DNA of 64,000 bases from contig NIVC01002930.1 of NCBI GenBank assembly GCA_002269645.1, forward strand, positions 65,594 through 129,593, written 5' to 3'. Below, piece after piece: positions 1 through 64,000 of this stretch. Under the pieces are notes generated by a model that was not told where the DNA came from, made no database searches, and was given only the letters and a program-made list of their open reading frames with translations. Every line of letters starts with the position of its first letter. Positions within the stretch are counted from its first letter, which is position 1. Source of the stretch: Macrostomum lignano. Taxonomy: Eukaryota. Made by a program: the position numbers and the translations under genes.

Positions 1-238
1 AGTGGCTGCGGGCGGGCCGGTTGGCCTGGCGCTGGTTGCGCAGCACGAGAACAACGCCAGACTTGCCGGCAGTCGGGGCCTCGATGCCAACAGTCCTGCG
101 ATGGATCAGGCCATTTGAATTGAAGCTGTTGCGGCATTTCAGATTGCCAGCCTCAGTTGAGAATGCTTTGCGGCCGCGTTTGACTAGGAAACAGCTGTTC
201 CGCTTGATGAGCTCCCACTGCAGGTCTGCGCTGGCCAT
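1..238 (-). CDS. RPL28: 60S ribosomal protein L28 (eL28), 5' part; runs off the window start; not in the ORF track
   Basis: Manual minus-strand translation from ATG at 238: MASADLQWELIKRNSCFLVKRGRKAFSTEAGNLKCRNSFNSNGLIHRRTVGIEAP..., matching the eL28 pattern LQW-x-x-x-R-N-x-x-FL-x-KR...STE-x-x-NL...RNSF-x-x-NGLIH-x-KTVG. A splice acceptor (ctttcttccccag) lies at about 274. Confidence 0.93.
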   Translation of the reverse strand, partial: MASADLQWELIKRNSCFLVKRGRKAFSTEAGNLKCRNSFNSNGLIHRRTVGIEAPTAGKSGVVLVLRNQRQANRPARSH

Positions 239-1649
239 GACTTGAATTTCACTTGCTTTGCTTATTCTTTCTCCTGGGGAAGAAAGCGGCCTAGACTTTC
301 TTGCTGCAATTCAGGCAATAAGCAAAGTCTGGGGTTAAAACAACAATTAAAAGATAATGTTGAAATTTTCAAGTTTTGAAACCAGAAAACACTGGTTCTT
401 TTTAAAAGTATTTCAAGGCACAAAATGAAATGACCAAAAGTAGTCCTGAATCTGTAGAAAGACAACTACTAATATGACTACTGCCTACTGATAGTCTAGA
501 TAACCCTCTTAGAATCAAAATGAAAAACTTTATACTATGCCTGATATATTCTACAGATTTTTCCTATTTGTTTTGTTCTATTTTTGTTCTATGCACTCCC
601 TTACAATTTTTGGTACTTGGTTGATCAGTTTTGCAACATACCTGCTTGGCTGCCCTATCGCCTAGTCATGCTATAGCAATGAGAGCACTATAGGCTATAT
701 ATACAATATCCTTTTCTACTCTATTTTTCTCTCTATATATTTTTACAAGACTGAACTGAACCAACTTGAGACTTGTACTTCAATTGTAATTTACAATTTT
801 TTAAGTATAAATAGATTGCTTGTTGTGTTAACTTAGATGAAGAAATTAATTAGCACTAATGATTATATATATGACAAGAACATTTTGGCAATATAAAACT
901 ATATTTTTGTTAGCATTGCTTTTCTTTTTGTCTACACAAGAATGATACACTATAATTTCCAAATGACCAATTTATTATTGACATCCACCATAGGACATGA
1001 GTTATGAGCACTTAGGTTTTTTGTCAAAATTGTTATGCCATTTCAAATTTTGACATGCCATTGGCATAAATAGAAAATAGCACTTTGTGAGGCCATATTT
1101 AGTTTTTCCTTTCAGATTCAGATGGGAATGATAATAGCTTGCCAGTTTGGCAACCAGCAAGTATACACAATGTACAACATGACATGAGGACTTGAGCTTA
1201 AGGATGATTACAGTGACAAACAAGGTAATATTTGAACAAATTTAAAAGCAAAATTGAAATTTGGAATTGGGGATTTAGCATTGGCAGTTTGGCAATGGCA
1301 TAATGGCAAAATTGTTATGCCATTTTGGCATAACAGTATCAAAATTATTATGCCATTTTTAATTTTGACATGTCATGGCATGCCTGTGACACAAAAAACC
1401 CAAATAAGCACAAAGCATAGGGGCTAGTGTCTATGTAGATACACATGGCTATATGATAGCATATTCAGTGAAGGTTTTGTGACTTGGTCAATGTGCATGC
1501 TAAAGGAGAAAAGGAGAAGGAGAAAAAGGAGAAAAGTATTTTAGCAAATTAATATCTTTGCAAGGCAGGCAACTACAATACAATTACATAAAAAAGAAAA
1601 CAATTATAATTGTAAATTGTAAAGAGGAAAGAACTTTGCTCCCACTTTG

Positions 1650-4600
1650 GCCAACCCAATAGCAGCAGCCTTAACATCTTTAATGATGGCAGCTGTACCT
1701 GCATCAACCCGGCTACCAGAGGGAAATCTTCCCCCGATATTACTTTCGCTATGAGTGACCTCTCCTGCAAGGTGACCTGGTCCACGGGCCGAGTATCGGG
1801 TCTGATCATCTACCCATCTAGACCACATTACTTCAGAAAGCCACTCCCTTCCAAAAAACTGGGAGGAGCTGGTACAATTTCAAGAAAGCTGACTGGGGCT
1901 CTTTTCATCGCCACACTGACAAGTTCCTGGCTAAACTCCTAGCAAGTGACTAGCTCTCCATCGACAAGGCTCATTCTAACCTCATCGCCCTGATCACCCG
2001 GGCTGCTAGAGCCTCTATCCCTTATGGAAATGGCAAACGCATCAGGCCTCCTTTCTGGAACGAGCGCTGCCAGGAGGCGGCCAACAACAGAGAAGTGGCC
2101 TGGCTGGTAGCTATGGCGAACCCCGAAGATACTGATGCTATCACAGCCCTTGCCAACGCCAAGGCCGCTGCTGCCAGTATCATTAGAGAGGAAAGGTGCC
2201 ACCAATTCTACGACTCGGTTGCCTTGCTCGGGCCAGGTGATTTGCTATGGAGACTTATCAAACAATATGATGGTTGCCTGCAATCTGCCCACCTGGCGGC
2301 TATCTTCCCCAAGCCAGCTACTGAGCAATCTGTGGCCAAAAAGGCTGTTACCAACCGCCAAAAAGCCGAGCCTTTCTGTGCTGATTACGCGACAGTCTCT
2401 AGGCTTAAAAAGAACAAGGATGTCAACAGACCAATCATCATTGAAGCCCATGTTGCGACTAACACCTGTGATTGCTCCTGCGGGGATCTTAGGACGGATA
2501 TCTGTGCTCCCTTCACCACTACCGAACTCAATGTGGCGACCCATCAGATCAAAAACGGGAAATTGCCCAGAGTCGATGGTATCAATAACAAACTGCTTAA
2601 GCAACTGAGTGATAAAGGGCGAGCTACCCTTCTTGAGCTTTTCAACTGTAGCTGGACCACTGGCGAGGTCCTTGCCACATGGCGATGTGCTGAGATTATT
2701 GCTATTCTCAAAAAAGAGAAAGATGCTAGCGCTACCAGCTCCTACAGACCCATCTCTCTGCTCAGCTGCGTTGGAAAACTGATGGAGCATATGGTCACGA
2801 ACCGGCTGTATTTCTGGCTTGAGACCTGCAGCCTGCTAAACCACAATCAGACAGGTTTCTGTAAAGGACACTCTACCATGGACCAACTGATGCGCATCAC
2901 CCAAGCTATTTTTTATGCCTTCGAGCAGAAGAAACCAGAGCGCGCCATCCTTATCCTGCTGGACTTCGCCAAAGCCTATAACCAGGTGTGGCGCCTGGCC
3001 TTATACACAAAAATGGCATGGCTTGGCATCCCCAAGCATGTTATTCACTTCATCAAAAACCTCCTCTGCGACCGTCGCGCCTGTGTGCGCTGGGGGGGCT
3101 GCAACCTCCAACTGGAAAGTCTTCTCTGATGGCCTGCCCCAGGGGTCGGTCATTGCACCTCTGCTATGGCTTGTTTACGTCCATGACATTGACGACGGCA
3201 TCAACAAGAGCATCCACCATTCACTTTTCACCAATGACACGGCACTTCTGGCAACGGGCCGGTCAATGAATGCCTGCGCTGCGAAGATCCAACCTGCGCT
3301 GGACCATGTCATTACATGGACTAACAAATGGAAGGTGACGCTGAGCCACTCTAAATGCATCTTCACCACTTTCACGCTGAACCACAGTGAATGCGGTGGA
3401 AAGGTCCTTCTGACTCTGCACATTGAGGGTCAGGAGCTTACATACAATCTGTCACCTACTTTCCTCAGTCTACACCTTGACGATCAATTGACTTTTGCTA
3501 ACCATGTCAAGGCCATGTGCCAAAAAATGGCCAATAGGTGGCGCTGCCTACAAACCCTTGCTGGCAAGGTCTATGGCACTCATTGGACCACGCTGTGCAC
3601 TGCCTACATGGCCTACATCAGGTCAGTGTTTGATTACGGAGCTGCCATCTACTTCAATCACGCCGCGCCCACTCTCAGGGACAAGCTGGAGGCTGAACAA
3701 CATAAGTGCGCACACATCATCACCTGATGCCTCGGTGTCACGAATTGCCACTCTCTGCTTGCCAAAGCAGACCTTCCGGCACTGCACCTCTGCGCCAAAC
3801 AGCTCCTCAGCAATGAATTTATCCGCATCATGAGCCTGCCCAATGATGACCCAGCGCGAGAGTTGCTGTCGATCGCGCCACCGCCACGCCTCCGCAGCAG
3901 GGCGAATGAAACCTGGAAGTGCGAGGTCGGCCCCAATAAACCTGTCGATATTCTGAGATGGGACGAAGACATTACCTTGAGCAACAAACCTTGTTTCTGC
4001 TGCATTGGACAGTGGCTGTGCGAGCTCGCTGGGTTCCACCTGGAGGATCTCATGCGCCCTGTCGAGCCCGCACTCCCGCCATGGCACTGGCTGGATAAGC
4101 AGGTGACCATCGCGGTTGACCTGGTTGCCGCCACGTGCCGGAGTGACCCTCCCGACTTCTGCCGGGAGATTGCTGAGAGGACGCTGGGCCTCCTTCATCC
4201 GGCGGACGTGCTCATCTGGACCAATGGATCCACCCGGCCAGATGGCACTGCATCTAGAGGAGGAGCTGTTATCACCTCGGACCTTTTGGGTATCCAGAAA
4301 GATGTCTATGTGCCGGCCAGTTGCTGGAACAGTAGCACCAGTGCGGAACTTGTTGCGATCGAAGCGGCCCTTGCCTACCTGGCTGAGCTTCTCCATAGTG
4401 GCGGCAGCCTGGCCATTACTGTCAGGCTATGCACAGATTCCTGTGCCAGCCTCCAAACGATCCTGTGTGGCCTGACTATTGCGGCAGACAATGTCACCTG
4501 ATGCGTCTGGACTAATATCGCTGCCCTGCCGAGTGGCTGCAAAATTCACCTACAATGGGTGCCAGGTCACGCTAACCTCCCTAGGAACAAAGCGGCTGAT

Positions 4601-5120
4601 GAGCTGGCCAAGAGAGCTACAGAGGCTCAACAACAGCCGATTTCCATCACCCCTATTGCCGCTAGGACTGCCATCAATCATGTTATCCAAGGTTGGCATA
4701 AAACGCGAGACCATATGCACCCATTCCCAAGCTCGACGCCTGGCCACGACGATCTCCTGAGATGGGGCCAGGTCACACTTTGCCAGCTGAGAATGCGCAA
4801 ATCCCCGCTCATGCGTGACACACTCCACCGATTTGGTCTCACTGCTAACGACCGATGCACTACCTGTGGAGAGTTGGACTTGGTTGAGCATCTGCTCCTA
4901 ACCTGCCCAGGCTACCACCAGGCTCGCATCTGCACCTGGGGTGGTATCAGCATTGATTGGAATACCGTGCTAGGGGGCGAGGGCAGCCTCCTCTGTGATT
5001 AACTGCACAGGGTAGGCCGCCAAGAACCGCCTATTGACGATCTAGGTGGCAGAGCAGCCCCGATTCGGTCTCCCGCAGGTGGCCGCAGGTCAGAGTGAAG
5101 AGAGAGAGAGAGAGAGAGAG
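1650..5120 (+). mobile_element. 5'-truncated, decayed non-LTR retrotransposon with APE-RT-RNase H-zinc finger ORF2 (I/Ingi-group-like); (GA)n at the 3' end
   Basis: APE remnants LNIFNDGS..SSPDITF..GSDHLPI (about 1670-1820) and WYNFKKADW. RT motifs YRPISLLSCVGKLME, LDFAKAY, GLPQGSVIAPLL and LFTND (degenerate ADD). RNase H motifs IWTNGS, AELVAI, TDS and WVPGHANLPRNKAADELAK. C-terminal CTTCG...EHLLLTC. Several stops and frameshifts. Boundaries approximate. Confidence 0.9.
2095..5002 (+). pseudogene. Disrupted LINE ORF2 (RT plus RNase H) split over ORFs 2095-3129, 2915-3727, 3830-4501 and 4559-5002
   Basis: Consecutive domain motifs fall in different frames; catalytic Asp residues read as Asn (FTND, WTNGS). 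Confidence 0.88.
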
Positions 5121-5606
5121 CAATAGCAACAGCAATAAGAGCAGTAGATGACAGGAGTGTAGCTGATGTCTTGATCAGTGCAGATATGGTATGTCTGGGA
5201 TAAAGTATACATACACACATTAGTTTATTGTATTACAAGTTTGTTTAGGATGGTAGCTTTGACTAAATCAGCCTTACTATCTAAAGCTAGGGCACTTTGC
5301 AGCAAACTATAGAAGACTGCTAGCCCACTATAGCCACAGCTCTATGTCAGTGCCAAAAGATAAGTAGACATTGACATAGACTTATATACTATTGAAAGCA
5401 ATGAAATTAGTGAAATATCTACCCACCTTAATTTAGACATATCCTTATCTTACTTTTATGCAAACAAATGAAATACATTGCAGATATAATTATATTATTT
5501 AATGGATAATAGATAATAGAATAATTTATAATGAATTCTATGGTGGAACTCTTGCTACATTTTTGTTCATAAATTTTGTTTCCATTGTGTATTTCCATGC
5601 TTGGGT

Positions 5607-5758
5607 GCAACCTAGGGATTCACCTGGCCATTTCTATTGGCAACACATTCATGTAAGTTGCTATTGGATAGAAAAGTAGTCATGTGACTACTCTTAGCCA
5701 ATAGCAACTTACATGTGTATGTTGCCAATAGAAATGGCTTAGTGATTCCCAAGGTTGC
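5607..5758. repeat. 152-bp near-perfect palindrome (foldback/MITE-like hairpin)
   Basis: GCAACCTAGGGATTCAC..GCCATTTCTATTGGCAACA..CATGTAAGTTGCTATTGG..AGTAGTCA pairs with TGACTACT..CCAATAGCAACTTACATG..TGTTGCCAATAGAAATGGC..GTGATTCCCAAGGTTGC. Confidence 0.85.
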
Positions 5759-6460
5759 CTATGTATGTCTATTTTTAATGATAATTAAAGCTAATATGAA
5801 GAAAAAGTTGCTATTATAAATTTGTGCAAAATGATATTATTTGGATTAGCAGAATGAAAGATATAATGAAAAGCAACATTACTTTTCTTGGCTTTGTCCC
5901 TTCTATTATTCCATGGCGATGCCCTTGTATAAATCCTTTCTTTGGTTTACAAAAATCTTTTTTTCTTTTTTGCATTATTTTTTACTTAGCTTTTGCAAAA
6001 ATTTTTTTTTGATTTTTCCAATATTCTTATCTAATTCAAATATTCTATTTAATCTTTCTATATCTATGACTATATCTATTCTATATCACACTTACTTTTC
6101 AATTTCAAGGTGCAATTTTAAAATTTAGGCTGCATATATACACTGCGAATAAAAAATAAACCAAGTAAACAACAATTGATTAGGTTTATCTAGTCACTTT
6201 ATCATTTATTAATCAACAATAAAACAATTTAGGTTAGTTTGTCATCTAAGGCTAATAAAGTGGCAGATAACAAAGGGTCTACAATCCAAGGGCTTACCCC
6301 TAGCCTTTTGACTTGAATTAGCCTAGATAAAAATGAATTTTTGTGCCATTCTTAGGTGTCCTATTAAAAAAAATATAAAATTACTATTGATAAATAGTCT
6401 TCTTTTTATTTAAAGGCTAGCCTAAAAATAATATAGTAGGAGCCTATGCAAACTCAAATA

Positions 6461-7122
6461 GAAGTGTTTATCCCCACAGTCCCATGCCAATAATTCTAAT
6501 TTTATCCACATGGATCTGTCAATAATTTCCAGCTTATCCCTATGGCAGCTTATTGGAATTGGAATAAAGAACCTTAAAATGAATCTGTTCAGAAATTGTC
6601 TTTTTGTTTTTACTGTTTTACAAATCTTCTAAATAAACTACATGTATTAAATATTGAATAGTATCAAGTAACTTTGCTAAAACTTTTTGTCATTAAAAGG
6701 GTTAATTTTAAATATTTGCTTAGTTGCTGACTTTGCTTAGAACAACCAAATGACCCAAAGATTGAGCTGAGCTGAATGAGACTTGCAAAATTCAAAAATT
6801 CAAGATATAATAATAATGATATTAATACTAATAATAATGACAATATCAATATCAATTTAACATCAATACACAAAGCTAAACACAAACAGCTGCACAATCT
6901 TAGCTATAGGGTCTCCACAGTGAGGAATGGGGATAAGCTGAAAATTATTAACATGGATTTGTGTGGATAAAATTAGAATTATTGACATGGCCAATATGAG
7001 CTAGACTTGAATGGTGGCAGCTATTTTAATAAGCTGCTATGAGGATAAGCTGGCATTATTGACATTTATCCATGTGGATAAAATTGGAATTATTGGCACA
7101 GGACCAGGAAGATAAACATTTC
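6461..7122. mobile_element. Non-autonomous TIR element (MITE-like) with about 90-bp imperfect terminal inverted repeats
   Basis: 6461-6552 (..GCCAATAATTCTAATTTTATCCACATGGAT..CCAGCTTATCC..) is the reverse complement of 7030-7122; a partial extra copy of the right arm lies at about 6928-6990. Confidence 0.7.
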
Positions 7123-10100
7123 CAACTTAAATATGCCTTAGGTGAGGTCAAATTATTAATAAAGTAATAGGCCTATTGGCCTAACTTAATATATTGTATT
7201 GAAATTAGATTAGGCTGGCTATAAAGAGCTAAATATAGGCCTACTCAACAACATTAAAAAGTTGTTACTTTTGAGAGTGCGCAGTAAATTCCAGCTCAGT
7301 TTGACTTTTGAGTGACGCAACTTGCGCCACGCAGAGGGCGAAGAGTGGGAAGAGGGATTGGGAAGAGCAAAGGGCAAAGATTGGATGGATTGAAGCTTCC
7401 ACCTAGTTTTATTTGTTTTTCAAGCATTTTTTAATATCAAAATGGCTGGCCAGGTGAGGTGATAGACATTGGTCAAAAGGTACTCATGCTCACTAGGACA
7501 AATGGGTGGCAACTTTTCAATGTTTCTGAGTATATATATAAACAAAAAATATTAACTTTGTAATAATAGTCACCTGATAAAATAGTTACAATTCAACATT
7601 GATTTAATTAAAAAATGGGTCTATTAAATGAATGCCAGTTTCCAAACAACATTTTGCATAGGGGCCAATTTAAAAATTTTTGTAGGGCCTATGACATGTT
7701 ACGGCTATGTAAAATTTAGGCCTATTTTAGGCTTAGCTGGGCAATATTTTCGATATTGAATAGGCCCCTAATAATACTAATATGCCTAAGCCGAGCAGTT
7801 AAATGTTTTGAAAAAATGTTTTGAATACAAGTATTGAAATAGGCCTATAAATAAAAGATGCTTAGGTTAGGCTAGAAAATATCAACATTAGCAGACGCAG
7901 ACGCATGCTTGCTTTAACTAGTAACTGTCTTTTTGTAGGCCTACTTTATTTTTTTCTTCTGCTTTCTTTTCTTCTTTAAAGAGGGCAAAGACAAGTGAGT
8001 TCTTAGTTTAATAACTTAGTTGGATGAGTTTCATCGAAATTATCTAGGCTATAGATGATAATTTGCACTAATCGCGCCCGACTTAAAAGCAAGGACGCAA
8101 GCAAGTCGTCCAGGTTGCTTAAAAGATTAATGCATCTTCAAAATTTGAATGAAATTTGCAAGTTGAAACAACAATTATTAATAATTAATATACGAAGAAA
8201 TACATTAATCGCAAGTTTTAAATATAAAGTTTTTTCATTTAAGTTTATTTAAACCATTTGTTAAAGTTGGTATTGTCCATGCTTGTTGGGGCCTTTTCAT
8301 ATTACCAATTCCAGAACCAGAATCGGTTCGGAATTCCAAGAAAAACAGCAGTATGTAACTATTAAACTCTGTTAATATTTGACTGCCTTAACAACCTAAC
8401 TTAGCACAATTTTTCACTTTCTTCTTGGCGATTGTCATTCAATAATAAAAACTTTATAGCACGTATCTCCCTCTAGTTATGGAGACAAAAAGTTATACTT
8501 CACAAATTGGTTCTGGTTCTGGAACCAGAGCAAGCAATATGAAAAGGCCCTTGGTGTTGTTTTTCCATGTAATTCCATGAATAAAGAAGCAAGACCATGG
8601 GTGTGCAAACTGCAGCGCGGAGTCCAGACAAAAAAGCACTTCTTGAGTAATCCTTGGGAAGTGATAGAGAGATCGAGAGAGAGATCGGAGCCAACCTACA
8701 AACTTCAAAAACTACTTCCAGTGCTTTAAAGTTCTGAGGTACCCATTTAATTGTACTGTTCAAATAGATAATTGCCTTAATGAAAAGTTGAATATTCTCA
8801 TTTCTCTACAGTCTACACCACACCACAGTCCACACACTTCAGTAATTCATATACATGGTTACTTACTTGTACAGCAGCAGTATAGCACTTGCGAGGCTTT
8901 TTTTAAAGTAGGCCTAGATATTCAAATGTTTTTTTAACTGATGTCAACCTAGGTCCTAGGGCTAGGCTAATAGAGTTGAAAAAATAAGCTATTTTTAAAT
9001 GCTATCAATATCATGACAACTTTGGATTTGCAATTGCCAATTGCTTATTTAACCTAGGTCCTACTCCTAGGCTTTTGTATTCAAGCATTTTAAATTTTTA
9101 CTCAGTTGGTAATAGTAATAACTGGGCTGTCTACCAAATGTTTATATAGGCCCTATGCTATTATTTTTTTCAATTGATTTATTATATTATAAGTGGTAGT
9201 AGTCTAATCCAATTATGATTTTTGTCTTTTATTTTTAAGCAGATTTAATCAATATATTTTAATAAGTTCTTCAATAGCAAAACAGGTAAAAGACCTATTT
9301 TTGATTAGACCTAAATAGATCATCAACTAATATGATGGTTTTAATTGCCCCTTGCCCTCACTGCACCCCCTTCCCCCTATAGTCCCAAAGATGTTCTATG
9401 CATGCCATAAAACTTTTTGACCCTATATGCTATATGCCAAGATTATTTAGAAATCTTATGCATAGGCCCCTATTGCATGCCATATGCCAAGGCCCTTATC
9501 TATATTTAGACGCTGTATACAAGACTTAGGAGTTAAAAGCAAAAATGTGCTTGTATATTTTTCAGCACTTTGCTTAAGTAAAAGCAATAAAGCCTGTTTA
9601 AACAAATTAAAAATGTTCTTTTCCATGGATCAGTTTACTTTTGAGTCTTATTTTGCTGCAAAGTTACAAATATATATATATATTGTATTATAGGCCCTAA
9701 CTATTTTAAAACTGTTATAACAAAAGTTATTGAAAAAATAATTTAAAGATATTACCAATTAAAAATTTCCATGATCCAGCCAAATCCAAACCTCTGTTAT
9801 ATTTCTAAATTAATTTTGTATGTGGCTACATATTAAAAATGTTTTTTATACTTGTATATGCCACTATGGGCAAAGTCTCATTGCATACAATAATATACAC
9901 AATGCAGGGGCCAAAAACCCTCATGCATGCTAGGAACTCTTAGAGAAAATAGCATCTTTGGGAGAGTGGCCCCCTTTATGCTATGGTTATGGTTGGCAAT
10001 GATAGCATTTATAATCAAGAAAATTTTTTTTTCATAGAAAATTCTAGCACAAAAAGAGGTTAGATTATGAGCTTGTATATATATGCCATGCTAATGCATT

Positions 10101-11547
10101 CTTGTCTAATAGCTGGGATGTCAATAGCAATAGCAAACAAGGGGGAAAATCTGGCATAGTATAGTGCAAGACAAAAACTTATAGCTAGACAATATTTTTG
10201 TAAATAGAAAATTAGCATGTAATTTCTTTTTATTAGCTCTATTTTGTTTGCCTGTATATTTGATGGCTTTTTAATTTAAATATATTAATTTTGCATTTTC
10301 TATAAAACAGATTCAAATATAAGTTTTACTAGTTTTTTAAAATAGAAAATATTGATTCTTGTATTTGTATATTTTTTCTAGCATTCAGTACTTATTTGAT
10401 AAGATTTGTTATAGCATGTTCCAATGCAGGCATTCTGTGATCCTGATTCTTTTCCTTTGCCCTAAAAAATCCCCATTTAGTCAAAAAAGAGGCTTAAATC
10501 ACATGGCTAGTTTAAATCAAGAAGATTGTATTTATATGCTTAATTTTTTCAGTACAATGTATCTAATATATTATAGGGCCTAGTGATTTTCTAGTGTTAT
10601 ATAGTACTGCCCCTTTGTTTGTTATATATTATAGTGCTATCACTAATTTTTAAAACCCATCCCCATTTTATATTTCTAAATTTGCATTTAATTGCAATTT
10701 TAAAAAAAATAAATTAGTATAAAAAAAGTTAAACATTGCCTATTGCCCTTTGGCTTTAGGCCTATAAATATACTTATCTATATACTAAGCCTAATTGCTT
10801 ACCTTGGAACTATGGTAGATAGTGTCTAGCATAAATTAGCTTTTTGTTAGACTAGTATAGTATAGCACAACATGACCATGTGGCATAGTATAGTATAAAA
10901 TAATAGTGTAGAAATATAGTATAAAGAAACATGGTGGCACATTTCAATATATTAAAAAAGGTATAGCATAGAAGCAAGATAGGAAGAGATATTGCTAGAG
11001 CTTGGCCTATGCACTCTAAACCAGAGGAGATATCATTTGGATAGCTTGTCCCTTTATCAAAATACTTCTCTACATTTGCCAAGAAGGAACCAAATAAAAA
11101 GAAACAAGATTGCTTATTAGCTTTCTAAGGTTTTTACTATATAATTACTAGACAGTTGCATATATTTCTATTGCCAGAAGTGCATGTCATTAATGATAGT
11201 AGCAAAAGTCTAACTGATTAAGCAAGTTATCTCATGTATAAGAATATAATAAGTTAAGGCCTCTACCCTATGCATGTGACAACTATAGTTATCAAAGGTT
11301 TAGCCATAGACACTACCATGTCTTTGGACATGTTAGCAGTAAAACTTCAAAGTAAAAAAATTAAGAAAAAAGCTTTTTAGTATTTTTGCTAGACAATATG
11401 CCAATTTTGTAATTGATAGAAATGTTTAGAAGTGTTTTTATCTATATACATACTTATTGATTTAGTTGACAAATGGTTGAAGATAGAAAAAATCTAGTAT
11501 GACTTATTTATTACTATGATTTGAAGTTGTGCATTATTTATTATCAT

Positions 11548-12341
11548 CAGGGGCAGATTTAGGGAGGGAGAAAGGGGTTGGGTGGCCATCCCTCCCCCTT
11601 AAAATAGCTTGATAGAGTATATTGCACCCCCAAAACCAATTTTGCACCATTTAAACTTGATTTTTACCCTTACACACATTTTTTGCCCCTTTCAGGCATT
11701 TTTGCACCTTTTAAGCTTGATTTTAGCTCTTTAAATGCATTTTTTGCACCTTTTCATGTATAAAAATTGTAAGATCAAAAAATTAAGCTTAAATCAAAGC
11801 TTAAAAATTGGCACCTTTTATGTTGTTATTGATGTCCCAACATACATGCCCAACCTCAAAATTTCACCTATCCAGTGCAACTTAGTTTAGTCTAGATTTG
11901 CGACTTAGTTTCTCCCAATTGCGACTTAGTTCCTCTTGATTGTGATTTAGTTCCTCCCAATTGCGACTTAGTTTTTCCCGATTGCAACTTAGTTTTTCCT
12001 AATTGCAACTTAGTTCCTCTCAATTGCAACATAGTTCCCCCAATTGCAACTTAATTTTCACTTTGTATATGACTTTTCTTGCCTTTTTTTTTTTCTTTTC
12101 TTTCTCTTTCTCCTTCCTCTTTCCTTTCTCTCTTTTTCCCTCCTTTCTTTTCCTTTTCTCTTCCTTTACTTTTTTTCTTCTCTGAATTTTTCATTTTTTT
12201 CATTTTTGATTTTGCAACTTACCTGGACCAAGGGCCATTTTACCCATCCAGTTTGGATGGATCAGATAGGTGTTGGACATGTACTTGTATATGTCCCAAA
12301 CTTGGACTACCCCTCAAAATGAAATTTTAGATCTGCCACTG
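11548..12341. mobile_element. hAT-like non-autonomous element (794 bp)
   Basis: Termini CAGGGGCAGATTTAG and TTAGATCTGCCACTG are inverted. 8-bp flanks ATTATCAT (11540-47) and ATTATCTT (12342-49) match 7/8 as a TSD. Internal ~21-bp GCGACTTAGTT repeats. Confidence 0.75.
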
Positions 12342-12464
12342 ATTATCTTTATCATGAATTTATTCATTATCTTTAACTTTTATTTATAAACATGAAAATT
12401 GAGCTATGGATTGCAAAGCTATGAAAGAAATTCTGGGAATTTTTAGGATACCCCCCATATATTG

Positions 12465-13320
12465 TGATGTGTCCCTTATTACCCGACTTTCGATAATCAA
12501 GGAACAATCACTTCTAGCTCAGCAGCTAGGCAACCCAGTAAGTCAACAGAAGGTATTCAATTACCTTGAGTCCTTTGGAGATCTCTCGGAGTAGTTCTCG
12601 ATTGTCTTCAGTTGCTCTCGTATAGTCACTTCTGACTTTCGTTTGTAGAGCGGGTCCGATTCTTCTTTCTTCTTCAAATAGTTCCGGCCGGATTCTGTTG
12701 CTCGGACCAATGGGAAGCTTCCGAATTAACAGTGGGATCCCTGCGCCAAACTGTGGTCTAAATTAAGCCTCCTTCTTCGAGCAGTGCCTCTATGCACTCT
12801 AGGTATAGCTCCGGAAACCACTGATAGTCCTCTAAGATCTATCAGGGGCAGTCCTTCTGGAGACTGCAACCAATGGAGTCTAAACAGACTCAAGAGTCTC
12901 AACAGACTCAAATAGACTCAAGTCTCAATAGACTTGAGCGAGACGTCTCTAACACAACGGCGCAAATAAGGAAGGCTTACCGCAACAACTCGACCGAGTC
13001 TCGATGGACTTGGTATATCAGGAAGTCCTCCTAAGGCTTCCTCTTCGGAGCGCTCCTCTTCCGTGGGGAGAATGGCTCCGGTACCGCTTCAGATCGCTTG
13101 TATTTATAGACAAGTTTTTGATCCAAAATAGTATCATGACAATTCACGTGTTGCGCTAAAAGGGGAAAATGGCTCATGGCGTATTATTCTGGTAACATCT
13201 TTTTCTGGTAGCGTGATTCATTCAAAGCTTAGGCGCACATGCGTGTACTTACTTACTTATAGTAGTATTATACGATTATCTTCTTTTTTCCTTTTTTAAC
13301 GGGAGGTAGAACACTCTACA
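12465..13320 (-). repeat. 3' LTR (856 bp)
   Basis: Direct repeat of 22171-23025; by eye 3 C/T substitutions and one 1-nt indel. Confidence 0.97.
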
Positions 13321-13323
13321 AAA

Positions 13324-13335
13324 TCTCCCTTTTTT
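13324..13335 (-). other. Polypurine tract
   Basis: Minus strand AAAAAAGGGAGA, 3 nt before the 3' LTR (TGTAGAG..). Confidence 0.85.
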
Positions 13336-13500
13336 ACGAAAAAACTCGTCCCGAGTTTTAACAATAAAATTCTGTGGTGATCAGTTAATATAGGAAATAA
13401 ACAATTGATTTTGTGCGCGTCTAGTGAAGCGAGGGTTTGGTCAAAACTCTAAAAACTTTTCAGTACATATTGCGGTCAAAACTCGAATATCGCGTAGACA

Positions 13501-13875
13501 TCAAGTGGCATCAGGTTTGATCCGACACCACTTTCGAAACGTGCAGTCTCGCGGCATACTATCACATAAGGGGCATCCTATAACGCCCCTACTAGCGGTT
13601 TGCTTCAAACAGTGCATGCAAATAAAATGTTGGTGGTTACAATATTGAAACGTGCGCCAAGAATAACAATAGGCACATTGTCGCAAACTATCTCTACAGA
13701 GGGGACAATTCTGCCATGGCTGAATATAATGTGAATCGCTTAAACATTGTCCGCAAACTTTATGTTCGTTGATGCAAATAGTCGGTGGCTTGACAGCCAA
13801 GTCATCAGTTAAACATATCGGGCAGTCATATAGCTGCTGAGGCTGGGGCGCCTGTTTCGACAGTGCGTTGCTCAT
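13501..13875 (-). CDS. Element-encoded 124-aa tandem RING-finger protein (putative E3 ubiquitin ligase)
   Basis: RING1 CPIC-x12-C-x3-H-x2-C-x2-C-x12-CPLCR and RING2 CAYC-x8-C-x3-H-x2-C-x2-C-x11-CPLC. First ATG at 13875 (the track start at 13887 is TTG). Lies between the pol stop and the PPT. Confidence 0.85.
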   Translation of the reverse strand: MSNALSKQAPQPQQLYDCPICLTDDLAVKPPTICINEHKVCGQCLSDSHYIQPWQNCPLCRDSLRQCAYCYSWRTFQYCNHQHFICMHCLKQTASRGVIGCPLCDSMPRDCTFRKWCRIKPDAT

Positions 13876-13995
13876 AATTGTTGTCAATTTGTCGCTGTCT
13901 TTGTGTCGCTCGGATTAGTCGCCTTTTACGACAAGCTTGCGAAGCTGTAGTGCTATTCTTTATCCCGGTCACTACACGGGGTTGCTCTCGAAACT

Positions 13996-16900
13996 CTAGC
14001 GTGGTCGTAGGTTGTAGCCATGTGGCTGGCTCACATCTGTCGTTTGAGTCTCCTCGTGCTTCGTCGCGATGTGGCGGTTCGTTGAACGCGTGCGATCCGC
14101 GTTGTCTAATGTCGGTAGAAACGTCGTGGTGTCAGTGTTGATCTTCTTTAGTCGATGAATGTGTACGTAGAACTGGTGCTGATGTGGATCTTGTACATTA
14201 GCCAGGCGTGCCGTTGTCGGTGACGTTAGTTGGACCACTCGATAGGGTCCTTTATACTTCTGTGCATGTTTATGCGTCTGCTGCGGCGGGTAGTGTAGGT
14301 AAACGATGTCGCCGGCCGTCAGGGTTGTCGATCTCGCGTCGTTGCCGGTGGTCAGAGCCACCTGGTTGTCAATGTTGTGCTTGGCGATCTTCCATGCGAG
14401 GTGTAGCTGCGTGACAAATTTCTGAATGGAAGTCGGTACTTCCACGTACTGCGATGGTAGCAATTGCTGTGCGAGCAGATTCGGCGGTTGGAAGTCTCGT
14501 CCAAACATTAGGAAGAATGGCGTATTGTCCGTTGATCGATGAATAGCGCTGTTGTAGGCCATTGTTACAGATTGCAGGTAGATGATCCAGTCTTCCGGCT
14601 GTTGGTGCGCGAAGTGTGTAATCATCTTGTGCAGGTTGCGGTGAAACCTTTCAACCATGTTTGCCTTCGGATTGTAGGTCGATGTGTAGATCTGCGTAAT
14701 GTTGAGAATCCTTACGACTTGCTGAAACAGCTGCGATGTAAACTGCGATCCGTTGTCCGATGTGAGGTTCTTCGGCGTGCCGTACTTGCAAATGATTTCG
14801 TTGAAGAAACTCATTGCCACTGTCTGAGCTGTGATGTCCGGTATCGGTATGGCGATAGCAAACTTCGAGAAGATGTCCAAGGCGGTTAGGATGTAGGTGT
14901 AGGCGATGCCCTGGAGACAGCTCGGTGGCAGTGGTCCGGTGATGTCGATGCTTAGACAGTCCATTGTAGTCGACTTCGGAATGGACTGTAGCTGCGGTTT
15001 CTGTCGTCGTCCTGTCTTTGATGCAGCACATGAATGGCAGTTGTTGCAATACTGCTTGATGTCGCCGTACATAGTTGGCCAAAAGTAGTATTGTTCCACT
15101 CTCGCGATGGTCTTTGCGGCCGACAGGTGTCCAGCGAGTGGGTTGTCGTGCAGCTCGTTGAGAATTGCTTGCCGAAACGAATATGGTACGTAGATCTTAG
15201 GTTTATTGTCGCTCATCCAGTAGAGCCGTGACTTATTGATTGTTAGGTGTTGTCGTTGCTTGCGTAGGAATTTTCGTTCCATGGGGCTAAGTTTGATGTT
15301 CTTGTCGTCGTCTTTAACCGCTTGGTAGAAGTTGTCGCGCTCGGTTTCATCCACCAACTCCTTGATGTTAGGGATTGGATGAATGGCGTTGACTTCATAG
15401 GCTCTTGACAGGGCGTCCGCGGCTTTGTTGGTAATTCCTGGTTTGTAGACGAGTTTGTAGTTGTAATCCTGTATCTTGAGTGTCATCCTGATGAGTCGGT
15501 TGTTGGTCTGTCCTTTTGTAGTTACGACGTAGGTCAATGGTGCATGATCCGTGCGTACTATCGTCTGTATTGGAGAACCATAGATGTAGTAATGAAACTG
15601 TCGCAGGGCGAACAAGACTCCTAGTAGCTCTCGTTCCGTAGCTGACCACTTTGTCTCATTTGGTTTGAGTGCTCGACTGACGTAAGCAATAGGTCGTTCC
15701 TTCTTGTCCTCGGTTTCCTGTAGTTGGACTGCTCTGAGTCCCGTTCCTGAGGCGTCTGTCTCGATGATGAAGGGCTTGTCGAAGTCCGGATGCTGTAGCA
15801 GTGCGTCTGATGTCAGCTGTCGTTTGATTTCGTCGAAACTTTCCTGTTGTCTCTGTGTCCAGTTGTCTTGCTTCCATTTGTCGAACTTGAGCAGGTCGTA
15901 CAGTGGCTTTGCTGTCTTTGCGAAGTTAGGTAAGAACTTCCTGAAGTATTGCGCAAGTCCAAGGAATGATTGGACCTTCGTTATACTGGTTGGCGTAGGA
16001 AACTTCTTCACCTTTTCCACGTTGTCTGGGTCCGGTGAGATTCCTTTGGCTGTCACCTGATGTCCCAGGTAACGCACGTTGTCTCGGAAGAATTTGCATT
16101 TAGTTGGTTGTAGCTTCAGACCTTGACGTTGTATAAGCGCGAGGGCCTTCTCCGTCGCTTCATAGAGTCGTTCGAAGTCTTCTCCGTGGGCCAAGATGTC
16201 GTCAACATAGTGCAACAGGTTCGTGCATCCTGCAAGCATGTATGCTGTTAGTCGGCTCATCGTTGCTGGGCTGTTGCTGAGTCCCATCGGCGATCGATTG
16301 TACTCGTATACTTGTCCATTGTAGGTTTTGAAAGCCGTGTACTGTCGTGACTCTTTCTCGATTTCAATTTGCCAAAATCCATGACGTAGGTCGAACACCG
16401 TGAACAATTTTGCCGTGTTGAGCTTTGCTAGTAGTTCGGAGATCTTCGGTAGGCTTTGCTGATCCGTCGGTATGTACTTGTTCAACAGTCTGAAGTCGCA
16501 TACGAGTCGTCTTTCGTTTGTCTCCTTCTTCTGTACCAGTAGGCACGGTGAGGAGTAAGCCGAAATAGCTTTGCTGATGATGCCGTGCTTTAGCATTTTA
16601 TCGATGATTTCGTCAAAGTGTTGTTGCAGATGCTTGGCGATCGGGTACGGCTTGCACTGAATTGGTTCCGTGTGCGGCAGAAGTTTGATTTCCTGTTTGA
16701 TGTCCTTGGCTCGTCCGATGTCGTAATCATGATGGCAGAAGGCTTCGTTGTACTTCCACAACAGCTGTCGAACTTTCCTCTTTTGCTGTTCCGTAATCGG
16801 GCTGTCATCCAAATTGATCTTCTTTTGAAATTCTTCCTCTGTTAGTCGTGGAGTCGCTTGTTCAATCAGCATAACCGATGCTTGGGTGTTGAGATGACCG

Positions 16901-17745
16901 ATGCACATTCCTTGTCGTAGATGAACCGTTTCTGTGTTCGGGTTGAAGATTTGTACTGGCAGTTGCTTATCCTTTGCAACCAGCACTAGTGCCGTAGGCA
17001 TCATGATTTGATGTTTTGCCGTGACTCTCCTGTGTGGATCAAATATCATTGCTTCATCTGCCGCGCTGGTCGTTTTCGCTCTGACCCAGCATGCGCTTTC
17101 AGGCTGGATAATGACATCTTGCTGCAGAGTTACTTTCGGTAGTACTCGAATCTGGTTGATCAGCGGTTGCTCCACCGTGTCGATCCTAAACGTTTGCTTG
17201 TTGAAGTCGAAGGTCAATGGTAGTTGAAGCTGCTTGAACGTGTCGATTCCAACGATGACGTCTTGGTTTGGTAGTCTGTCGATGATGTACGTCGGGACCG
17301 TCAGCTGTTTATTAGCAATTTTCAAGTCGATATCTGCTTTTCCTAGGATGTTGAGTGAATGTCCTCCTGCTCCTGCAACTGCGATTGCTGCTGGTCGTAC
17401 CGCGAGTCGTAGCTTGTTGCATAATTGTTGCGAGATGACTGTGATCGAGCTGCCTGAATCCAGTAGTGCTCGACATGGCAAGTTGTTGACAATGACCTGA
17501 GCCATTGCTTTGCCAATCTCGGCGTGTAGCGTACAGACGTAGTTTTCCGGCCATTTTGGCTCGTGCTGTTCTGCTTGATAGTTGGGTGGTTGTATCCTTG
17601 GTGCCGTTGGTGTTGTCGGAATCGATGGATATAGCCGCGTTGCTAGTGTCGGTTGCCCTTGAACCTCACAATGTGCAGTTTCTGTTAGTTCTAAACTGTT
17701 GTCGCTTCCGTTGTCGTTCTTTGCATTATGGCATTCACTGTCTTC
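13996..17745 (-). CDS. pol: Gypsy Pol: protease, dUTPase-like spacer, RT, RNase H, integrase; frame is open from 17745, first ATG at 17505
   Basis: LLDSGS (PR), YVDD (RT), ETDAS/RELLG/TDHAPL/ADALSR (RH), H-x6-H..C-x2-C, SIDITGP/SDNGSQF/VERFHR (DDE), GPY motif, and terminal YNLRPR. Uninterrupted. Confidence 0.97.
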   Translation of the reverse strand, partial: EDSECHNAKNDNGSDNSLELTETAHCEVQGQPTLATRLYPSIPTTPTAPRIQPPNYQAEQHEPKWPENYVCTLHAEIGKAMAQVIVNNLPCRALLDSGSSITVISQQLCNKLRLAVRPAAIAVAGAGGHSLNILGKADIDLKIANKQLTVPTYIIDRLPNQDVIVGIDTFKQLQLPLTFDFNKQTFRIDTVEQPLINQIRVLPKVTLQQDVIIQPESACWVRAKTTSAADEAMIFDPHRRVTAKHQIMMPTALVLVAKDKQLPVQIFNPNTETVHLRQGMCIGHLNTQASVMLIEQATPRLTEEEFQKKINLDDSPITEQQKRKVRQLLWKYNEAFCHHDYDIGRAKDIKQEIKLLPHTEPIQCKPYPIAKHLQQHFDEIIDKMLKHGIISKAISAYSSPCLLVQKKETNERRLVCDFRLLNKYIPTDQQSLPKISELLAKLNTAKLFTVFDLRHGFWQIEIEKESRQYTAFKTYNGQVYEYNRSPMGLSNSPATMSRLTAYMLAGCTNLLHYVDDILAHGEDFERLYEATEKALALIQRQGLKLQPTKCKFFRDNVRYLGHQVTAKGISPDPDNVEKVKKFPTPTSITKVQSFLGLAQYFRKFLPNFAKTAKPLYDLLKFDKWKQDNWTQRQQESFDEIKRQLTSDALLQHPDFDKPFIIETDASGTGLRAVQLQETEDKKERPIAYVSRALKPNETKWSATERELLGVLFALRQFHYYIYGSPIQTIVRTDHAPLTYVVTTKGQTNNRLIRMTLKIQDYNYKLVYKPGITNKAADALSRAYEVNAIHPIPNIKELVDETERDNFYQAVKDDDKNIKLSPMERKFLRKQRQHLTINKSRLYWMSDNKPKIYVPYSFRQAILNELHDNPLAGHLSAAKTIARVEQYYFWPTMYGDIKQYCNNCHSCAASKTGRRQKPQLQSIPKSTTMDCLSIDITGPLPPSCLQGIAYTYILTALDIFSKFAIAIPIPDITAQTVAMSFFNEIICKYGTPKNLTSDNGSQFTSQLFQQVVRILNITQIYTSTYNPKANMVERFHRNLHKMITHFAHQQPEDWIIYLQSVTMAYNSAIHRSTDNTPFFLMFGRDFQPPNLLAQQLLPSQYVEVPTSIQKFVTQLHLAWKIAKHNIDNQVALTTGNDARSTTLTAGDIVYLHYPPQQTHKHAQKYKGPYRVVQLTSPTTARLANVQDPHQHQFYVHIHRLKKINTDTTTFLPTLDNADRTRSTNRHIATKHEETQTTDVSQPHGYNLRPR

Positions 17746-20048
17746 TTAGCTCTTGGACAAGTTTGACTGAAGCACCGTACGATCGATGAAATGATGAAGA
17801 TTGCCGTGACAATCCACACAATGCAAGCACCGTAGAAGATGAATCCTTGATAGAGACTGCCTCTTCCATTGAGCAGCTCCCAGAAGCTATTTGTCCAAAA
17901 TGATTTGATGGCGCTGTCCATTGAAACAAGGACGGGAAATCTTCCTGTCCCGGTTCCTTTGTCCTTTCTTGTGAACAGCTGGTGAATCATCTTGCGTTGG
18001 GTGATGAACGCTTGCAAGAAGTCGTTGATCGTCCATCCTGGTGTTATCTCGTCAAGTTGGATATCGGCGAATGGCGTATACTTCGTTCTGTTGAATCGGA
18101 TTTTCAAATCCTCCATGTCGTAGTTTTCGTCGACGATTACTTCCGGTTCTGTGACGTTTGCTGTCGTTCCAGTTGTTTTGATGACGTGTAGTGCATTGTC
18201 CAGTTGATAGTAGTTTGCTGCCGTGGTGCAAGGTCTCGGTATTGCGGTGCCAACGATGATGTTGTGTACCGTGTCCAAGAATCCCTGAATTCGTTTTCCT
18301 TCGTAGAACGCTTCAATCCTTGGCTTGTCGTAGCAGGTTGTTGACGTGTTCGACGGCAAGATGTTAAAGTGCTGTATCGGCGTGCACTTGTATATTAACA
18401 GATGCTCGTATATTGGAACTGCCAAAACGTTCGTCATTCCGGTGATTTTACGAAAAGTCATCGTAGGGTTGACATAGTAGTTTTGTCTGGCATAATTTAA
18501 GTTGATTGCGTGCATTTTGCAAGTTAGCTGGACCAGTGTTCGATGCAAGTGGTTTAACTGGTTGTGTAGATTGTGATCCAAAGCCGTTATCTTTGCTGAC
18601 AGTAGTCGGTTTGACACCAGTTTGGGACGTTCGATGTCACGTCGTCGTCTGTTCTGTTGTTCCTGCTGTTGATACGTTCCGTTGATGATCGCCAGAAAGG
18701 TTTGTTTGTCGTCATCTTTTACGTAGACTGGTATCTCTTGTTCCGAGATGAATAGTGTCTTGTCTGTATCCTTGCATTTCAGTTTTTGCTCGACTGGTTT
18801 CTTTTGAAACGTCAGTGCCAAGTCTCCTGACTTTGCCAAAAACGTATTTGACAGTAGTCCTCCTTCAACTGTGTGATACTTTTGAAGCTTGCAGTCAATT
18901 TCCGGCTCAACTTCCCACGCGAAGAAGTATTGTCGTGACTTAGATGGTTCTTCATATCGTGAGTCGCCTCTGCGTATAATTTGCCATCGATAGTCTTGAT
19001 GATATGTTGGACTCAACGGTAAGCTGTATAGTTCCTCATTCCGCAGTATCGGCGTTGGACACCATCCTTTGCTGTATCGGCAGTCGCTTAATTGCAGTTG
19101 TAGCGACTCCATTTTTTCAAAAGGATTGTGATAGAATGGAATATTCCTGATTAGGTAACTGTTTCGTGTCATGTAGTTAGTCCATGCTTCCGAAAAGTGT
19201 ACATATCGTCCGTTTGCTGAGTTCTTCGTTCGGTAAAGTTGTGCCTCCCCCACTTTCTCATCCGGTTCTAGCTGACCATCCTTTGAGAACAGTGTTTGGT
19301 TCCATTGTAGACATTCAGCGTGCGACACATGTAGTTCGTGTTGCCAAAATCGAATTCTGTTCCACTGTCCTCGCCAAACTTTTTCCACTAGGTGCTTGTC
19401 TCTAAAGCACACTATTCCGAGTTGTCGATGCTTCTTGATGTTAGCTTTGTAGAGATCAATTGTGATCTTCTTTGGCTTCGTCTGGTTTGTCTTGAAGTAG
19501 CTGCATTTGATGTCGGTTGGTATCTTGTAGATCATTGGTTGGATATGCGCATCCGTTGGACATATCATTGGTTTCTCCATTGCCGTTGCTTTGGCGACTA
19601 CTGCTATCAGTAGTATCACGATGATCCAGAGCAGCCAGTTTTTCCACTTCTTGGACCTTGCCGTTGTCTTTGCTGGCATTGGCTGCGATTGCCATTCGTT
19701 ATCCTCCATGTCCGCATCGTATTCTTTCGGTTGTTCCATTGGCTGATTCAGGCGGAAGGCTTCTGATTTGCTTTGCTCTTTGGTTATTTCAGTATCTTCG
19801 TCTGTAGCTTCTTCCGATGTTTCCGTTGTTTCACTCCATTGCGTTTGGTATCTTTTCTCTGCCTTGTAGTCGACCGTTTGAATATAGGCTTCACCATTTC
19901 GTTTGTATCGGATCTCGTAGCATTCGTCGCTGTCGGAACTCGGCTTTTCTTTCATTTGTTCTTTTTCCATTTCTTCATCTTTCCATTGTATTTCGTAGCC
20001 TTGATCGCTGTCGGAACTTAGATTTTCCGCTCTCAGTTCTTCCTGCAT
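17691..20048 (-). CDS. env: Envelope glycoprotein, herpes gB-like class III fusogen, preceded by a ~137-aa acidic leader
   Basis: Internal signal WLLWIIVILLIAVVAKATA (AxA cleavage motif), 12 ectodomain Cys, 6 N-x-S/T sequons, furin site RRRR (18639-50), a gB domain III/IV-like stretch, and C-terminal TM FIFYGACIVWIVTAIFIISSIV. Confidence 0.85.
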   Translation of the reverse strand: MQEELRAENLSSDSDQGYEIQWKDEEMEKEQMKEKPSSDSDECYEIRYKRNGEAYIQTVDYKAEKRYQTQWSETTETSEEATDEDTEITKEQSKSEAFRLNQPMEQPKEYDADMEDNEWQSQPMPAKTTARSKKWKNWLLWIIVILLIAVVAKATAMEKPMICPTDAHIQPMIYKIPTDIKCSYFKTNQTKPKKITIDLYKANIKKHRQLGIVCFRDKHLVEKVWRGQWNRIRFWQHELHVSHAECLQWNQTLFSKDGQLEPDEKVGEAQLYRTKNSANGRYVHFSEAWTNYMTRNSYLIRNIPFYHNPFEKMESLQLQLSDCRYSKGWCPTPILRNEELYSLPLSPTYHQDYRWQIIRRGDSRYEEPSKSRQYFFAWEVEPEIDCKLQKYHTVEGGLLSNTFLAKSGDLALTFQKKPVEQKLKCKDTDKTLFISEQEIPVYVKDDDKQTFLAIINGTYQQQEQQNRRRRDIERPKLVSNRLLSAKITALDHNLHNQLNHLHRTLVQLTCKMHAINLNYARQNYYVNPTMTFRKITGMTNVLAVPIYEHLLIYKCTPIQHFNILPSNTSTTCYDKPRIEAFYEGKRIQGFLDTVHNIIVGTAIPRPCTTAANYYQLDNALHVIKTTGTTANVTEPEVIVDENYDMEDLKIRFNRTKYTPFADIQLDEITPGWTINDFLQAFITQRKMIHQLFTRKDKGTGTGRFPVLVSMDSAIKSFWTNSFWELLNGRGSLYQGFIFYGACIVWIVTAIFIISSIVRCFSQTCPRAKKTVNAIMQRTTTEATTV

Positions 20049-20208
20049 TCCTTCTTCGGCTCGGTATCCGTTCGTGCATCATGCACCTCGCAGTCGTGAT
20101 CGTTGCCGTAACTTATACATTCTTCTTCTTCCTTCATTTCTTTGTCTTTCGTGCTTGTTTTGTTGTCATCCACTGTTGTCGATTCATAGTTGTTTTGTCT
20201 GCCAGTCT

Positions 20209-21464
20209 TCATCTTTTCTTCGTTGCCGGTGTCGCTCTCCGCCTCCTCCCTTTTTTGTGATTTACTTTCTTCCTGTTTTCTCTGCTGTCTCCGGTGGTCT
20301 CTTTTAATTCGATCATTTCGGTTTCATTCGCCTCTTCTGTGTTGTCAGTGTTGTCCTCGTGCGTCGTCTTCTTTTCGATCAAGCTGATGTCAAGTTCCGG
20401 GACTGTGAAGTCCATTTCCAAGTCGTCAATTGTGAACACTTGCTGTTCCTGCTGCTCATTTTCCGGTGTGTACGTGATGGCATTCGCGTATCGTGGCATT
20501 GCTTGCGTTGGCTGTCTTTGTGCGTACCTGGCATTGCGTGGCCTGTAGCCATTATTTCTGAAGCGGCCGTCATTTCCGAGCGGCCATCATTTCCGAAGCG
20601 GCCATCCTTTCCGAAGCGTCTCATGTCTTGTTGGCGATTTTGATATTGCTGCCATGGTTTCTGCGGCTTTGATTGTTGAATATCTGTCGCGGCTTGTCGT
20701 ATCTTGTTGACCAATGGGACAATTAATCTGATAATGTCCTTCTTGTCCGCAGTAGTAACATCTGGCTGAGGCTTGTTCATTTCGTCTTTTTTGTTCGGCG
20801 ATAGCAGCTGTCTGGTGCTGCATTAATTGTTTAATTGCTGCGTCAGTTTCTGCACTTCATTGTTGCCTGTCGTCATTAATGGGGCACTGGCTTCCCATTG
20901 CATTCCGCACCGCAAAAGGTCTTCTTCGGTTTCGATATTTTCACGCAAAAGTCTATCCCGAAGTGACGGCTGTGCGTTGTTTATTACGTGCAGGATGAGG
21001 TTTTGTTCGCGATCCATCAATCGTTGTCTTTCTCTGGCGGCCAATTCTGCCGCTCCCAGTGGCGGTTGGTCCGCAGCTTGCAGCGGTGGCTGATGCAGTG
21101 CCTTAATTATCTGGCGGATATCGTCCACAAAGGCGAGGAAGGATTCTGTTGCTTGCATCCTTCTGTTATGTAACTTGTGCAGCAGCACTGATCTGTTTGT
21201 GCCGCAACGGTTGAAATGCGCGCGCAGTTGAATGATTAGTGCTGGATAATTTTGCTGTGTTGCCGCATCCAGCTTGCCGTAAATTTCTCGCGCAGTACCT
21301 TGGAGAAGAGGTGGCAGCAGCTGTGCTTTCTCTGGATTTTGTAGGTTGTATTCCCTACATACCAGGTCAAAGTGGTCGACAAATGTGTTAAAATCTTTCT
21401 CCATCGAGAAGGTACCGACCGTTTCTTTGATGTCTCTGTGTACCGTTGGATTGCGCCGCGCCAT
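20209..21464 (-). CDS. gag: Gag (capsid plus CCHC nucleocapsid), broken by 1-nt indels in this sequence
   Basis: Capsid-like FSMEKDFNTFVDHFDLVC..KAQLLPPLLQGTAREIY..NYPALIIQLRAHF..QATESFLAFVDDIR (20823-21464); zinc knuckle CYYCGQEGHYQINC in the next frame; RFG(K/N)DG repeats. Confidence 0.85.
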
Positions 21465-22150
21465 GTTGTTGATAGGATAGAACGGTAGTTCAAGATCTGG
21501 ATCGATTTGTAACGGATCGTCCAGTGTGGTGTTTGCCTCGGAATAAACCTCGACTGTAACGAATTGTCTTGTGGTGTCGATTTGTTATTCGCTGGCCTCG
21601 GATGCGGTGTGGCTTGCTGCCACTGGTTGTCCTCAAATGAACTTGTTCTGTTCGCTTGCTGATTTCGCACTTATGCGGCGTCCCGCAAAGTGTATCTTCA
21701 AGTTGAAGTGGGCTTTGTCTTCTTGTTTTGCAAAGTCTTTTTCTCTTCTTTGACTCTCTCTTTTGTCAATTAACTCCGCTCTCCACGAAGTTTCAATTAA
21801 TTTCGGTTTTGTTTTTGTGCCGGCAAAATGTTTCAGTTATTTTTTGTTTGTTTTGCGTCGACGATTCTTTTATTTTCGGTTTGTTTTCAGTGTACCGATG
21901 AATTTAATTTCGGTTTTATTTTAACTCACACTTGCTCGAGCTCGTTAAAACAAAATTTAACACGCGTGCTCAAACTGTACTCAAATTTGACAGGTGCTCA
22001 AACCTGTACACCAAAATTTACTCGAGTTTCAAAACGTAACGGACTTAAAAAGTGTTAACTCTAACACGTGCGCGCAAAATTAATGAAGTCGCTCTGTCGT
22101 CACTTTACAATAGCTTGATCAGGGCTATTGCTCAAAGTTTGAGTAGTGCC

Positions 22151-22168
22151 GAGAGGGCGAGATCACCA
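22151..22168 (-). other. Primer-binding site
   Basis: TGGTGATCTCGCCCTCTC, 2 nt inside the 5' LTR; TGG complements a tRNA CCA end; the first 11 nt resemble a Trp-type PBS (TGGTGACCCCG). Primer identity not established. Confidence 0.75.
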
Positions 22169-22170
22169 AT

Positions 22171-23025
22171 TGATGTGTTCCTTATTACCCGACTTTCGAT
22201 AATCAAGGAACAATCACTTCTAGCTCAGCAGCTAGGCAACCCAGTAAGTCAACAGAAGGTATTCAATTACCTTGAGTCCTTTGGAGATCTCTCGGAGTAG
22301 TTCTCGATTGTCTTCAGTTGCTCTCGTATAGTCACTTCTGACTTTCGTTTGTAGAGCGGGTCCGATTCTTCTTTCTTCTTCAAATAGTTCCGGCCGGATT
22401 CTGTCGCTCGGACCAATGGGAAGCTTCCGAATTAACAGTGGGATCCCTGCGCCAAACTGCGGTCTAAATTAAGCCTCCTTCTTCGAGCAGTGCCTCTATG
22501 CACTCTAGGTATAGCTCCGGAAACCACTGATAGTCCTCTAAGATCTATCAGGGGCAGTCCTTCTGGAGACTGCAACCAATGGAGTCTAAACAGACTCAAG
22601 AGTCTCAACAGACTCAAATAGACTCAAGTCTCAATAGACTTGAGCGAGACGTCTCTAACACAACGGCGCAAATAAGGAAGGCTTACCGCAACAACTCGAC
22701 CGAGTCTCGATGACTTGGTATATCAGGAAGTCCTCCTAAGGCTTCCTCTTCGGAGCGCTCCTCTTCCGTGGGGAGAATGGCTCCGGTACCGCTTCAGATC
22801 GCTTGTATTTATAGACAAGTTTTTGATCCAAAATAGTATCATGACAATTCACGTGTTGCGCTAAAAGGGGAAAATGGCTCATGGCGTATTATTCTGGTAA
22901 CATCTTTTTCTGGTAGCGTGATTCATTCAAAGCTTAGGCGCACATGCGTGTACTTACTTACTTATAGTAGTATTATACGATTATCTTCTTTTTTCCTTTT
23001 TTAACGGGAGGTAGAACACTCTACA
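22171..23025 (-). repeat. 5' LTR (855 bp)
   Basis: Direct repeat of 12465-13320, adjacent to the PBS. Confidence 0.97.
22806..22813 (-). promoter_or_regulatory. Candidate TATA box of the LTR promoter
   Basis: TATAAATA on the minus strand in U3 of both LTRs (also 13101-13108). Confidence 0.55.
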
Positions 23026-24627
23026 ATTGACCTATTGTTCAATAATAGTGTCTCATATATTATATTTTATAAGAATGACTAGGGCTATATTCATATCAAC
23101 TTTAGCCTACTAATCCTAACCATTAGATGCACATGGAATTGAAAATCTCTTGCTTGAAACATTGACTCTAGTGGACTCTAGGTTCCCTTTACAAAAGCTT
23201 TAAAACTGGAAATATTCATTCATTTCTCTTCTGCTCTACTCCCTATTTATGAAATCCAAGGCTGTATTGGTCTAGAGTGGCCAATGTTATTAGATATTGG
23301 AGCTAGTTAGCTTGTATTAGAAATATGCTCTTAATTTCATATTTATGATATAAACCCTTATTAAAATATTAGAAGCTAACTATAAGATTATATATTTGAA
23401 CCTCAATTCAAAAGCATACCAAAGTAAAGAAAGGTGTTAATGAATAAGAAAAGTTAAAATTATGAAATTTTCTGTAGCACTTCTGAGCTGGTTATCATAG
23501 AAATTGTGTTAATGATACAATAATATTTTTGCATCTTAAATTTTATTCATATTTCATTTGGAGCATCAGTGCTTTTACAATTATTTAGGATTTCAGTGAT
23601 TTCTAGGCTTCTAGTAGCTGTCAAAGTTAAGTAATCTGTAAACCTTGAGTCTGCAGACTTCTGCAACATCTTTGGGTCAGAAAAAAAGTGCGCAAAATCA
23701 CCTAAAAGATGCCTTGGGTTCAGGAAACACTGCCTCTCTGTCTGACAAATAATGGCTTTAATAGCTTCTTAAAAGGTATTTCCAGTTGCACATCTGGGAC
23801 ACTGATTGCTGGTCCCCTGGCCTCCAGATGTCAGGTGTGCAGCGCCACTTCTACTGGAGTATCAAACACCAAATAACCCTTTTCAAACTAAGTGGAGAGT
23901 GTAAAGTCCCAGGATCAAGCCCTAGGGCATTGACGGCTTCATCTCCATGCCAGAAGATGGAGAGCATATTTTCGCTAATTGTTGGTAACGCTAGCCCAAA
24001 CCCGCCAGGCGTTAAAGTTTAAATGGCGATCGTAAAAAGCAAATGGGCGGGAGGCTGTCGAGGAAGAGGGTAGCAGAGGGGGGGGGGACAAAATTGAAGG
24101 GAAAATTTTGTATTTCGGCGTTTTACTGCTTCGCTAGGAGGGAGGGGGGTGGTGTCTCTATCCCATCCGGCTTCGGCGCGATGAAAGCTTTCCACACTTC
24201 CCCAGCTGCCTTATATATCTGTGTATTTCGCTTTGCGCCGCCTCTGAACTGATAGATGGCCAGCCGGGCTTGACTGAAAAAGGCCAGTGGTTGGCGGTGG
24301 CTTTAGCGCTACCATCTGCGCATTTTAGTAAAAAACACCAGGCTGCATCGGAGAGCAGGCGGTGGGGGGCTTTTTCGTCATCAAATGGGCCCAGCTGCAC
24401 GTCCTGGCTGACTGGTATGGGAGGCTTCGGTAGCAGTTTTAACGCCTTCTGTGACCGCTTACTTTTAAAACGTTGCACCATCCTACTGCAGCCTCAAGGC
24501 GTAAGCTAGGCGCAGTGTTAAGGAATCGGATCGACCATACTCCTACTCTAAAATTTGACTTCGCACCAAAAATTTTGGCTTGGCCTCATTTAACCCCGTT
24601 TTATTTTCTTCTGACTGCATTGCCAGG

Positions 24628-26230
24628 CAGCAGCTTGGCCCTGAAGTGTGTCTGAGAGTAGGTTGCAGCAGCTTGGCCCTGAAGTGTGTCTGAGAGTAGG
24701 TTGCAGCAGCTTGGCCCTGAAGTGTGTCTGAGAGTAGGTTGCAGCAGCTTGGCCCTGAAGTATCTGAGGGTAGGTTGCAGCTTGACCCTGAAGTATCTGA
24801 GAGTAGGTTGCAGCTTGACCCTGAAGTATCTGAGAGTAGGTTGCAGCTTGACCCTGAAGTATCTGAGAGTAGGTTGCAGCTTGACCCTGAAGTATCAGAG
24901 AGAGGTATAGGCTTCGCCCTGAAGTATCTGAGAGTAGGTAGGAGCAGCTTAGCCCTGAAGTATCCGAGAGTAGGTAGCAGTAGCTTGGCCCTGAAGTATC
25001 TGAGGGTAAGTATAGACTTGGCCCTGAAGTATCATCTGAGGGTAGGTATAGACTTGGCCCTGAAGTATCTGAGGGTAGGTATAGACTTGGCCCTGAAGTA
25101 TCATCTGAGGGCAGGTATAGACTTGGCCCTGAAGTATCATCTGAGGGTAGGTATAGACTTGGCCCTGAAGTATCTGAGGGTAGGTATAGACTTGGCCCTG
25201 AAGTATCATCTGAGGGTAGGTATAGACTTGGCCCTGAAGTATCTGAGGGTAGGTATAGACTTGGCCCTGAAGTATCATCTGAGGTTAAGTATGGACTTGG
25301 CCCTGAAGTATCTGAGGGCAGGTATAGACTTGGCCCTGAAGTATCATCTGAGGGCAGGTATAGACTTGGCCCTGAAGTATCATCTGAGGGTAGGTATAGA
25401 CTTGGCCCTGAAGTATCTGAGGGTAGGTATAGACTTGGCCCTGAAGTATCATCTGAGGTTAAGTATGGACTTGGCCCTGAAGTATCTGAGGGCAGGTATA
25501 GACTTGGCCCTGAAGTATCATCTGAGGGCAGGTATAGACTTGGCCCTGAAGTATCTGAGGGTAGGTAGCAGCAGCTTGGCCCTGAAGTATTTGAGGGTAG
25601 GTAGCAGCAGCTTGGCCCTGAAGGATCTGAGGGTAGGTATAGACTTGGCCCTGAAGTATCATCTGAGGGTAGGTATAGACTTGGCCCTGAAGTATCTGAG
25701 GGTAGGTATAGACTTGGCCCTGAAGTATCATCTGAGGTTAAGTATGGACTTGGCCCTGAAGTATCTGAGGGCAGGTATAGACTTGGCCCTGAAGTATCAT
25801 CTGAGGGCAGGTATAGACTTGGCCCTGAAGTATCATCTGAGGGTAGGTATAGACTTGGCCCTGAAGTATTTGAGGGTAGGTAGCAGCAGCTTGGCCCTGA
25901 AGGATCTGAGGGTAGTATTAGCTTGTCCCTGAAGGATCTGAGGGTAGTATTAGCTTGTCCCTGAAGGATCTGAGGGTAGTATTAGCTTGTCCCTGAAGGA
26001 TCTGAGGGTAGTATTAGCTTGTCCCTGAAGGATCTGAGGGTAGTATTAGCTTGTCCCTGAAGGATCTGAGGGTAGTATTAGCTTGTCCCTAAAGAATCTG
26101 AGAGTAGTATTAGCTTGTCCCTAAAGAATCTGAGGGTAGTATTAGCTTGTCCCTAAAGAATCTGAGGGTAGTACTTATTAGCTTGTCCCTTAAGGATCTG
26201 AGGTTAGATATTAGCTTGGCCCTGAAATAT
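24628..26230. repeat. Minisatellite array of 32-38-bp variant units (core CTTGGCCCTGAAGTATCTGAG)
   Basis: Visible tandem periodicity with a gradient of unit types; source of spurious ORFs 24724-25932 and neighbours. Confidence 0.95.
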
Positions 26231-26629
26231 CTGAAGGTAAACAGCCTAAAACAAGCAAACAGACAGTACTGCAATGCTTGCGAGTGTATAAAAAGCAGTA
26301 AAGCTTGTTTTATGATGACGAGTAAACACTCAAGAAATAGTGTGAGGCTATAAATGACGGAAGAAACTTATAAGCAATAACTTATAATTGCTCCACACTC
26401 TGTTTTTGTGGTCTGTAAAACTGTTGAATCGTAGCTCTTGATACAGTCGTTTAAGTGCTAAAATTTTGCTAGCTGTGGTGTAAGACTGGCTATAAAATTT
26501 CACTCATACTCTGGTCGGGGCGCCTCGCTGTCTATCGTCTCACTTTATAATTTTGATGTTTTTGAGTGTGCCTTGTAAAATATTTCAGAGCCCAAAGCTG
26601 TGTCCAGTTGTGTTTAGATCTTTGTTTAG

Positions 26630-26960
26630 GAGAGTTGGCGCTAGAAGGGGAGTTGCTTCGCTAGAAGGGGTACTGGGGGCGCTAGAAGGGGTGCTGGCTG
26701 CGCTAGGAGGGCTGCTGGCTGCTCTAGAAGAGGCGCCGGGGCGCTAGAAGGAGTGCTCGGGCGCTAGGAAGGGTGCTTGGGGCGCTAGAAGGGGTGCTGA
26801 GGTGCTTGAAGGGATGCCTGGCTGCGCTAGAAAGGGTGCTGGGGCGCTAGGAGGGGTGCTGGCTGCTCTAGAAGGGGTGCTGGGGGCGCTAGAAGGAGAG
26901 TTGCTGCGCTAGAAGGGGTGCTGGGGCGCTAGAAGGAGAATTGCTGCGCTAGAAGGGGTG
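26630..26960. repeat. Degenerate ~21-bp tandem repeat (GCTAGAAGGGGTGCTGGGGC)
   Basis: Direct inspection. Confidence 0.85.
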
Positions 26961-28457
26961 CTGCGCTGGGGAAGCGGCGTTCTGTCAACAGAGAAGTGCT
27001 GGGCGTGCTGAGAAGCCGCAGTCTCATTATCTCTAGTCTGCCTTCCAGTCGTGACGGAACGCGGTTAATGCGGCAATACGTGCTCTGAAAGGGTTGGGTC
27101 ATAGTTAATCAATTTGATTAGTTTTTTATTTTTTTTACTCTAGGTAAGCTGCTTTTCTTTCTCAAACAGAGAGAGAGATAGCGGCGAAAGAATTGAAGGG
27201 CTCATGGCTCAGCTAAAGTAATTGGCGCAAAAAAATTGAAAAAAGAAACCGGAACAGTCTACACAAAGTCTGCACAGTGGTTTGAGAACGGCATTGCATT
27301 GCATTAGGTTCGCGCTCTTTTTTCACGGCACTCCAGCTGGCTTCAATTCAACTCACTGCATGGCTATTGTTTCCCCAGCTCTCTCGCGCCTCTTTGTCCA
27401 CTGCGCTGGGTATTGGTGAGGTGAGGCAGGCAAAGCAGTGCTTGGGGAAGGGAGGGGGGCTATTTATTCACGCTGTTCTCAATTTCGCATGCAGGCTTCA
27501 CTGTACCACTTGGACTCTCTTCAAACTCTCTAACTGTCTGCGCGTCACACCTCTCCTTCTCACCCTAACTCATTTTCCTAAGCTGGGCTGCTTTTCTATA
27601 CTGTGTTTACTCAATATTGGGCAATTGAGAAGGGAGGGTATATAGAAAGGTTTTTTTTAGTTGAGAAGAGAAGAGGTCTACCTTCTGCTGCTGCTGCTGG
27701 CCGCTCCCCTCCCTAGTTCACACTCACACCAAACTATAATTCATGTGCACTCGCTCACTCACTGGCGCGGCTCTATTATTCTGCATGCATATAAATTATA
27801 AAGCTAAAGTTTAGCTAGCTGCATTAACAGAAAAGAGGTGAGGAATTGAGTAATGGGATTACCCAGATATTAATATATATATATATATAGAGAGAGGCCT
27901 TGCCTGACTTTGGTGGCCTTCTTTTTCTTTTTTCTTTCTCTCTTCTCTGGGCTGTGACTGTCAGTTCCCCAACCCCCACCTCCACCCTGACTGGCTAGCG
28001 GCCCCACATTGCGACACACAGTCAGCTTATGGTTGCGAAGGTGAGAGCGCTCTTTTAGAAGGTATTGGCGGCTTATTCTGTCTCTCCCACCCACCCTCTC
28101 TCTTTTTCTCCGGTCTGTCGTCATTTTCTTTGAAAGGCAAGTCCCCGAAACCCTCCCCAGCGACACCCCTTCTGACACCTAACCCCCCCGGGTGCCTGGC
28201 AGAATCAAGAATTCCTTTCTCTATTCTATCTAGAAGCAGAAAATAAATTGTGTGAAGCCAGAATCTGAAGGACGCTTGCAGAAGACGGGTAAAGGCGGCA
28301 GCGTTCAGGCAACACCCCGTCTTCTCATTTTTTTGCGTCGCGCGCGCAAGTGTGGCTGTTCACACCTTTCCTTCTTCTCTTCAGAGCCAAGCCACCGTGT
28401 GACTGCCAGGGCTTTGACGTCCAACCCCTGGCCTTGGCCCGTTCCTGCAAACCCAAC

Positions 28458-28514
<57 letters not shown>

Positions 28515-28859
28515 GCGTTTTTTAAATAGCTGCGACAGCGCGAGACACCTTTATATCTGATACTCTCTATAGATTTTACCAGCATTCAACAGGGCCTTAA
28601 GAAACTGACTTGAGTTTGCCTCAAACTCCCTGTTTACAACTCCCTAACGTTTTGTGGCGCACTTCCTGAATTTTTTGAGCATCCAGTGAGTGAGCTGTAT
28701 TCATTGTTTTTGTGCTACCATTTCCGTGTCTTAGAACTGTCAATCATTCTTAGATTTACCTGCTTTTAGTGTTGAGTAACAGTTAAAGCATTTTTTAGAT
28801 CGATATTTTAGTTTTTTAGATAATATAAAGTCTAGTTTCAATTTTTTTTCCAAAACCTC

Positions 28860-29210
28860 ATAATCCGCTTCCCCTTGTCTATTAGAGGATAATCCGCTGC
28901 TCCCTTGTCTATTAGAGGATAATCCGCTGCCCCCTGTCTATTAGAGGATAATCCGCTGCCCCTTGTCTATTAGAGGATAATCCGCTGCCCCCTGTCTATT
29001 AGAGGATAATCCGCTGCCCCTTGTCTATTAGAGGATAATCCGCTGCTCCCTTGTCTATTAGAGGATAATCCGCTGCCCCCTGTCTATTAGAGGATAATCC
29101 GCTGCCCCTTGTCTATTAGAGGATAATCCGCTGCCCCCTGTCTATTAGAAAGGATAATCCGCTTCCCCTTATCTATTAGAGGATAATCCCATACCCTCCT
29201 ATTAGAGGAT
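28860..29210. repeat. 29-30-bp minisatellite (GAGGATAATCCGCTGCCCCTTGTCTATTA)
   Basis: About 11 tandem copies just upstream of the receptor exon. Confidence 0.93.
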
Positions 29211-29255
29211 AAATCTAGAGATTTAAGCTCCGTGCCGACCCCCGTTGCCTTGCAG

Positions 29256-31079
29256 TCCGCTTCCCCAGGGCCAGAAATGTCAGGCGGCGGCAGCAGCAGA
29301 CTGCGCGACCGCAACGCCACGGTGATCCTGTGCGCCTGCCAGCCGCGAGATGCCAGGCACTGCCCGGCAGGCCAGTGCGCCACGACCTCCAGCTGTTACG
29401 CCAAGCTGCACCCTACAGCTGGCAGCAGCGAGCTGGGCTGCTTCAGCAACCGAACCGAGGGCCATCACGAGCTGGACAGAATGCAGTGCCGATCCAAAGC
29501 CCGCCGACTCCAGGCCGGCGAAGGCGCTCAAAACGTGTTCTGCTGCGGCAATGCGGACTTCTGCAATAGAAATCTCACTAGCGGCTTGGACATTGGCGAG
29601 ATTGGCCAAGCCGGCAGGACCGCCAGGCTGCCATCGGCTGCATCAACCAGGCAGGCATCTGGCCGGAGCGCTTCGGCTGCATCGCCGGGCGCCGCCGCCT
29701 TCCTGACGCCGGAGCACGCAGCCCTGCTAGCCGTGGTGGCAGCGATGGCCGTAGCCCTGGCAGTCAGTTTAGCGCTGCTATTCCTGCTGTTCCTCAGGCG
29801 TCGTCAACGAAGAAAAGGCGGCGGCGGCGGCGGCAGAGGCAACGTCAACATCGGCATCCTCGGCGGCCAGGCTGACTGCGGCGGCGCTCTGGTGGTGTCG
29901 CCCTCGTCCAGCTACCAGCAGCAGTCGTACGGGCCGCCAATTGCGGTGGCAGCAGCCGCCGATCCCAGACTGCCGGCCTCGCTATCCAGCCAGTGCGTGA
30001 CCGACACCGCGCTGACCAGCTCCGCCCTGACTGCCAGTTTCGACCTGTCATCTGGCAGCGGTCGGGGAGTGCCGTTCCTATTCGATCGCAGCGTCGCCCA
30101 GCAGGTCAAGCTGATCCGGCAGGTCGGCCAAGGCCGCTACGGCTCCGTGTGGGCCGGCCAGTACATGGGCGGCCGTCTGGCCGTGAAGATCTTCTGCTCC
30201 AGAGATGAGGCCAGCTTCCGTCGGGAATGCCAGATGTACACCAGCTTCCCGCTTGGCCACGAGAGTATACTGACATTCCGGGCTAGCGACATTACCAGCC
30301 GGGAGGGCTGCACCCAGTTCTGGCTGATCTCCGAGTACCACCCGCTTGGCTCGCTGCACGACTTCCTTCAACGGGAGCCGCCGCTGCCAGCCCGCCTGGG
30401 CCTTCAGCTGGCCCTGGGCGCCCTGTCCGGCCTCTGCTATCTGCACACCGAGGTTCGCGGCCTGCACGGCAAGCCGGCCATCGCACACAGGGACGTGAAG
30501 TCCAGGAACATCCTAGTGAAGGAGAACCTGACCTGCTGCATAGCCGATCTCGGCCTGGCCGTGGTTGCTAGGGAGAAAGCGCCGCCCGAGATGCCGCCCA
30601 AGTCCGCTCGGGTTGGCACTAAGCGCTACATGCCGCCGGAACTGCTGGCTGACAGCTTCAACTGGCACGAGTTTGAGGCGTATAAATCTGCTGACGTGTA
30701 CAGCATGGGCCTGGTGCTGTGGGAGATCGGCATCCGCATGGTCACTGAGGCCGGCTCGGCGCGGCCCTACGGCCTGCCCTATCACGAATTTGTTGGCATC
30801 GATCCGAGCTTTGACGAAATGAAAGAAATTGTCTGCCAGCGTCAACTGCGACCGGGCCTGCCGGACAGCTGGGCGGACAGCGCCACAATGCAAGCTTATC
30901 AGGCCCTGCTGGCTGAGCTGTGGCATGAGCTGCCGGCTGCCAGGCTGCCAGCCCTGCGAGCTGTCATGGATTTGACTCGGCTGGCTGAGCGACTGCCGCC
31001 GAACTCTGCGGAACTGTTGCAGAAGCAGCAGATGCTGATGGACACGGAGCCACTGTTAGCCGCGCGGAATGGCGTTTAG
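29256..31079 (+). CDS. BMP/TGF-beta type I receptor Ser/Thr kinase, ALK1/2 (saxophone) class; single large exon, 5' end probably incomplete
   Basis: Cys-rich ectodomain ending in CCGNADFCN, TM helix, GS box SSGSGRGVPFL, GQGRYG, AVKIF, L45 loop ASDITSREGCTQFWL (ALK1/2-type SDxTSR), HRDVKSRN, DLG, GTKRYMPPE. Acceptor at 29255/56, ATG at 29277. Confidence 0.92.
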   Translation, partial: SASPGPEMSGGGSSRLRDRNATVILCACQPRDARHCPAGQCATTSSCYAKLHPTAGSSELGCFSNRTEGHHELDRMQCRSKARRLQAGEGAQNVFCCGNADFCNRNLTSGLDIGEIGQAGRTARLPSAASTRQASGRSASAASPGAAAFLTPEHAALLAVVAAMAVALAVSLALLFLLFLRRRQRRKGGGGGGRGNVNIGILGGQADCGGALVVSPSSSYQQQSYGPPIAVAAAADPRLPASLSSQCVTDTALTSSALTASFDLSSGSGRGVPFLFDRSVAQQVKLIRQVGQGRYGSVWAGQYMGGRLAVKIFCSRDEASFRRECQMYTSFPLGHESILTFRASDITSREGCTQFWLISEYHPLGSLHDFLQREPPLPARLGLQLALGALSGLCYLHTEVRGLHGKPAIAHRDVKSRNILVKENLTCCIADLGLAVVAREKAPPEMPPKSARVGTKRYMPPELLADSFNWHEFEAYKSADVYSMGLVLWEIGIRMVTEAGSARPYGLPYHEFVGIDPSFDEMKEIVCQRQLRPGLPDSWADSATMQAYQALLAELWHELPAARLPALRAVMDLTRLAERLPPNSAELLQKQQMLMDTEPLLAARNGV

Positions 31080-31204
31080 TATTCTGCTAAATAATTCATT
31101 TAAGCTGGGGTAATTGATTCTCATTGTTCCAATTTATAAGTTTTATATAATTCCTCTTCTTTGCCTTCTAGGCTGAGCGATAATTAGCCATTGATTGATT
31201 GCAA

Positions 31205-31790
31205 ATCTGTCACTAAATAATTAGCTACCTGAGTATTGACTAATTAGCTACCTGAATGTTGACTAATTAGCTACCTGAATATTGACTAATTAGCTACCTG
31301 AATATTAACTAGTTAGCTACCTGAATATTGACTAATTAGCTACCTGAATATTGACTAATTAGCTACCTGAATATTAACTAGTTAGCTACCTGAATATTGA
31401 CTAATTAGCTACCTGAATATTGAATAATTAGCTACCTGAATATTGACTAATTAGCTACCTGAATATTGGCTAATTAGCTACCTGAATATTGGCTAATAAG
31501 CTACCTGAATATTGACTAATTAGCTACCTGAATATTAACTAGTTAGCTACCTGAATATTGACTAATTAGCTACCTGAATATTGAATAATTAGCTACCTGA
31601 ATATTGGCTAATTAGCTACCTGAATATTGACTAATTAGCTACCTGAATATTGGCTAATTAGCTACCTGAATATTGAATAATTAGCTACCTGAATATTGAA
31701 TAATTAGCTACCTGAATATTGACTAATTAGCTACCTGAATATTGACTAATTAGCTACCTGAATATTGGCTAATTAGCTACATGAAAGGTG
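31205..31790. repeat. 23-bp minisatellite (GACTAATTAGCTACCTGAATATT)
   Basis: About 25 tandem copies. Confidence 0.95.
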
Positions 31791-32792
31791 AATATCTACT
31801 AATTAGCTATCTAAGATTGCCTGAAGGGTTATTCCGCATTGCGCCATCTGTTCTATAATTAAAATAGAACTCATTTAATCTTTAAGTCAGTGTATAAAAA
31901 ATCTGTAAATCTGTACATCTGAACTGCCGATCGGCACAGGTCATCACCTTTCTCTTGCAAAACTTGCAAAGGTTTCTTCTTTTATGAGTACAGCTACACC
32001 CATTGCCGCTAATGTCTGTTATATAGCCGCAGTCTTTCCTGCTATTCTGCACTTTCGAATAATCTCTATATACATAAAATATATGCTAACGCAGCTGTAT
32101 ATCGGCGGTGTGGAAATTCTCTATATACAGAATTGGTTATTGATAGTAGTACATCATATTTTATAAATATGCTGAGCACACTCGGAATCTATTACATATG
32201 TATACATATTGCGCTAATATTAATTAATGTATTATTCATAATTGGCATTCATTAGCTTGCCAATTTAAATTGTTCTGCAATTTCTATTTATTATTATTAT
32301 GTACAACTAAATATACACACAAGTACATAATTACAGGGATGCGCGCTATTTGATAAATTCTGTGTCAAATTCGTTGAGAAAATTGTTTTAAAAATAGCTG
32401 AATTATTTGCAAAATCAATTGTTGGCATTTTCTACTACTGAATTGTTAGTAGTGCTTGTGGAACCTGGAGTTCGTAATAAGGTCTGCCTGCTCTCGTACA
32501 TGTAGTACATGTAGTGATCAAAATGCAGCCAATGATTTATGATCCAGCAGACAGATAAATGACGTACGTTAATTAAGGAGCTTTAAGAATCAATAAAAAT
32601 CTCAATAAGACTCAATAAGAATACACTGCATTTGGCTGATGCCTCATCCTTATAGCTCCAAATTTTCAAATGATGGTACATGAGACTTCAAAAGTTTCAC
32701 ACAACAAGCGCTGACGCTGACTCCTGACTCCTGAGCAGAGCTGGAGTGTACAGAAAGTACACCAGACATTTAACTCTAATCGTAAGGCCTTA

Positions 32793-32925
32793 TGTACACT
32801 CTGTTGCCGAGGGGGCTGGCTCTCATCGGTGGTGAATCGCCCGACAACCTTCAGGCCTGTACATGTACACTCTGTTGCCGAGGGGGCTGGCTCTCATCGG
32901 TGGTGAATCGCCCGACAACCTTCAG
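32793..32925. repeat. Exact 62-bp direct duplication (period 71)
   Basis: TGTACACTCTGTTGCCGAGGGGGCTGG...CCGACAACCTTCAG at 32793-32854 and 32864-32925. Confidence 0.9.
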
Positions 32926-33218
32926 TCGAAACTTCGTTGGCAAACTTTTAGCTGGAATTGAGATCTGAGAAGAGACGCAAACCTTGAGCGGGCCGGGTTG
33001 CTATTGTGAAGTTTCACAGGACCCGAGGGCCAGATGGAGAGGCTTCGCGGAGTTTGCCGACCCCCGCCCTTAAGCCAATGTTTGGTGCCCAACGAGTCCC
33101 AAATCGAACTAAGGGGTCTTTGGCTGCCCTGCTCTGTAAAAGATTGGGAGCATGCCAATGCTTTGTTCCCCCACCTAACTTTGTGTCCCGTTATGGAAAT
33201 CAATAATTATGCTTCAGG

Positions 33219-33670
33219 GTGACAAAACATAGTGCCTGCAGCGCTAAAATGAGTGCCTGCGGCGCTAAAATGAGTGCCTGCAGCGCTAAAATGAGTGCCT
33301 GCGGCGCTAAAATGAGTGCCTGCGGCGCTAAAATGAGTGCCTGCAGCGCTAAAATGAGTGCCTGCAGCGCTAAAATGAGTGCCTGCAGCGCTAAAATGAG
33401 TGCCTGTGGCGCTAAAATGAGTGCCTGCAGCGCTAAAATGAGTGCCTGCAGCGCTAAAATGAGTGCCTGCAGCGCTAAAATGAGTGCCTGCAGCGCTAAA
33501 ATGAGTGCCTGCAGCGCTAAAATGAGTGCCTGCAGCGCTAAAATGAGTGCCTGCAGCGCTAAAATGAGTGCCTGCAGCGCTAAAATGAGTGCCTGCAGCG
33601 CTAAAATGAGTGCCTGCAGCGCTAAAATGAGTGCCTGCAGCGCTAAAATGAGTGCCTGCAGCGCTAAAAT
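33219..33670. repeat. 21-bp minisatellite (ATGAGTGCCTGCAGCGCTAAA)
   Basis: About 21 copies; gives the stop-free MSACSAK and LALQALI ORFs. Confidence 0.95.
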
Positions 33671-33896
33671 GATCGCTGAGCGCTGAAAATTCACCGATTC
33701 TAAAAAAAACATATACGAGCGTACATGTGCATGTAGAATTCTTGGCTTTGTCCCCCCACCATAAAATCCATGGCGACGCCCCTGTGTCTATGGCATGTAG
33801 TCAGCTCTGCCTATTGAAATCAAAGAGGTGATAAAGTTTACTGACTAGCCATTTACTCTGATAAAATTCGTATTTCGCAGAGAAAAAAATTAAAGC

Positions 33897-35775
33897 ATGC
33901 TTCGCGCGGTGGTCATCGAGCAGCTGCCGGGCCTGGCCGTGATGGAGATCCGAGCCAAGATGCAGACAGCCGATGTAATCAGCCGGACCGCCATCCAGCA
34001 CCGCCTCATCACCATGTGCTGGGGCTGCCACCAGATTGTCTGCAACTCCTGCTGTTCCTCGCTGTGCATGCAGTGCCCGCTGTTCTCCGGCCGGCACACC
34101 ACCTTCCTGCAGCGGTGAGGCCGGCCTGCCTGACCGACACATGTCCGTTCCAATACGCCCTTCTTCATTCCAATACGCCCTTCTTCATTCCAATCCGCCC
34201 TTCTTCATTCCAATCCGCCCTTCTTCATTCCAATCCGCCCCTTCTTCATTCCAATCCGCCCCTTCTTCATTCCAATCCGCCCTTCTTCATTCCAATCCGC
34301 CCTTCTTCATTCCAATCCGCCCTTCTTCATTCCAATCCGCCCCTTCTTCATTCCAATCCGCCCCTTCTTCATTCCAATCCGCCCTTCTTCATTCCAATCC
34401 GCCCCTTCCTCATTCCAATCCGCCCCTCCTCATTCCAATCCGCCCCTTCCTCATTCCAATCCGCCCCTTCCTCATTCCAATCCGCCCCTTCCTCATTTCA
34501 ATCCGCCCCTACTCATTCCAATCCGCCCCTTCCTCGTTTCAATCCGCCCCTTTCTCAATCCAATCCGCCCCTTTCTCAATCCAATCCGCCCTGCTACATT
34601 CCAATCCGCCCCTGCTAGACTCCAATCCAGCTCTGCTACATTCCAATCCGCCCTTGCTAGACTCCAATCCGGCCCTGCTATATTCCAATCTGCCCCTGCT
34701 AGATTCCAACCAGTCTTTTGTTTTCACCCGCTTATCTTCCCGTGTCGAACCCGCGGCCCCGCAGTTCGTGGGCGCGACAGCTGTCGGAGCGCTCGGACCA
34801 GGCCAAGAAGTCCATGTCGCCAGAGCTGGCACCGAAGTGTCCAGCCTGCGATCGCCTGCTGTGCGTCCTGTGCGATCTGGGCATCTGTCCCGGCTGCCTC
34901 AGACCGCCAAAGGCTCAAGCGCAGCCAGTCGCATCGTGAGTGGCAAAAAATATACCGCTAATTTATTGGGGGGGCGCCTTCTGTGTTATGGGGGGCGTCT
35001 TCTGTGTTATTGGGGGGCGCCTTCTGTGTTATTGGGGGCGCCTTCTGTGTTATTGGGGGGCGCCTTCTGTGTTATTGGGGGGCGCCTTCTGTGTTATTGG
35101 GGGGGCGCCTTCTGTGTTATTGGGGGGCGCCTTCTGTGTTATTGGGGGGCGCCTTCTGTGTTATTGGGGGGCGCCTTCTGTGTTATTGGGGGGCGCCTTC
35201 TGTGTTATTGGGGGGCGCCTTCTGTGTTATGGGGGGCGCCTTCTGTGTTATTGGGGGGGGCGCCTTCTGTGTTATGGGGGGCGCCTTCTCAGACTGGCTC
35301 AGACTGGAGCTTTCGCTACTGTGTGCCGGCGGCAGCCTGATAAAATAATTTGCGTCAATCATTTGACAAAAACGCAATACTCTGCCAGCGAGCCGCCGAA
35401 CGACTGCCCGGACTGCAGCCGACGGCTCTGCTCCGGCTGCGGCCGCTGCGAGTGCCGCCGCTGCCAGCAGGAGCTCTGCCAATCCTGCGTCCGCGTCCGA
35501 CCTCGCCGATGTCCGGTCAAGTGTCCGAGCTCCGCATTGACCCTGCGGGACGAGGCGCTGCCCCAGCTGGCCAATGAGGCCGTCAAAGAGAAGAGGGAGG
35601 AGCCGGCGGCGGGGAAGGCGGGAAGGAAGGGCAAGAAGAAGCAGGCCAAGGACAAAAATACGGATGTGAGTTGGCTAAGTCGGGTTTTAATCCAGGATCA
35701 GTAAGGCTTCAAGACAGACACTAAGACAGACAGACAGACAGACAGGCAGACAGACAGACAGACAGACAGACAGGC

Positions 35776-35811
<36 letters not shown>

Positions 35812-35876
35812 GGACAGACAGGCAGACAGACAGACAGACAGACAGACGGACAGACACTAAGACAGACAAACAGACG

Positions 35877-35932
<56 letters not shown>

Positions 35933-35935
35933 CTA

Positions 35936-35972
<37 letters not shown>

Positions 35973-35999
35973 CTAAGACAGACAGACAGACAGACACTA

Positions 36000-36083
<84 letters not shown>

Positions 36084-36413
36084 GGACAGGCACACACCGG
36101 CCCTCTCCAGGCGGGCCAGCAGGCCCCTCCAAAGAACCTCCGCTGCCCAGCCTGCGACCGCCCCTGCAGCCTGGACCTGCTGGTCCGCGTGTTCTGCTGC
36201 CGCGGCAGGTGGGAGCCGCTGGTCAACTGCACGCACGGCAGGAAAGCCGGCCAAAACGAGGACGAGCAGCTCAACCGCCGGTTGGAGCTGGCGCTCTGCA
36301 GCTCGGCGGGCGAGAGCTGCGACTCCGAGGAATCCAGCGAGCCGAACGGCTTTGCCGAACTCATCCCGCCGCACTGCCGCATCTTCACCGGCCAGTGCAA
36401 GCAGGAATTATGA
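33897..36413 (+). CDS. 4-exon, 354-aa Cys-rich protein of unknown family (exons 33897-34114, 34765-34935, 35293-35665, 36111-36413)
   Basis: GT-AG introns with consistent phases (2,2,0) join into one ORF; repeated CxxC-x4 modules. Confidence 0.75.
34145..34700. repeat. 20-21-bp minisatellite (CCCTTCTTCATTCCAATCCG) filling intron 1 of the Cys-rich gene
   Basis: Direct inspection. Confidence 0.93.
34965..35290. repeat. ~22-bp minisatellite (GGGGGGCGCCTTCTGTGTTATT) filling intron 2
   Basis: The last unit reads GCGCCTTCTCAG and supplies the 3' splice site. Confidence 0.93.
35710..36085. repeat. (GACA)n microsatellite filling intron 3
   Basis: Direct inspection. Confidence 0.95.
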
Positions 36414-36625
36414 GCTCGCAATTCAGCATCAGAGCTCTTAAAAGTGTTGCCAACCAATTGAACCGACAACTTTAAGTTTCCGTTAACATAGGGATTAAGG
36501 CTAGTTTTTGTAAACTAAAAATAGATTAAAAGTAGTTTAAATATTTTATTTTAATAAATTTTTAACAGAAAAATATTTTTTGTCTGTCGGTTTTTTTGTT
36601 GCTCCTCTTTGACCCATCTAATGAC

Positions 36626-36900
36626 CTATCCAGTGACCCATGTTAATGACCGATCCAGTGACCTACCCAGTGACCCACCCAGTGACTCATATCCAATAAC
36701 CCACCCTGTGAACCATTCAATGCCCCACCCATGTGACCCATCCAATGACCCGCCCATGTGACCCATCCAATGCCCCACCCATGTGACCCATCCAATGCCC
36801 CACCCATGTGACCCATCCAATGCCCCACCCATGTGACCCATCCAATGCCCCACCCATGTGACCCATCTAATGACCCGCCCAGTGACCCGTCCAGTGACCC
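36626..36900. repeat. 25-bp tandem repeat (CCATGTGACCCATCCAATGCCCCAC)
   Basis: Direct inspection. Confidence 0.88.
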
Positions 36901-37118
36901 ATCTCACTCTGACAAAGAAGTACATGTAGTAAAGAATTCGGAACTCGAAATTTTCGGAAAATCTCTGACACGCGACGCAGGCAATACACGCAGCTTCTTA
37001 ATTATACTACTTATAGTATGCAAGCTCTGTGAAAGGATGCTTGAACAAGCTGAGGATACACTAATTTAGCATACAGTACTTGTAATGTCGAAAAATGCAA
37101 CAGAGAGCCAACAATCAC

Positions 37119-38084
37119 TCAGTACGGAGTCAGAGCTCCGTTGCCAGACGACCGCACAGCCAGCAGCACAGCTAGCAGCGTTACTATGGCAACCAGGGCG
37201 GCAACCAGCACGGCGGCGGCTATCAGGCGAGCGCGTCTCAACCGGCCAGCCAGCTGGAAGTCGATGATCACCGCCGATTCGAGATTGTCGGCTGCCGATT
37301 CGCACAGTTCGCCGGCGGCCTCCACCGCGGCGCGAACCTCGGCCAGCGCCGGGCCGTCCGCGGCTAGCAGCGCCCTGACCGACAGCATCAGCGTCAGCAG
37401 CTCGGACAGACGCTCGGACAGGCCGCCGGCGGCCTCGTTGAAGTCGGCGTCACGGCACTCGGCAGCGAGAGCACCCCGGCTGAGCAGCAGGCCGGCGAAC
37501 CGCCTCTCCAGCCGGACCAGCCGCCGCTCCGCAGAATCCGCCTGCAGTCGCCGGATTCTCCGCAGCGTCGGGCACGTTGACGAATCGACGCCGTCGACCT
37601 CGGCGGGTTCAACAGCGAATCTGGCCAGCGCCGAGCGGAACGCGGCGATCCGGGACGTCAGCGCCAGCCCGACCGTCAGGCTCAGCTCGGCGCCGCTGCT
37701 CTCCGCGTCAGCTGACCGCAGCGCCGCCTCCAGCGAGTCCAGCTGAGACTGCAGCTCCGCCGCGGCCGTCAGCAGTCGGCGCGCCGCTTCCACCGAGGCG
37801 CCCTCAGGCGGCTCCGGCGTCAGGCTTGTCGCGGACGACGGGACGTCGGCGAGCCGCGGCGGCTGACCGTCACCGCCCGCCGACGAGTCCAGCTGCATCA
37901 GCGGCCGCCATCGTCTCCACTGCCGCTGCCACCAAGGCCGCCCTGGCTGGAACTGGACCCTGGTCACCAGCTCCAGCTCATCGCCCGGACCATCCTCGGC
38001 AATCTGGTCCAGCCGCAGCAGCCGCCGCCTCTCATGCTCCTCGCTGGCCGCTAGCAGCTCCTGGGTTCGATCTCGAACTATCTT
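37119..38084 (-). CDS. Divergent syntaxin (Qa-SNARE-like), single exon; the frame is open from 38084 with no ATG before the N-peptide
   Basis: N-peptide VRDRTQELL (compare syntaxin-1 MKDRTQEL), helical Habc-like region, SNARE motif in register with syntaxin-1, basic patch RLRRAR, and C-terminal TM LIAAAVLVAALVAIVTLLAVLLAV. Confidence 0.75.
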   Translation of the reverse strand, partial: KIVRDRTQELLAASEEHERRRLLRLDQIAEDGPGDELELVTRVQFQPGRPWWQRQWRRWRPLMQLDSSAGGDGQPPRLADVPSSATSLTPEPPEGASVEAARRLLTAAAELQSQLDSLEAALRSADAESSGAELSLTVGLALTSRIAAFRSALARFAVEPAEVDGVDSSTCPTLRRIRRLQADSAERRLVRLERRFAGLLLSRGALAAECRDADFNEAAGGLSERLSELLTLMLSVRALLAADGPALAEVRAAVEAAGELCESAADNLESAVIIDFQLAGRLRRARLIAAAVLVAALVAIVTLLAVLLAVRSSGNGALTPY

Positions 38085-38454
38085 CTAGGCCTTCTTAATA
38101 TCGATTTTTTAACCTGTGTTGCCGCCAACCCGAAACTCAAATCAAAGAGTTTTAGCGCTCCGCGGGGCTCCTCTAGGCGGCTCCAAGCCAGGCTATTAGT
38201 CACCCTGATAACAGTCAGGTAAGATAGCTGAGTAGGTTGAGCACACCTCACTCCGGAGCTGTGCGCTAGACTTTTTTGTTGCTTTTAACAAAAAGCGTGC
38301 AAAAATATGTAAGCGATTTTATAAATTTGGACTTTGAGCGCGGAGTGCCAACTTGGGGAGGGGGATTGCGCACTTTGCTACAGGTAAACAGCTTTCTTTC
38401 CTTTGCACACTTGGATGTACCGCATGTGCAATTTTACAGCTAAGAAATTCCACT

Positions 38455-39985
38455 CCCTTCAGCCCCTCCCCGCTGCTCCCTGCAACCTCTCCCCGCTGCT
38501 CCCTGCAACCTCTCCCTGCTGCTCCCTTCAGCCCCTCCCCGCTGCTCCCTGCAACCTCTCCCCGCTGCTCCCTTCAGCCCCTCCCCGCTGCTCCCTTCAA
38601 CCTCTCCCTGCTGCTCCCTTCAGCCCCTCCCCGCTGCTCCCTGCAACCTCTCCCTGCTGCTCCCTTCAGCCCCTCCCCGCTGCTCCCTGCAACCTCTCCC
38701 TGCTGCTCCCTTCAGCCCCTCCCCGCTGCTCCCTGCAACCTCTCCCTGCTGCTCCCTTCAGCCCCTCCCCGCTGCTCCCTGCAACCTCTCCCTGCTGCTC
38801 CTTCAGCCCCTCCCCGCTGCTCCCTGCAACCTCTCCCTGCTGCTCCCTTCAGCCCCTCCCCGCTGCTCCCTGCAACCTCTCCCTGCTGCTCCCTTCAGCC
38901 CCTCCCCGCTGCTCCCTGCAACCTCTCCCTGTTGCTCCCTTCAGCCCCTCCCCGCTGCTCCCTTCAGCCCCTCCCCGCTGCTCCCTGCAACCTCTCCCCG
39001 CTGCTCCCTGCAACCTCTCCCTGCTGCTCCCTTCAGCCCCTCCCCGCTGCTCCCTGCAACCTCTCCCCGCTGCTCCCTTCAGCCCCTCCCCGCTGCTCCC
39101 TTCAACCTCTCCCTGCTGCTCCCTTCAGCCCCTCCCCGCTGCTCCCTGCAACCTCTCCCCGCTGCTCCCTTCAGCCCCTCCCCGCTGCTCCCTGCAACCT
39201 CTCCCTGCTGCTCCCTTCAGCCCCTCCCCGCTGCTCCCTGCAACCTCTCCCTGCTGCTCCCTTCAGCCCCTCCCCGCTGCTCCCTGCAACCTCTCCCTGC
39301 TGCTCCCTTCAGCCCCTCCCCGCTGCTCCCTGCAACCTCTCCCTGCTGCTCCCTTCAGCCCCTCCCGCTGCTCCCTGCAACCTCTCCCTGCTGCTCCCTT
39401 CAGCCCCTCCCCGCTGCTCCCTGCAACCTCTCCCTGCTGCTCCCTTCAGCCCCTCCCCGCTGCTCCCTGCAACCTCTCCCTGTTGCTCCCTTCAGCCCCT
39501 CCCCGCTGCTCCCTTCAGCCCCTCCCCGCTGCTCCCTGCAACCTCTCCCCGCTGCTCCCTGCAACCTCTCCCTGCTGCTCCCTGCAACCTCTCCCCGCTG
39601 CTCCCTTCAGCCCCTCCCCGCTGCTCCCTTCAACCTCTCCCTGCTGCTCCCTTCAGCCCCTCCCCGCTGCTCCCTGCAACCTCTCCCCGCTGCTCCCTTC
39701 AGCCCCTCCCCGCTGCTCCCTGCAACCTCTCCCCGCTGCTCCCTTCAGCCCCTCCCCGCTGCTCCCTTCAACCTCTCCCTGCTGCTCCCTTCAGCCCTCC
39801 CCGCTGCTCCCTGCAACCTCTCCCCGCTGCTCCCTTCAGCCCCTCCCCGCTGCTCCCTGCAACCTCTCCCCACTGCTCCCTTTAACCTCTCCCTGCTGCT
39901 CCCTGCAACCTCTCCCCGCTGCTCCCTTCAACCTCTCCCTGCTGCCCCCTTTAACCTGTCCCTGCTGCCCCCTTTAACCTCTGCT
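38455..39985. repeat. 1.5-kb array of two alternating 23-bp C-rich variants (CCCTTCAGCCCCTCCCCGCTGCT and CCCTGCAACCTCTCCCTGCTGCT)
   Basis: Direct inspection; source of the 510- and 524-aa pseudo-ORFs. Confidence 0.95.
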
Positions 39986-40749
39986 CCCTTCAAGGGCTAA
40001 ATCTTTCAGCTATGAATTAGGAAAATAAAACTTGAACAAAACGACAAAGATTTATAAAAAATAGCATTATAAGTTCACACCCAAAAAGATAAAAAATTTA
40101 AAAGGATATGAACAGAAACAGTAACCGTTGAAAGAAGACAAATTAAACACAGTAGGTGTATTATAAATGATATATTTAAACAATAAATTGAGTTCACACT
40201 GAACTGTCCCAATGCAACGCGTAGCAGATAAAGAGAGATAGAAATGCAATAATAACCGCTATTAACATTAATCATAACTTGAGTATGCAGTGAGTAAAAA
40301 CTAATTAATTGACACACAGGGTAAGGAACCGTAGAAAACTGTTTAGATAATAAAATCTAGGATAAAGGAGAATGAGAGATTAGAATGGCTTTTATTAAAT
40401 ACTATTGTGTTCAGCGTCGAAGATGAACTACCGACAAAAGATTAATAAGTTATCTAAGACCTATGAAAGGCGTTTTAGGGTCACAACGACAAGTATGCTC
40501 TGAATGATGATCGGTTCGTGTTTTCAGATATTGTTTCTGTTAATTCTAAAAAACCGTCACTCGCGATAAATTTTGCAAAAAAGTAAAGCTTCTACTCTTT
40601 TTTCAGTAGTTTGTATGCGTACTGTCACTTAAATTTAATGTGGCAGTTAAAATTTGGGACCAAACGTCGAGGTGTGCGGCCTCGTGAGCATCCCGTTGGA
40701 AAAATTATACACCTATGCAACGCAATACGTACGAAACTCTGCCTAGGGG

Positions 40750-41110
40750 CAGGCCCGATCTAGCTCAGCCAGTAAGAGAGAGCAGTAAGGAGAGGTCAGT
40801 CAGACAGACAAAACCAGCCTTAGGGGGGGGGGGGGGGGCAGACCCAATCTATCTCAGCTAATGAGAGAGGTTAAAGTCAGGCAGACAAAACCAGCCTTGG
40901 GGGGGGGGCAGACCCAATCTAGCAGCCAATGAGAGAGCAGTAAGGAGAGAGGTTAAAGTCAGGCAGCCAAAACCAGCCCTAGGGGGGAGGGCAGGCCCAA
41001 TCTGGCTCAGCCAATTAGAGAGCAGTAAGGAGAGAGAGGTTACAGTCAGACAGACAAAACCAGCCTTGGGGGAAGCCCCAATCTGGCTCAACCAATGAGA
41101 GCAGCAAGGA
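40750..41110. repeat. Degenerate ~70-75-bp tandem repeat (AGACAAAACCAGCCTT-Gn-CCCAATCT..CAGCCAAT-GAGAG)
   Basis: About 5 copies visible. Confidence 0.75.
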
Positions 41111-41544
41111 GAGAGGTCAGAGTCAGACACAAGCGGGCAAGAGAAAAGCCAAACTGTTTATCAGCCTGTCTGGGGGCTGGGCGCCACCCCTCTTCTCTCT
41201 TGCTCGCTATGCACACATGCACTGGATTTGGGTTCCAATTTTCCTGCAATTTTCAGTCATTCATTTGTTTTTTTAAAAACAGTCTGGAGTCGGAGCCAAA
41301 GGCGGATTGTTGCCGCATTAAAAACTTCCAAAGTCTTGTAAATTCTAATAATATGTTATTTTGCTACTAAGAAGAGTAGATGGGCGCATTTAAGAGAATG
41401 GCGTGTAGTTACATATAAATATATTCTCACTTGGTTTGTCACTTATGATCAGATAAAGAAATTCATACTTTAGCAGACAAAAAAAGCAATAATAAAATGC
41501 TTATATAGCTACTAGCGGTAGCGCAGTTAGAATGCATAAATCAA

Positions 41545-47982
<6,438 letters not shown>

Positions 47983-47994
47983 CTGCAATGCAGC

Positions 47995-48557
47995 AGACAG
48001 GGCTAAGTATGAGTAGCTCAGGGGCAATGTGTCTGCAGAGGGCTGAGTATGAGTAGCTCAGGGGCAATGTGTCTGCAGAGGGCTGAGTATGAGTAGCTCA
48101 GTGCAATGTGTCTGCAGAGGGCTGAGTATGAGTAGCTCAGGGGCAATGTGTCTGCAGAGGGCTGAGTATGAGTAGCTCAGGAGCAATGTGTCTGCAGAGG
48201 GCTGAGTATGAGTAGCTCAGGAGCAATGTGTCTGCAGAGGGCTGAGTATGAGTAGCTCAGGAGCAATGTGTCTGCAGAGGGCTGAGTATGAGTAGCTCAG
48301 TGGCAATGTGTCTGCAGAGGGCTGAGTATGAGTAGCTCAGTGGCAATGTGTCTGCAGAGGGCTGAGTATGAGTAGCTCAGGGGCAATGTGTCTGCAGAGG
48401 GCTGAGTATGAGTAGCTCAGTGCAATGTGTCTGCAGAGGGCTGAGTATGAGTAGCTCAGGGGCAATGTGTCTGCAGAGGGCTGAGTATGAGTAGCTCAGG
48501 AGCAATGTGTCTGCAGAGGGCTGAGTATGAGTAGCTCAGGGGCAATGTGTCTGCAGA
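47995..48557. repeat. 40-bp minisatellite immediately upstream of the first TONSL coding exon
   Basis: GGGCTGAGTATGAGTAGCTCAGGGGCAATGTGTCTGCAGA, about 14 copies. Confidence 0.93.
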
Positions 48558-51500
48558 GCATAGCTTGTAAACTACAGAAGCTAGGTTTGATTCAATATAT
48601 GGGATGTAGAATATCAATTTATGATTTAGAGATAAATATTCTTAACTCCTAAGCACAATTAATACATGCTTAACCTTATATAATTAATGTATAGATATAT
48701 CATATATCATATACTGTACCATATATTTGCTTTATTGTTCAATATAATACTATGATAAATTAAGATCAATAAGATAAAATAATACTATATAGAGCCTTTG
48801 ATATAAACATTATTATTCAAAGTAATAACTGGTATTTCATTGCTAACTTACATAAGAACCATTTTTGGTCACCATTAATGAAAATCTTAACTTCCATTAA
48901 TAGCAAAAGTAAAACAAAAAATCTTAACTTATTAATTCTTAATTTGTTAAGTTGATTAAAAGTTAACTGATAATCATTAGTAAGCAGTAATCTGGTAGTA
49001 TTAACACAAAGTATAAGAATTTTGCACTTTTCCAAAACAGACTTTATAATGCAAATGCCTCTGCTTTTCTATCATTTTAGCCAACACAGAGAGGTCATCC
49101 AAGCAATTTGAGCTAAAAAAGTAAAAACTTGTATATTTAATAAAATATTACTAAAAGTAAATAAAGCAAAAAAATAACTTTTATTTCTTGTCAGACATAT
49201 TTTTGTTCATTCTTTGCAGCTTTGGTCTCATTAGCATTGTCTTTAACATTAATGATGAATTTGTCATTGATTCAAAAAATTATTAATGCAAATTGGGTAA
49301 AAATCTTAATATCAGTCTGATAATGTTAATAAAAAATTAGGAGGTAAATATTTAATAATGGACTGGTGCTTAATACTGATAAGAGCATATAATATAATTG
49401 GCATCTTTGATAGGGATTGTTTATAGAATATTGACAAGTACTAGATATTCTTTATAAGCTATTGCATACTATATTAAATTTAATTCAAATGAAAAATTGA
49501 TCAACAAAATATTTGGTTGTTAAGAATGTTCTTACAGTTCCTAGAACCTTCTTCCAAGAGTTTTTTTTTAAATGGAAGGACTTTAGGAAAAAAGTTAATT
49601 GCTATCTGAATCAATCACCCTGTCATTTTTTAGGCTGAGACATAATGCTATCCATGTAGAATTTCTTAGGTTACAAGGCAAAAAATTTGTTGAGCTAGTT
49701 ATCCAAGGCTTTTTTATTAGCAAAAGTTTTGCTTGTCAAGGCATTGGTTAGGGCCAAGTTGGGGGAGGGGGGGATATGGAGGATGAAGCACCAGTTCCCA
49801 TCTAAGGCCCAGTAACTTTTGGCAAGTCACTTTGGCAGTGTGGGGATGAGCATTATTGTGCACAGATTGGACCAGGCCATGATTTGGTTGCTTCTATGCA
49901 ATAGTAGCAGCCAATCTATCTAGCTATTAGTAGTATAGATTGGCCATAATCAATGTATTGGGTGGTAGCAGCTCATAGAGGATCACATCTTTATTAGTCC
50001 TACTAAACACATAGCATGACCATGCGGGTGGAGTTTGGCCTTAGGCTATGGCTTAAGGGTTGCATCAGCATCCACCTATGACTAGCAACACTTGATGTTC
50101 ATATTATAAACACCATTTTTCATTGCCTATAATAATCAACTTTAGCCAGTTGTGTGCACCAATAGGAAAGAAGAGAAGTGGCCACCTTTGCCTTGTATTC
50201 CTAGTCCCAATTGGACAATTCATGGGATATAGTCCATTGAGTCAACTTGTGTACCTTGCCTAGTTGATTTGTTGATACAAATAAGTGGCAATTTTTTGAT
50301 GTTCTACCTACCCTAACAACTTGCATCAATTCATGTGGTTTGTTAGGGGTCAGCCTCAATGAGTGTGTGCAAATAGTCATCATCCACCTTGGGATGTCTT
50401 GATTAGGGCAAATCTTTGAGGCTAAAATCTCACTGGCAAAACTAAGCAAACCAATCTTGTGTAATGTGTTCAAATACAATATTAGCACCAAATGCATTGT
50501 TAATATGCCAGCCTGCTTTGGTGCTAAATTTGAAGTCATAGAGTAATAGACCACAAATATAAGGTCAAAAAATATCTATATAGTTGATCTGGCTAAGATA
50601 GCAACAATCATAAAAAGTAGTCTCAAGATAGCCTATATTTGCCCTCAATATATATAGCTATATAATTAGCTTCTAGAATTCTCTAGAAAGTTTTAGGATC
50701 AAATTTTGCCATGAGAACATTCTTAATAAACAAATAGCATAGAAAATGAACTAATTTAATGATATTTTCCCAACATTTTTGTTACTATTTCTGTTGTTAC
50801 TATCAATAATTAATTTATTTGTTTTGTTATAATGCTCAGAATATTCTAGAAGTTTCTGGCAATGCTCCTGATGGCTATAAATAAATGGTGCCAACTGCAG
50901 ATAATCTTTACCTTCTTATGCTTCTCCTTACATCTTACTCCATTGTCTTTTAACCAAATATAATAAGAACCACCGCCTAGCTCCTTTTCCTTCCTTAATT
51001 TGCATTAAATCCTTAAAGACAACAAAAAATTACTTTTTATAATAAAACAAAATGCATATAATTATAAAATATTTATTTAACATTGTTAAATAATAAAATT
51101 TTATTAAAAAGAATTATAAACAATATCAACTAAAGCACAATATTTTAGCATTAATTATTAAAATCAAAATTTAAATATTTTAAAAAGGCCAAAAGACCTA
51201 CTATGATTAGGCCTAACTTATCTTAAATGTCTTTGATTTCTTGGCTATGGTTTGAAATTTTTAATAATATATTTTTCCTATGGCTATAGGCCTAGTATAG
51301 GCCTAAATAAAGGTCAAATTGTACAAGATGGTTCTCTAAGGACTAAATATATTAGACTAAATTTGAAATCATTTTAGAATATATGCAAGTTTTCAAACAA
51401 AGTTAGCTTTTTTCTTTGCTATAATATAGGGCCTAAATATTTAACCATTAGGCCTAGGCCTAACTAATATACCAACTATTTCTTATTTCACTGGACTACC

Positions 51501-53254
51501 ATCGCCATTTGCAAAAAACTTCCTAGCTGCAATAGACTCATGCTTTGCCTACTCGGCCTACTTTCTTGAAATGCTAAGAAGTATAAAGACAAAACAAAAT
51601 AGGGCTTAAAAGGTCTAGACTTAGTATAATAATAATATTTGTAAATTTATTTTTGGCCTAAAATATTTGACTTATATGCATCATACATGTTGATTTATAT
51701 GCATCATAAACAATTCTATAGCCTATAAGTATAAAAGCAAGTCTTAATAAACTAAGTAGACCTCAATAAGGACTTGGCTCACAGGCAGAGCAGCCAGAGC
51801 AAAGCAATCAAATAATAAGCCACTATGCCTACATGGCAAATAAATCAGTTTGAATCTGAAATAAATTACTTTGAATCTGATAGGCCTAGCATGTACATTT
51901 CGGCAAAAGAAAGTGACCAGTTCGGCGAAAAGATGGGCTATGAAAAAATCTTCAGCGAAGCTTGGAATAAATTTTTTCGCCGAAATAGTCAGCTTTAGCC
52001 TAGACGAAATGGTCGTTGCGAAAGTTTTTTTCGCCGTTATTGACTTTCGCCGAAAATTCTTTCGCCGAAGTAGGTCGAAACCTTTCAAAATACGAATCTA
52101 GGCTATTTTACGAATTGGAATCTATTGAAATTAACAAGTTGATGATTTTATGTAAGACACTAGATTTAATAATATAATATAAATAAATCGAGACTGAAAC
52201 AGTGAAACTGGAACAGAGGCAAGTTTTTGAAACATGGTAGCAAAGTCAAGTCAAGTATTCGTATACATTAAACAGATAATACTTAAGACTTAATTAATCA
52301 AATAAACAGAATGAATAGGCCTATACTAGTAGAAACTTTAATTGTAGGTAGCTAGAGCCTAGCCGTAGTAGTACTCGTAGTACAAGTAAAAGATCTTTCT
52401 TCTCGCTTGGCAGCGTGGCCGCGGGAGCGGGGCCACTAGCTGCGCTGGCGCTGGGCCCACGCACGAGTTCTCGCTTAAATGGAGGTTTAAGGTTTAAGAT
52501 GGTACGAAAACTGAAGGTTTTAAATAAATAAAAATGGTTACAGTTTTGCCATTGCCGACTTCCAAATCAAAAAGGGTATACCCAGTTTCCTTAAAAAATG
52601 TTTTAAAAATCTTTAAAAATCTGATAGATTATCTGCACATGCTGTCATTTAGCGTCGCATTATTGTGAATAAAATCAGTGGAAAGCCTAGTCCTAAGAAA
52701 ATGCTGTATTGTGATCGTACATCTACCATGCTCACCGCGTGAGGGCAAGAAAATGACAAGAGTCGCATTGACATTCTATTTGGGTCATAAATATATTCAA
52801 CGATTTATTTTCTATTAACTATTAATTTCAGTCAAATTTTGGCAATCGCATTTAGTGCGGCATGTTTGAAATGCTGTTCAGAGCATGCCACAAGAGCGAT
52901 AAGAGAGGTTTCACTTGCTTTTTCGCTGTAACTTCATTTGACTAAATTCTGTGGACTGTCTGGTGAGCTTTTTCAGCATCAAATCATTTACTGTTACATG
53001 TACATTCGCACATGTACGTTTGCATTTGCAGTCCTCCATATCCAGACTTTTTAACATGAAAAAGATAACGAGCAGGCCAGAATTTAAGAGATAATAAACG
53101 GGTATTGTCAATCTATAAGAATTCGTGAAAGTCGCTTAGCAACTGAACTCTTGCTGCTGCATTTCTTTATTTTTATTTTACCGCCCGAAAGATTTTGTCT
53201 GCCTTCTTGCGAGCGTAAAAATCCTCTAGCTTATAAATAATTTGCATTTTCATC

Positions 53255-54249
53255 ATGCCGGAAAATCAGCAAATGTTCGGCGTGTGGAAGGCCTACAAGA
53301 GCGAGAACATGGCCGCAGTGCTTGAGAAGGCAGGTACGTTTCGCGATCGAGTCATGATGCAATGGTACAAAATATATATGATAAGTTAACATACATTGTA
53401 TACGCAGCTAGCTGTACGTCGCTTGTACAAGCAAGAGTTGACCCCCGGAAAAAATCCTGGAGCCCTGGTCCAGCTGTCTCAAACATTATAAAGTTTAAAT
53501 CCAACTACAAAAGTTCATTTTAAAACCACAGGCGCACCCTGGATGGCCAGAAAGATGGGCGCCAACGCCACGCCAACCGTGACGCTGACTCGAGTCGACG
53601 ACAAGCAAATCAAAATGACCACCAAGTCGGCCATCTTCTCTATGGATCAGATCTTCGTGGTCGGCGAGATTGTCGAATTCAAGCCACCATTCCAGAACGA
53701 ATCGCAGACGTTCCTGACAGAATGGACAGATGACGGGCGCCTTATTTTCTTCCAGGGCCCGGCTGGCAGCGACGTGAAGAACACCGGCATCAAGCAGATT
53801 CGCAGCCTGGAGCCCAACGGAGAGATGCTTGTGGTAGGAAACTGCATGGGCTATATTTGTTTATTAACTGTTCTCAGAATATAACCACCGGAGAGTACGT
53901 GCCTGAGTACTACGGGAGCCGAAAAGGACTGACAGATATAGAGATATCCTCCATTGTATAGACAATGAGTATATATAATACTTGAAGCAATCTGAAATAC
54001 ATATAGAAGTGAGTGTTTGACCCACAGACAGGAGAGTGACTGATCTGCCAATTAGGGTGCAGTGACTGACCCATGGACTGAGTAAGAGTGACTGACAGGA
54101 GAGTGAACTGACCCTTGGACAGGAGAGTGACTGATTCACAGACAGAAAAGTGACTAAAGTTTAAAACCAACTTCGACCCTGTTACCTCCCCGCAGACGTC
54201 TATCCAAGGAGATGTGACGGGATACCGCTGGTTCAAACGGGAGAACTAA
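53255..54249 (+). CDS. Fatty-acid-binding protein (calycin) paralog 1, 144 aa; exons 53255-53333, 53532-53833, 54196-54249
   Basis: FGVWKAYKSEN..LEKAG..WMARKMG..ATPTV..YRWFKR matches the FABP signature (F-x-G-x-W-x4-SEN..G); GT-AG phases are consistent. Confidence 0.88.
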
Positions 54250-54534
54250 GAGCTTGAGTTGGAGAAAGCATGCAACTATTGAAGACATCTGGTCAACAGG
54301 AAACGTGACCTTGACAGATAACAAGTTTTCTTTCAATCCTTACTTGAAGACAAGATTTAATACTGCATAAATACACTTTTCCATCGTTCTGCCCAAGAAT
54401 ATAATTCTACATGTACGTAATAATCAGAGCAGAATTCCATTTCAGTTCTTAGACATCAAATAAACATAAGGTTTTTGTTTCAGTAATAGGAGACTTGCTT
54501 TTTTTGAAATCTCTTCAGTCTTAAAAAATCTTCT

Positions 54535-54780
54535 TCCACTCTACTCTACTCTGCTCTACTCTACTCTACGATCTGCTCTACTCTACTCTACTCTAGTCTA
54601 CTCTATTCCACTTGACTCTATTCAACTATACTATACTTTACTCTAGTCTGCTTGATTCTAGTCTACTCTACTGTACTCTACTGCACTATACTTTACTTCC
54701 ACTCTACTCTACTCTACTCTGCTTTACTCTACTCTGGGCGATTCTACTCTACTCCACTCTGCTCAACTCCACTCTACTCT
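54535..54780. repeat. (CTCTA)n simple repeat
   Basis: Direct inspection. Confidence 0.9.
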
Positions 54781-55342
54781 GCACCTGTACTTTGCTCTCC
54801 TCTCTCCTTTAATGTTATCTCCAGCCTCGCTCGCATACACAGGCAATTCTCAACATTGAAATGAAACATCGCGCGAAGAGGTAATCGCAACAGCGAGAGC
54901 ACAGAACAGCAATTTATCAGCAGCAGTATGTCAAAATTTTCTTAGCTAAGCTGATAAACCGCTAGACTGCTTGGGCAAGCAGAATCAAGTTTGGAACTTT
55001 GGAAGACTCGATAACGCCGTTTTGGCAAAGCGCTATAGGAACGGGGGGGTCGTTCGTTAGGGTACGCGAGGATAGAGTTTTCGGCAGAGGAGAGAAACGA
55101 GAGGACACAGAAGTGTAAAACGCTTTCAACCCATTCACCCGACGCATGTACGGGTAAAAGTGTACGGGCTGGAATGTACACCAGAGACACAGGTCAGCAC
55201 TCCATACTGAAAAGCTCTGCTTTAAAGAACAGCCCCATTTAAGTACTGAAAACGACTAAGCTTCAATTCCCAGGGTTATTAAAGAGAAATCTAAACGTTC
55301 TATCTTTAATAGAAGCAGTGAAAATCCTTGATTGAAGCCGCC

Positions 55343-57160
55343 ATGGCAGTTGCTGGCAAAGAGAATTCTCAGCTATTCGGCGTGTGGAAGGCCTACAAGA
55401 GCGAGAATATGGCAGCGCTGATGGAGAAAGCGGGTAAGGCGGTGGAGGCTGGGTTATGAGCTGAGATAGACACAGGCTGAGGCAGGCACAGGCTGAGGCA
55501 GACACAGAATGAGGCAGACACAGAATGAGGCAGACACAGGCTGAGGCAGGCACAGGCTGAGGCAGACACAGAATGAGGCAGACACAGAATGAGGCAGACA
55601 CAGAATGAGGCAGACACAGGCTGAGGCAGGCACAGGCTGAGGCAGACACAGAATGAGGCAGACACAGAATGAGGCAGACACAGAATGAGGCAGACACAGG
55701 CTGAGGCAGGCACAGGCTGAGGCAGACACAGAATGAGGCAGACACAGAATGACGCAGACACAGAATGAGGCAGAATGAGGCAGACACAGAATGAGGCAGA
55801 CACAGAATGAGGCAGACACAGAATGAGGCAGACACAGAATGAGGCAGACACAGAATGAGGCAGACACAGAATGACGCAGACACAGAATGACGCAGACACA
55901 GAATGAGGCAGACACAGAATGAGGCAGACACAGAATGACGCAGACACAGAATGACGCAGACACAGAATGACGCAGACACAGAATGACGCAGACACAGAAT
56001 GACGCAGACAGAATGAGGCAGACACAGAATGAGGCAGACACAGAATGAGGCAGACACAGAATGACGCAGACACAGAATGACGCAGACACAGAATGACGCA
56101 GACAGAATGAGGCAGAATGAGGCAGACACAGAATGAGGCAGACACAGAATGAGGCAGACACAGAATGAGGCAGACACAGAATGACGCAGACACAGAATGA
56201 GGCAGACACAGAATGACGCAGACTGAGGCAGGCTGGATCAGACACAGGTAGACAGACCAACTTAAGGCAGACAGCCGATTCAAGCCGATCCCCAATGTCA
56301 TGCAGGCGCCCCGTGGATGGCCCGAAAGATGGGCGCCAACGCCACGCCAACCGTGACGATGACTCGACTGGACGATCGCCGGATTAGCATCAGCTCCAAG
56401 ACGATGATGTTCAACATGGAGCAGGTGCACGAGCTTGACACCCTGGTGCAGGGCGACATGGCGATGGCGGGCAAGCAGGTGGAGTACTACACCGAGTGGA
56501 CCGATGATGGAAAACTCGTCGTTTACCAGGCCGACGTGGGCGCTGGCGGCGACTTGAAGACTACTGGAATGAAAACTGTTCGAAGCTTGGAGCCCAACGG
56601 AGAAATGCTGGTGGTTCGTGCGGGCTTTCTAAATCACTGAATAACTTAAGATCCTATTGAGCTCGAATCAGTAGTCCTGAGTTCGAATCTCATTTCTTGA
56701 ATTCGAATCAGTGGTCATGGGCTCGAATATCATTTCCTGAATTCGAATCCATGGTCCTGTGCTCGAATCTCATTTCTTGAATTCGAATCAGTGGTCATGG
56801 GCTCGAATCTCATTTCTTGAATTCGAATCAGTGGTCATGGGCTCGAATCTCATTTATTGAATTCGAATCAGTGGTCATGGGCTCGAATCTCATTTCTTAA
56901 ATTCGAATCAGTGGTCATGGGCTCGAATCTCATTTCTTGAATTCGAATCAGTGGTCATGGGCTCGAATCTCATTTATTGAATTCGAATCAGTGGTCATGG
57001 GCTCGAATCTCATTTCTTAAATTCGAATCCTAGGTCCCGAGCTCGAATCCCATATCTCAACTCTTAACTTAAAGAGTCAGAGGTAGACCCGTGTATCGCA
57101 TTTTAGACCGTGAGCATGGACAACGTGGTTGCCTACCGGTGGTTCAAGAGGCAGACTTGA
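55343..57160 (+). CDS. Fatty-acid-binding protein paralog 2, 150 aa; exons 55343-55433, 56306-56613, 57107-57160
   Basis: Same signature and same intron positions as paralog 1. Confidence 0.88.
55460..56230. repeat. 16-bp minisatellite (GAGGCAGACACAGAAT) in FABP2 intron 1
   Basis: Direct inspection; source of ORFs 55263-56430. Confidence 0.95.
56655..57050. repeat. 40-bp minisatellite in FABP2 intron 2
   Basis: GCTCGAATCTCATTTCTTGAATTCGAATCAGTGGTCATGG, about 9 copies. Confidence 0.93.
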
Positions 57161-57554
57161 AACTTCAGACATAAAACCGACTTTCAATTTTAGCAGATAA
57201 AAAAACGAACAACGTAAATTCCGTGCTATATTCTTAGTGCATTGTCGTTTATATTATTTATTATATTTACACGTAGAAACAGTATGGCAAAGTTTGTTGG
57301 ATTTTCTATCATTATCTTCCTGTCTTACCTCCAACCTCTATTAGGAGGATATGATATTATTTCTCAGAAATTAGACTGAATGATTGCCACATTGAGCGTC
57401 CAAAATAATTTATAAAATTTGAAAGCTAAATAAATATTTCAATTATTCGACATTATTCAAAGGTCACGGTATACTCTTAACACGTACGAGTTCTCGATCG
57501 TATACCCGTTTTTATTTTTTGTGTTTTTAAAAAAGTGAGGAATAAAATATGGGA

Positions 57555-58740
57555 GAGAAGATGAACAGCAGGAAGATAATTGGGAAGACAGGAGGGAGAA
57601 GGGATGAAACAGCAGGAAGATAATTGGGAAGACAGGAGGGAGAAGGGGATGAAACAGCAGGAAGATAATTGGGAAGAGAGGAGGGAGAAGGGGATGAAAC
57701 AGCAGGAAGATAATTGGGAAGACAGGAGGGAGAAGGGGATGAAACAGCAGGAAGATAATTGGGAAGACAGGAGGGAGAAGGGGATGAAACAGCAGGAAGA
57801 TAATTGGGAAGACAGGAGGGAGAAGGGGATGAAACAGCAGGAAGATAATTGGGAAGAGATAAGAGAGAGAAGGAGATGAAACAGCAGGAAGATAATTGGG
57901 AAGAGAGGAGGGAGAAGGGGATGAAACAGCAGGAAGATAATTGGGAAGAGAGGAGGGAGAAGGGGATGAAACAGCAGGAAGATAATTGGGAAGAGAGGAG
58001 GGAGAAGGGGATGAAACAGCAGGAAGATAATTGGGAAGACAGGAGGGAGAAGGGGATGAAACAGCAGGAAGATAATTGGGAAGAGAGGAGGGAGAAGGGG
58101 ATGAAACAGCAGGAAGATAATTGGGAAGAGAGGAGGGAGAAGGGATGAAACAGCAGGAAGATAATTGGGAAGACAGGAGGGAGAAGGGGATGAAACAGCA
58201 GGAAGATAATTGGGAAGACAGGAGGGAGAAGGGATGAAACAGCAGGAAGATAATTGGGAAGACAGGAGGGAGAAGGGGATGAAACAGCAGGAAGATAATT
58301 GGGAAGACAGGAGGGAGAAGGGGATGAAACAGCAGGAAGATAATTGGGAAGAGATAAGAGAGAGAAGGAGATGAAACAGCAGGAAGATAATTGGGAAGAG
58401 AGGAGGGAGAAGGGGATGAAACAGCAGGAAGATAATTGGGAAGAGAGGAGGGAGAAGAAACAGCAGGAAGATAATTGGGAAGAGAGGAGGGAGAAGGGGA
58501 TGAAACAGCAGGAAGATAATTGGGAAGAGAGGAGGGAGAAGGGGATGAAACAGCAGGAAGATAATTGGGAAGACAGGAGGGAGAAGGGGATGAAACAGCA
58601 GGAAGATAATTGGGAAGAGAGGAGGAGAAGGGGATGAAACAGCAGGAAGATAATTGGAAGAGAGGAGGGAGAAGGGGATGAAACAGCAGGAAGATAATTG
58701 GGAAGACAGGAGGGAGAAGGGGATGAAACAACAGGAAGAT
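57555..58740. repeat. 45-bp purine-rich minisatellite
   Basis: GGGGATGAAACAGCAGGAAGATAATTGGGAAGACAGGAGGGAGAA, about 26 copies. Confidence 0.95.
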
Positions 58741-58783
58741 AAAGTTTGCGACGAAGTCAGTTAGCTGAGTACAGAAGAAGCCA

Positions 58784-59164
58784 TCACGCGAAGCACTTGT
58801 CCGCATTGCGCAACAGAGCCTCGCGGTGTTTGTCCTTCAAGTGCAGCAGGAACTCCGGCGCCAAGCCCTGGTACTGGCAGTCCGGCGCCGGGCATTTGAT
58901 CGGCCGGCGCTCGCAAGCGACTTCGTGTTCGCGAATTTCGCCGCGCGGGCCTCGTCGATCGCAGTGCGGACATTTGAAGGGCAGACTGTCGATCATCCGA
59001 CGGGCCAAGGCGCTGGCCTCGGCTCGCACAGGCTCGTGGCGGCACTGGGCGCACCTGTTCACCCGGGCGACGCAGGCGCGGCAGTGCACCTGGTGACAGC
59101 AGCTGGTCTCCATAGCCTGATCGGCTATCTCAAGGCAGATCGGGCATCTTAGCCAAGCTTCCAT
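58784..59164 (-). CDS. 126-aa RING plus two zinc fingers (SIAH/Sina- or TRAF-type N-terminal module)
   Basis: C3HC4 RING CPICLE..SCCHQVHCRAC..CAQCR, then C-x2-C-x11-H-x3-C and C-x4-C-x11-H-x4-H. Confidence 0.82.
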   Translation of the reverse strand: MEAWLRCPICLEIADQAMETSCCHQVHCRACVARVNRCAQCRHEPVRAEASALARRMIDSLPFKCPHCDRRGPRGEIREHEVACERRPIKCPAPDCQYQGLAPEFLLHLKDKHREALLRNADKCFA

Positions 59165-59964
59165 CGCTTAGTAAAATAATAAGACTGCCTGGGTTCGTAT
59201 TGTGAATTGAAACGAGAAACTGCTGGAAGGGTGTATCTGGGGGGGGGGCTTTTCTAGCAGTCAAATCGCTTGCGGCGTACGCGCTGCCTCCGGGGAAGGA
59301 GGGAGCGCAGGGGTGAGACGGATTGGAATGGACATTCTATGCCGGGGTCTGAGGGTTGGTACGAGATTACACATTATAGCTGCTTGTCCTGCTAGAGGAG
59401 AGGGGGACGAATGTACGCAAGCCCACGCTAGTAGTTTGCGAGTACATCTGTACACTTTGCTCAGAGAGAGGGTAGTTTGTTCAGTACAGTTTTGTAGAGA
59501 TAAACAGCCCTAACGCCGGTAACTCAACATTTCTCAAAAAAATGCTAGCTATAATACTGTCAACATATTTAAAAGATTTTGATTACTTTAAAAACAGATC
59601 TCTCTTGCACCTTAACCATATATACGGACTGGTAGAACATATCCAATTCATTCGGCCCTACCATCCCCTCTCCTCCTCTCCTCTCTGCCCTTCATGCATT
59701 GACCTGCCAGGAAAATGACAGGAATTTCAATTTTTCTCCCAAATTACCTTTCCAAATTTTCCAGGTCCATTAGAATTGCTTGCAGACGAACCATCGAGAT
59801 TTGCCCCGCGATGCATTGATTTAGCCTTGTGGCATTTTGCCCCAATGGGGAACGACATCGTATATGCATGCATTAATAGCTTACCGATGCACATGTACAC
59901 AAGGACCACTGTAGTAGGACTCAGGACCACAGTGGTCCTTGCATGTACATCGGTTGGGGGGGGG

Positions 59965-60320
59965 GGGCAAAATGCAGGCAAACCTTGGCGGGAAAAGCCG
60001 GGCGGGTAAACCTTGGCGGGAAAAGCCGGGCGGGTAAACCTTGGCGGGAAAAGCCGGGCGGGTAAACCTTGCGCGGAAAACGGCGCGGGCAAAGCTTGGC
60101 GGGAAAGCCGGGCGGGTAAACCTTGGCGGGAAAACCGGGCGCGGCAAACCTTGGCGGGAAAAGCCGGGCGGGCAAACCTTGGCGGGAAAAGCCGGGCGGG
60201 TATTCGTAAACCTTGGCGGGAAAAAGCCGGGCGGGCAAAGCTTGGCGGGAAAAGCCGGGCGGGCAAAGCTTGGCGGGAAAAGCCGGGTGGGCAAACCTTG
60301 GCGGGAAAAGCCGGGCGGAC
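59965..60320. repeat. ~28-bp GC-rich tandem repeat (AAACCTTGGCGGGAAAAGCCGGGCGGGT)
   Basis: Direct inspection. Confidence 0.9.
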
Positions 60321-60699
60321 TTTAATTCCTTGTGTTTACATCAATCAATCAATCAATCAAAATATACAGAAGACAGTTCTTCGGTGAAGATTCTGATTCG
60401 GAATTTTATTGGAAATAAGTTACAAGCATTTATTGCATAATACGAGTATTATTGATATCAGTTTTCATCCTAAGAACAAAAACAATGTGGCGCTGTCTGT
60501 TTCTAGTATAGATTGCATGCATCATTGTGAAAGATTTTGATGCCTAAGTTGCTGAGCAGCGAATCAATGGCTATGGGCTTTGCTTACATGGTAAAGCGTA
60601 AATAACGGACAAAGCAAGTCAATGTGACGGGTTAATACAATGCGACGAGAGAAACGAAAGCGGCCGGTGTACGCCGCTGGTAACAGATGATTCCTTCGA

Positions 60700-62341
60700 C
60701 TAAACATCGCTGACGTGATCGTACGGTATCCGGGCTTGCTTTCGGCCGCCCGCTGCAGCGGCAGCCACCGCCGATACCGAGCTGTGATGCTGCCTGTGCG
60801 ACATCTTTGTCAGACTGTTCAGCTGCGTGTAGCCTGGATGCTGCTGTTGTTGCTGCTGCTGCTGCTGCTGCCTCCGGTAGCCCAGCGGCGAGCCAAGCTG
60901 TCTGCCCGGGGGATGCTGCGGCACGCTGACGTATTCGCCACCGACGCCTCCTCGCTGCTGCCGCACCGTTGTCGATGCTGCCGCCGTCAAAGCCACGTCC
61001 GGAGCGACGCCAGCACCGCACAGCCGTAGGTCAGTGTCCGACTGGCATTGCGACGAGCGGCCGGGCGCTGGAACGGAATTGGCCGAACTTCGCTGATGAA
61101 ACATTCCTGCAAGGAGGGGAAAGGGAGGGAGAAGAGAGGGAGATGAGAGGGGAAATAAGGGAGGGAGAGGGGAGGAAGATGAGAGGGGAAAGGGAGGGAG
61201 AAGGGAGGAAGATGGGAGAGGAAAGGGAGAAGAGATGAAGATGAGAGGGGAAGGGAGGGAGAAAGGAGGAAGATTAGAGGGGAAGGGAGGGAGAAAGGAG
61301 GAAGATGGAGAGGAAAGGGAGAAGAGAGAGGATGAGAGGGGGGAGTGAGAGAGAAGGGAGGGAGAAGGAAGGGAGAAGGAAGAGAGAAGGGAGGGAGAAT
61401 GGAGGAAGATGAGGGGGAGAAGGAAGGCAGGAGGGCGAAGAGAAAGGAGAGAGAAGGGAGGGAGAAGGGAGGAAGATGAGGGGGAGAAGGGAGGCAGGAG
61501 GGCGAAGAGAAAGGAGAGAGAAGGGAGGGAGAAGGGAGGAAGATGAGGGGGAGAAGGGAGGCAGGAGGGCGAAGAGAAAGGAGAGGAGGTGAGTTAGGGT
61601 TAATACATGGAACCCATGGGCTTGTCAGATGTAGCTCGCACACTGCCTGACCATGAGATTAGATCTGTGCTTGCGTACCTGAGTGCTTCAGACATTAGGT
61701 AATGGAGTTGAGTGTTGCGTCATCAAGAAGTTGCGTCAGAACCTACACCGGCCACTGCAACCCTGACTAACTGACAAATAAATTCGTCAACAGAGAAAAA
61801 CAGGTATTTAGGAACATTTCTCAGGAGATCACAAAAGAACTGCGCTAAGCGTTTGCTGCTTACCGAGGTCATCTAGACCGCAGATTCCCAGCTTCGCCAG
61901 ATCCGTTCTGCTTGTCCTCGACATCCTCTGCTGATTCAGGGCGGCGGCGCTGCGGCGGCTGGTTCGTCATCGCACTTCTCGTACTGCTGGTGCTGCTGCT
62001 GCTGTCTCTGCTGTTGCCGGTAATTCTTTTTCAGCGCTAGAGGCTGCACGGTCAAGTGGGAGACGCTTATGGGTGTTACTTGTTATTCATTGGTCATTTG
62101 GGACGCTGGAAGTCTAAAGGGAAGTGCTGAATCAAGAAGAGACACCAGAGCCTCACCCGGAAGAAGCATTTAAGCATTTAAAGATAAAAGCATCAAATTG
62201 CAGGGAAGTTTCGCAGGCAACTTACAATTGACGAGGCCGGATATCCGGTTTGCTCGGACCGCCCCGTGTGGTGCTGCGTCTTCATGGTCAGCGACTCGTA
62301 TGCCCTGGCTGGGTCCATCTTCATCAACTCGGACGGATCGA
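60700..62341 (-). CDS. 3' exons of an unidentified gene (62341-62226, 62043-61864, 61106-60700); poly-Q, ends in ...IPYDHVSDV
   Basis: Canonical acceptors and GTAAGT/GTAAGC donors. The middle exon is 1 nt short of phase consistency. The C-terminal SDV fits a class I PDZ-binding motif. Confidence 0.5.
61110..61590. repeat. GA-rich low-complexity intronic tract
   Basis: Direct inspection. Confidence 0.85.
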
Positions 62342-64000
62342 CTGTAGAAGAGAACGGGAGCGATGTTGACCTTCGTCCTACTAAATCTGTGATAATTTGA
62401 TAATGAAGATACTTCAAACTGAGACATGGCGAATATTTTCAGACAAATAATACATAACTTCATATTAGAAAGCATATAATTCGTAGTCTCAATCCATAAA
62501 AAGATTCCCATCTTTTTTCGCTCATCAAAGCCACGCAATCGCGGCCATCCCGCCTCAAGAGCCGGCCAGAATCAAACGAATCAAAGCAACAGCTGAGCAG
62601 AGAAGGCAGAGAAGAAAAAGGGGCCGGCCCACTAATGCGTGGGGGAGGGGGTGGGCTGCGATTATTTAGCCACCTGAGCTGTTATAATTAAAGGGAAGAC
62701 TGAAGCGCGGAGACGGGGCGGTGCAAAAAATGTCGCGTGTGAAAAGTGTCGGCAGGGGAGCGCGCGGGGTTGGCCCGAGGTACAGTAAGTGAAGGCGTTC
62801 AAGCGCTCATGCCTCGACTGTAACCTCGAAGGCTCGAAGCCGGCCAGAAGCTAAGTAAATTTGCGATGGCTTTTTAGTCTCAGCCGTTCCTTCTCATGCG
62901 GAACGGGGCAATGAACAACAATTGCAGTCGTGCGCTCCACCATATAGTGAGTTGAGCTCAATTAACAACCGGGGTTAATTCCTTTGTAAAAACCCACCGA
63001 TGCGCGACCAGCAAACCCGACACCCTTCAAGCCAGGCCACCAGCTGCTGCAGTCCTTGAGCTTTAGTCGAGATTCAACGAGAAAGCTTCGCTTAAAAGCG
63101 AATGACACCTTCCAGGTAAGAGGATCTGCAGGTCCTCAGCAATGTGACTAGAAAACAATAGAGCTCACACACTTGTGCTCTTGGTACTCAGTATTGTTTT
63201 ACTATTTTAGCAGATAGACTAGCTCTGATATGGATAGCTTTGTCTGCGAGCAGAGAGGGAGCTTGTTCGTGCATTGCAGTGAACTGGAGCCAGCCTCCTT
63301 CTTCTGCGCTCCCGCGGCTTTACCAGAAAATCAATCAAAGAAGGCGGACAAAGAAAGAAAGGAGGCACAGGTATGACACAGCTAGGCATCTGCGCGTCAG
63401 TAGCAAGAAAATGAATCAAAGAAATTGCGCACCAGACAGACAGAGTGACAGACAGGTTAATTAATCTCTGCATAAGGAAAGCAATATGAACCTCGAAGTC
63501 CTTGATTGCCAGCTCTCTCCATCAGTTTTTGTTTAACTGACTTCCATCCTCGCACCAACCATTATTAAAATTTCACACTTGGAAAACTTTCTGGGGGGGG
63601 GGGCGAAAAAAAGTGAAACACGACCCGCAAATGCTGGTTTATTTTGGTTTTGAAATGTAGGCAGATGCTGTTCGGTCAGGTTTCTCTGATGATGTCTTTC
63701 CTACCGTCGCAGCAGCGGGAAAATTGATTTTTTTGTCATTTTTTCAATAGCACCTGGTTCTGCACGTCTCTGTGCAACGTGTCCCGACTTCCTCACTCAC
63801 GATCCCGCGCCAGCACTGAGCGAAGAGGTAGCGTCTAGCGACCCTCAAAAGTTCAGCTCCTTTCACTTCCTTGTTGACTATAACCTTCCCCCAATTCAGA
63901 GGTTACAAAGCCTTCCATTTGCATTTGCAGTGACTGTGGCCACATCAAAGAAGCGTGGGTCTTAGTGCGGTGTCAACAACAATTTTTTTTCAATAATTTA

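Follow-up and report, generated by a model that had tools for sequence, protein, structure and literature searches.

The window analysed here is a 64,000-nt stretch of the Macrostomum lignano genome (contig NIVC01002930.1 of assembly GCA_002269645.1, positions 65,594 to 129,593), and it carries on its minus strand the retroelement whose features are collected in Table 1. The two LTRs (855 and 856 nt) differ by 3 mismatches and 1 indel in 856 columns and end in TG..CA, and the minus-strand order between them is gag, a glycoprotein, protease (PR), reverse transcriptase (RT), RNase H (RH) and integrase (IN), and a RING gene. The element has the structural marks of Ty3/Gypsy elements (Metaviridae), namely TG..CA LTRs, a target duplication, a primer-binding site and a polypurine tract, together with PR-RT-RH-IN order and gypsy-type RNase H and integrase domains, and its named pol relatives are Ty3/gypsy proteins (28-42%). 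Given near-identical LTRs, a 4-bp target duplication and a gypsy-type pol, the original prediction of a young Ty3/gypsy element holds. In other copies the LTR pairs differ by 0-4 substitutions (11 of 11 readable pairs, with 5 further pair rows left out, one of them an LTR compared with itself). No tRNA was found in the window.

Table 1. Features of the window element, listed 5' to 3' along the minus strand
Feature	Coordinates	Strand	Remarks
Target-site duplication, upstream copy, 4 bp	23026..23029	-	
5' LTR, 855 nt, TG..CA	22171..23025	-	
Primer-binding site	22157..22168	-	12/12 nt match to the Mlig_errantivirus_2 listing and sister family L039
gag, capsid-like part from ATG at 21464	20587..21464	-	CCHC knuckle ~20763-20716 (zf-CCHC E 7.8e-06); frame broken in window copy
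Acidic low-complexity Gag-Env linker	19635..20586	-	In frame with Gag and Env in unbroken copies; broken in window copy
Internal signal segment	19581..19634	-	First of two polyprotein hydrophobic segments
Env ectodomain, class III / herpes gB-like fold	17847..19580	-	Furin-type RRRR site 18650-18639; PF24664 E 1.7e-05, below cut-off
Env membrane anchor	17790..17846	-	Second hydrophobic segment
Cytosolic tail/spacer, Env to protease	17500..17789	-	Frame change near 17705 in window copy
pol: protease, RT, RNase H, integrase	13996..17499	-	DSG 17466-17452; YVDD 16209-16198; Ty3/gypsy order; stop 13998-13996
Conserved 66-nt non-coding RNA, H-type pseudoknot and short hairpins	13915..13980	-	15 nt after pol stop, 39 nt before RING ATG
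Double-RING gene, 124 aa	13501..13875	-	RING1 13824-13693, RING2 13677-13564; short form of 222-aa gene
Polypurine tract	13324..13335	-	
3' LTR, 856 nt	12465..13320	-	
Target-site duplication, downstream copy, 4 bp	12461..12464	-	

The original prediction read gag, env and pol as separate genes, a layout that does not apply to the family; the separate frames are breaks of the window copy, whose polyprotein frame is in 5 pieces. Among 17 near-full copies the env/pol junction is open in 12, and separate env and pol frames occur only in the window copy and 3 others. A single 2,538-codon gag-env-pol frame is present in 4 of the 17, counted as 3 independent insertions because two have common flanks. 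The sister family L039, which has an LTR of its own and an Env 63% identical, also has a single frame (2,480 aa), as does a third family (2,852 aa). The family thus encodes Gag, linker, signal, Env, anchor and PR-RT-RH-IN in one frame of ~2,500 residues. The gag predicted as an ORF at 21464-20209 begins correctly at the ATG at 21464 but is not one ORF, since its frame is broken. Similarly, the predicted 785-aa membrane glycoprotein does contain a fusion-protein Env but is not a free-standing gene: the first ~140 residues of that ORF are the acidic Gag-side tail of the linker (27% D+E), followed by the signal and then by a 629-residue Env. Each of the two polyproteins of the lineage examined in full has exactly two hydrophobic segments. 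As originally predicted, env is fixed between gag and pol. That this order reflects a chimeric assembly or a nested env insertion is refuted and keeps practically no probability, with no evidence found in its favour, as the order is the same in 17/17 near-full copies and two further families, env is in frame with its neighbours, and contigs from independent runs bridge both linker-Env and Env-Pol.

Alternatively, Gag-Env and Pol could be encoded in two frames linked through programmed frameshifting, as suggested by the window copy; we regard this as highly improbable. Four copies (L001, L002, L003 and L005) have a common break at the env/pol junction, and in L005 both frames are otherwise open, which leaves room for a frameshifting sub-lineage. 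However, the junction is read through in the 12 open copies, in the sister family and in the third family, and across the junction region a single gap distinguishes the main contigs of two runs from the window. Duplicated copies of one insertion have different breaks, therefore suggesting assembly indels.

The structure model of Env matches HSV gB (E 1.2e-21), and the "infectious-type" label given in the original prediction derives from the fold only. With an HSV/gB-type env between gag and pol, a signal and an anchor flanking the ectodomain, and multiple copies, the family belongs to the gB-type GAG-ENV-POL elements as published for Platyhelminthes, Nematoda and Bryozoa (Chary & Hayashi, eLife 2026, PMC13524379), and the gene order has already been described. 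Supplementary file 1 of that study lists Platyhelminthes_Rhabditophora_Mlig_errantivirus_2 with LTRs of 863-864 nt, a spacing of 9,727 and 16 copies; the corresponding values here are 862-864 nt (main subfamily), 9,705 (window element) and 17 near-full copies. Both have a gB-type env and the same primer site (12/12 nt), and a UniRef protein 98-99% identical bears the same species label. By these features Mlig_errantivirus_2, whose sequence is absent from the alignment supplement, is very probably the same family as the window element. The main text contains none of the terms "RING", "single ORF", "frameshift", "fused", "polyprotein" or "accessory", and the supplements neither "RING" nor "zinc finger".

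Insect errantiviruses of the gypsy/ZAM type have a baculovirus F-type env 3' of pol, whereas that of the window element lies 5' of pol and is gB-like, and BEL/Pao elements with a gB-like env have a Pao-type protease/RT and an env 3' of pol, which the window element does not fit. Nematode endogenous retroviruses (Sacco et al. 2022, J Gen Virol, doi 10.1099/jgv.0.001739, as cited in PMC13524379) place env before pol. They come from another host phylum. These elements reportedly have a continuous gag-env-pro-pol frame, a feature in common with our family as a whole but not with the window copy, and extra 3' ORFs said to encode a small hypothetical protein or an Upf1-like helicase. Bdelloid LTR retrotransposons (Rodriguez et al. 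2017, PMC5408684) are gypsy-like and bear accessory ORFs, specific to the lineage, downstream of pol; as far as the accessible text goes, these encode env, a GDSL esterase, a DEDDy exonuclease or membrane proteins, and that text contains neither "RING" nor "ubiquitin". Likewise, "RING" is absent from the accessible text of a paper on LTR elements of M. lignano (PMC12801592), and the literature, to the extent that it could be searched, listed nothing on LTR elements with RING genes or pseudoknots as accessory features. Relative to the literature found, it is the RING cassette and the 66-nt pseudoknot-like RNA that seem undescribed, not the gene order.

In an RT-RH tree (FastTree, 128 rows without curated references, weak backbone, 4 near-duplicate RT-bearing rows left out) the three families of the host make up a separate cluster (support 100), and the six remaining env-before-RT proteins, including a nematode one, fall outside it. 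On this weak backbone env-before-RT needs two groups, and the starred branches also fit one origin with the nematode elements.

An accessory gene after pol was correctly predicted, and across families the cassette comprises double-RING paralogues, from one to three or more; in addition, contig C4009 holds a possible six-gene array. The small RING gene of the window is the shortened 5' part of a 222-aa double-RING gene and not a complete form, as it has neither the helical C-terminal domain nor the second cassette gene of longer copies. In all 7 aligned RING proteins the 16 zinc ligands and the C-P-x-C-R end of RING1 are invariant. A basic residue after the last cysteine is a feature of RING-HC E3 ligases, and RING1 has both this residue and the C3HC4 ligand pattern in 7/7 proteins; RING2 has no arginine after its last cysteine in these 7. 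Pfam RING scores lie below cut-off. A structure model (pLDDT 84.5) contains two RING-like domains and a helical domain, a combination for which there was no clear fold match (best Z 6.5), and none of the fold searches matched a RING at E<=0.001. No alignable homologue was present among 1,832 candidates. Viral RING E3 ligases (herpes ICP0, RING proteins of large DNA viruses) have the C3HC4-type RING in common with these proteins and give weak fold matches of the same kind, but they are not alignable and differ from the double RING with helical domain. The nearest Atlas clusters are Nucleocytoviricota RING proteins (0.91), a lead only at a value below the Atlas threshold.

We think it quite improbable that the RING genes are host-captured passengers in decay. 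Shortened forms do occur in many copies, that of the window included, but dN/dS is 0.19 and 0.16 for the first gene (two pairs with finite dS) and 0.38 for the second (one pair), and the zinc ligands are intact across families that have diverged to saturation at synonymous sites (pS 0.76-0.91). The coding sequences thus indicate that the genes are under purifying selection and kept across families. Furthermore, 98 of the 104 first-gene matches in the genome sit behind the element's RNA motif, and no host parent was found among the 150 of 206 candidates scored.

In single-ORF gypsy elements one frame creates a stoichiometry problem, and the cassette is linked to single-frame families, so the RING proteins might tune the element's own products by degrading the excess of Pol or Env that comes from 1:1 synthesis with Gag. 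We find this unlikely, however. The tandem paralogues share only 23-27% identity with the first gene, a divergence more easily reconciled with several foreign targets than with a single target in the element itself. Moreover, the third single-frame family has no RING gene or RNA motif behind pol in its one copy examined, and the cassette is therefore not needed for the single-frame genome plan. The RING proteins may rather be dispensable, trans-acting, E3-ligase-like accessory proteins, most likely directed against host silencing or immunity, a reading to which we give about an even chance.

At 98 of the 100 places listed, the 66-nt RNA precedes a RING gene by no more than 200 nt, a count from which more distant variants may be missing. 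It is near-identical between the window and L039 despite the saturation of synonymous sites, and this identity could partly reflect recombination between the two families. The pseudoknot helix has 2 compensatory pairs, a number reached by 238/500 shuffles, and 96.6% of its cells are paired as against 28-39% when the helix is slid. Covariation amounts to three sequence types, i.e., two events; 12 of the 17 pairs never vary, one pseudoknot pair is unpaired in 6/12 rows, and for the last hairpin a second register is equally possible. The nested fold of the region is unremarkable (z 0.10). The covariance models of Rfam 15 (ribozymes, xrRNA, IRES) indicated no family, with a chance match (E 3.2) elsewhere in 13300-14200, and metagenome contigs gave 0 matches to the motif. 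The HDV-like, pistol and twister layouts, compared by eye, do not fit. Read-through from pol into the RING gene is ruled out by the difference in frame and by stop codons between the two.

That this RNA serves in cis for packaging, dimerisation or strand transfer, and has nothing to do with RING expression, is a genuine but lesser possibility. Copies whose RING gene is truncated retain it, as do, by eye, deletion derivatives without env and pol (L050, L061). Packaging signals, however, are usually near the 5' end, and this RNA has a fixed position after the pol stop and ahead of the ATG of the first RING gene. A role of the putative pseudoknot in expressing the cassette from the genomic transcript, through protection of a subgenomic RNA or re-initiation, seems to us only a little short of an even prospect. 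Contigs of three runs guessed to be RNA and of one of unknown kind cover 30/30 bins, without showing level, strand or ends, and no GT..AG-ended joint is among the joints listed in them.

The two hydrophobic segments suggest how the polyprotein might be arranged. Gag-Env-Pol would thread the ER membrane twice, so that Env would face the lumen while Gag and Pol remained cytosolic, and would be cut by signal peptidase, furin and the element's own protease. Gag would stay anchored via the signal and Pol would ride on the Env tail, so that all three would meet at one budding membrane. The RING proteins would act in trans, and the pseudoknot would allow the cassette downstream to be expressed from the genomic transcript. 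We consider it likely that the window element is a recent insertion with a broken frame, belonging to a multi-copy macrostomid Ty3/gypsy family of the gB-type GAG-ENV-POL group, taken together with this explanation of polyprotein, RNA and RING genes as a whole. Rather unlikely, though worth stating, is the stronger version of a "complex" retroelement lineage, in which a membrane-threaded polyprotein would be combined with an expandable double-RING ubiquitin-ligase array that disarms host defence and is expressed via a new pseudoknot RNA class (e.g., an RNA that blocks an exonuclease and so gives rise to a coding subgenomic RNA).

The gene order itself adds nothing beyond published work, but with all genes in one frame, the topology and stoichiometry of gB-type Gag-Env-Pol become open to experiment. 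With its small size and its compensatory variants the 66-nt RNA lends itself to probing, and it may explain how genes downstream of a 7.5-kb frame come to be expressed. An E3-ligase array belonging to LTR retrotransposons themselves, of which the literature searched gave no other case, would, if true, provide a handle on transposon counter-defence against host silencing in a tractable regeneration model.

Pfam domains bore out the gene order of the original prediction, in which gag (CCHC knuckle), a glycoprotein, pol (PR-RT-RH-IN, the gypsy order) and a RING gene follow one another on the minus strand, although the matches were weak for the last ORF and for the glycoprotein (Monjiviricetes fusion, E 1.7e-05, below cut-off). 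The two LTRs (855 and 856 nt) are as near-identical as claimed, being three substitutions and one indel apart; they have TG..CA termini with a 4-bp target duplication on either side, and a primer site and polypurine tract are both present. The predicted gene boundaries did not hold. Compared with an unbroken natural copy, the coding region lies in five pieces, and the "785-aa glycoprotein" begins with ~140 residues of acidic linker, ahead of a signal segment. Overall, the prediction was confirmed in part.

Features of the window and their positions
Feature	Position	Strand	Remarks
LTR element, whole	23025-12465	minus	LTRs and target duplication
RNA element, 66 nt	13980-13915	minus	15 nt past pol stop, 39 nt ahead of RING ATG
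Broken non-LTR retrotransposon	1700-5050	plus	RT and RNase H-like end
TGF-beta/BMP type I receptor-like kinase	29187-31079	plus	single frame
TPR-like, ankyrin and LRR exons	41545-48057	minus	minisatellite introns between; exon order presumably Tonsoku-like
Host exon, RING and Sina-type zinc finger	58784-59167	minus	layout unlike the element's double RING
Dense minisatellite arrays	24700-62000		units 4-45 nt, between and inside host genes

A genome search (18 of 199 candidates scored) yielded 17 near-full copies with 94-100% identity, some of which have common flanks and represent one insertion on duplicated contigs. Because the 3' motif of the RNA element occurs at 105 places in the genome (control, 4), the lineage must be larger than this. 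All 11 readable LTR pairs were 0-4 substitutions apart, and other copies had target duplications of 4 bp (nine) or 5 bp (one), so insertion has been recent and repeated. An uninterrupted 2,538-codon frame is present in 4/17 copies, and the env/pol junction is read across in 12; the window-type break occurs there in four and a different one nearby in one. Since duplicates of one insertion show different breaks, many of these may be assembly indels. In gag, the main contigs from all four sequencing runs show indels relative to the window at four places. A UniRef protein labelled Macrostomum lignano is 98-99% identical to the window env and pol, so this flatworm or a near relative is the host.

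Two more families have the same gag-env-pol order. The sister family, L039, has a single 2,480-aa frame, its own 923-nt LTR and the same primer site, and is 63% (Env) and 80% (RT-RH) identical to the window family. The third (P0005; contig C270 of the searched genome, G000, loci L062 and L063) has one Gag-Env-Pol frame of 2,852 aa (up to 2,866 aa); its RT is 40% identical to that of the window lineage, to which it is sister in the RT-RH tree. Env is therefore fixed between gag and pol across the 17 copies and both further families, as predicted. Chimeric assembly and a nested env insertion are ruled out by this common order, by contigs of two runs bridging the linker-Env and Env-Pol joints and by env lying in frame with its neighbours. 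Separately, L002 and L003 (G000:C2447:182226-202549) are tandem copies with one middle LTR in common and unmatched outer flanks, either a recombinant or a mis-assembly. Contigs C2121, C1130 and C87 each carry many diverged lineage copies within tens of kb, which could be insertion hot spots or traps resembling silencing clusters.

A single frame at the family level is of a kind already known, and nematode elements reportedly have a continuous frame. The gag-env-pol order, raised as a novelty, is already published: Chary & Hayashi (PMC13524379), who cite Sacco 2022 for the nematodes, describe this order for gB-type elements from three phyla (Nematoda, Bryozoa and Platyhelminthes) and state that these elements are not monophyletic. 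Their supplement includes Mlig_errantivirus_2 (HSV-type env, 16 copies, 863-864-nt LTRs, 9,727-nt spacing), whose 12-nt primer site is that of the window element; judged by these listed features, it is very probably the window family. No RING cassette or RNA element was found in the text and supplement passages searched of that paper, whose figures and repository may show RING genes or the single frame, nor any description of the two in the literature searched, mostly outside subscription journals.

The Env model (24 sequences, pLDDT 71.5, pTM 0.42) matched structures of herpes gB, with a best E of 1.2e-21, TM scores of 0.33-0.43 and ~10% identity, and as modelled Env has the fold of a class III fusogen. 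In both lineage polyproteins scanned there are exactly two hydrophobic segments, which lie on either side of Env and enclose a furin-type site. Such a polyprotein would pass the membrane twice, with Gag on the cytosolic side tethered by the signal segment, Env in the lumen, and Pol attached to the Env tail in the cytosol until released by the protease. Single proteins with Env before RT recur in six further Env relatives; these grouped together (99) in a 128-row RT-RH tree, apart from the host's three families (100), and the two groups could conceivably have one origin.

The RNA element is nearly unchanged between the window and L039 despite saturated synonymous sites; it comprises three sequence types and has no Rfam family match. 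In its predicted fold, the loop of a 4-pair stem base-pairs with a strand further downstream, beyond an A-rich linker, and 96.6% of cells in this second helix pair, against 28-39% in slid controls. Two of its pairs are changed on both sides (A-U/G-C in 6/12 rows, A-U/U-A in 3/12), but the covariation represents two events only, with a pair count reached in 238/500 shuffles and not beyond chance; the 3' hairpins hardly vary and are uninformative in this respect. Among 100 listed motif places, 98 had a first RING gene no more than 200 nt downstream. This position points to a role in cassette expression. The element may instead be a packaging or replication signal, given its retention in deletion derivatives such as L050 and L061, which lost env and/or pol and kept the RNA element and a RING gene. 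An internal-deletion type joint (18862/13981) appears in runs X1 and X4, its short side only 30 nt.

The search for RING genes scored 150 of its 206 candidates and found 145 matches among them. In five of the copies read, the cassette has a first gene of 222 aa followed by one of ~210 aa, the latter interrupted in two copies; the window-type cassette has the first ~510 nt past the pol stop in common with this long form and is ~1,060 nt shorter. Shortened forms are common, L039 has two RING genes after pol and L041 three, and the one third-family copy read showed no RING gene or RNA motif there. Runs of RING-related matches on one strand, six at G000:C4009:39917-47958 and at least four at C272:407798-415283, could represent either rearranged copies or cassettes of far greater length, and L045 (C356) and C1588 hold a RING gene fragment with no RNA motif or pol end ahead.

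Seven aligned RING proteins are 23-40% identical across families and paralogues, and all keep the 16 zinc ligands of both RINGs and the C-P-x-C-R closing RING1, whose arginine marks active RING ligases. First-gene comparisons gave dN/dS values of 0.19 and 0.16, and a single pair of second genes gave 0.38; the remaining pairs were saturated. The protein model (pLDDT 84.5) is RING-RING-helical domain; Pfam and fold scores were weak, and the relatives search found no homologue outside the lineage. The genes could be decaying passengers, or their products could tune those of the polyprotein itself. Because the cassette appears dispensable, duplicating and diverging, as well as ligase-like, trans-acting counter-defence would fit best.

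Follow-up and report, generated by a model that had tools for sequence, protein, structure and literature searches.

A Gag-Env-Pol LTR-element family of Macrostomum lignano with late-domain-like motifs behind the predicted Env anchor

The window, a 64,000-nucleotide stretch of contig NIVC01002930.1 (assembly GCA_002269645.1), carries on its minus strand a Ty3/Gypsy element of 10,561 bp (~10.6 kb) in which a gB-like class III env lies between gag and pol. The LTR pair is 99.5% identical (3 substitutions and 1 gap apart), and the element, from the marine flatworm Macrostomum lignano, is young and virus-like. Its features, in element order, are as follows.

23026-23029 and 12461-12464: target-site duplication CAAT, 4 bp, flanking both LTRs
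22171-23025, minus strand: 5' LTR, TG...CA, 855 bp
22157-22168, minus strand: primer-binding site TGGTGATCTCGC, 12 nt
20587-21464, minus strand: gag, capsid-like region and one CCHC knuckle, split over several frames in the window copy
19638-20586, minus strand: acidic, fast-evolving linker from NC to signal, frame-broken in the window copy
19581-19637, minus strand: predicted internal signal sequence (hydropathy; basic n-region, hydrophobic core, small-residue end)
17847-19580, minus strand: predicted Env ectodomain, gB-like class III fusogen (profile and structure comparison)
18650-18639, minus strand: furin-type RRRR in the Env ectodomain
17778-17846, minus strand: predicted stop-transfer transmembrane anchor of Env (hydropathy)
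17724-17777, minus strand: Env cytoplasmic tail in the env-frame reading, with a VNAI motif as candidate element-protease site
17704-17710, minus strand: frame break of the window copy, one base shorter than 34/40 copies
17578-17634, minus strand: late-domain-like cluster, LYPSI (17634-17620), PTAP (17610-17599) and PPNY (17589-17578)
17215-17505, minus strand: aspartic protease (domain profile; LLDSG at 17466-17452)
13996-17214, minus strand: reverse transcriptase, RNase H and integrase (YVDD 16209-16198; VNAI 15393-15382)
13501-13914, minus strand: accessory ORF with a RING-like cysteine pattern (zf-RING_2 E 0.0028, below the cut-off)
about 13335-13324, minus strand: purine tract preceding the 3' LTR
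12465-13320, minus strand: 3' LTR, 856 bp

Domain profiles give the PR-RT-RNaseH-IN order of Ty3/Gypsy elements (Metaviridae), and the TG...CA LTRs, primer-binding site, purine tract, short target duplication and CCHC Gag are all present. For the priming tRNA, pattern matching returned 1 match against 3 in the control, which is chance level. The sequence traits that Chary and Hayashi use for gB-type errantiviruses were also found, namely Gag-Env-Pol order, many near-identical copies, and an env that combines a signal, a gB-like ectodomain and an anchor (profile, Foldseek and hydropathy). The Gag knuckle matches zf-CCHC at 7.8e-6 and the capsid part matches DUF1759 only, at 0.0025. In sister copies the linker between NC and signal spans 310-370 aa, has ANAI near its start and evolves at a dN/dS of 0.34-0.45.

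The family appears to have been catalogued, and its gene order is already published (Chary and Hayashi, eLife 2026, PMC13524379). The supplement to that study (files 2 and 6) lists Platyhelminthes_Rhabditophora_Mlig_errantivirus_2, with a gB-type env, an LTR of about 863 bp, a length of 10,591 bp and 16 copies. The window element, with LTRs of 855/856 bp and a length of 10,561 bp, is likewise multicopy, its primer-binding site is identical over 12 nt (file 2 gives the reverse complement), and database proteins 98% identical to its own bear the species label of the catalogued family. By catalogue description, the two are very probably the same family. The catalogue lists one M. lignano family where four were found in this analysis. 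Its main text has the three ORFs 'arranged as GAG-ENV-POL' and does not use the words 'polyprotein', 'single ORF', 'fused', 'budding', 'ESCRT' or 'RING'.

In the window copy, the env frame (795 codons, 20078-17691) and the pol frame (1249 codons, 17745-13996), both on the minus strand, are in different frames and overlap by 55 nt; the pol frame has no ATG before its codon 81 (17505). A first-pass annotation of this DNA had described that ATG, the peptides at the junction and the lack of an X XXY YYZ heptamer in the overlap as they are found here. It had also proposed a missing base at 17740-17752, but 0/39 sister copies are longer than the window at 17730-17765, and the break lies ~40 nt away, at about 17704-17710, where 34/40 copies are one base longer. 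Comparison with sister copies and reads, which it had recommended, thus confirmed a one-base shortfall (short-read contigs of 4/4 runs have the longer form) and moved its site. The exact junction, which it had allowed might be common to all copies, occurs in just 6/40. A second recurrent defect lies near 17752, where 4/40 copies are one base shorter. Over its opening 12-13 codons the 'pol frame' differs from copy to copy, and 2 copies have a stop there; read in the env frame, those bases are conserved. On this pattern of conservation, the opening codons of the 'pol frame' are not protein.

The Env anchor is in frame with the Pol leader at 22/30 loci, or in 30/40 copies when longer stretches are examined, and in 6/36 full-length copies all 14 of 14 Gag-to-IN markers fall inside a single ORF of 2,480-2,538 aa; the other 30/36 carry a break somewhere. 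Three further divergent families in the same genome have single ORFs of 2,458-2,866 aa, and 9/23 further stretches from divergent families have an ORF of at least 2,458 aa. Database proteins carry Env, protease and RT on one chain, and two word-index homolog searches returned only 2 and 1 proteins. Between subfamilies, dN/dS is 0.05-0.07 for the anchor and tail and 0.13-0.18 for the late linker, which joins the Env anchor to the protease; the junction is under purifying selection. Because sister copies stay in frame across the site of the window copy's missing base, the 'single polyprotein' reading is right for the family, which, judged from its reading frames, almost certainly encodes Gag-Env-Pol as one ORF.

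By profile and predicted fold, Env is a class III, gB-like fusogen. A profile search matches EBV gB at 3.4e-18, and Foldseek gives a gB-like match at 4.8e-19 with a TM-score of only about 0.25, using an alignment-based model of pLDDT 74 (a single-sequence model reached 29). The best viral fold matches are nyamivirus-type glycoproteins, with Midway nyavirus (4.9e-23) among the top matches in BFVD; a match to PF24664 (1.7e-5) falls below the cut-off. The ectodomain has 6 N-glycosylation sequons. Hydropathy makes it highly likely that Gag and Pol lie in the cytosol and the ectodomain in the lumen, with an internal signal leading into the ectodomain and a stop-transfer anchor following it. Flavivirus polyproteins have a cytosolic capsid, an internal signal, a lumenal glycoprotein, a stop-transfer anchor and cytosolic enzymes, and are cut by host and own proteases; the likeness is an analogy of topology only, since the element has a class III fusogen, an aspartic protease, a reverse transcriptase and LTRs. 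The polyprotein and topology of the first-pass annotation are supported for the family by sister copies, hydropathy and database proteins, whereas its alternatives (-1 recoding, a spliced pol mRNA and a start at ATG 17505) are unneeded and unsupported.

The late linker bears LYPSI, PTAP and PPNY, all three retroviral late-domain types, within 19 residues. On the predicted cytosolic side, P[TS]AP is kept in 53/54 copies, PPxY in 50/54 and the YPxL-type motif in 54/54. In 4/4 families each polyprotein has a single [LIM]YPx[LI], which invariably lies in the Env-protease linker, and in 3/4 families P[TS]AP is found there. The three motifs together arose in 0/20,000 shuffles (window's family). Distant Env tails, which are related sequences, carry a strict motif in 7/27 cases against 1.25 expected (20/27 have none; of 48 matches, 21 were left out for want of an anchor or tail), and the controls gave 1 against 1.24 expected for scrambled motifs and 1/17 for NC-signal linkers; the motifs had been spotted before testing. 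For PPxY alone in distant Env tails, the enrichment is not significant (P 0.10). Compared with the 64% family, the linker has 32% identity and a dN/dS of 0.84 and is not conserved as a whole, and [AV]NAI was not found in that family. The host has UEV and ALIX V domains. A complex predicted between one host UEV domain and the 40-aa linker scored 0.06 (mark 0.34), which speaks neither for nor against binding.

Retroviral late domains, in HIV-1 p6 and other Gag peptides, are PTAP (binding TSG101), PPXY (NEDD4 family) and YPXL (PMC8952333). The window linker shares their motif types and a proline-rich peptide directly before the protease, but retroviruses carry late domains in Gag, whereas the motifs of this element follow the Env anchor within the Env-Pol chain, and LYPSI ends in I where YPXL has L. 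From sequence, the odds lean towards the motifs being functional. A competing view has a sizeable minority chance: that these words do not drive particle scission but act in the trafficking or turnover of Env (endocytosis, ubiquitination or multivesicular-body sorting), or merely arise from the proline richness of the linker. It fits this view that tyrosine and PY sorting signals are common on Env tails, where the words are located, and that most distant tails lack them; composition-preserving shuffles fail to account for them, three distinct late-domain types within 19 residues sit poorly with it, and we know of few roles for PTAP outside ESCRT-I binding.

The best overall explanation, to which we assign a probability of roughly 0.85, is a polyprotein family with a defective window copy, an Env-tethered Pol and a late linker. 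Genomic RNA would be translated into a single Gag-Env-PR-RT-RNaseH-IN polyprotein, about 2,500 aa long, with an internal signal that would direct the ectodomain to the ER lumen. There, signal peptidase would separate it from membrane-anchored Gag, furin-type cleavage would prime it, and the anchor would bring the chain back to the cytosol, so that Pol would be tethered to the Env tail, not to Gag. Env trimers and Gag would then assemble on one membrane, the LYPSI/PTAP/PPNY linker would recruit ESCRT factors for scission, and the element protease would cut [AV]NAI-type sites, freeing NC, the Env tail and integrase. Env may therefore be what brings Pol into the particle, and its tail what recruits ESCRT. 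A wider proposal, which we rate at slightly under even odds, is an assembly plan undescribed for retroviruses: Gag-Env-Pol errantiviruses would carry Pol on the tail of a class III fusogen, with ESCRT-recruiting late domains on the same Env-Pol tether and not on Gag; only Env-bearing membranes would bud, activation of the protease would be tied to the clustering of Env, and the plan would recur in flatworm and nematode lineages of different RT clades. Env in mid-ORF forces a packaging solution unlike that of retroviral Gag-Pol; the cluster of late-domain motifs suggests a particular one that can be tested. To our knowledge, assembly and cell exit of env-bearing LTR elements outside Drosophila are largely unstudied; M. 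lignano is a tractable laboratory animal with many near-identical young copies.

The break in the window copy is very likely a non-functional defect and not a recoding signal. The copy is also one base short at ~20826, 20716, 20669, 20579, 20255 and 20076 (gag and the gag-env linker), so that the env-pol offset is one among seven like defects. Because contigs of four runs have the longer form and one-base changes across 37 copies comprise 88 losses and 0 gains, an assembly (consensus) error in a repeat is the probable cause. Because the short form is common to 4/5 copies of the window's own sub-branch, it could instead be a genuine loss-of-function lesion, inherited within a sub-lineage that spreads in trans, which would leave the family single-ORF and without recoding; Env and Pol of the window copy are otherwise open. 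This is unlikely: the short form also lies on two other branches (three in all), once in a copy with 0 substitutions over 5,551 columns against six in-frame sisters, and it is not seen in the contigs of 4 runs, from which rare variants get dropped. The 88:0 bias, which is genome-wide, and the six further losses in the window copy also count against it. A caution follows for GCA_002269645.1: single-base losses in its repeat copies mimic frameshift signals.

Translation of a single ORF is expected to give Gag:Env:Pol at 1:1:1, which counts against the polyprotein explanation. Spliced or internally initiated RNAs beside the polyprotein (Gag-only, Env-skipping Gag-Pol, or Pol from ATG 17505) could set the stoichiometry where one ORF alone gives equimolar products, and Gag-enriching splicing is known in copia. 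Met 17505 is kept in the window's family and the 64% family, and Pfam protease matches begin near it. Such RNAs nevertheless seem improbable, as two distant families have no Met at the equivalent position, the linker upstream of 17505 is under purifying selection in frame, and the contigs contain no skip joints (they are not shown to be RNA and are mute on splicing). Programmed -1 frameshifting at the Env tail, canonical or not, would reduce Pol relative to Env through low-rate fusion and is suggested by the 55-nt overlap in the -1 frame, but it can be set aside as extremely improbable, since 34/40 copies have no offset at the junction, the -1 frame is not conserved among copies, the overlap has no slippery heptamer and 6 long ORFs share no in-frame heptamer position.

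Nematode endogenous retroviruses (NERVs) reportedly combine a continuous gag-env-pro-pol ORF with a nyamivirus-like glycoprotein and extra 3' ORFs. The window element is NERV-like in the continuous ORF of its sister copies (not of the window copy) and in its nyamivirus-type glycoprotein matches; unlike NERVs, it has a flatworm host, and its 3' ORF is RING-like. It works like a NERV and, by host and clade, is not classed as one. Literature citing Sacco et al. (2022, J Gen Virol 103:1739) places env ahead of pol in NERVs. The window element was not found described in Zhou et al. 2015 (PMC4604429; term search and section 9). Literature searches, with subscription journals mostly outside their coverage and absence therefore weak, found no late domains on an LTR-element Env tail and no described topology of this Gag-Env-Pol polyprotein. 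The catalogued flatworm family falls in RT clade S, whereas 36/36 nematode elements fall in B, R or Y. An unrooted RT tree of 12 rows splits the 7 M. lignano rows, with support of 100/99, from 5 database proteins, among them one with a nematode label.

A single Gag-Env-Pol polyprotein, which the first-pass annotation had offered alongside -1 recoding to account for the env-pol junction of an LTR element in the window, is supported for the element's family by in-frame sister copies, divergent families and fused database proteins. The junction lies within the following feature:

23025 to 12465, minus strand: complete LTR element containing the env-pol junction

The LTRs of this element (855 and 856 bp, TG...CA) are 3 substitutions and 1 gap apart, and a CAAT target duplication flanks it on both sides. 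Its internal order is PBS, gag (one CCHC knuckle), acidic linker, env, protease, RT, RNase H, integrase and a RING-like ORF, with protease-RT-RNase H-integrase in Ty3/Gypsy order. Proteins 98% identical to it in UniRef/NCBI carry the label Macrostomum lignano, on which basis this flatworm is regarded as the host. It is very probably a catalogued gB-type errantivirus: the table of Chary and Hayashi contains Mlig_errantivirus_2, whose PBS is identical and whose LTR and element lengths match (PMC13524379). Mlig_errantivirus_2 falls within RT clade S, to which none of the 36 nematode elements belongs, and the paper reports the GAG-ENV-POL order, together with gB-type env, for elements of flatworms, nematodes and bryozoans that are not monophyletic (PMC13524379). 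For Env of the window element, a gB-like class III fusogen, a profile built from 32 relatives matched EBV gB at 3.4e-18, and an alignment-based Env model (pLDDT 74, pTM 0.54) matched nyamivirus-type glycoproteins at ~1e-23 and herpesvirus gB at 4.8e-19, but with low TM-scores of ~0.25. Both LTRs also contain a 78-codon stop-free frame on the element strand (22232-22468 and 12526-12762). The 3' accessory region (13501-13914) has one cysteine-rich RING-like ORF; two occur in each of the three related copies checked, including one of a more divergent family at 64% Env identity, they are apparently degenerate in another copy, and none was seen in the available stretches of two distant families. 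These ORFs are possibly captured E3-ligase-like genes.

A DNA search of the M. lignano genome yielded 94 candidates, of which 40 were scored, all at least 93% identical and the window copy among them. Among the first 30 copies, 22 have Env anchor and protease in a common frame without stops; of the 40 longer stretches, 30 continue from the anchor into the Pol leader without a frame change. Of the 36 stretches in which the complete set of 14 markers (Gag to integrase C-terminus) is present, six carry them in one ORF of 2,480-2,538 codons; the remaining 30 have breaks at scattered positions. More divergent relatives were recovered by protein search of the same genome: of 23 further stretches, 9 are open over 2,458-2,866 codons in a single ORF that includes CCHC, the hydrophobic segments and the protease and RT motifs, among them the 64% family and two families at ~40% RT identity. 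These Gag-Env-Pol families at ~40% RT identity, at least two in number, have single ORFs of 2,458 aa (three CCHC knuckles) and of 2,859-2,866 aa. A 1,488-aa M. lignano database record runs from Env through to integrase in one chain, and several of 18 scanned database hits (1,800-3,000 aa, one labelled nematode) join Env, protease, RT and integrase likewise. Some distant Env-bearing polyproteins have two protease-like regions, one of them lying before Env in P0034 and both following it in P0048 and P0059. For nematodes, Sacco et al. (2022) reportedly described gag-env-pro-pol as a continuous ORF; the single-ORF layout is thus already known as a type, and their work may go further than the continuous ORF.

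The window sequence does contain the annotated 55-nt env-pol overlap at a -1 offset and a pol frame open for 80 codons ahead of ATG 17505, and the overlap indeed lacks a slippery heptamer. The proposed break at 17740-17752 was not borne out, as sister copies have no extra base relative to the window copy between 17730 and 17765. The window copy's difference sits at ~17704-17710, where 34 of 40 copies have one additional base and the short form is common to 6; another four carry a different one-base loss, near 17752. Four public runs, each from a different study, yielded contigs with the longer form at full depth, although such contigs drop rare variants. Compared with 23 of its 24 closest sister copies (the 24th has too many gaps to list), the window copy lacks single bases at six further sites, all in gag and the linker, and the run contigs agree. 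Over env-pol, 37 aligned copies (three truncated copies skipped) show 88 one-base losses versus 0 gains; 28% of losses fall in runs of three or more, which make up 11% of bases, and 11 of the 37 copies have private one-base gaps without any private substitution. The short junction is spread over three branches, and one copy that carries it shows 0 differences to six in-frame sisters across 5,551 columns. This is the pattern that consensus errors leave when repeats are assembled from long reads, and such error is the probable cause. An inherited lesion of the window's sub-branch is the less likely alternative, to which the short form in four of its five copies points. Whether error or lesion, the short junction is not a conserved signal. 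Recoding is rejected, since the offset is not conserved among copies and the -1 reading of the overlap varies, with stops in two, whereas the env-frame reading is conserved. Anchor and tail together have a between-subfamily dN/dS of 0.05-0.07, and the linker that follows has 0.13-0.18. No slippery site is shared among the long ORFs, and a single ORF would give a 1:1:1 product ratio.

Long ORFs of the window's family and the 64% family each have exactly two strong hydrophobic segments, the first signal-like and following the acidic linker, the second an anchor ~600 residues on; the stretch separating the two holds a furin-type site and 5-6 sequons. The same pair appears in the two distant families at a shorter hydropathy window, one having a weak third segment inside integrase. 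Two segments would therefore leave Gag cytosolic, Env lumenal and Pol cytosolic, in agreement with the topology first suggested. In three subfamilies, [AV]NAI occurs three times per polyprotein (once following NC, once within the Env tail and once where RNase H borders integrase), an arrangement found in 0-1 of 5,000 shuffles for a motif picked out after the fact; in that exact form it is absent from the 64% family. It is a candidate cleavage site of the element's own protease.

LYPSI, PTAP and PPNY lie within 19 residues of the anchor-to-protease linker, occur once each in the window family's polyprotein and are kept in 54, 53 and 50, respectively, of the 54 copies in which the linker was found (56 examined). 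In retroviruses, PTAP, PPXY and YPXL are the three types of late domain; PTAP binds TSG101, and PPXY provides a link to ligases of the NEDD4 family (PMC8952333). Across four families, [LIM]YPx[LI] is confined to this linker in all four and P[TS]AP is present there in three. From the 48 distant HMMER hits left once three M. lignano-type top hits were excluded, 21 without a detectable anchor or tail were dropped, leaving 27 tails. A strict motif occurs in 7 of these versus 1.25 expected from composition (P ~1e-4, relatedness ignored, several late-type motifs having been noticed before this test was designed), and the motif-bearing Envs are only 18-34% identical. A scrambled-motif control gave 1 versus 1.24 expected, and cytosolic NC-to-signal linkers 1 of 17 versus 0.47. 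YPXL late domains link to ALIX, and UEV and ALIX V domains are encoded in the M. lignano genome. We infer that Pol may be packaged through the Env tail and that the same Env-Pol tether would recruit ESCRT. This model and the late-domain-like cluster on the tether, both drawn from sequence statistics, were not found in the literature searched. The main text of PMC13524379 makes no mention of polyprotein, budding or ESCRT, and its table does not list the 64% family or the at least two ~40% families for M. lignano. The window's family works like NERV, the nematode endogenous retrovirus, yet sits outside the nematode clades.

Divergence between subfamilies varies patchily from domain to domain over 16500-21700 (for example, protease pS 0.05 beside RT 0.33), which suggests recombination among subfamilies. 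Several of the M. lignano contigs C2447, C669, C1130 and C2121 (genome G000) carry two or more copies ~10-11 kb apart, and the 9,729-bp spacing on C2447 fits tandem elements with one common LTR. Elsewhere in the window, 1954-3727 (+) holds RT fragments split across frames, probably of a non-LTR element; 29187-31079 (+) a host gene or exon, seen as a frame of 630 codons for a protein kinase and a receptor domain of activin/TGF-beta type; and 41545-42849 (-) a coding frame with leucine-rich repeats. Dense minisatellite arrays (units of 8-45 bp) across 24700-62000 are the source of most other long open frames.
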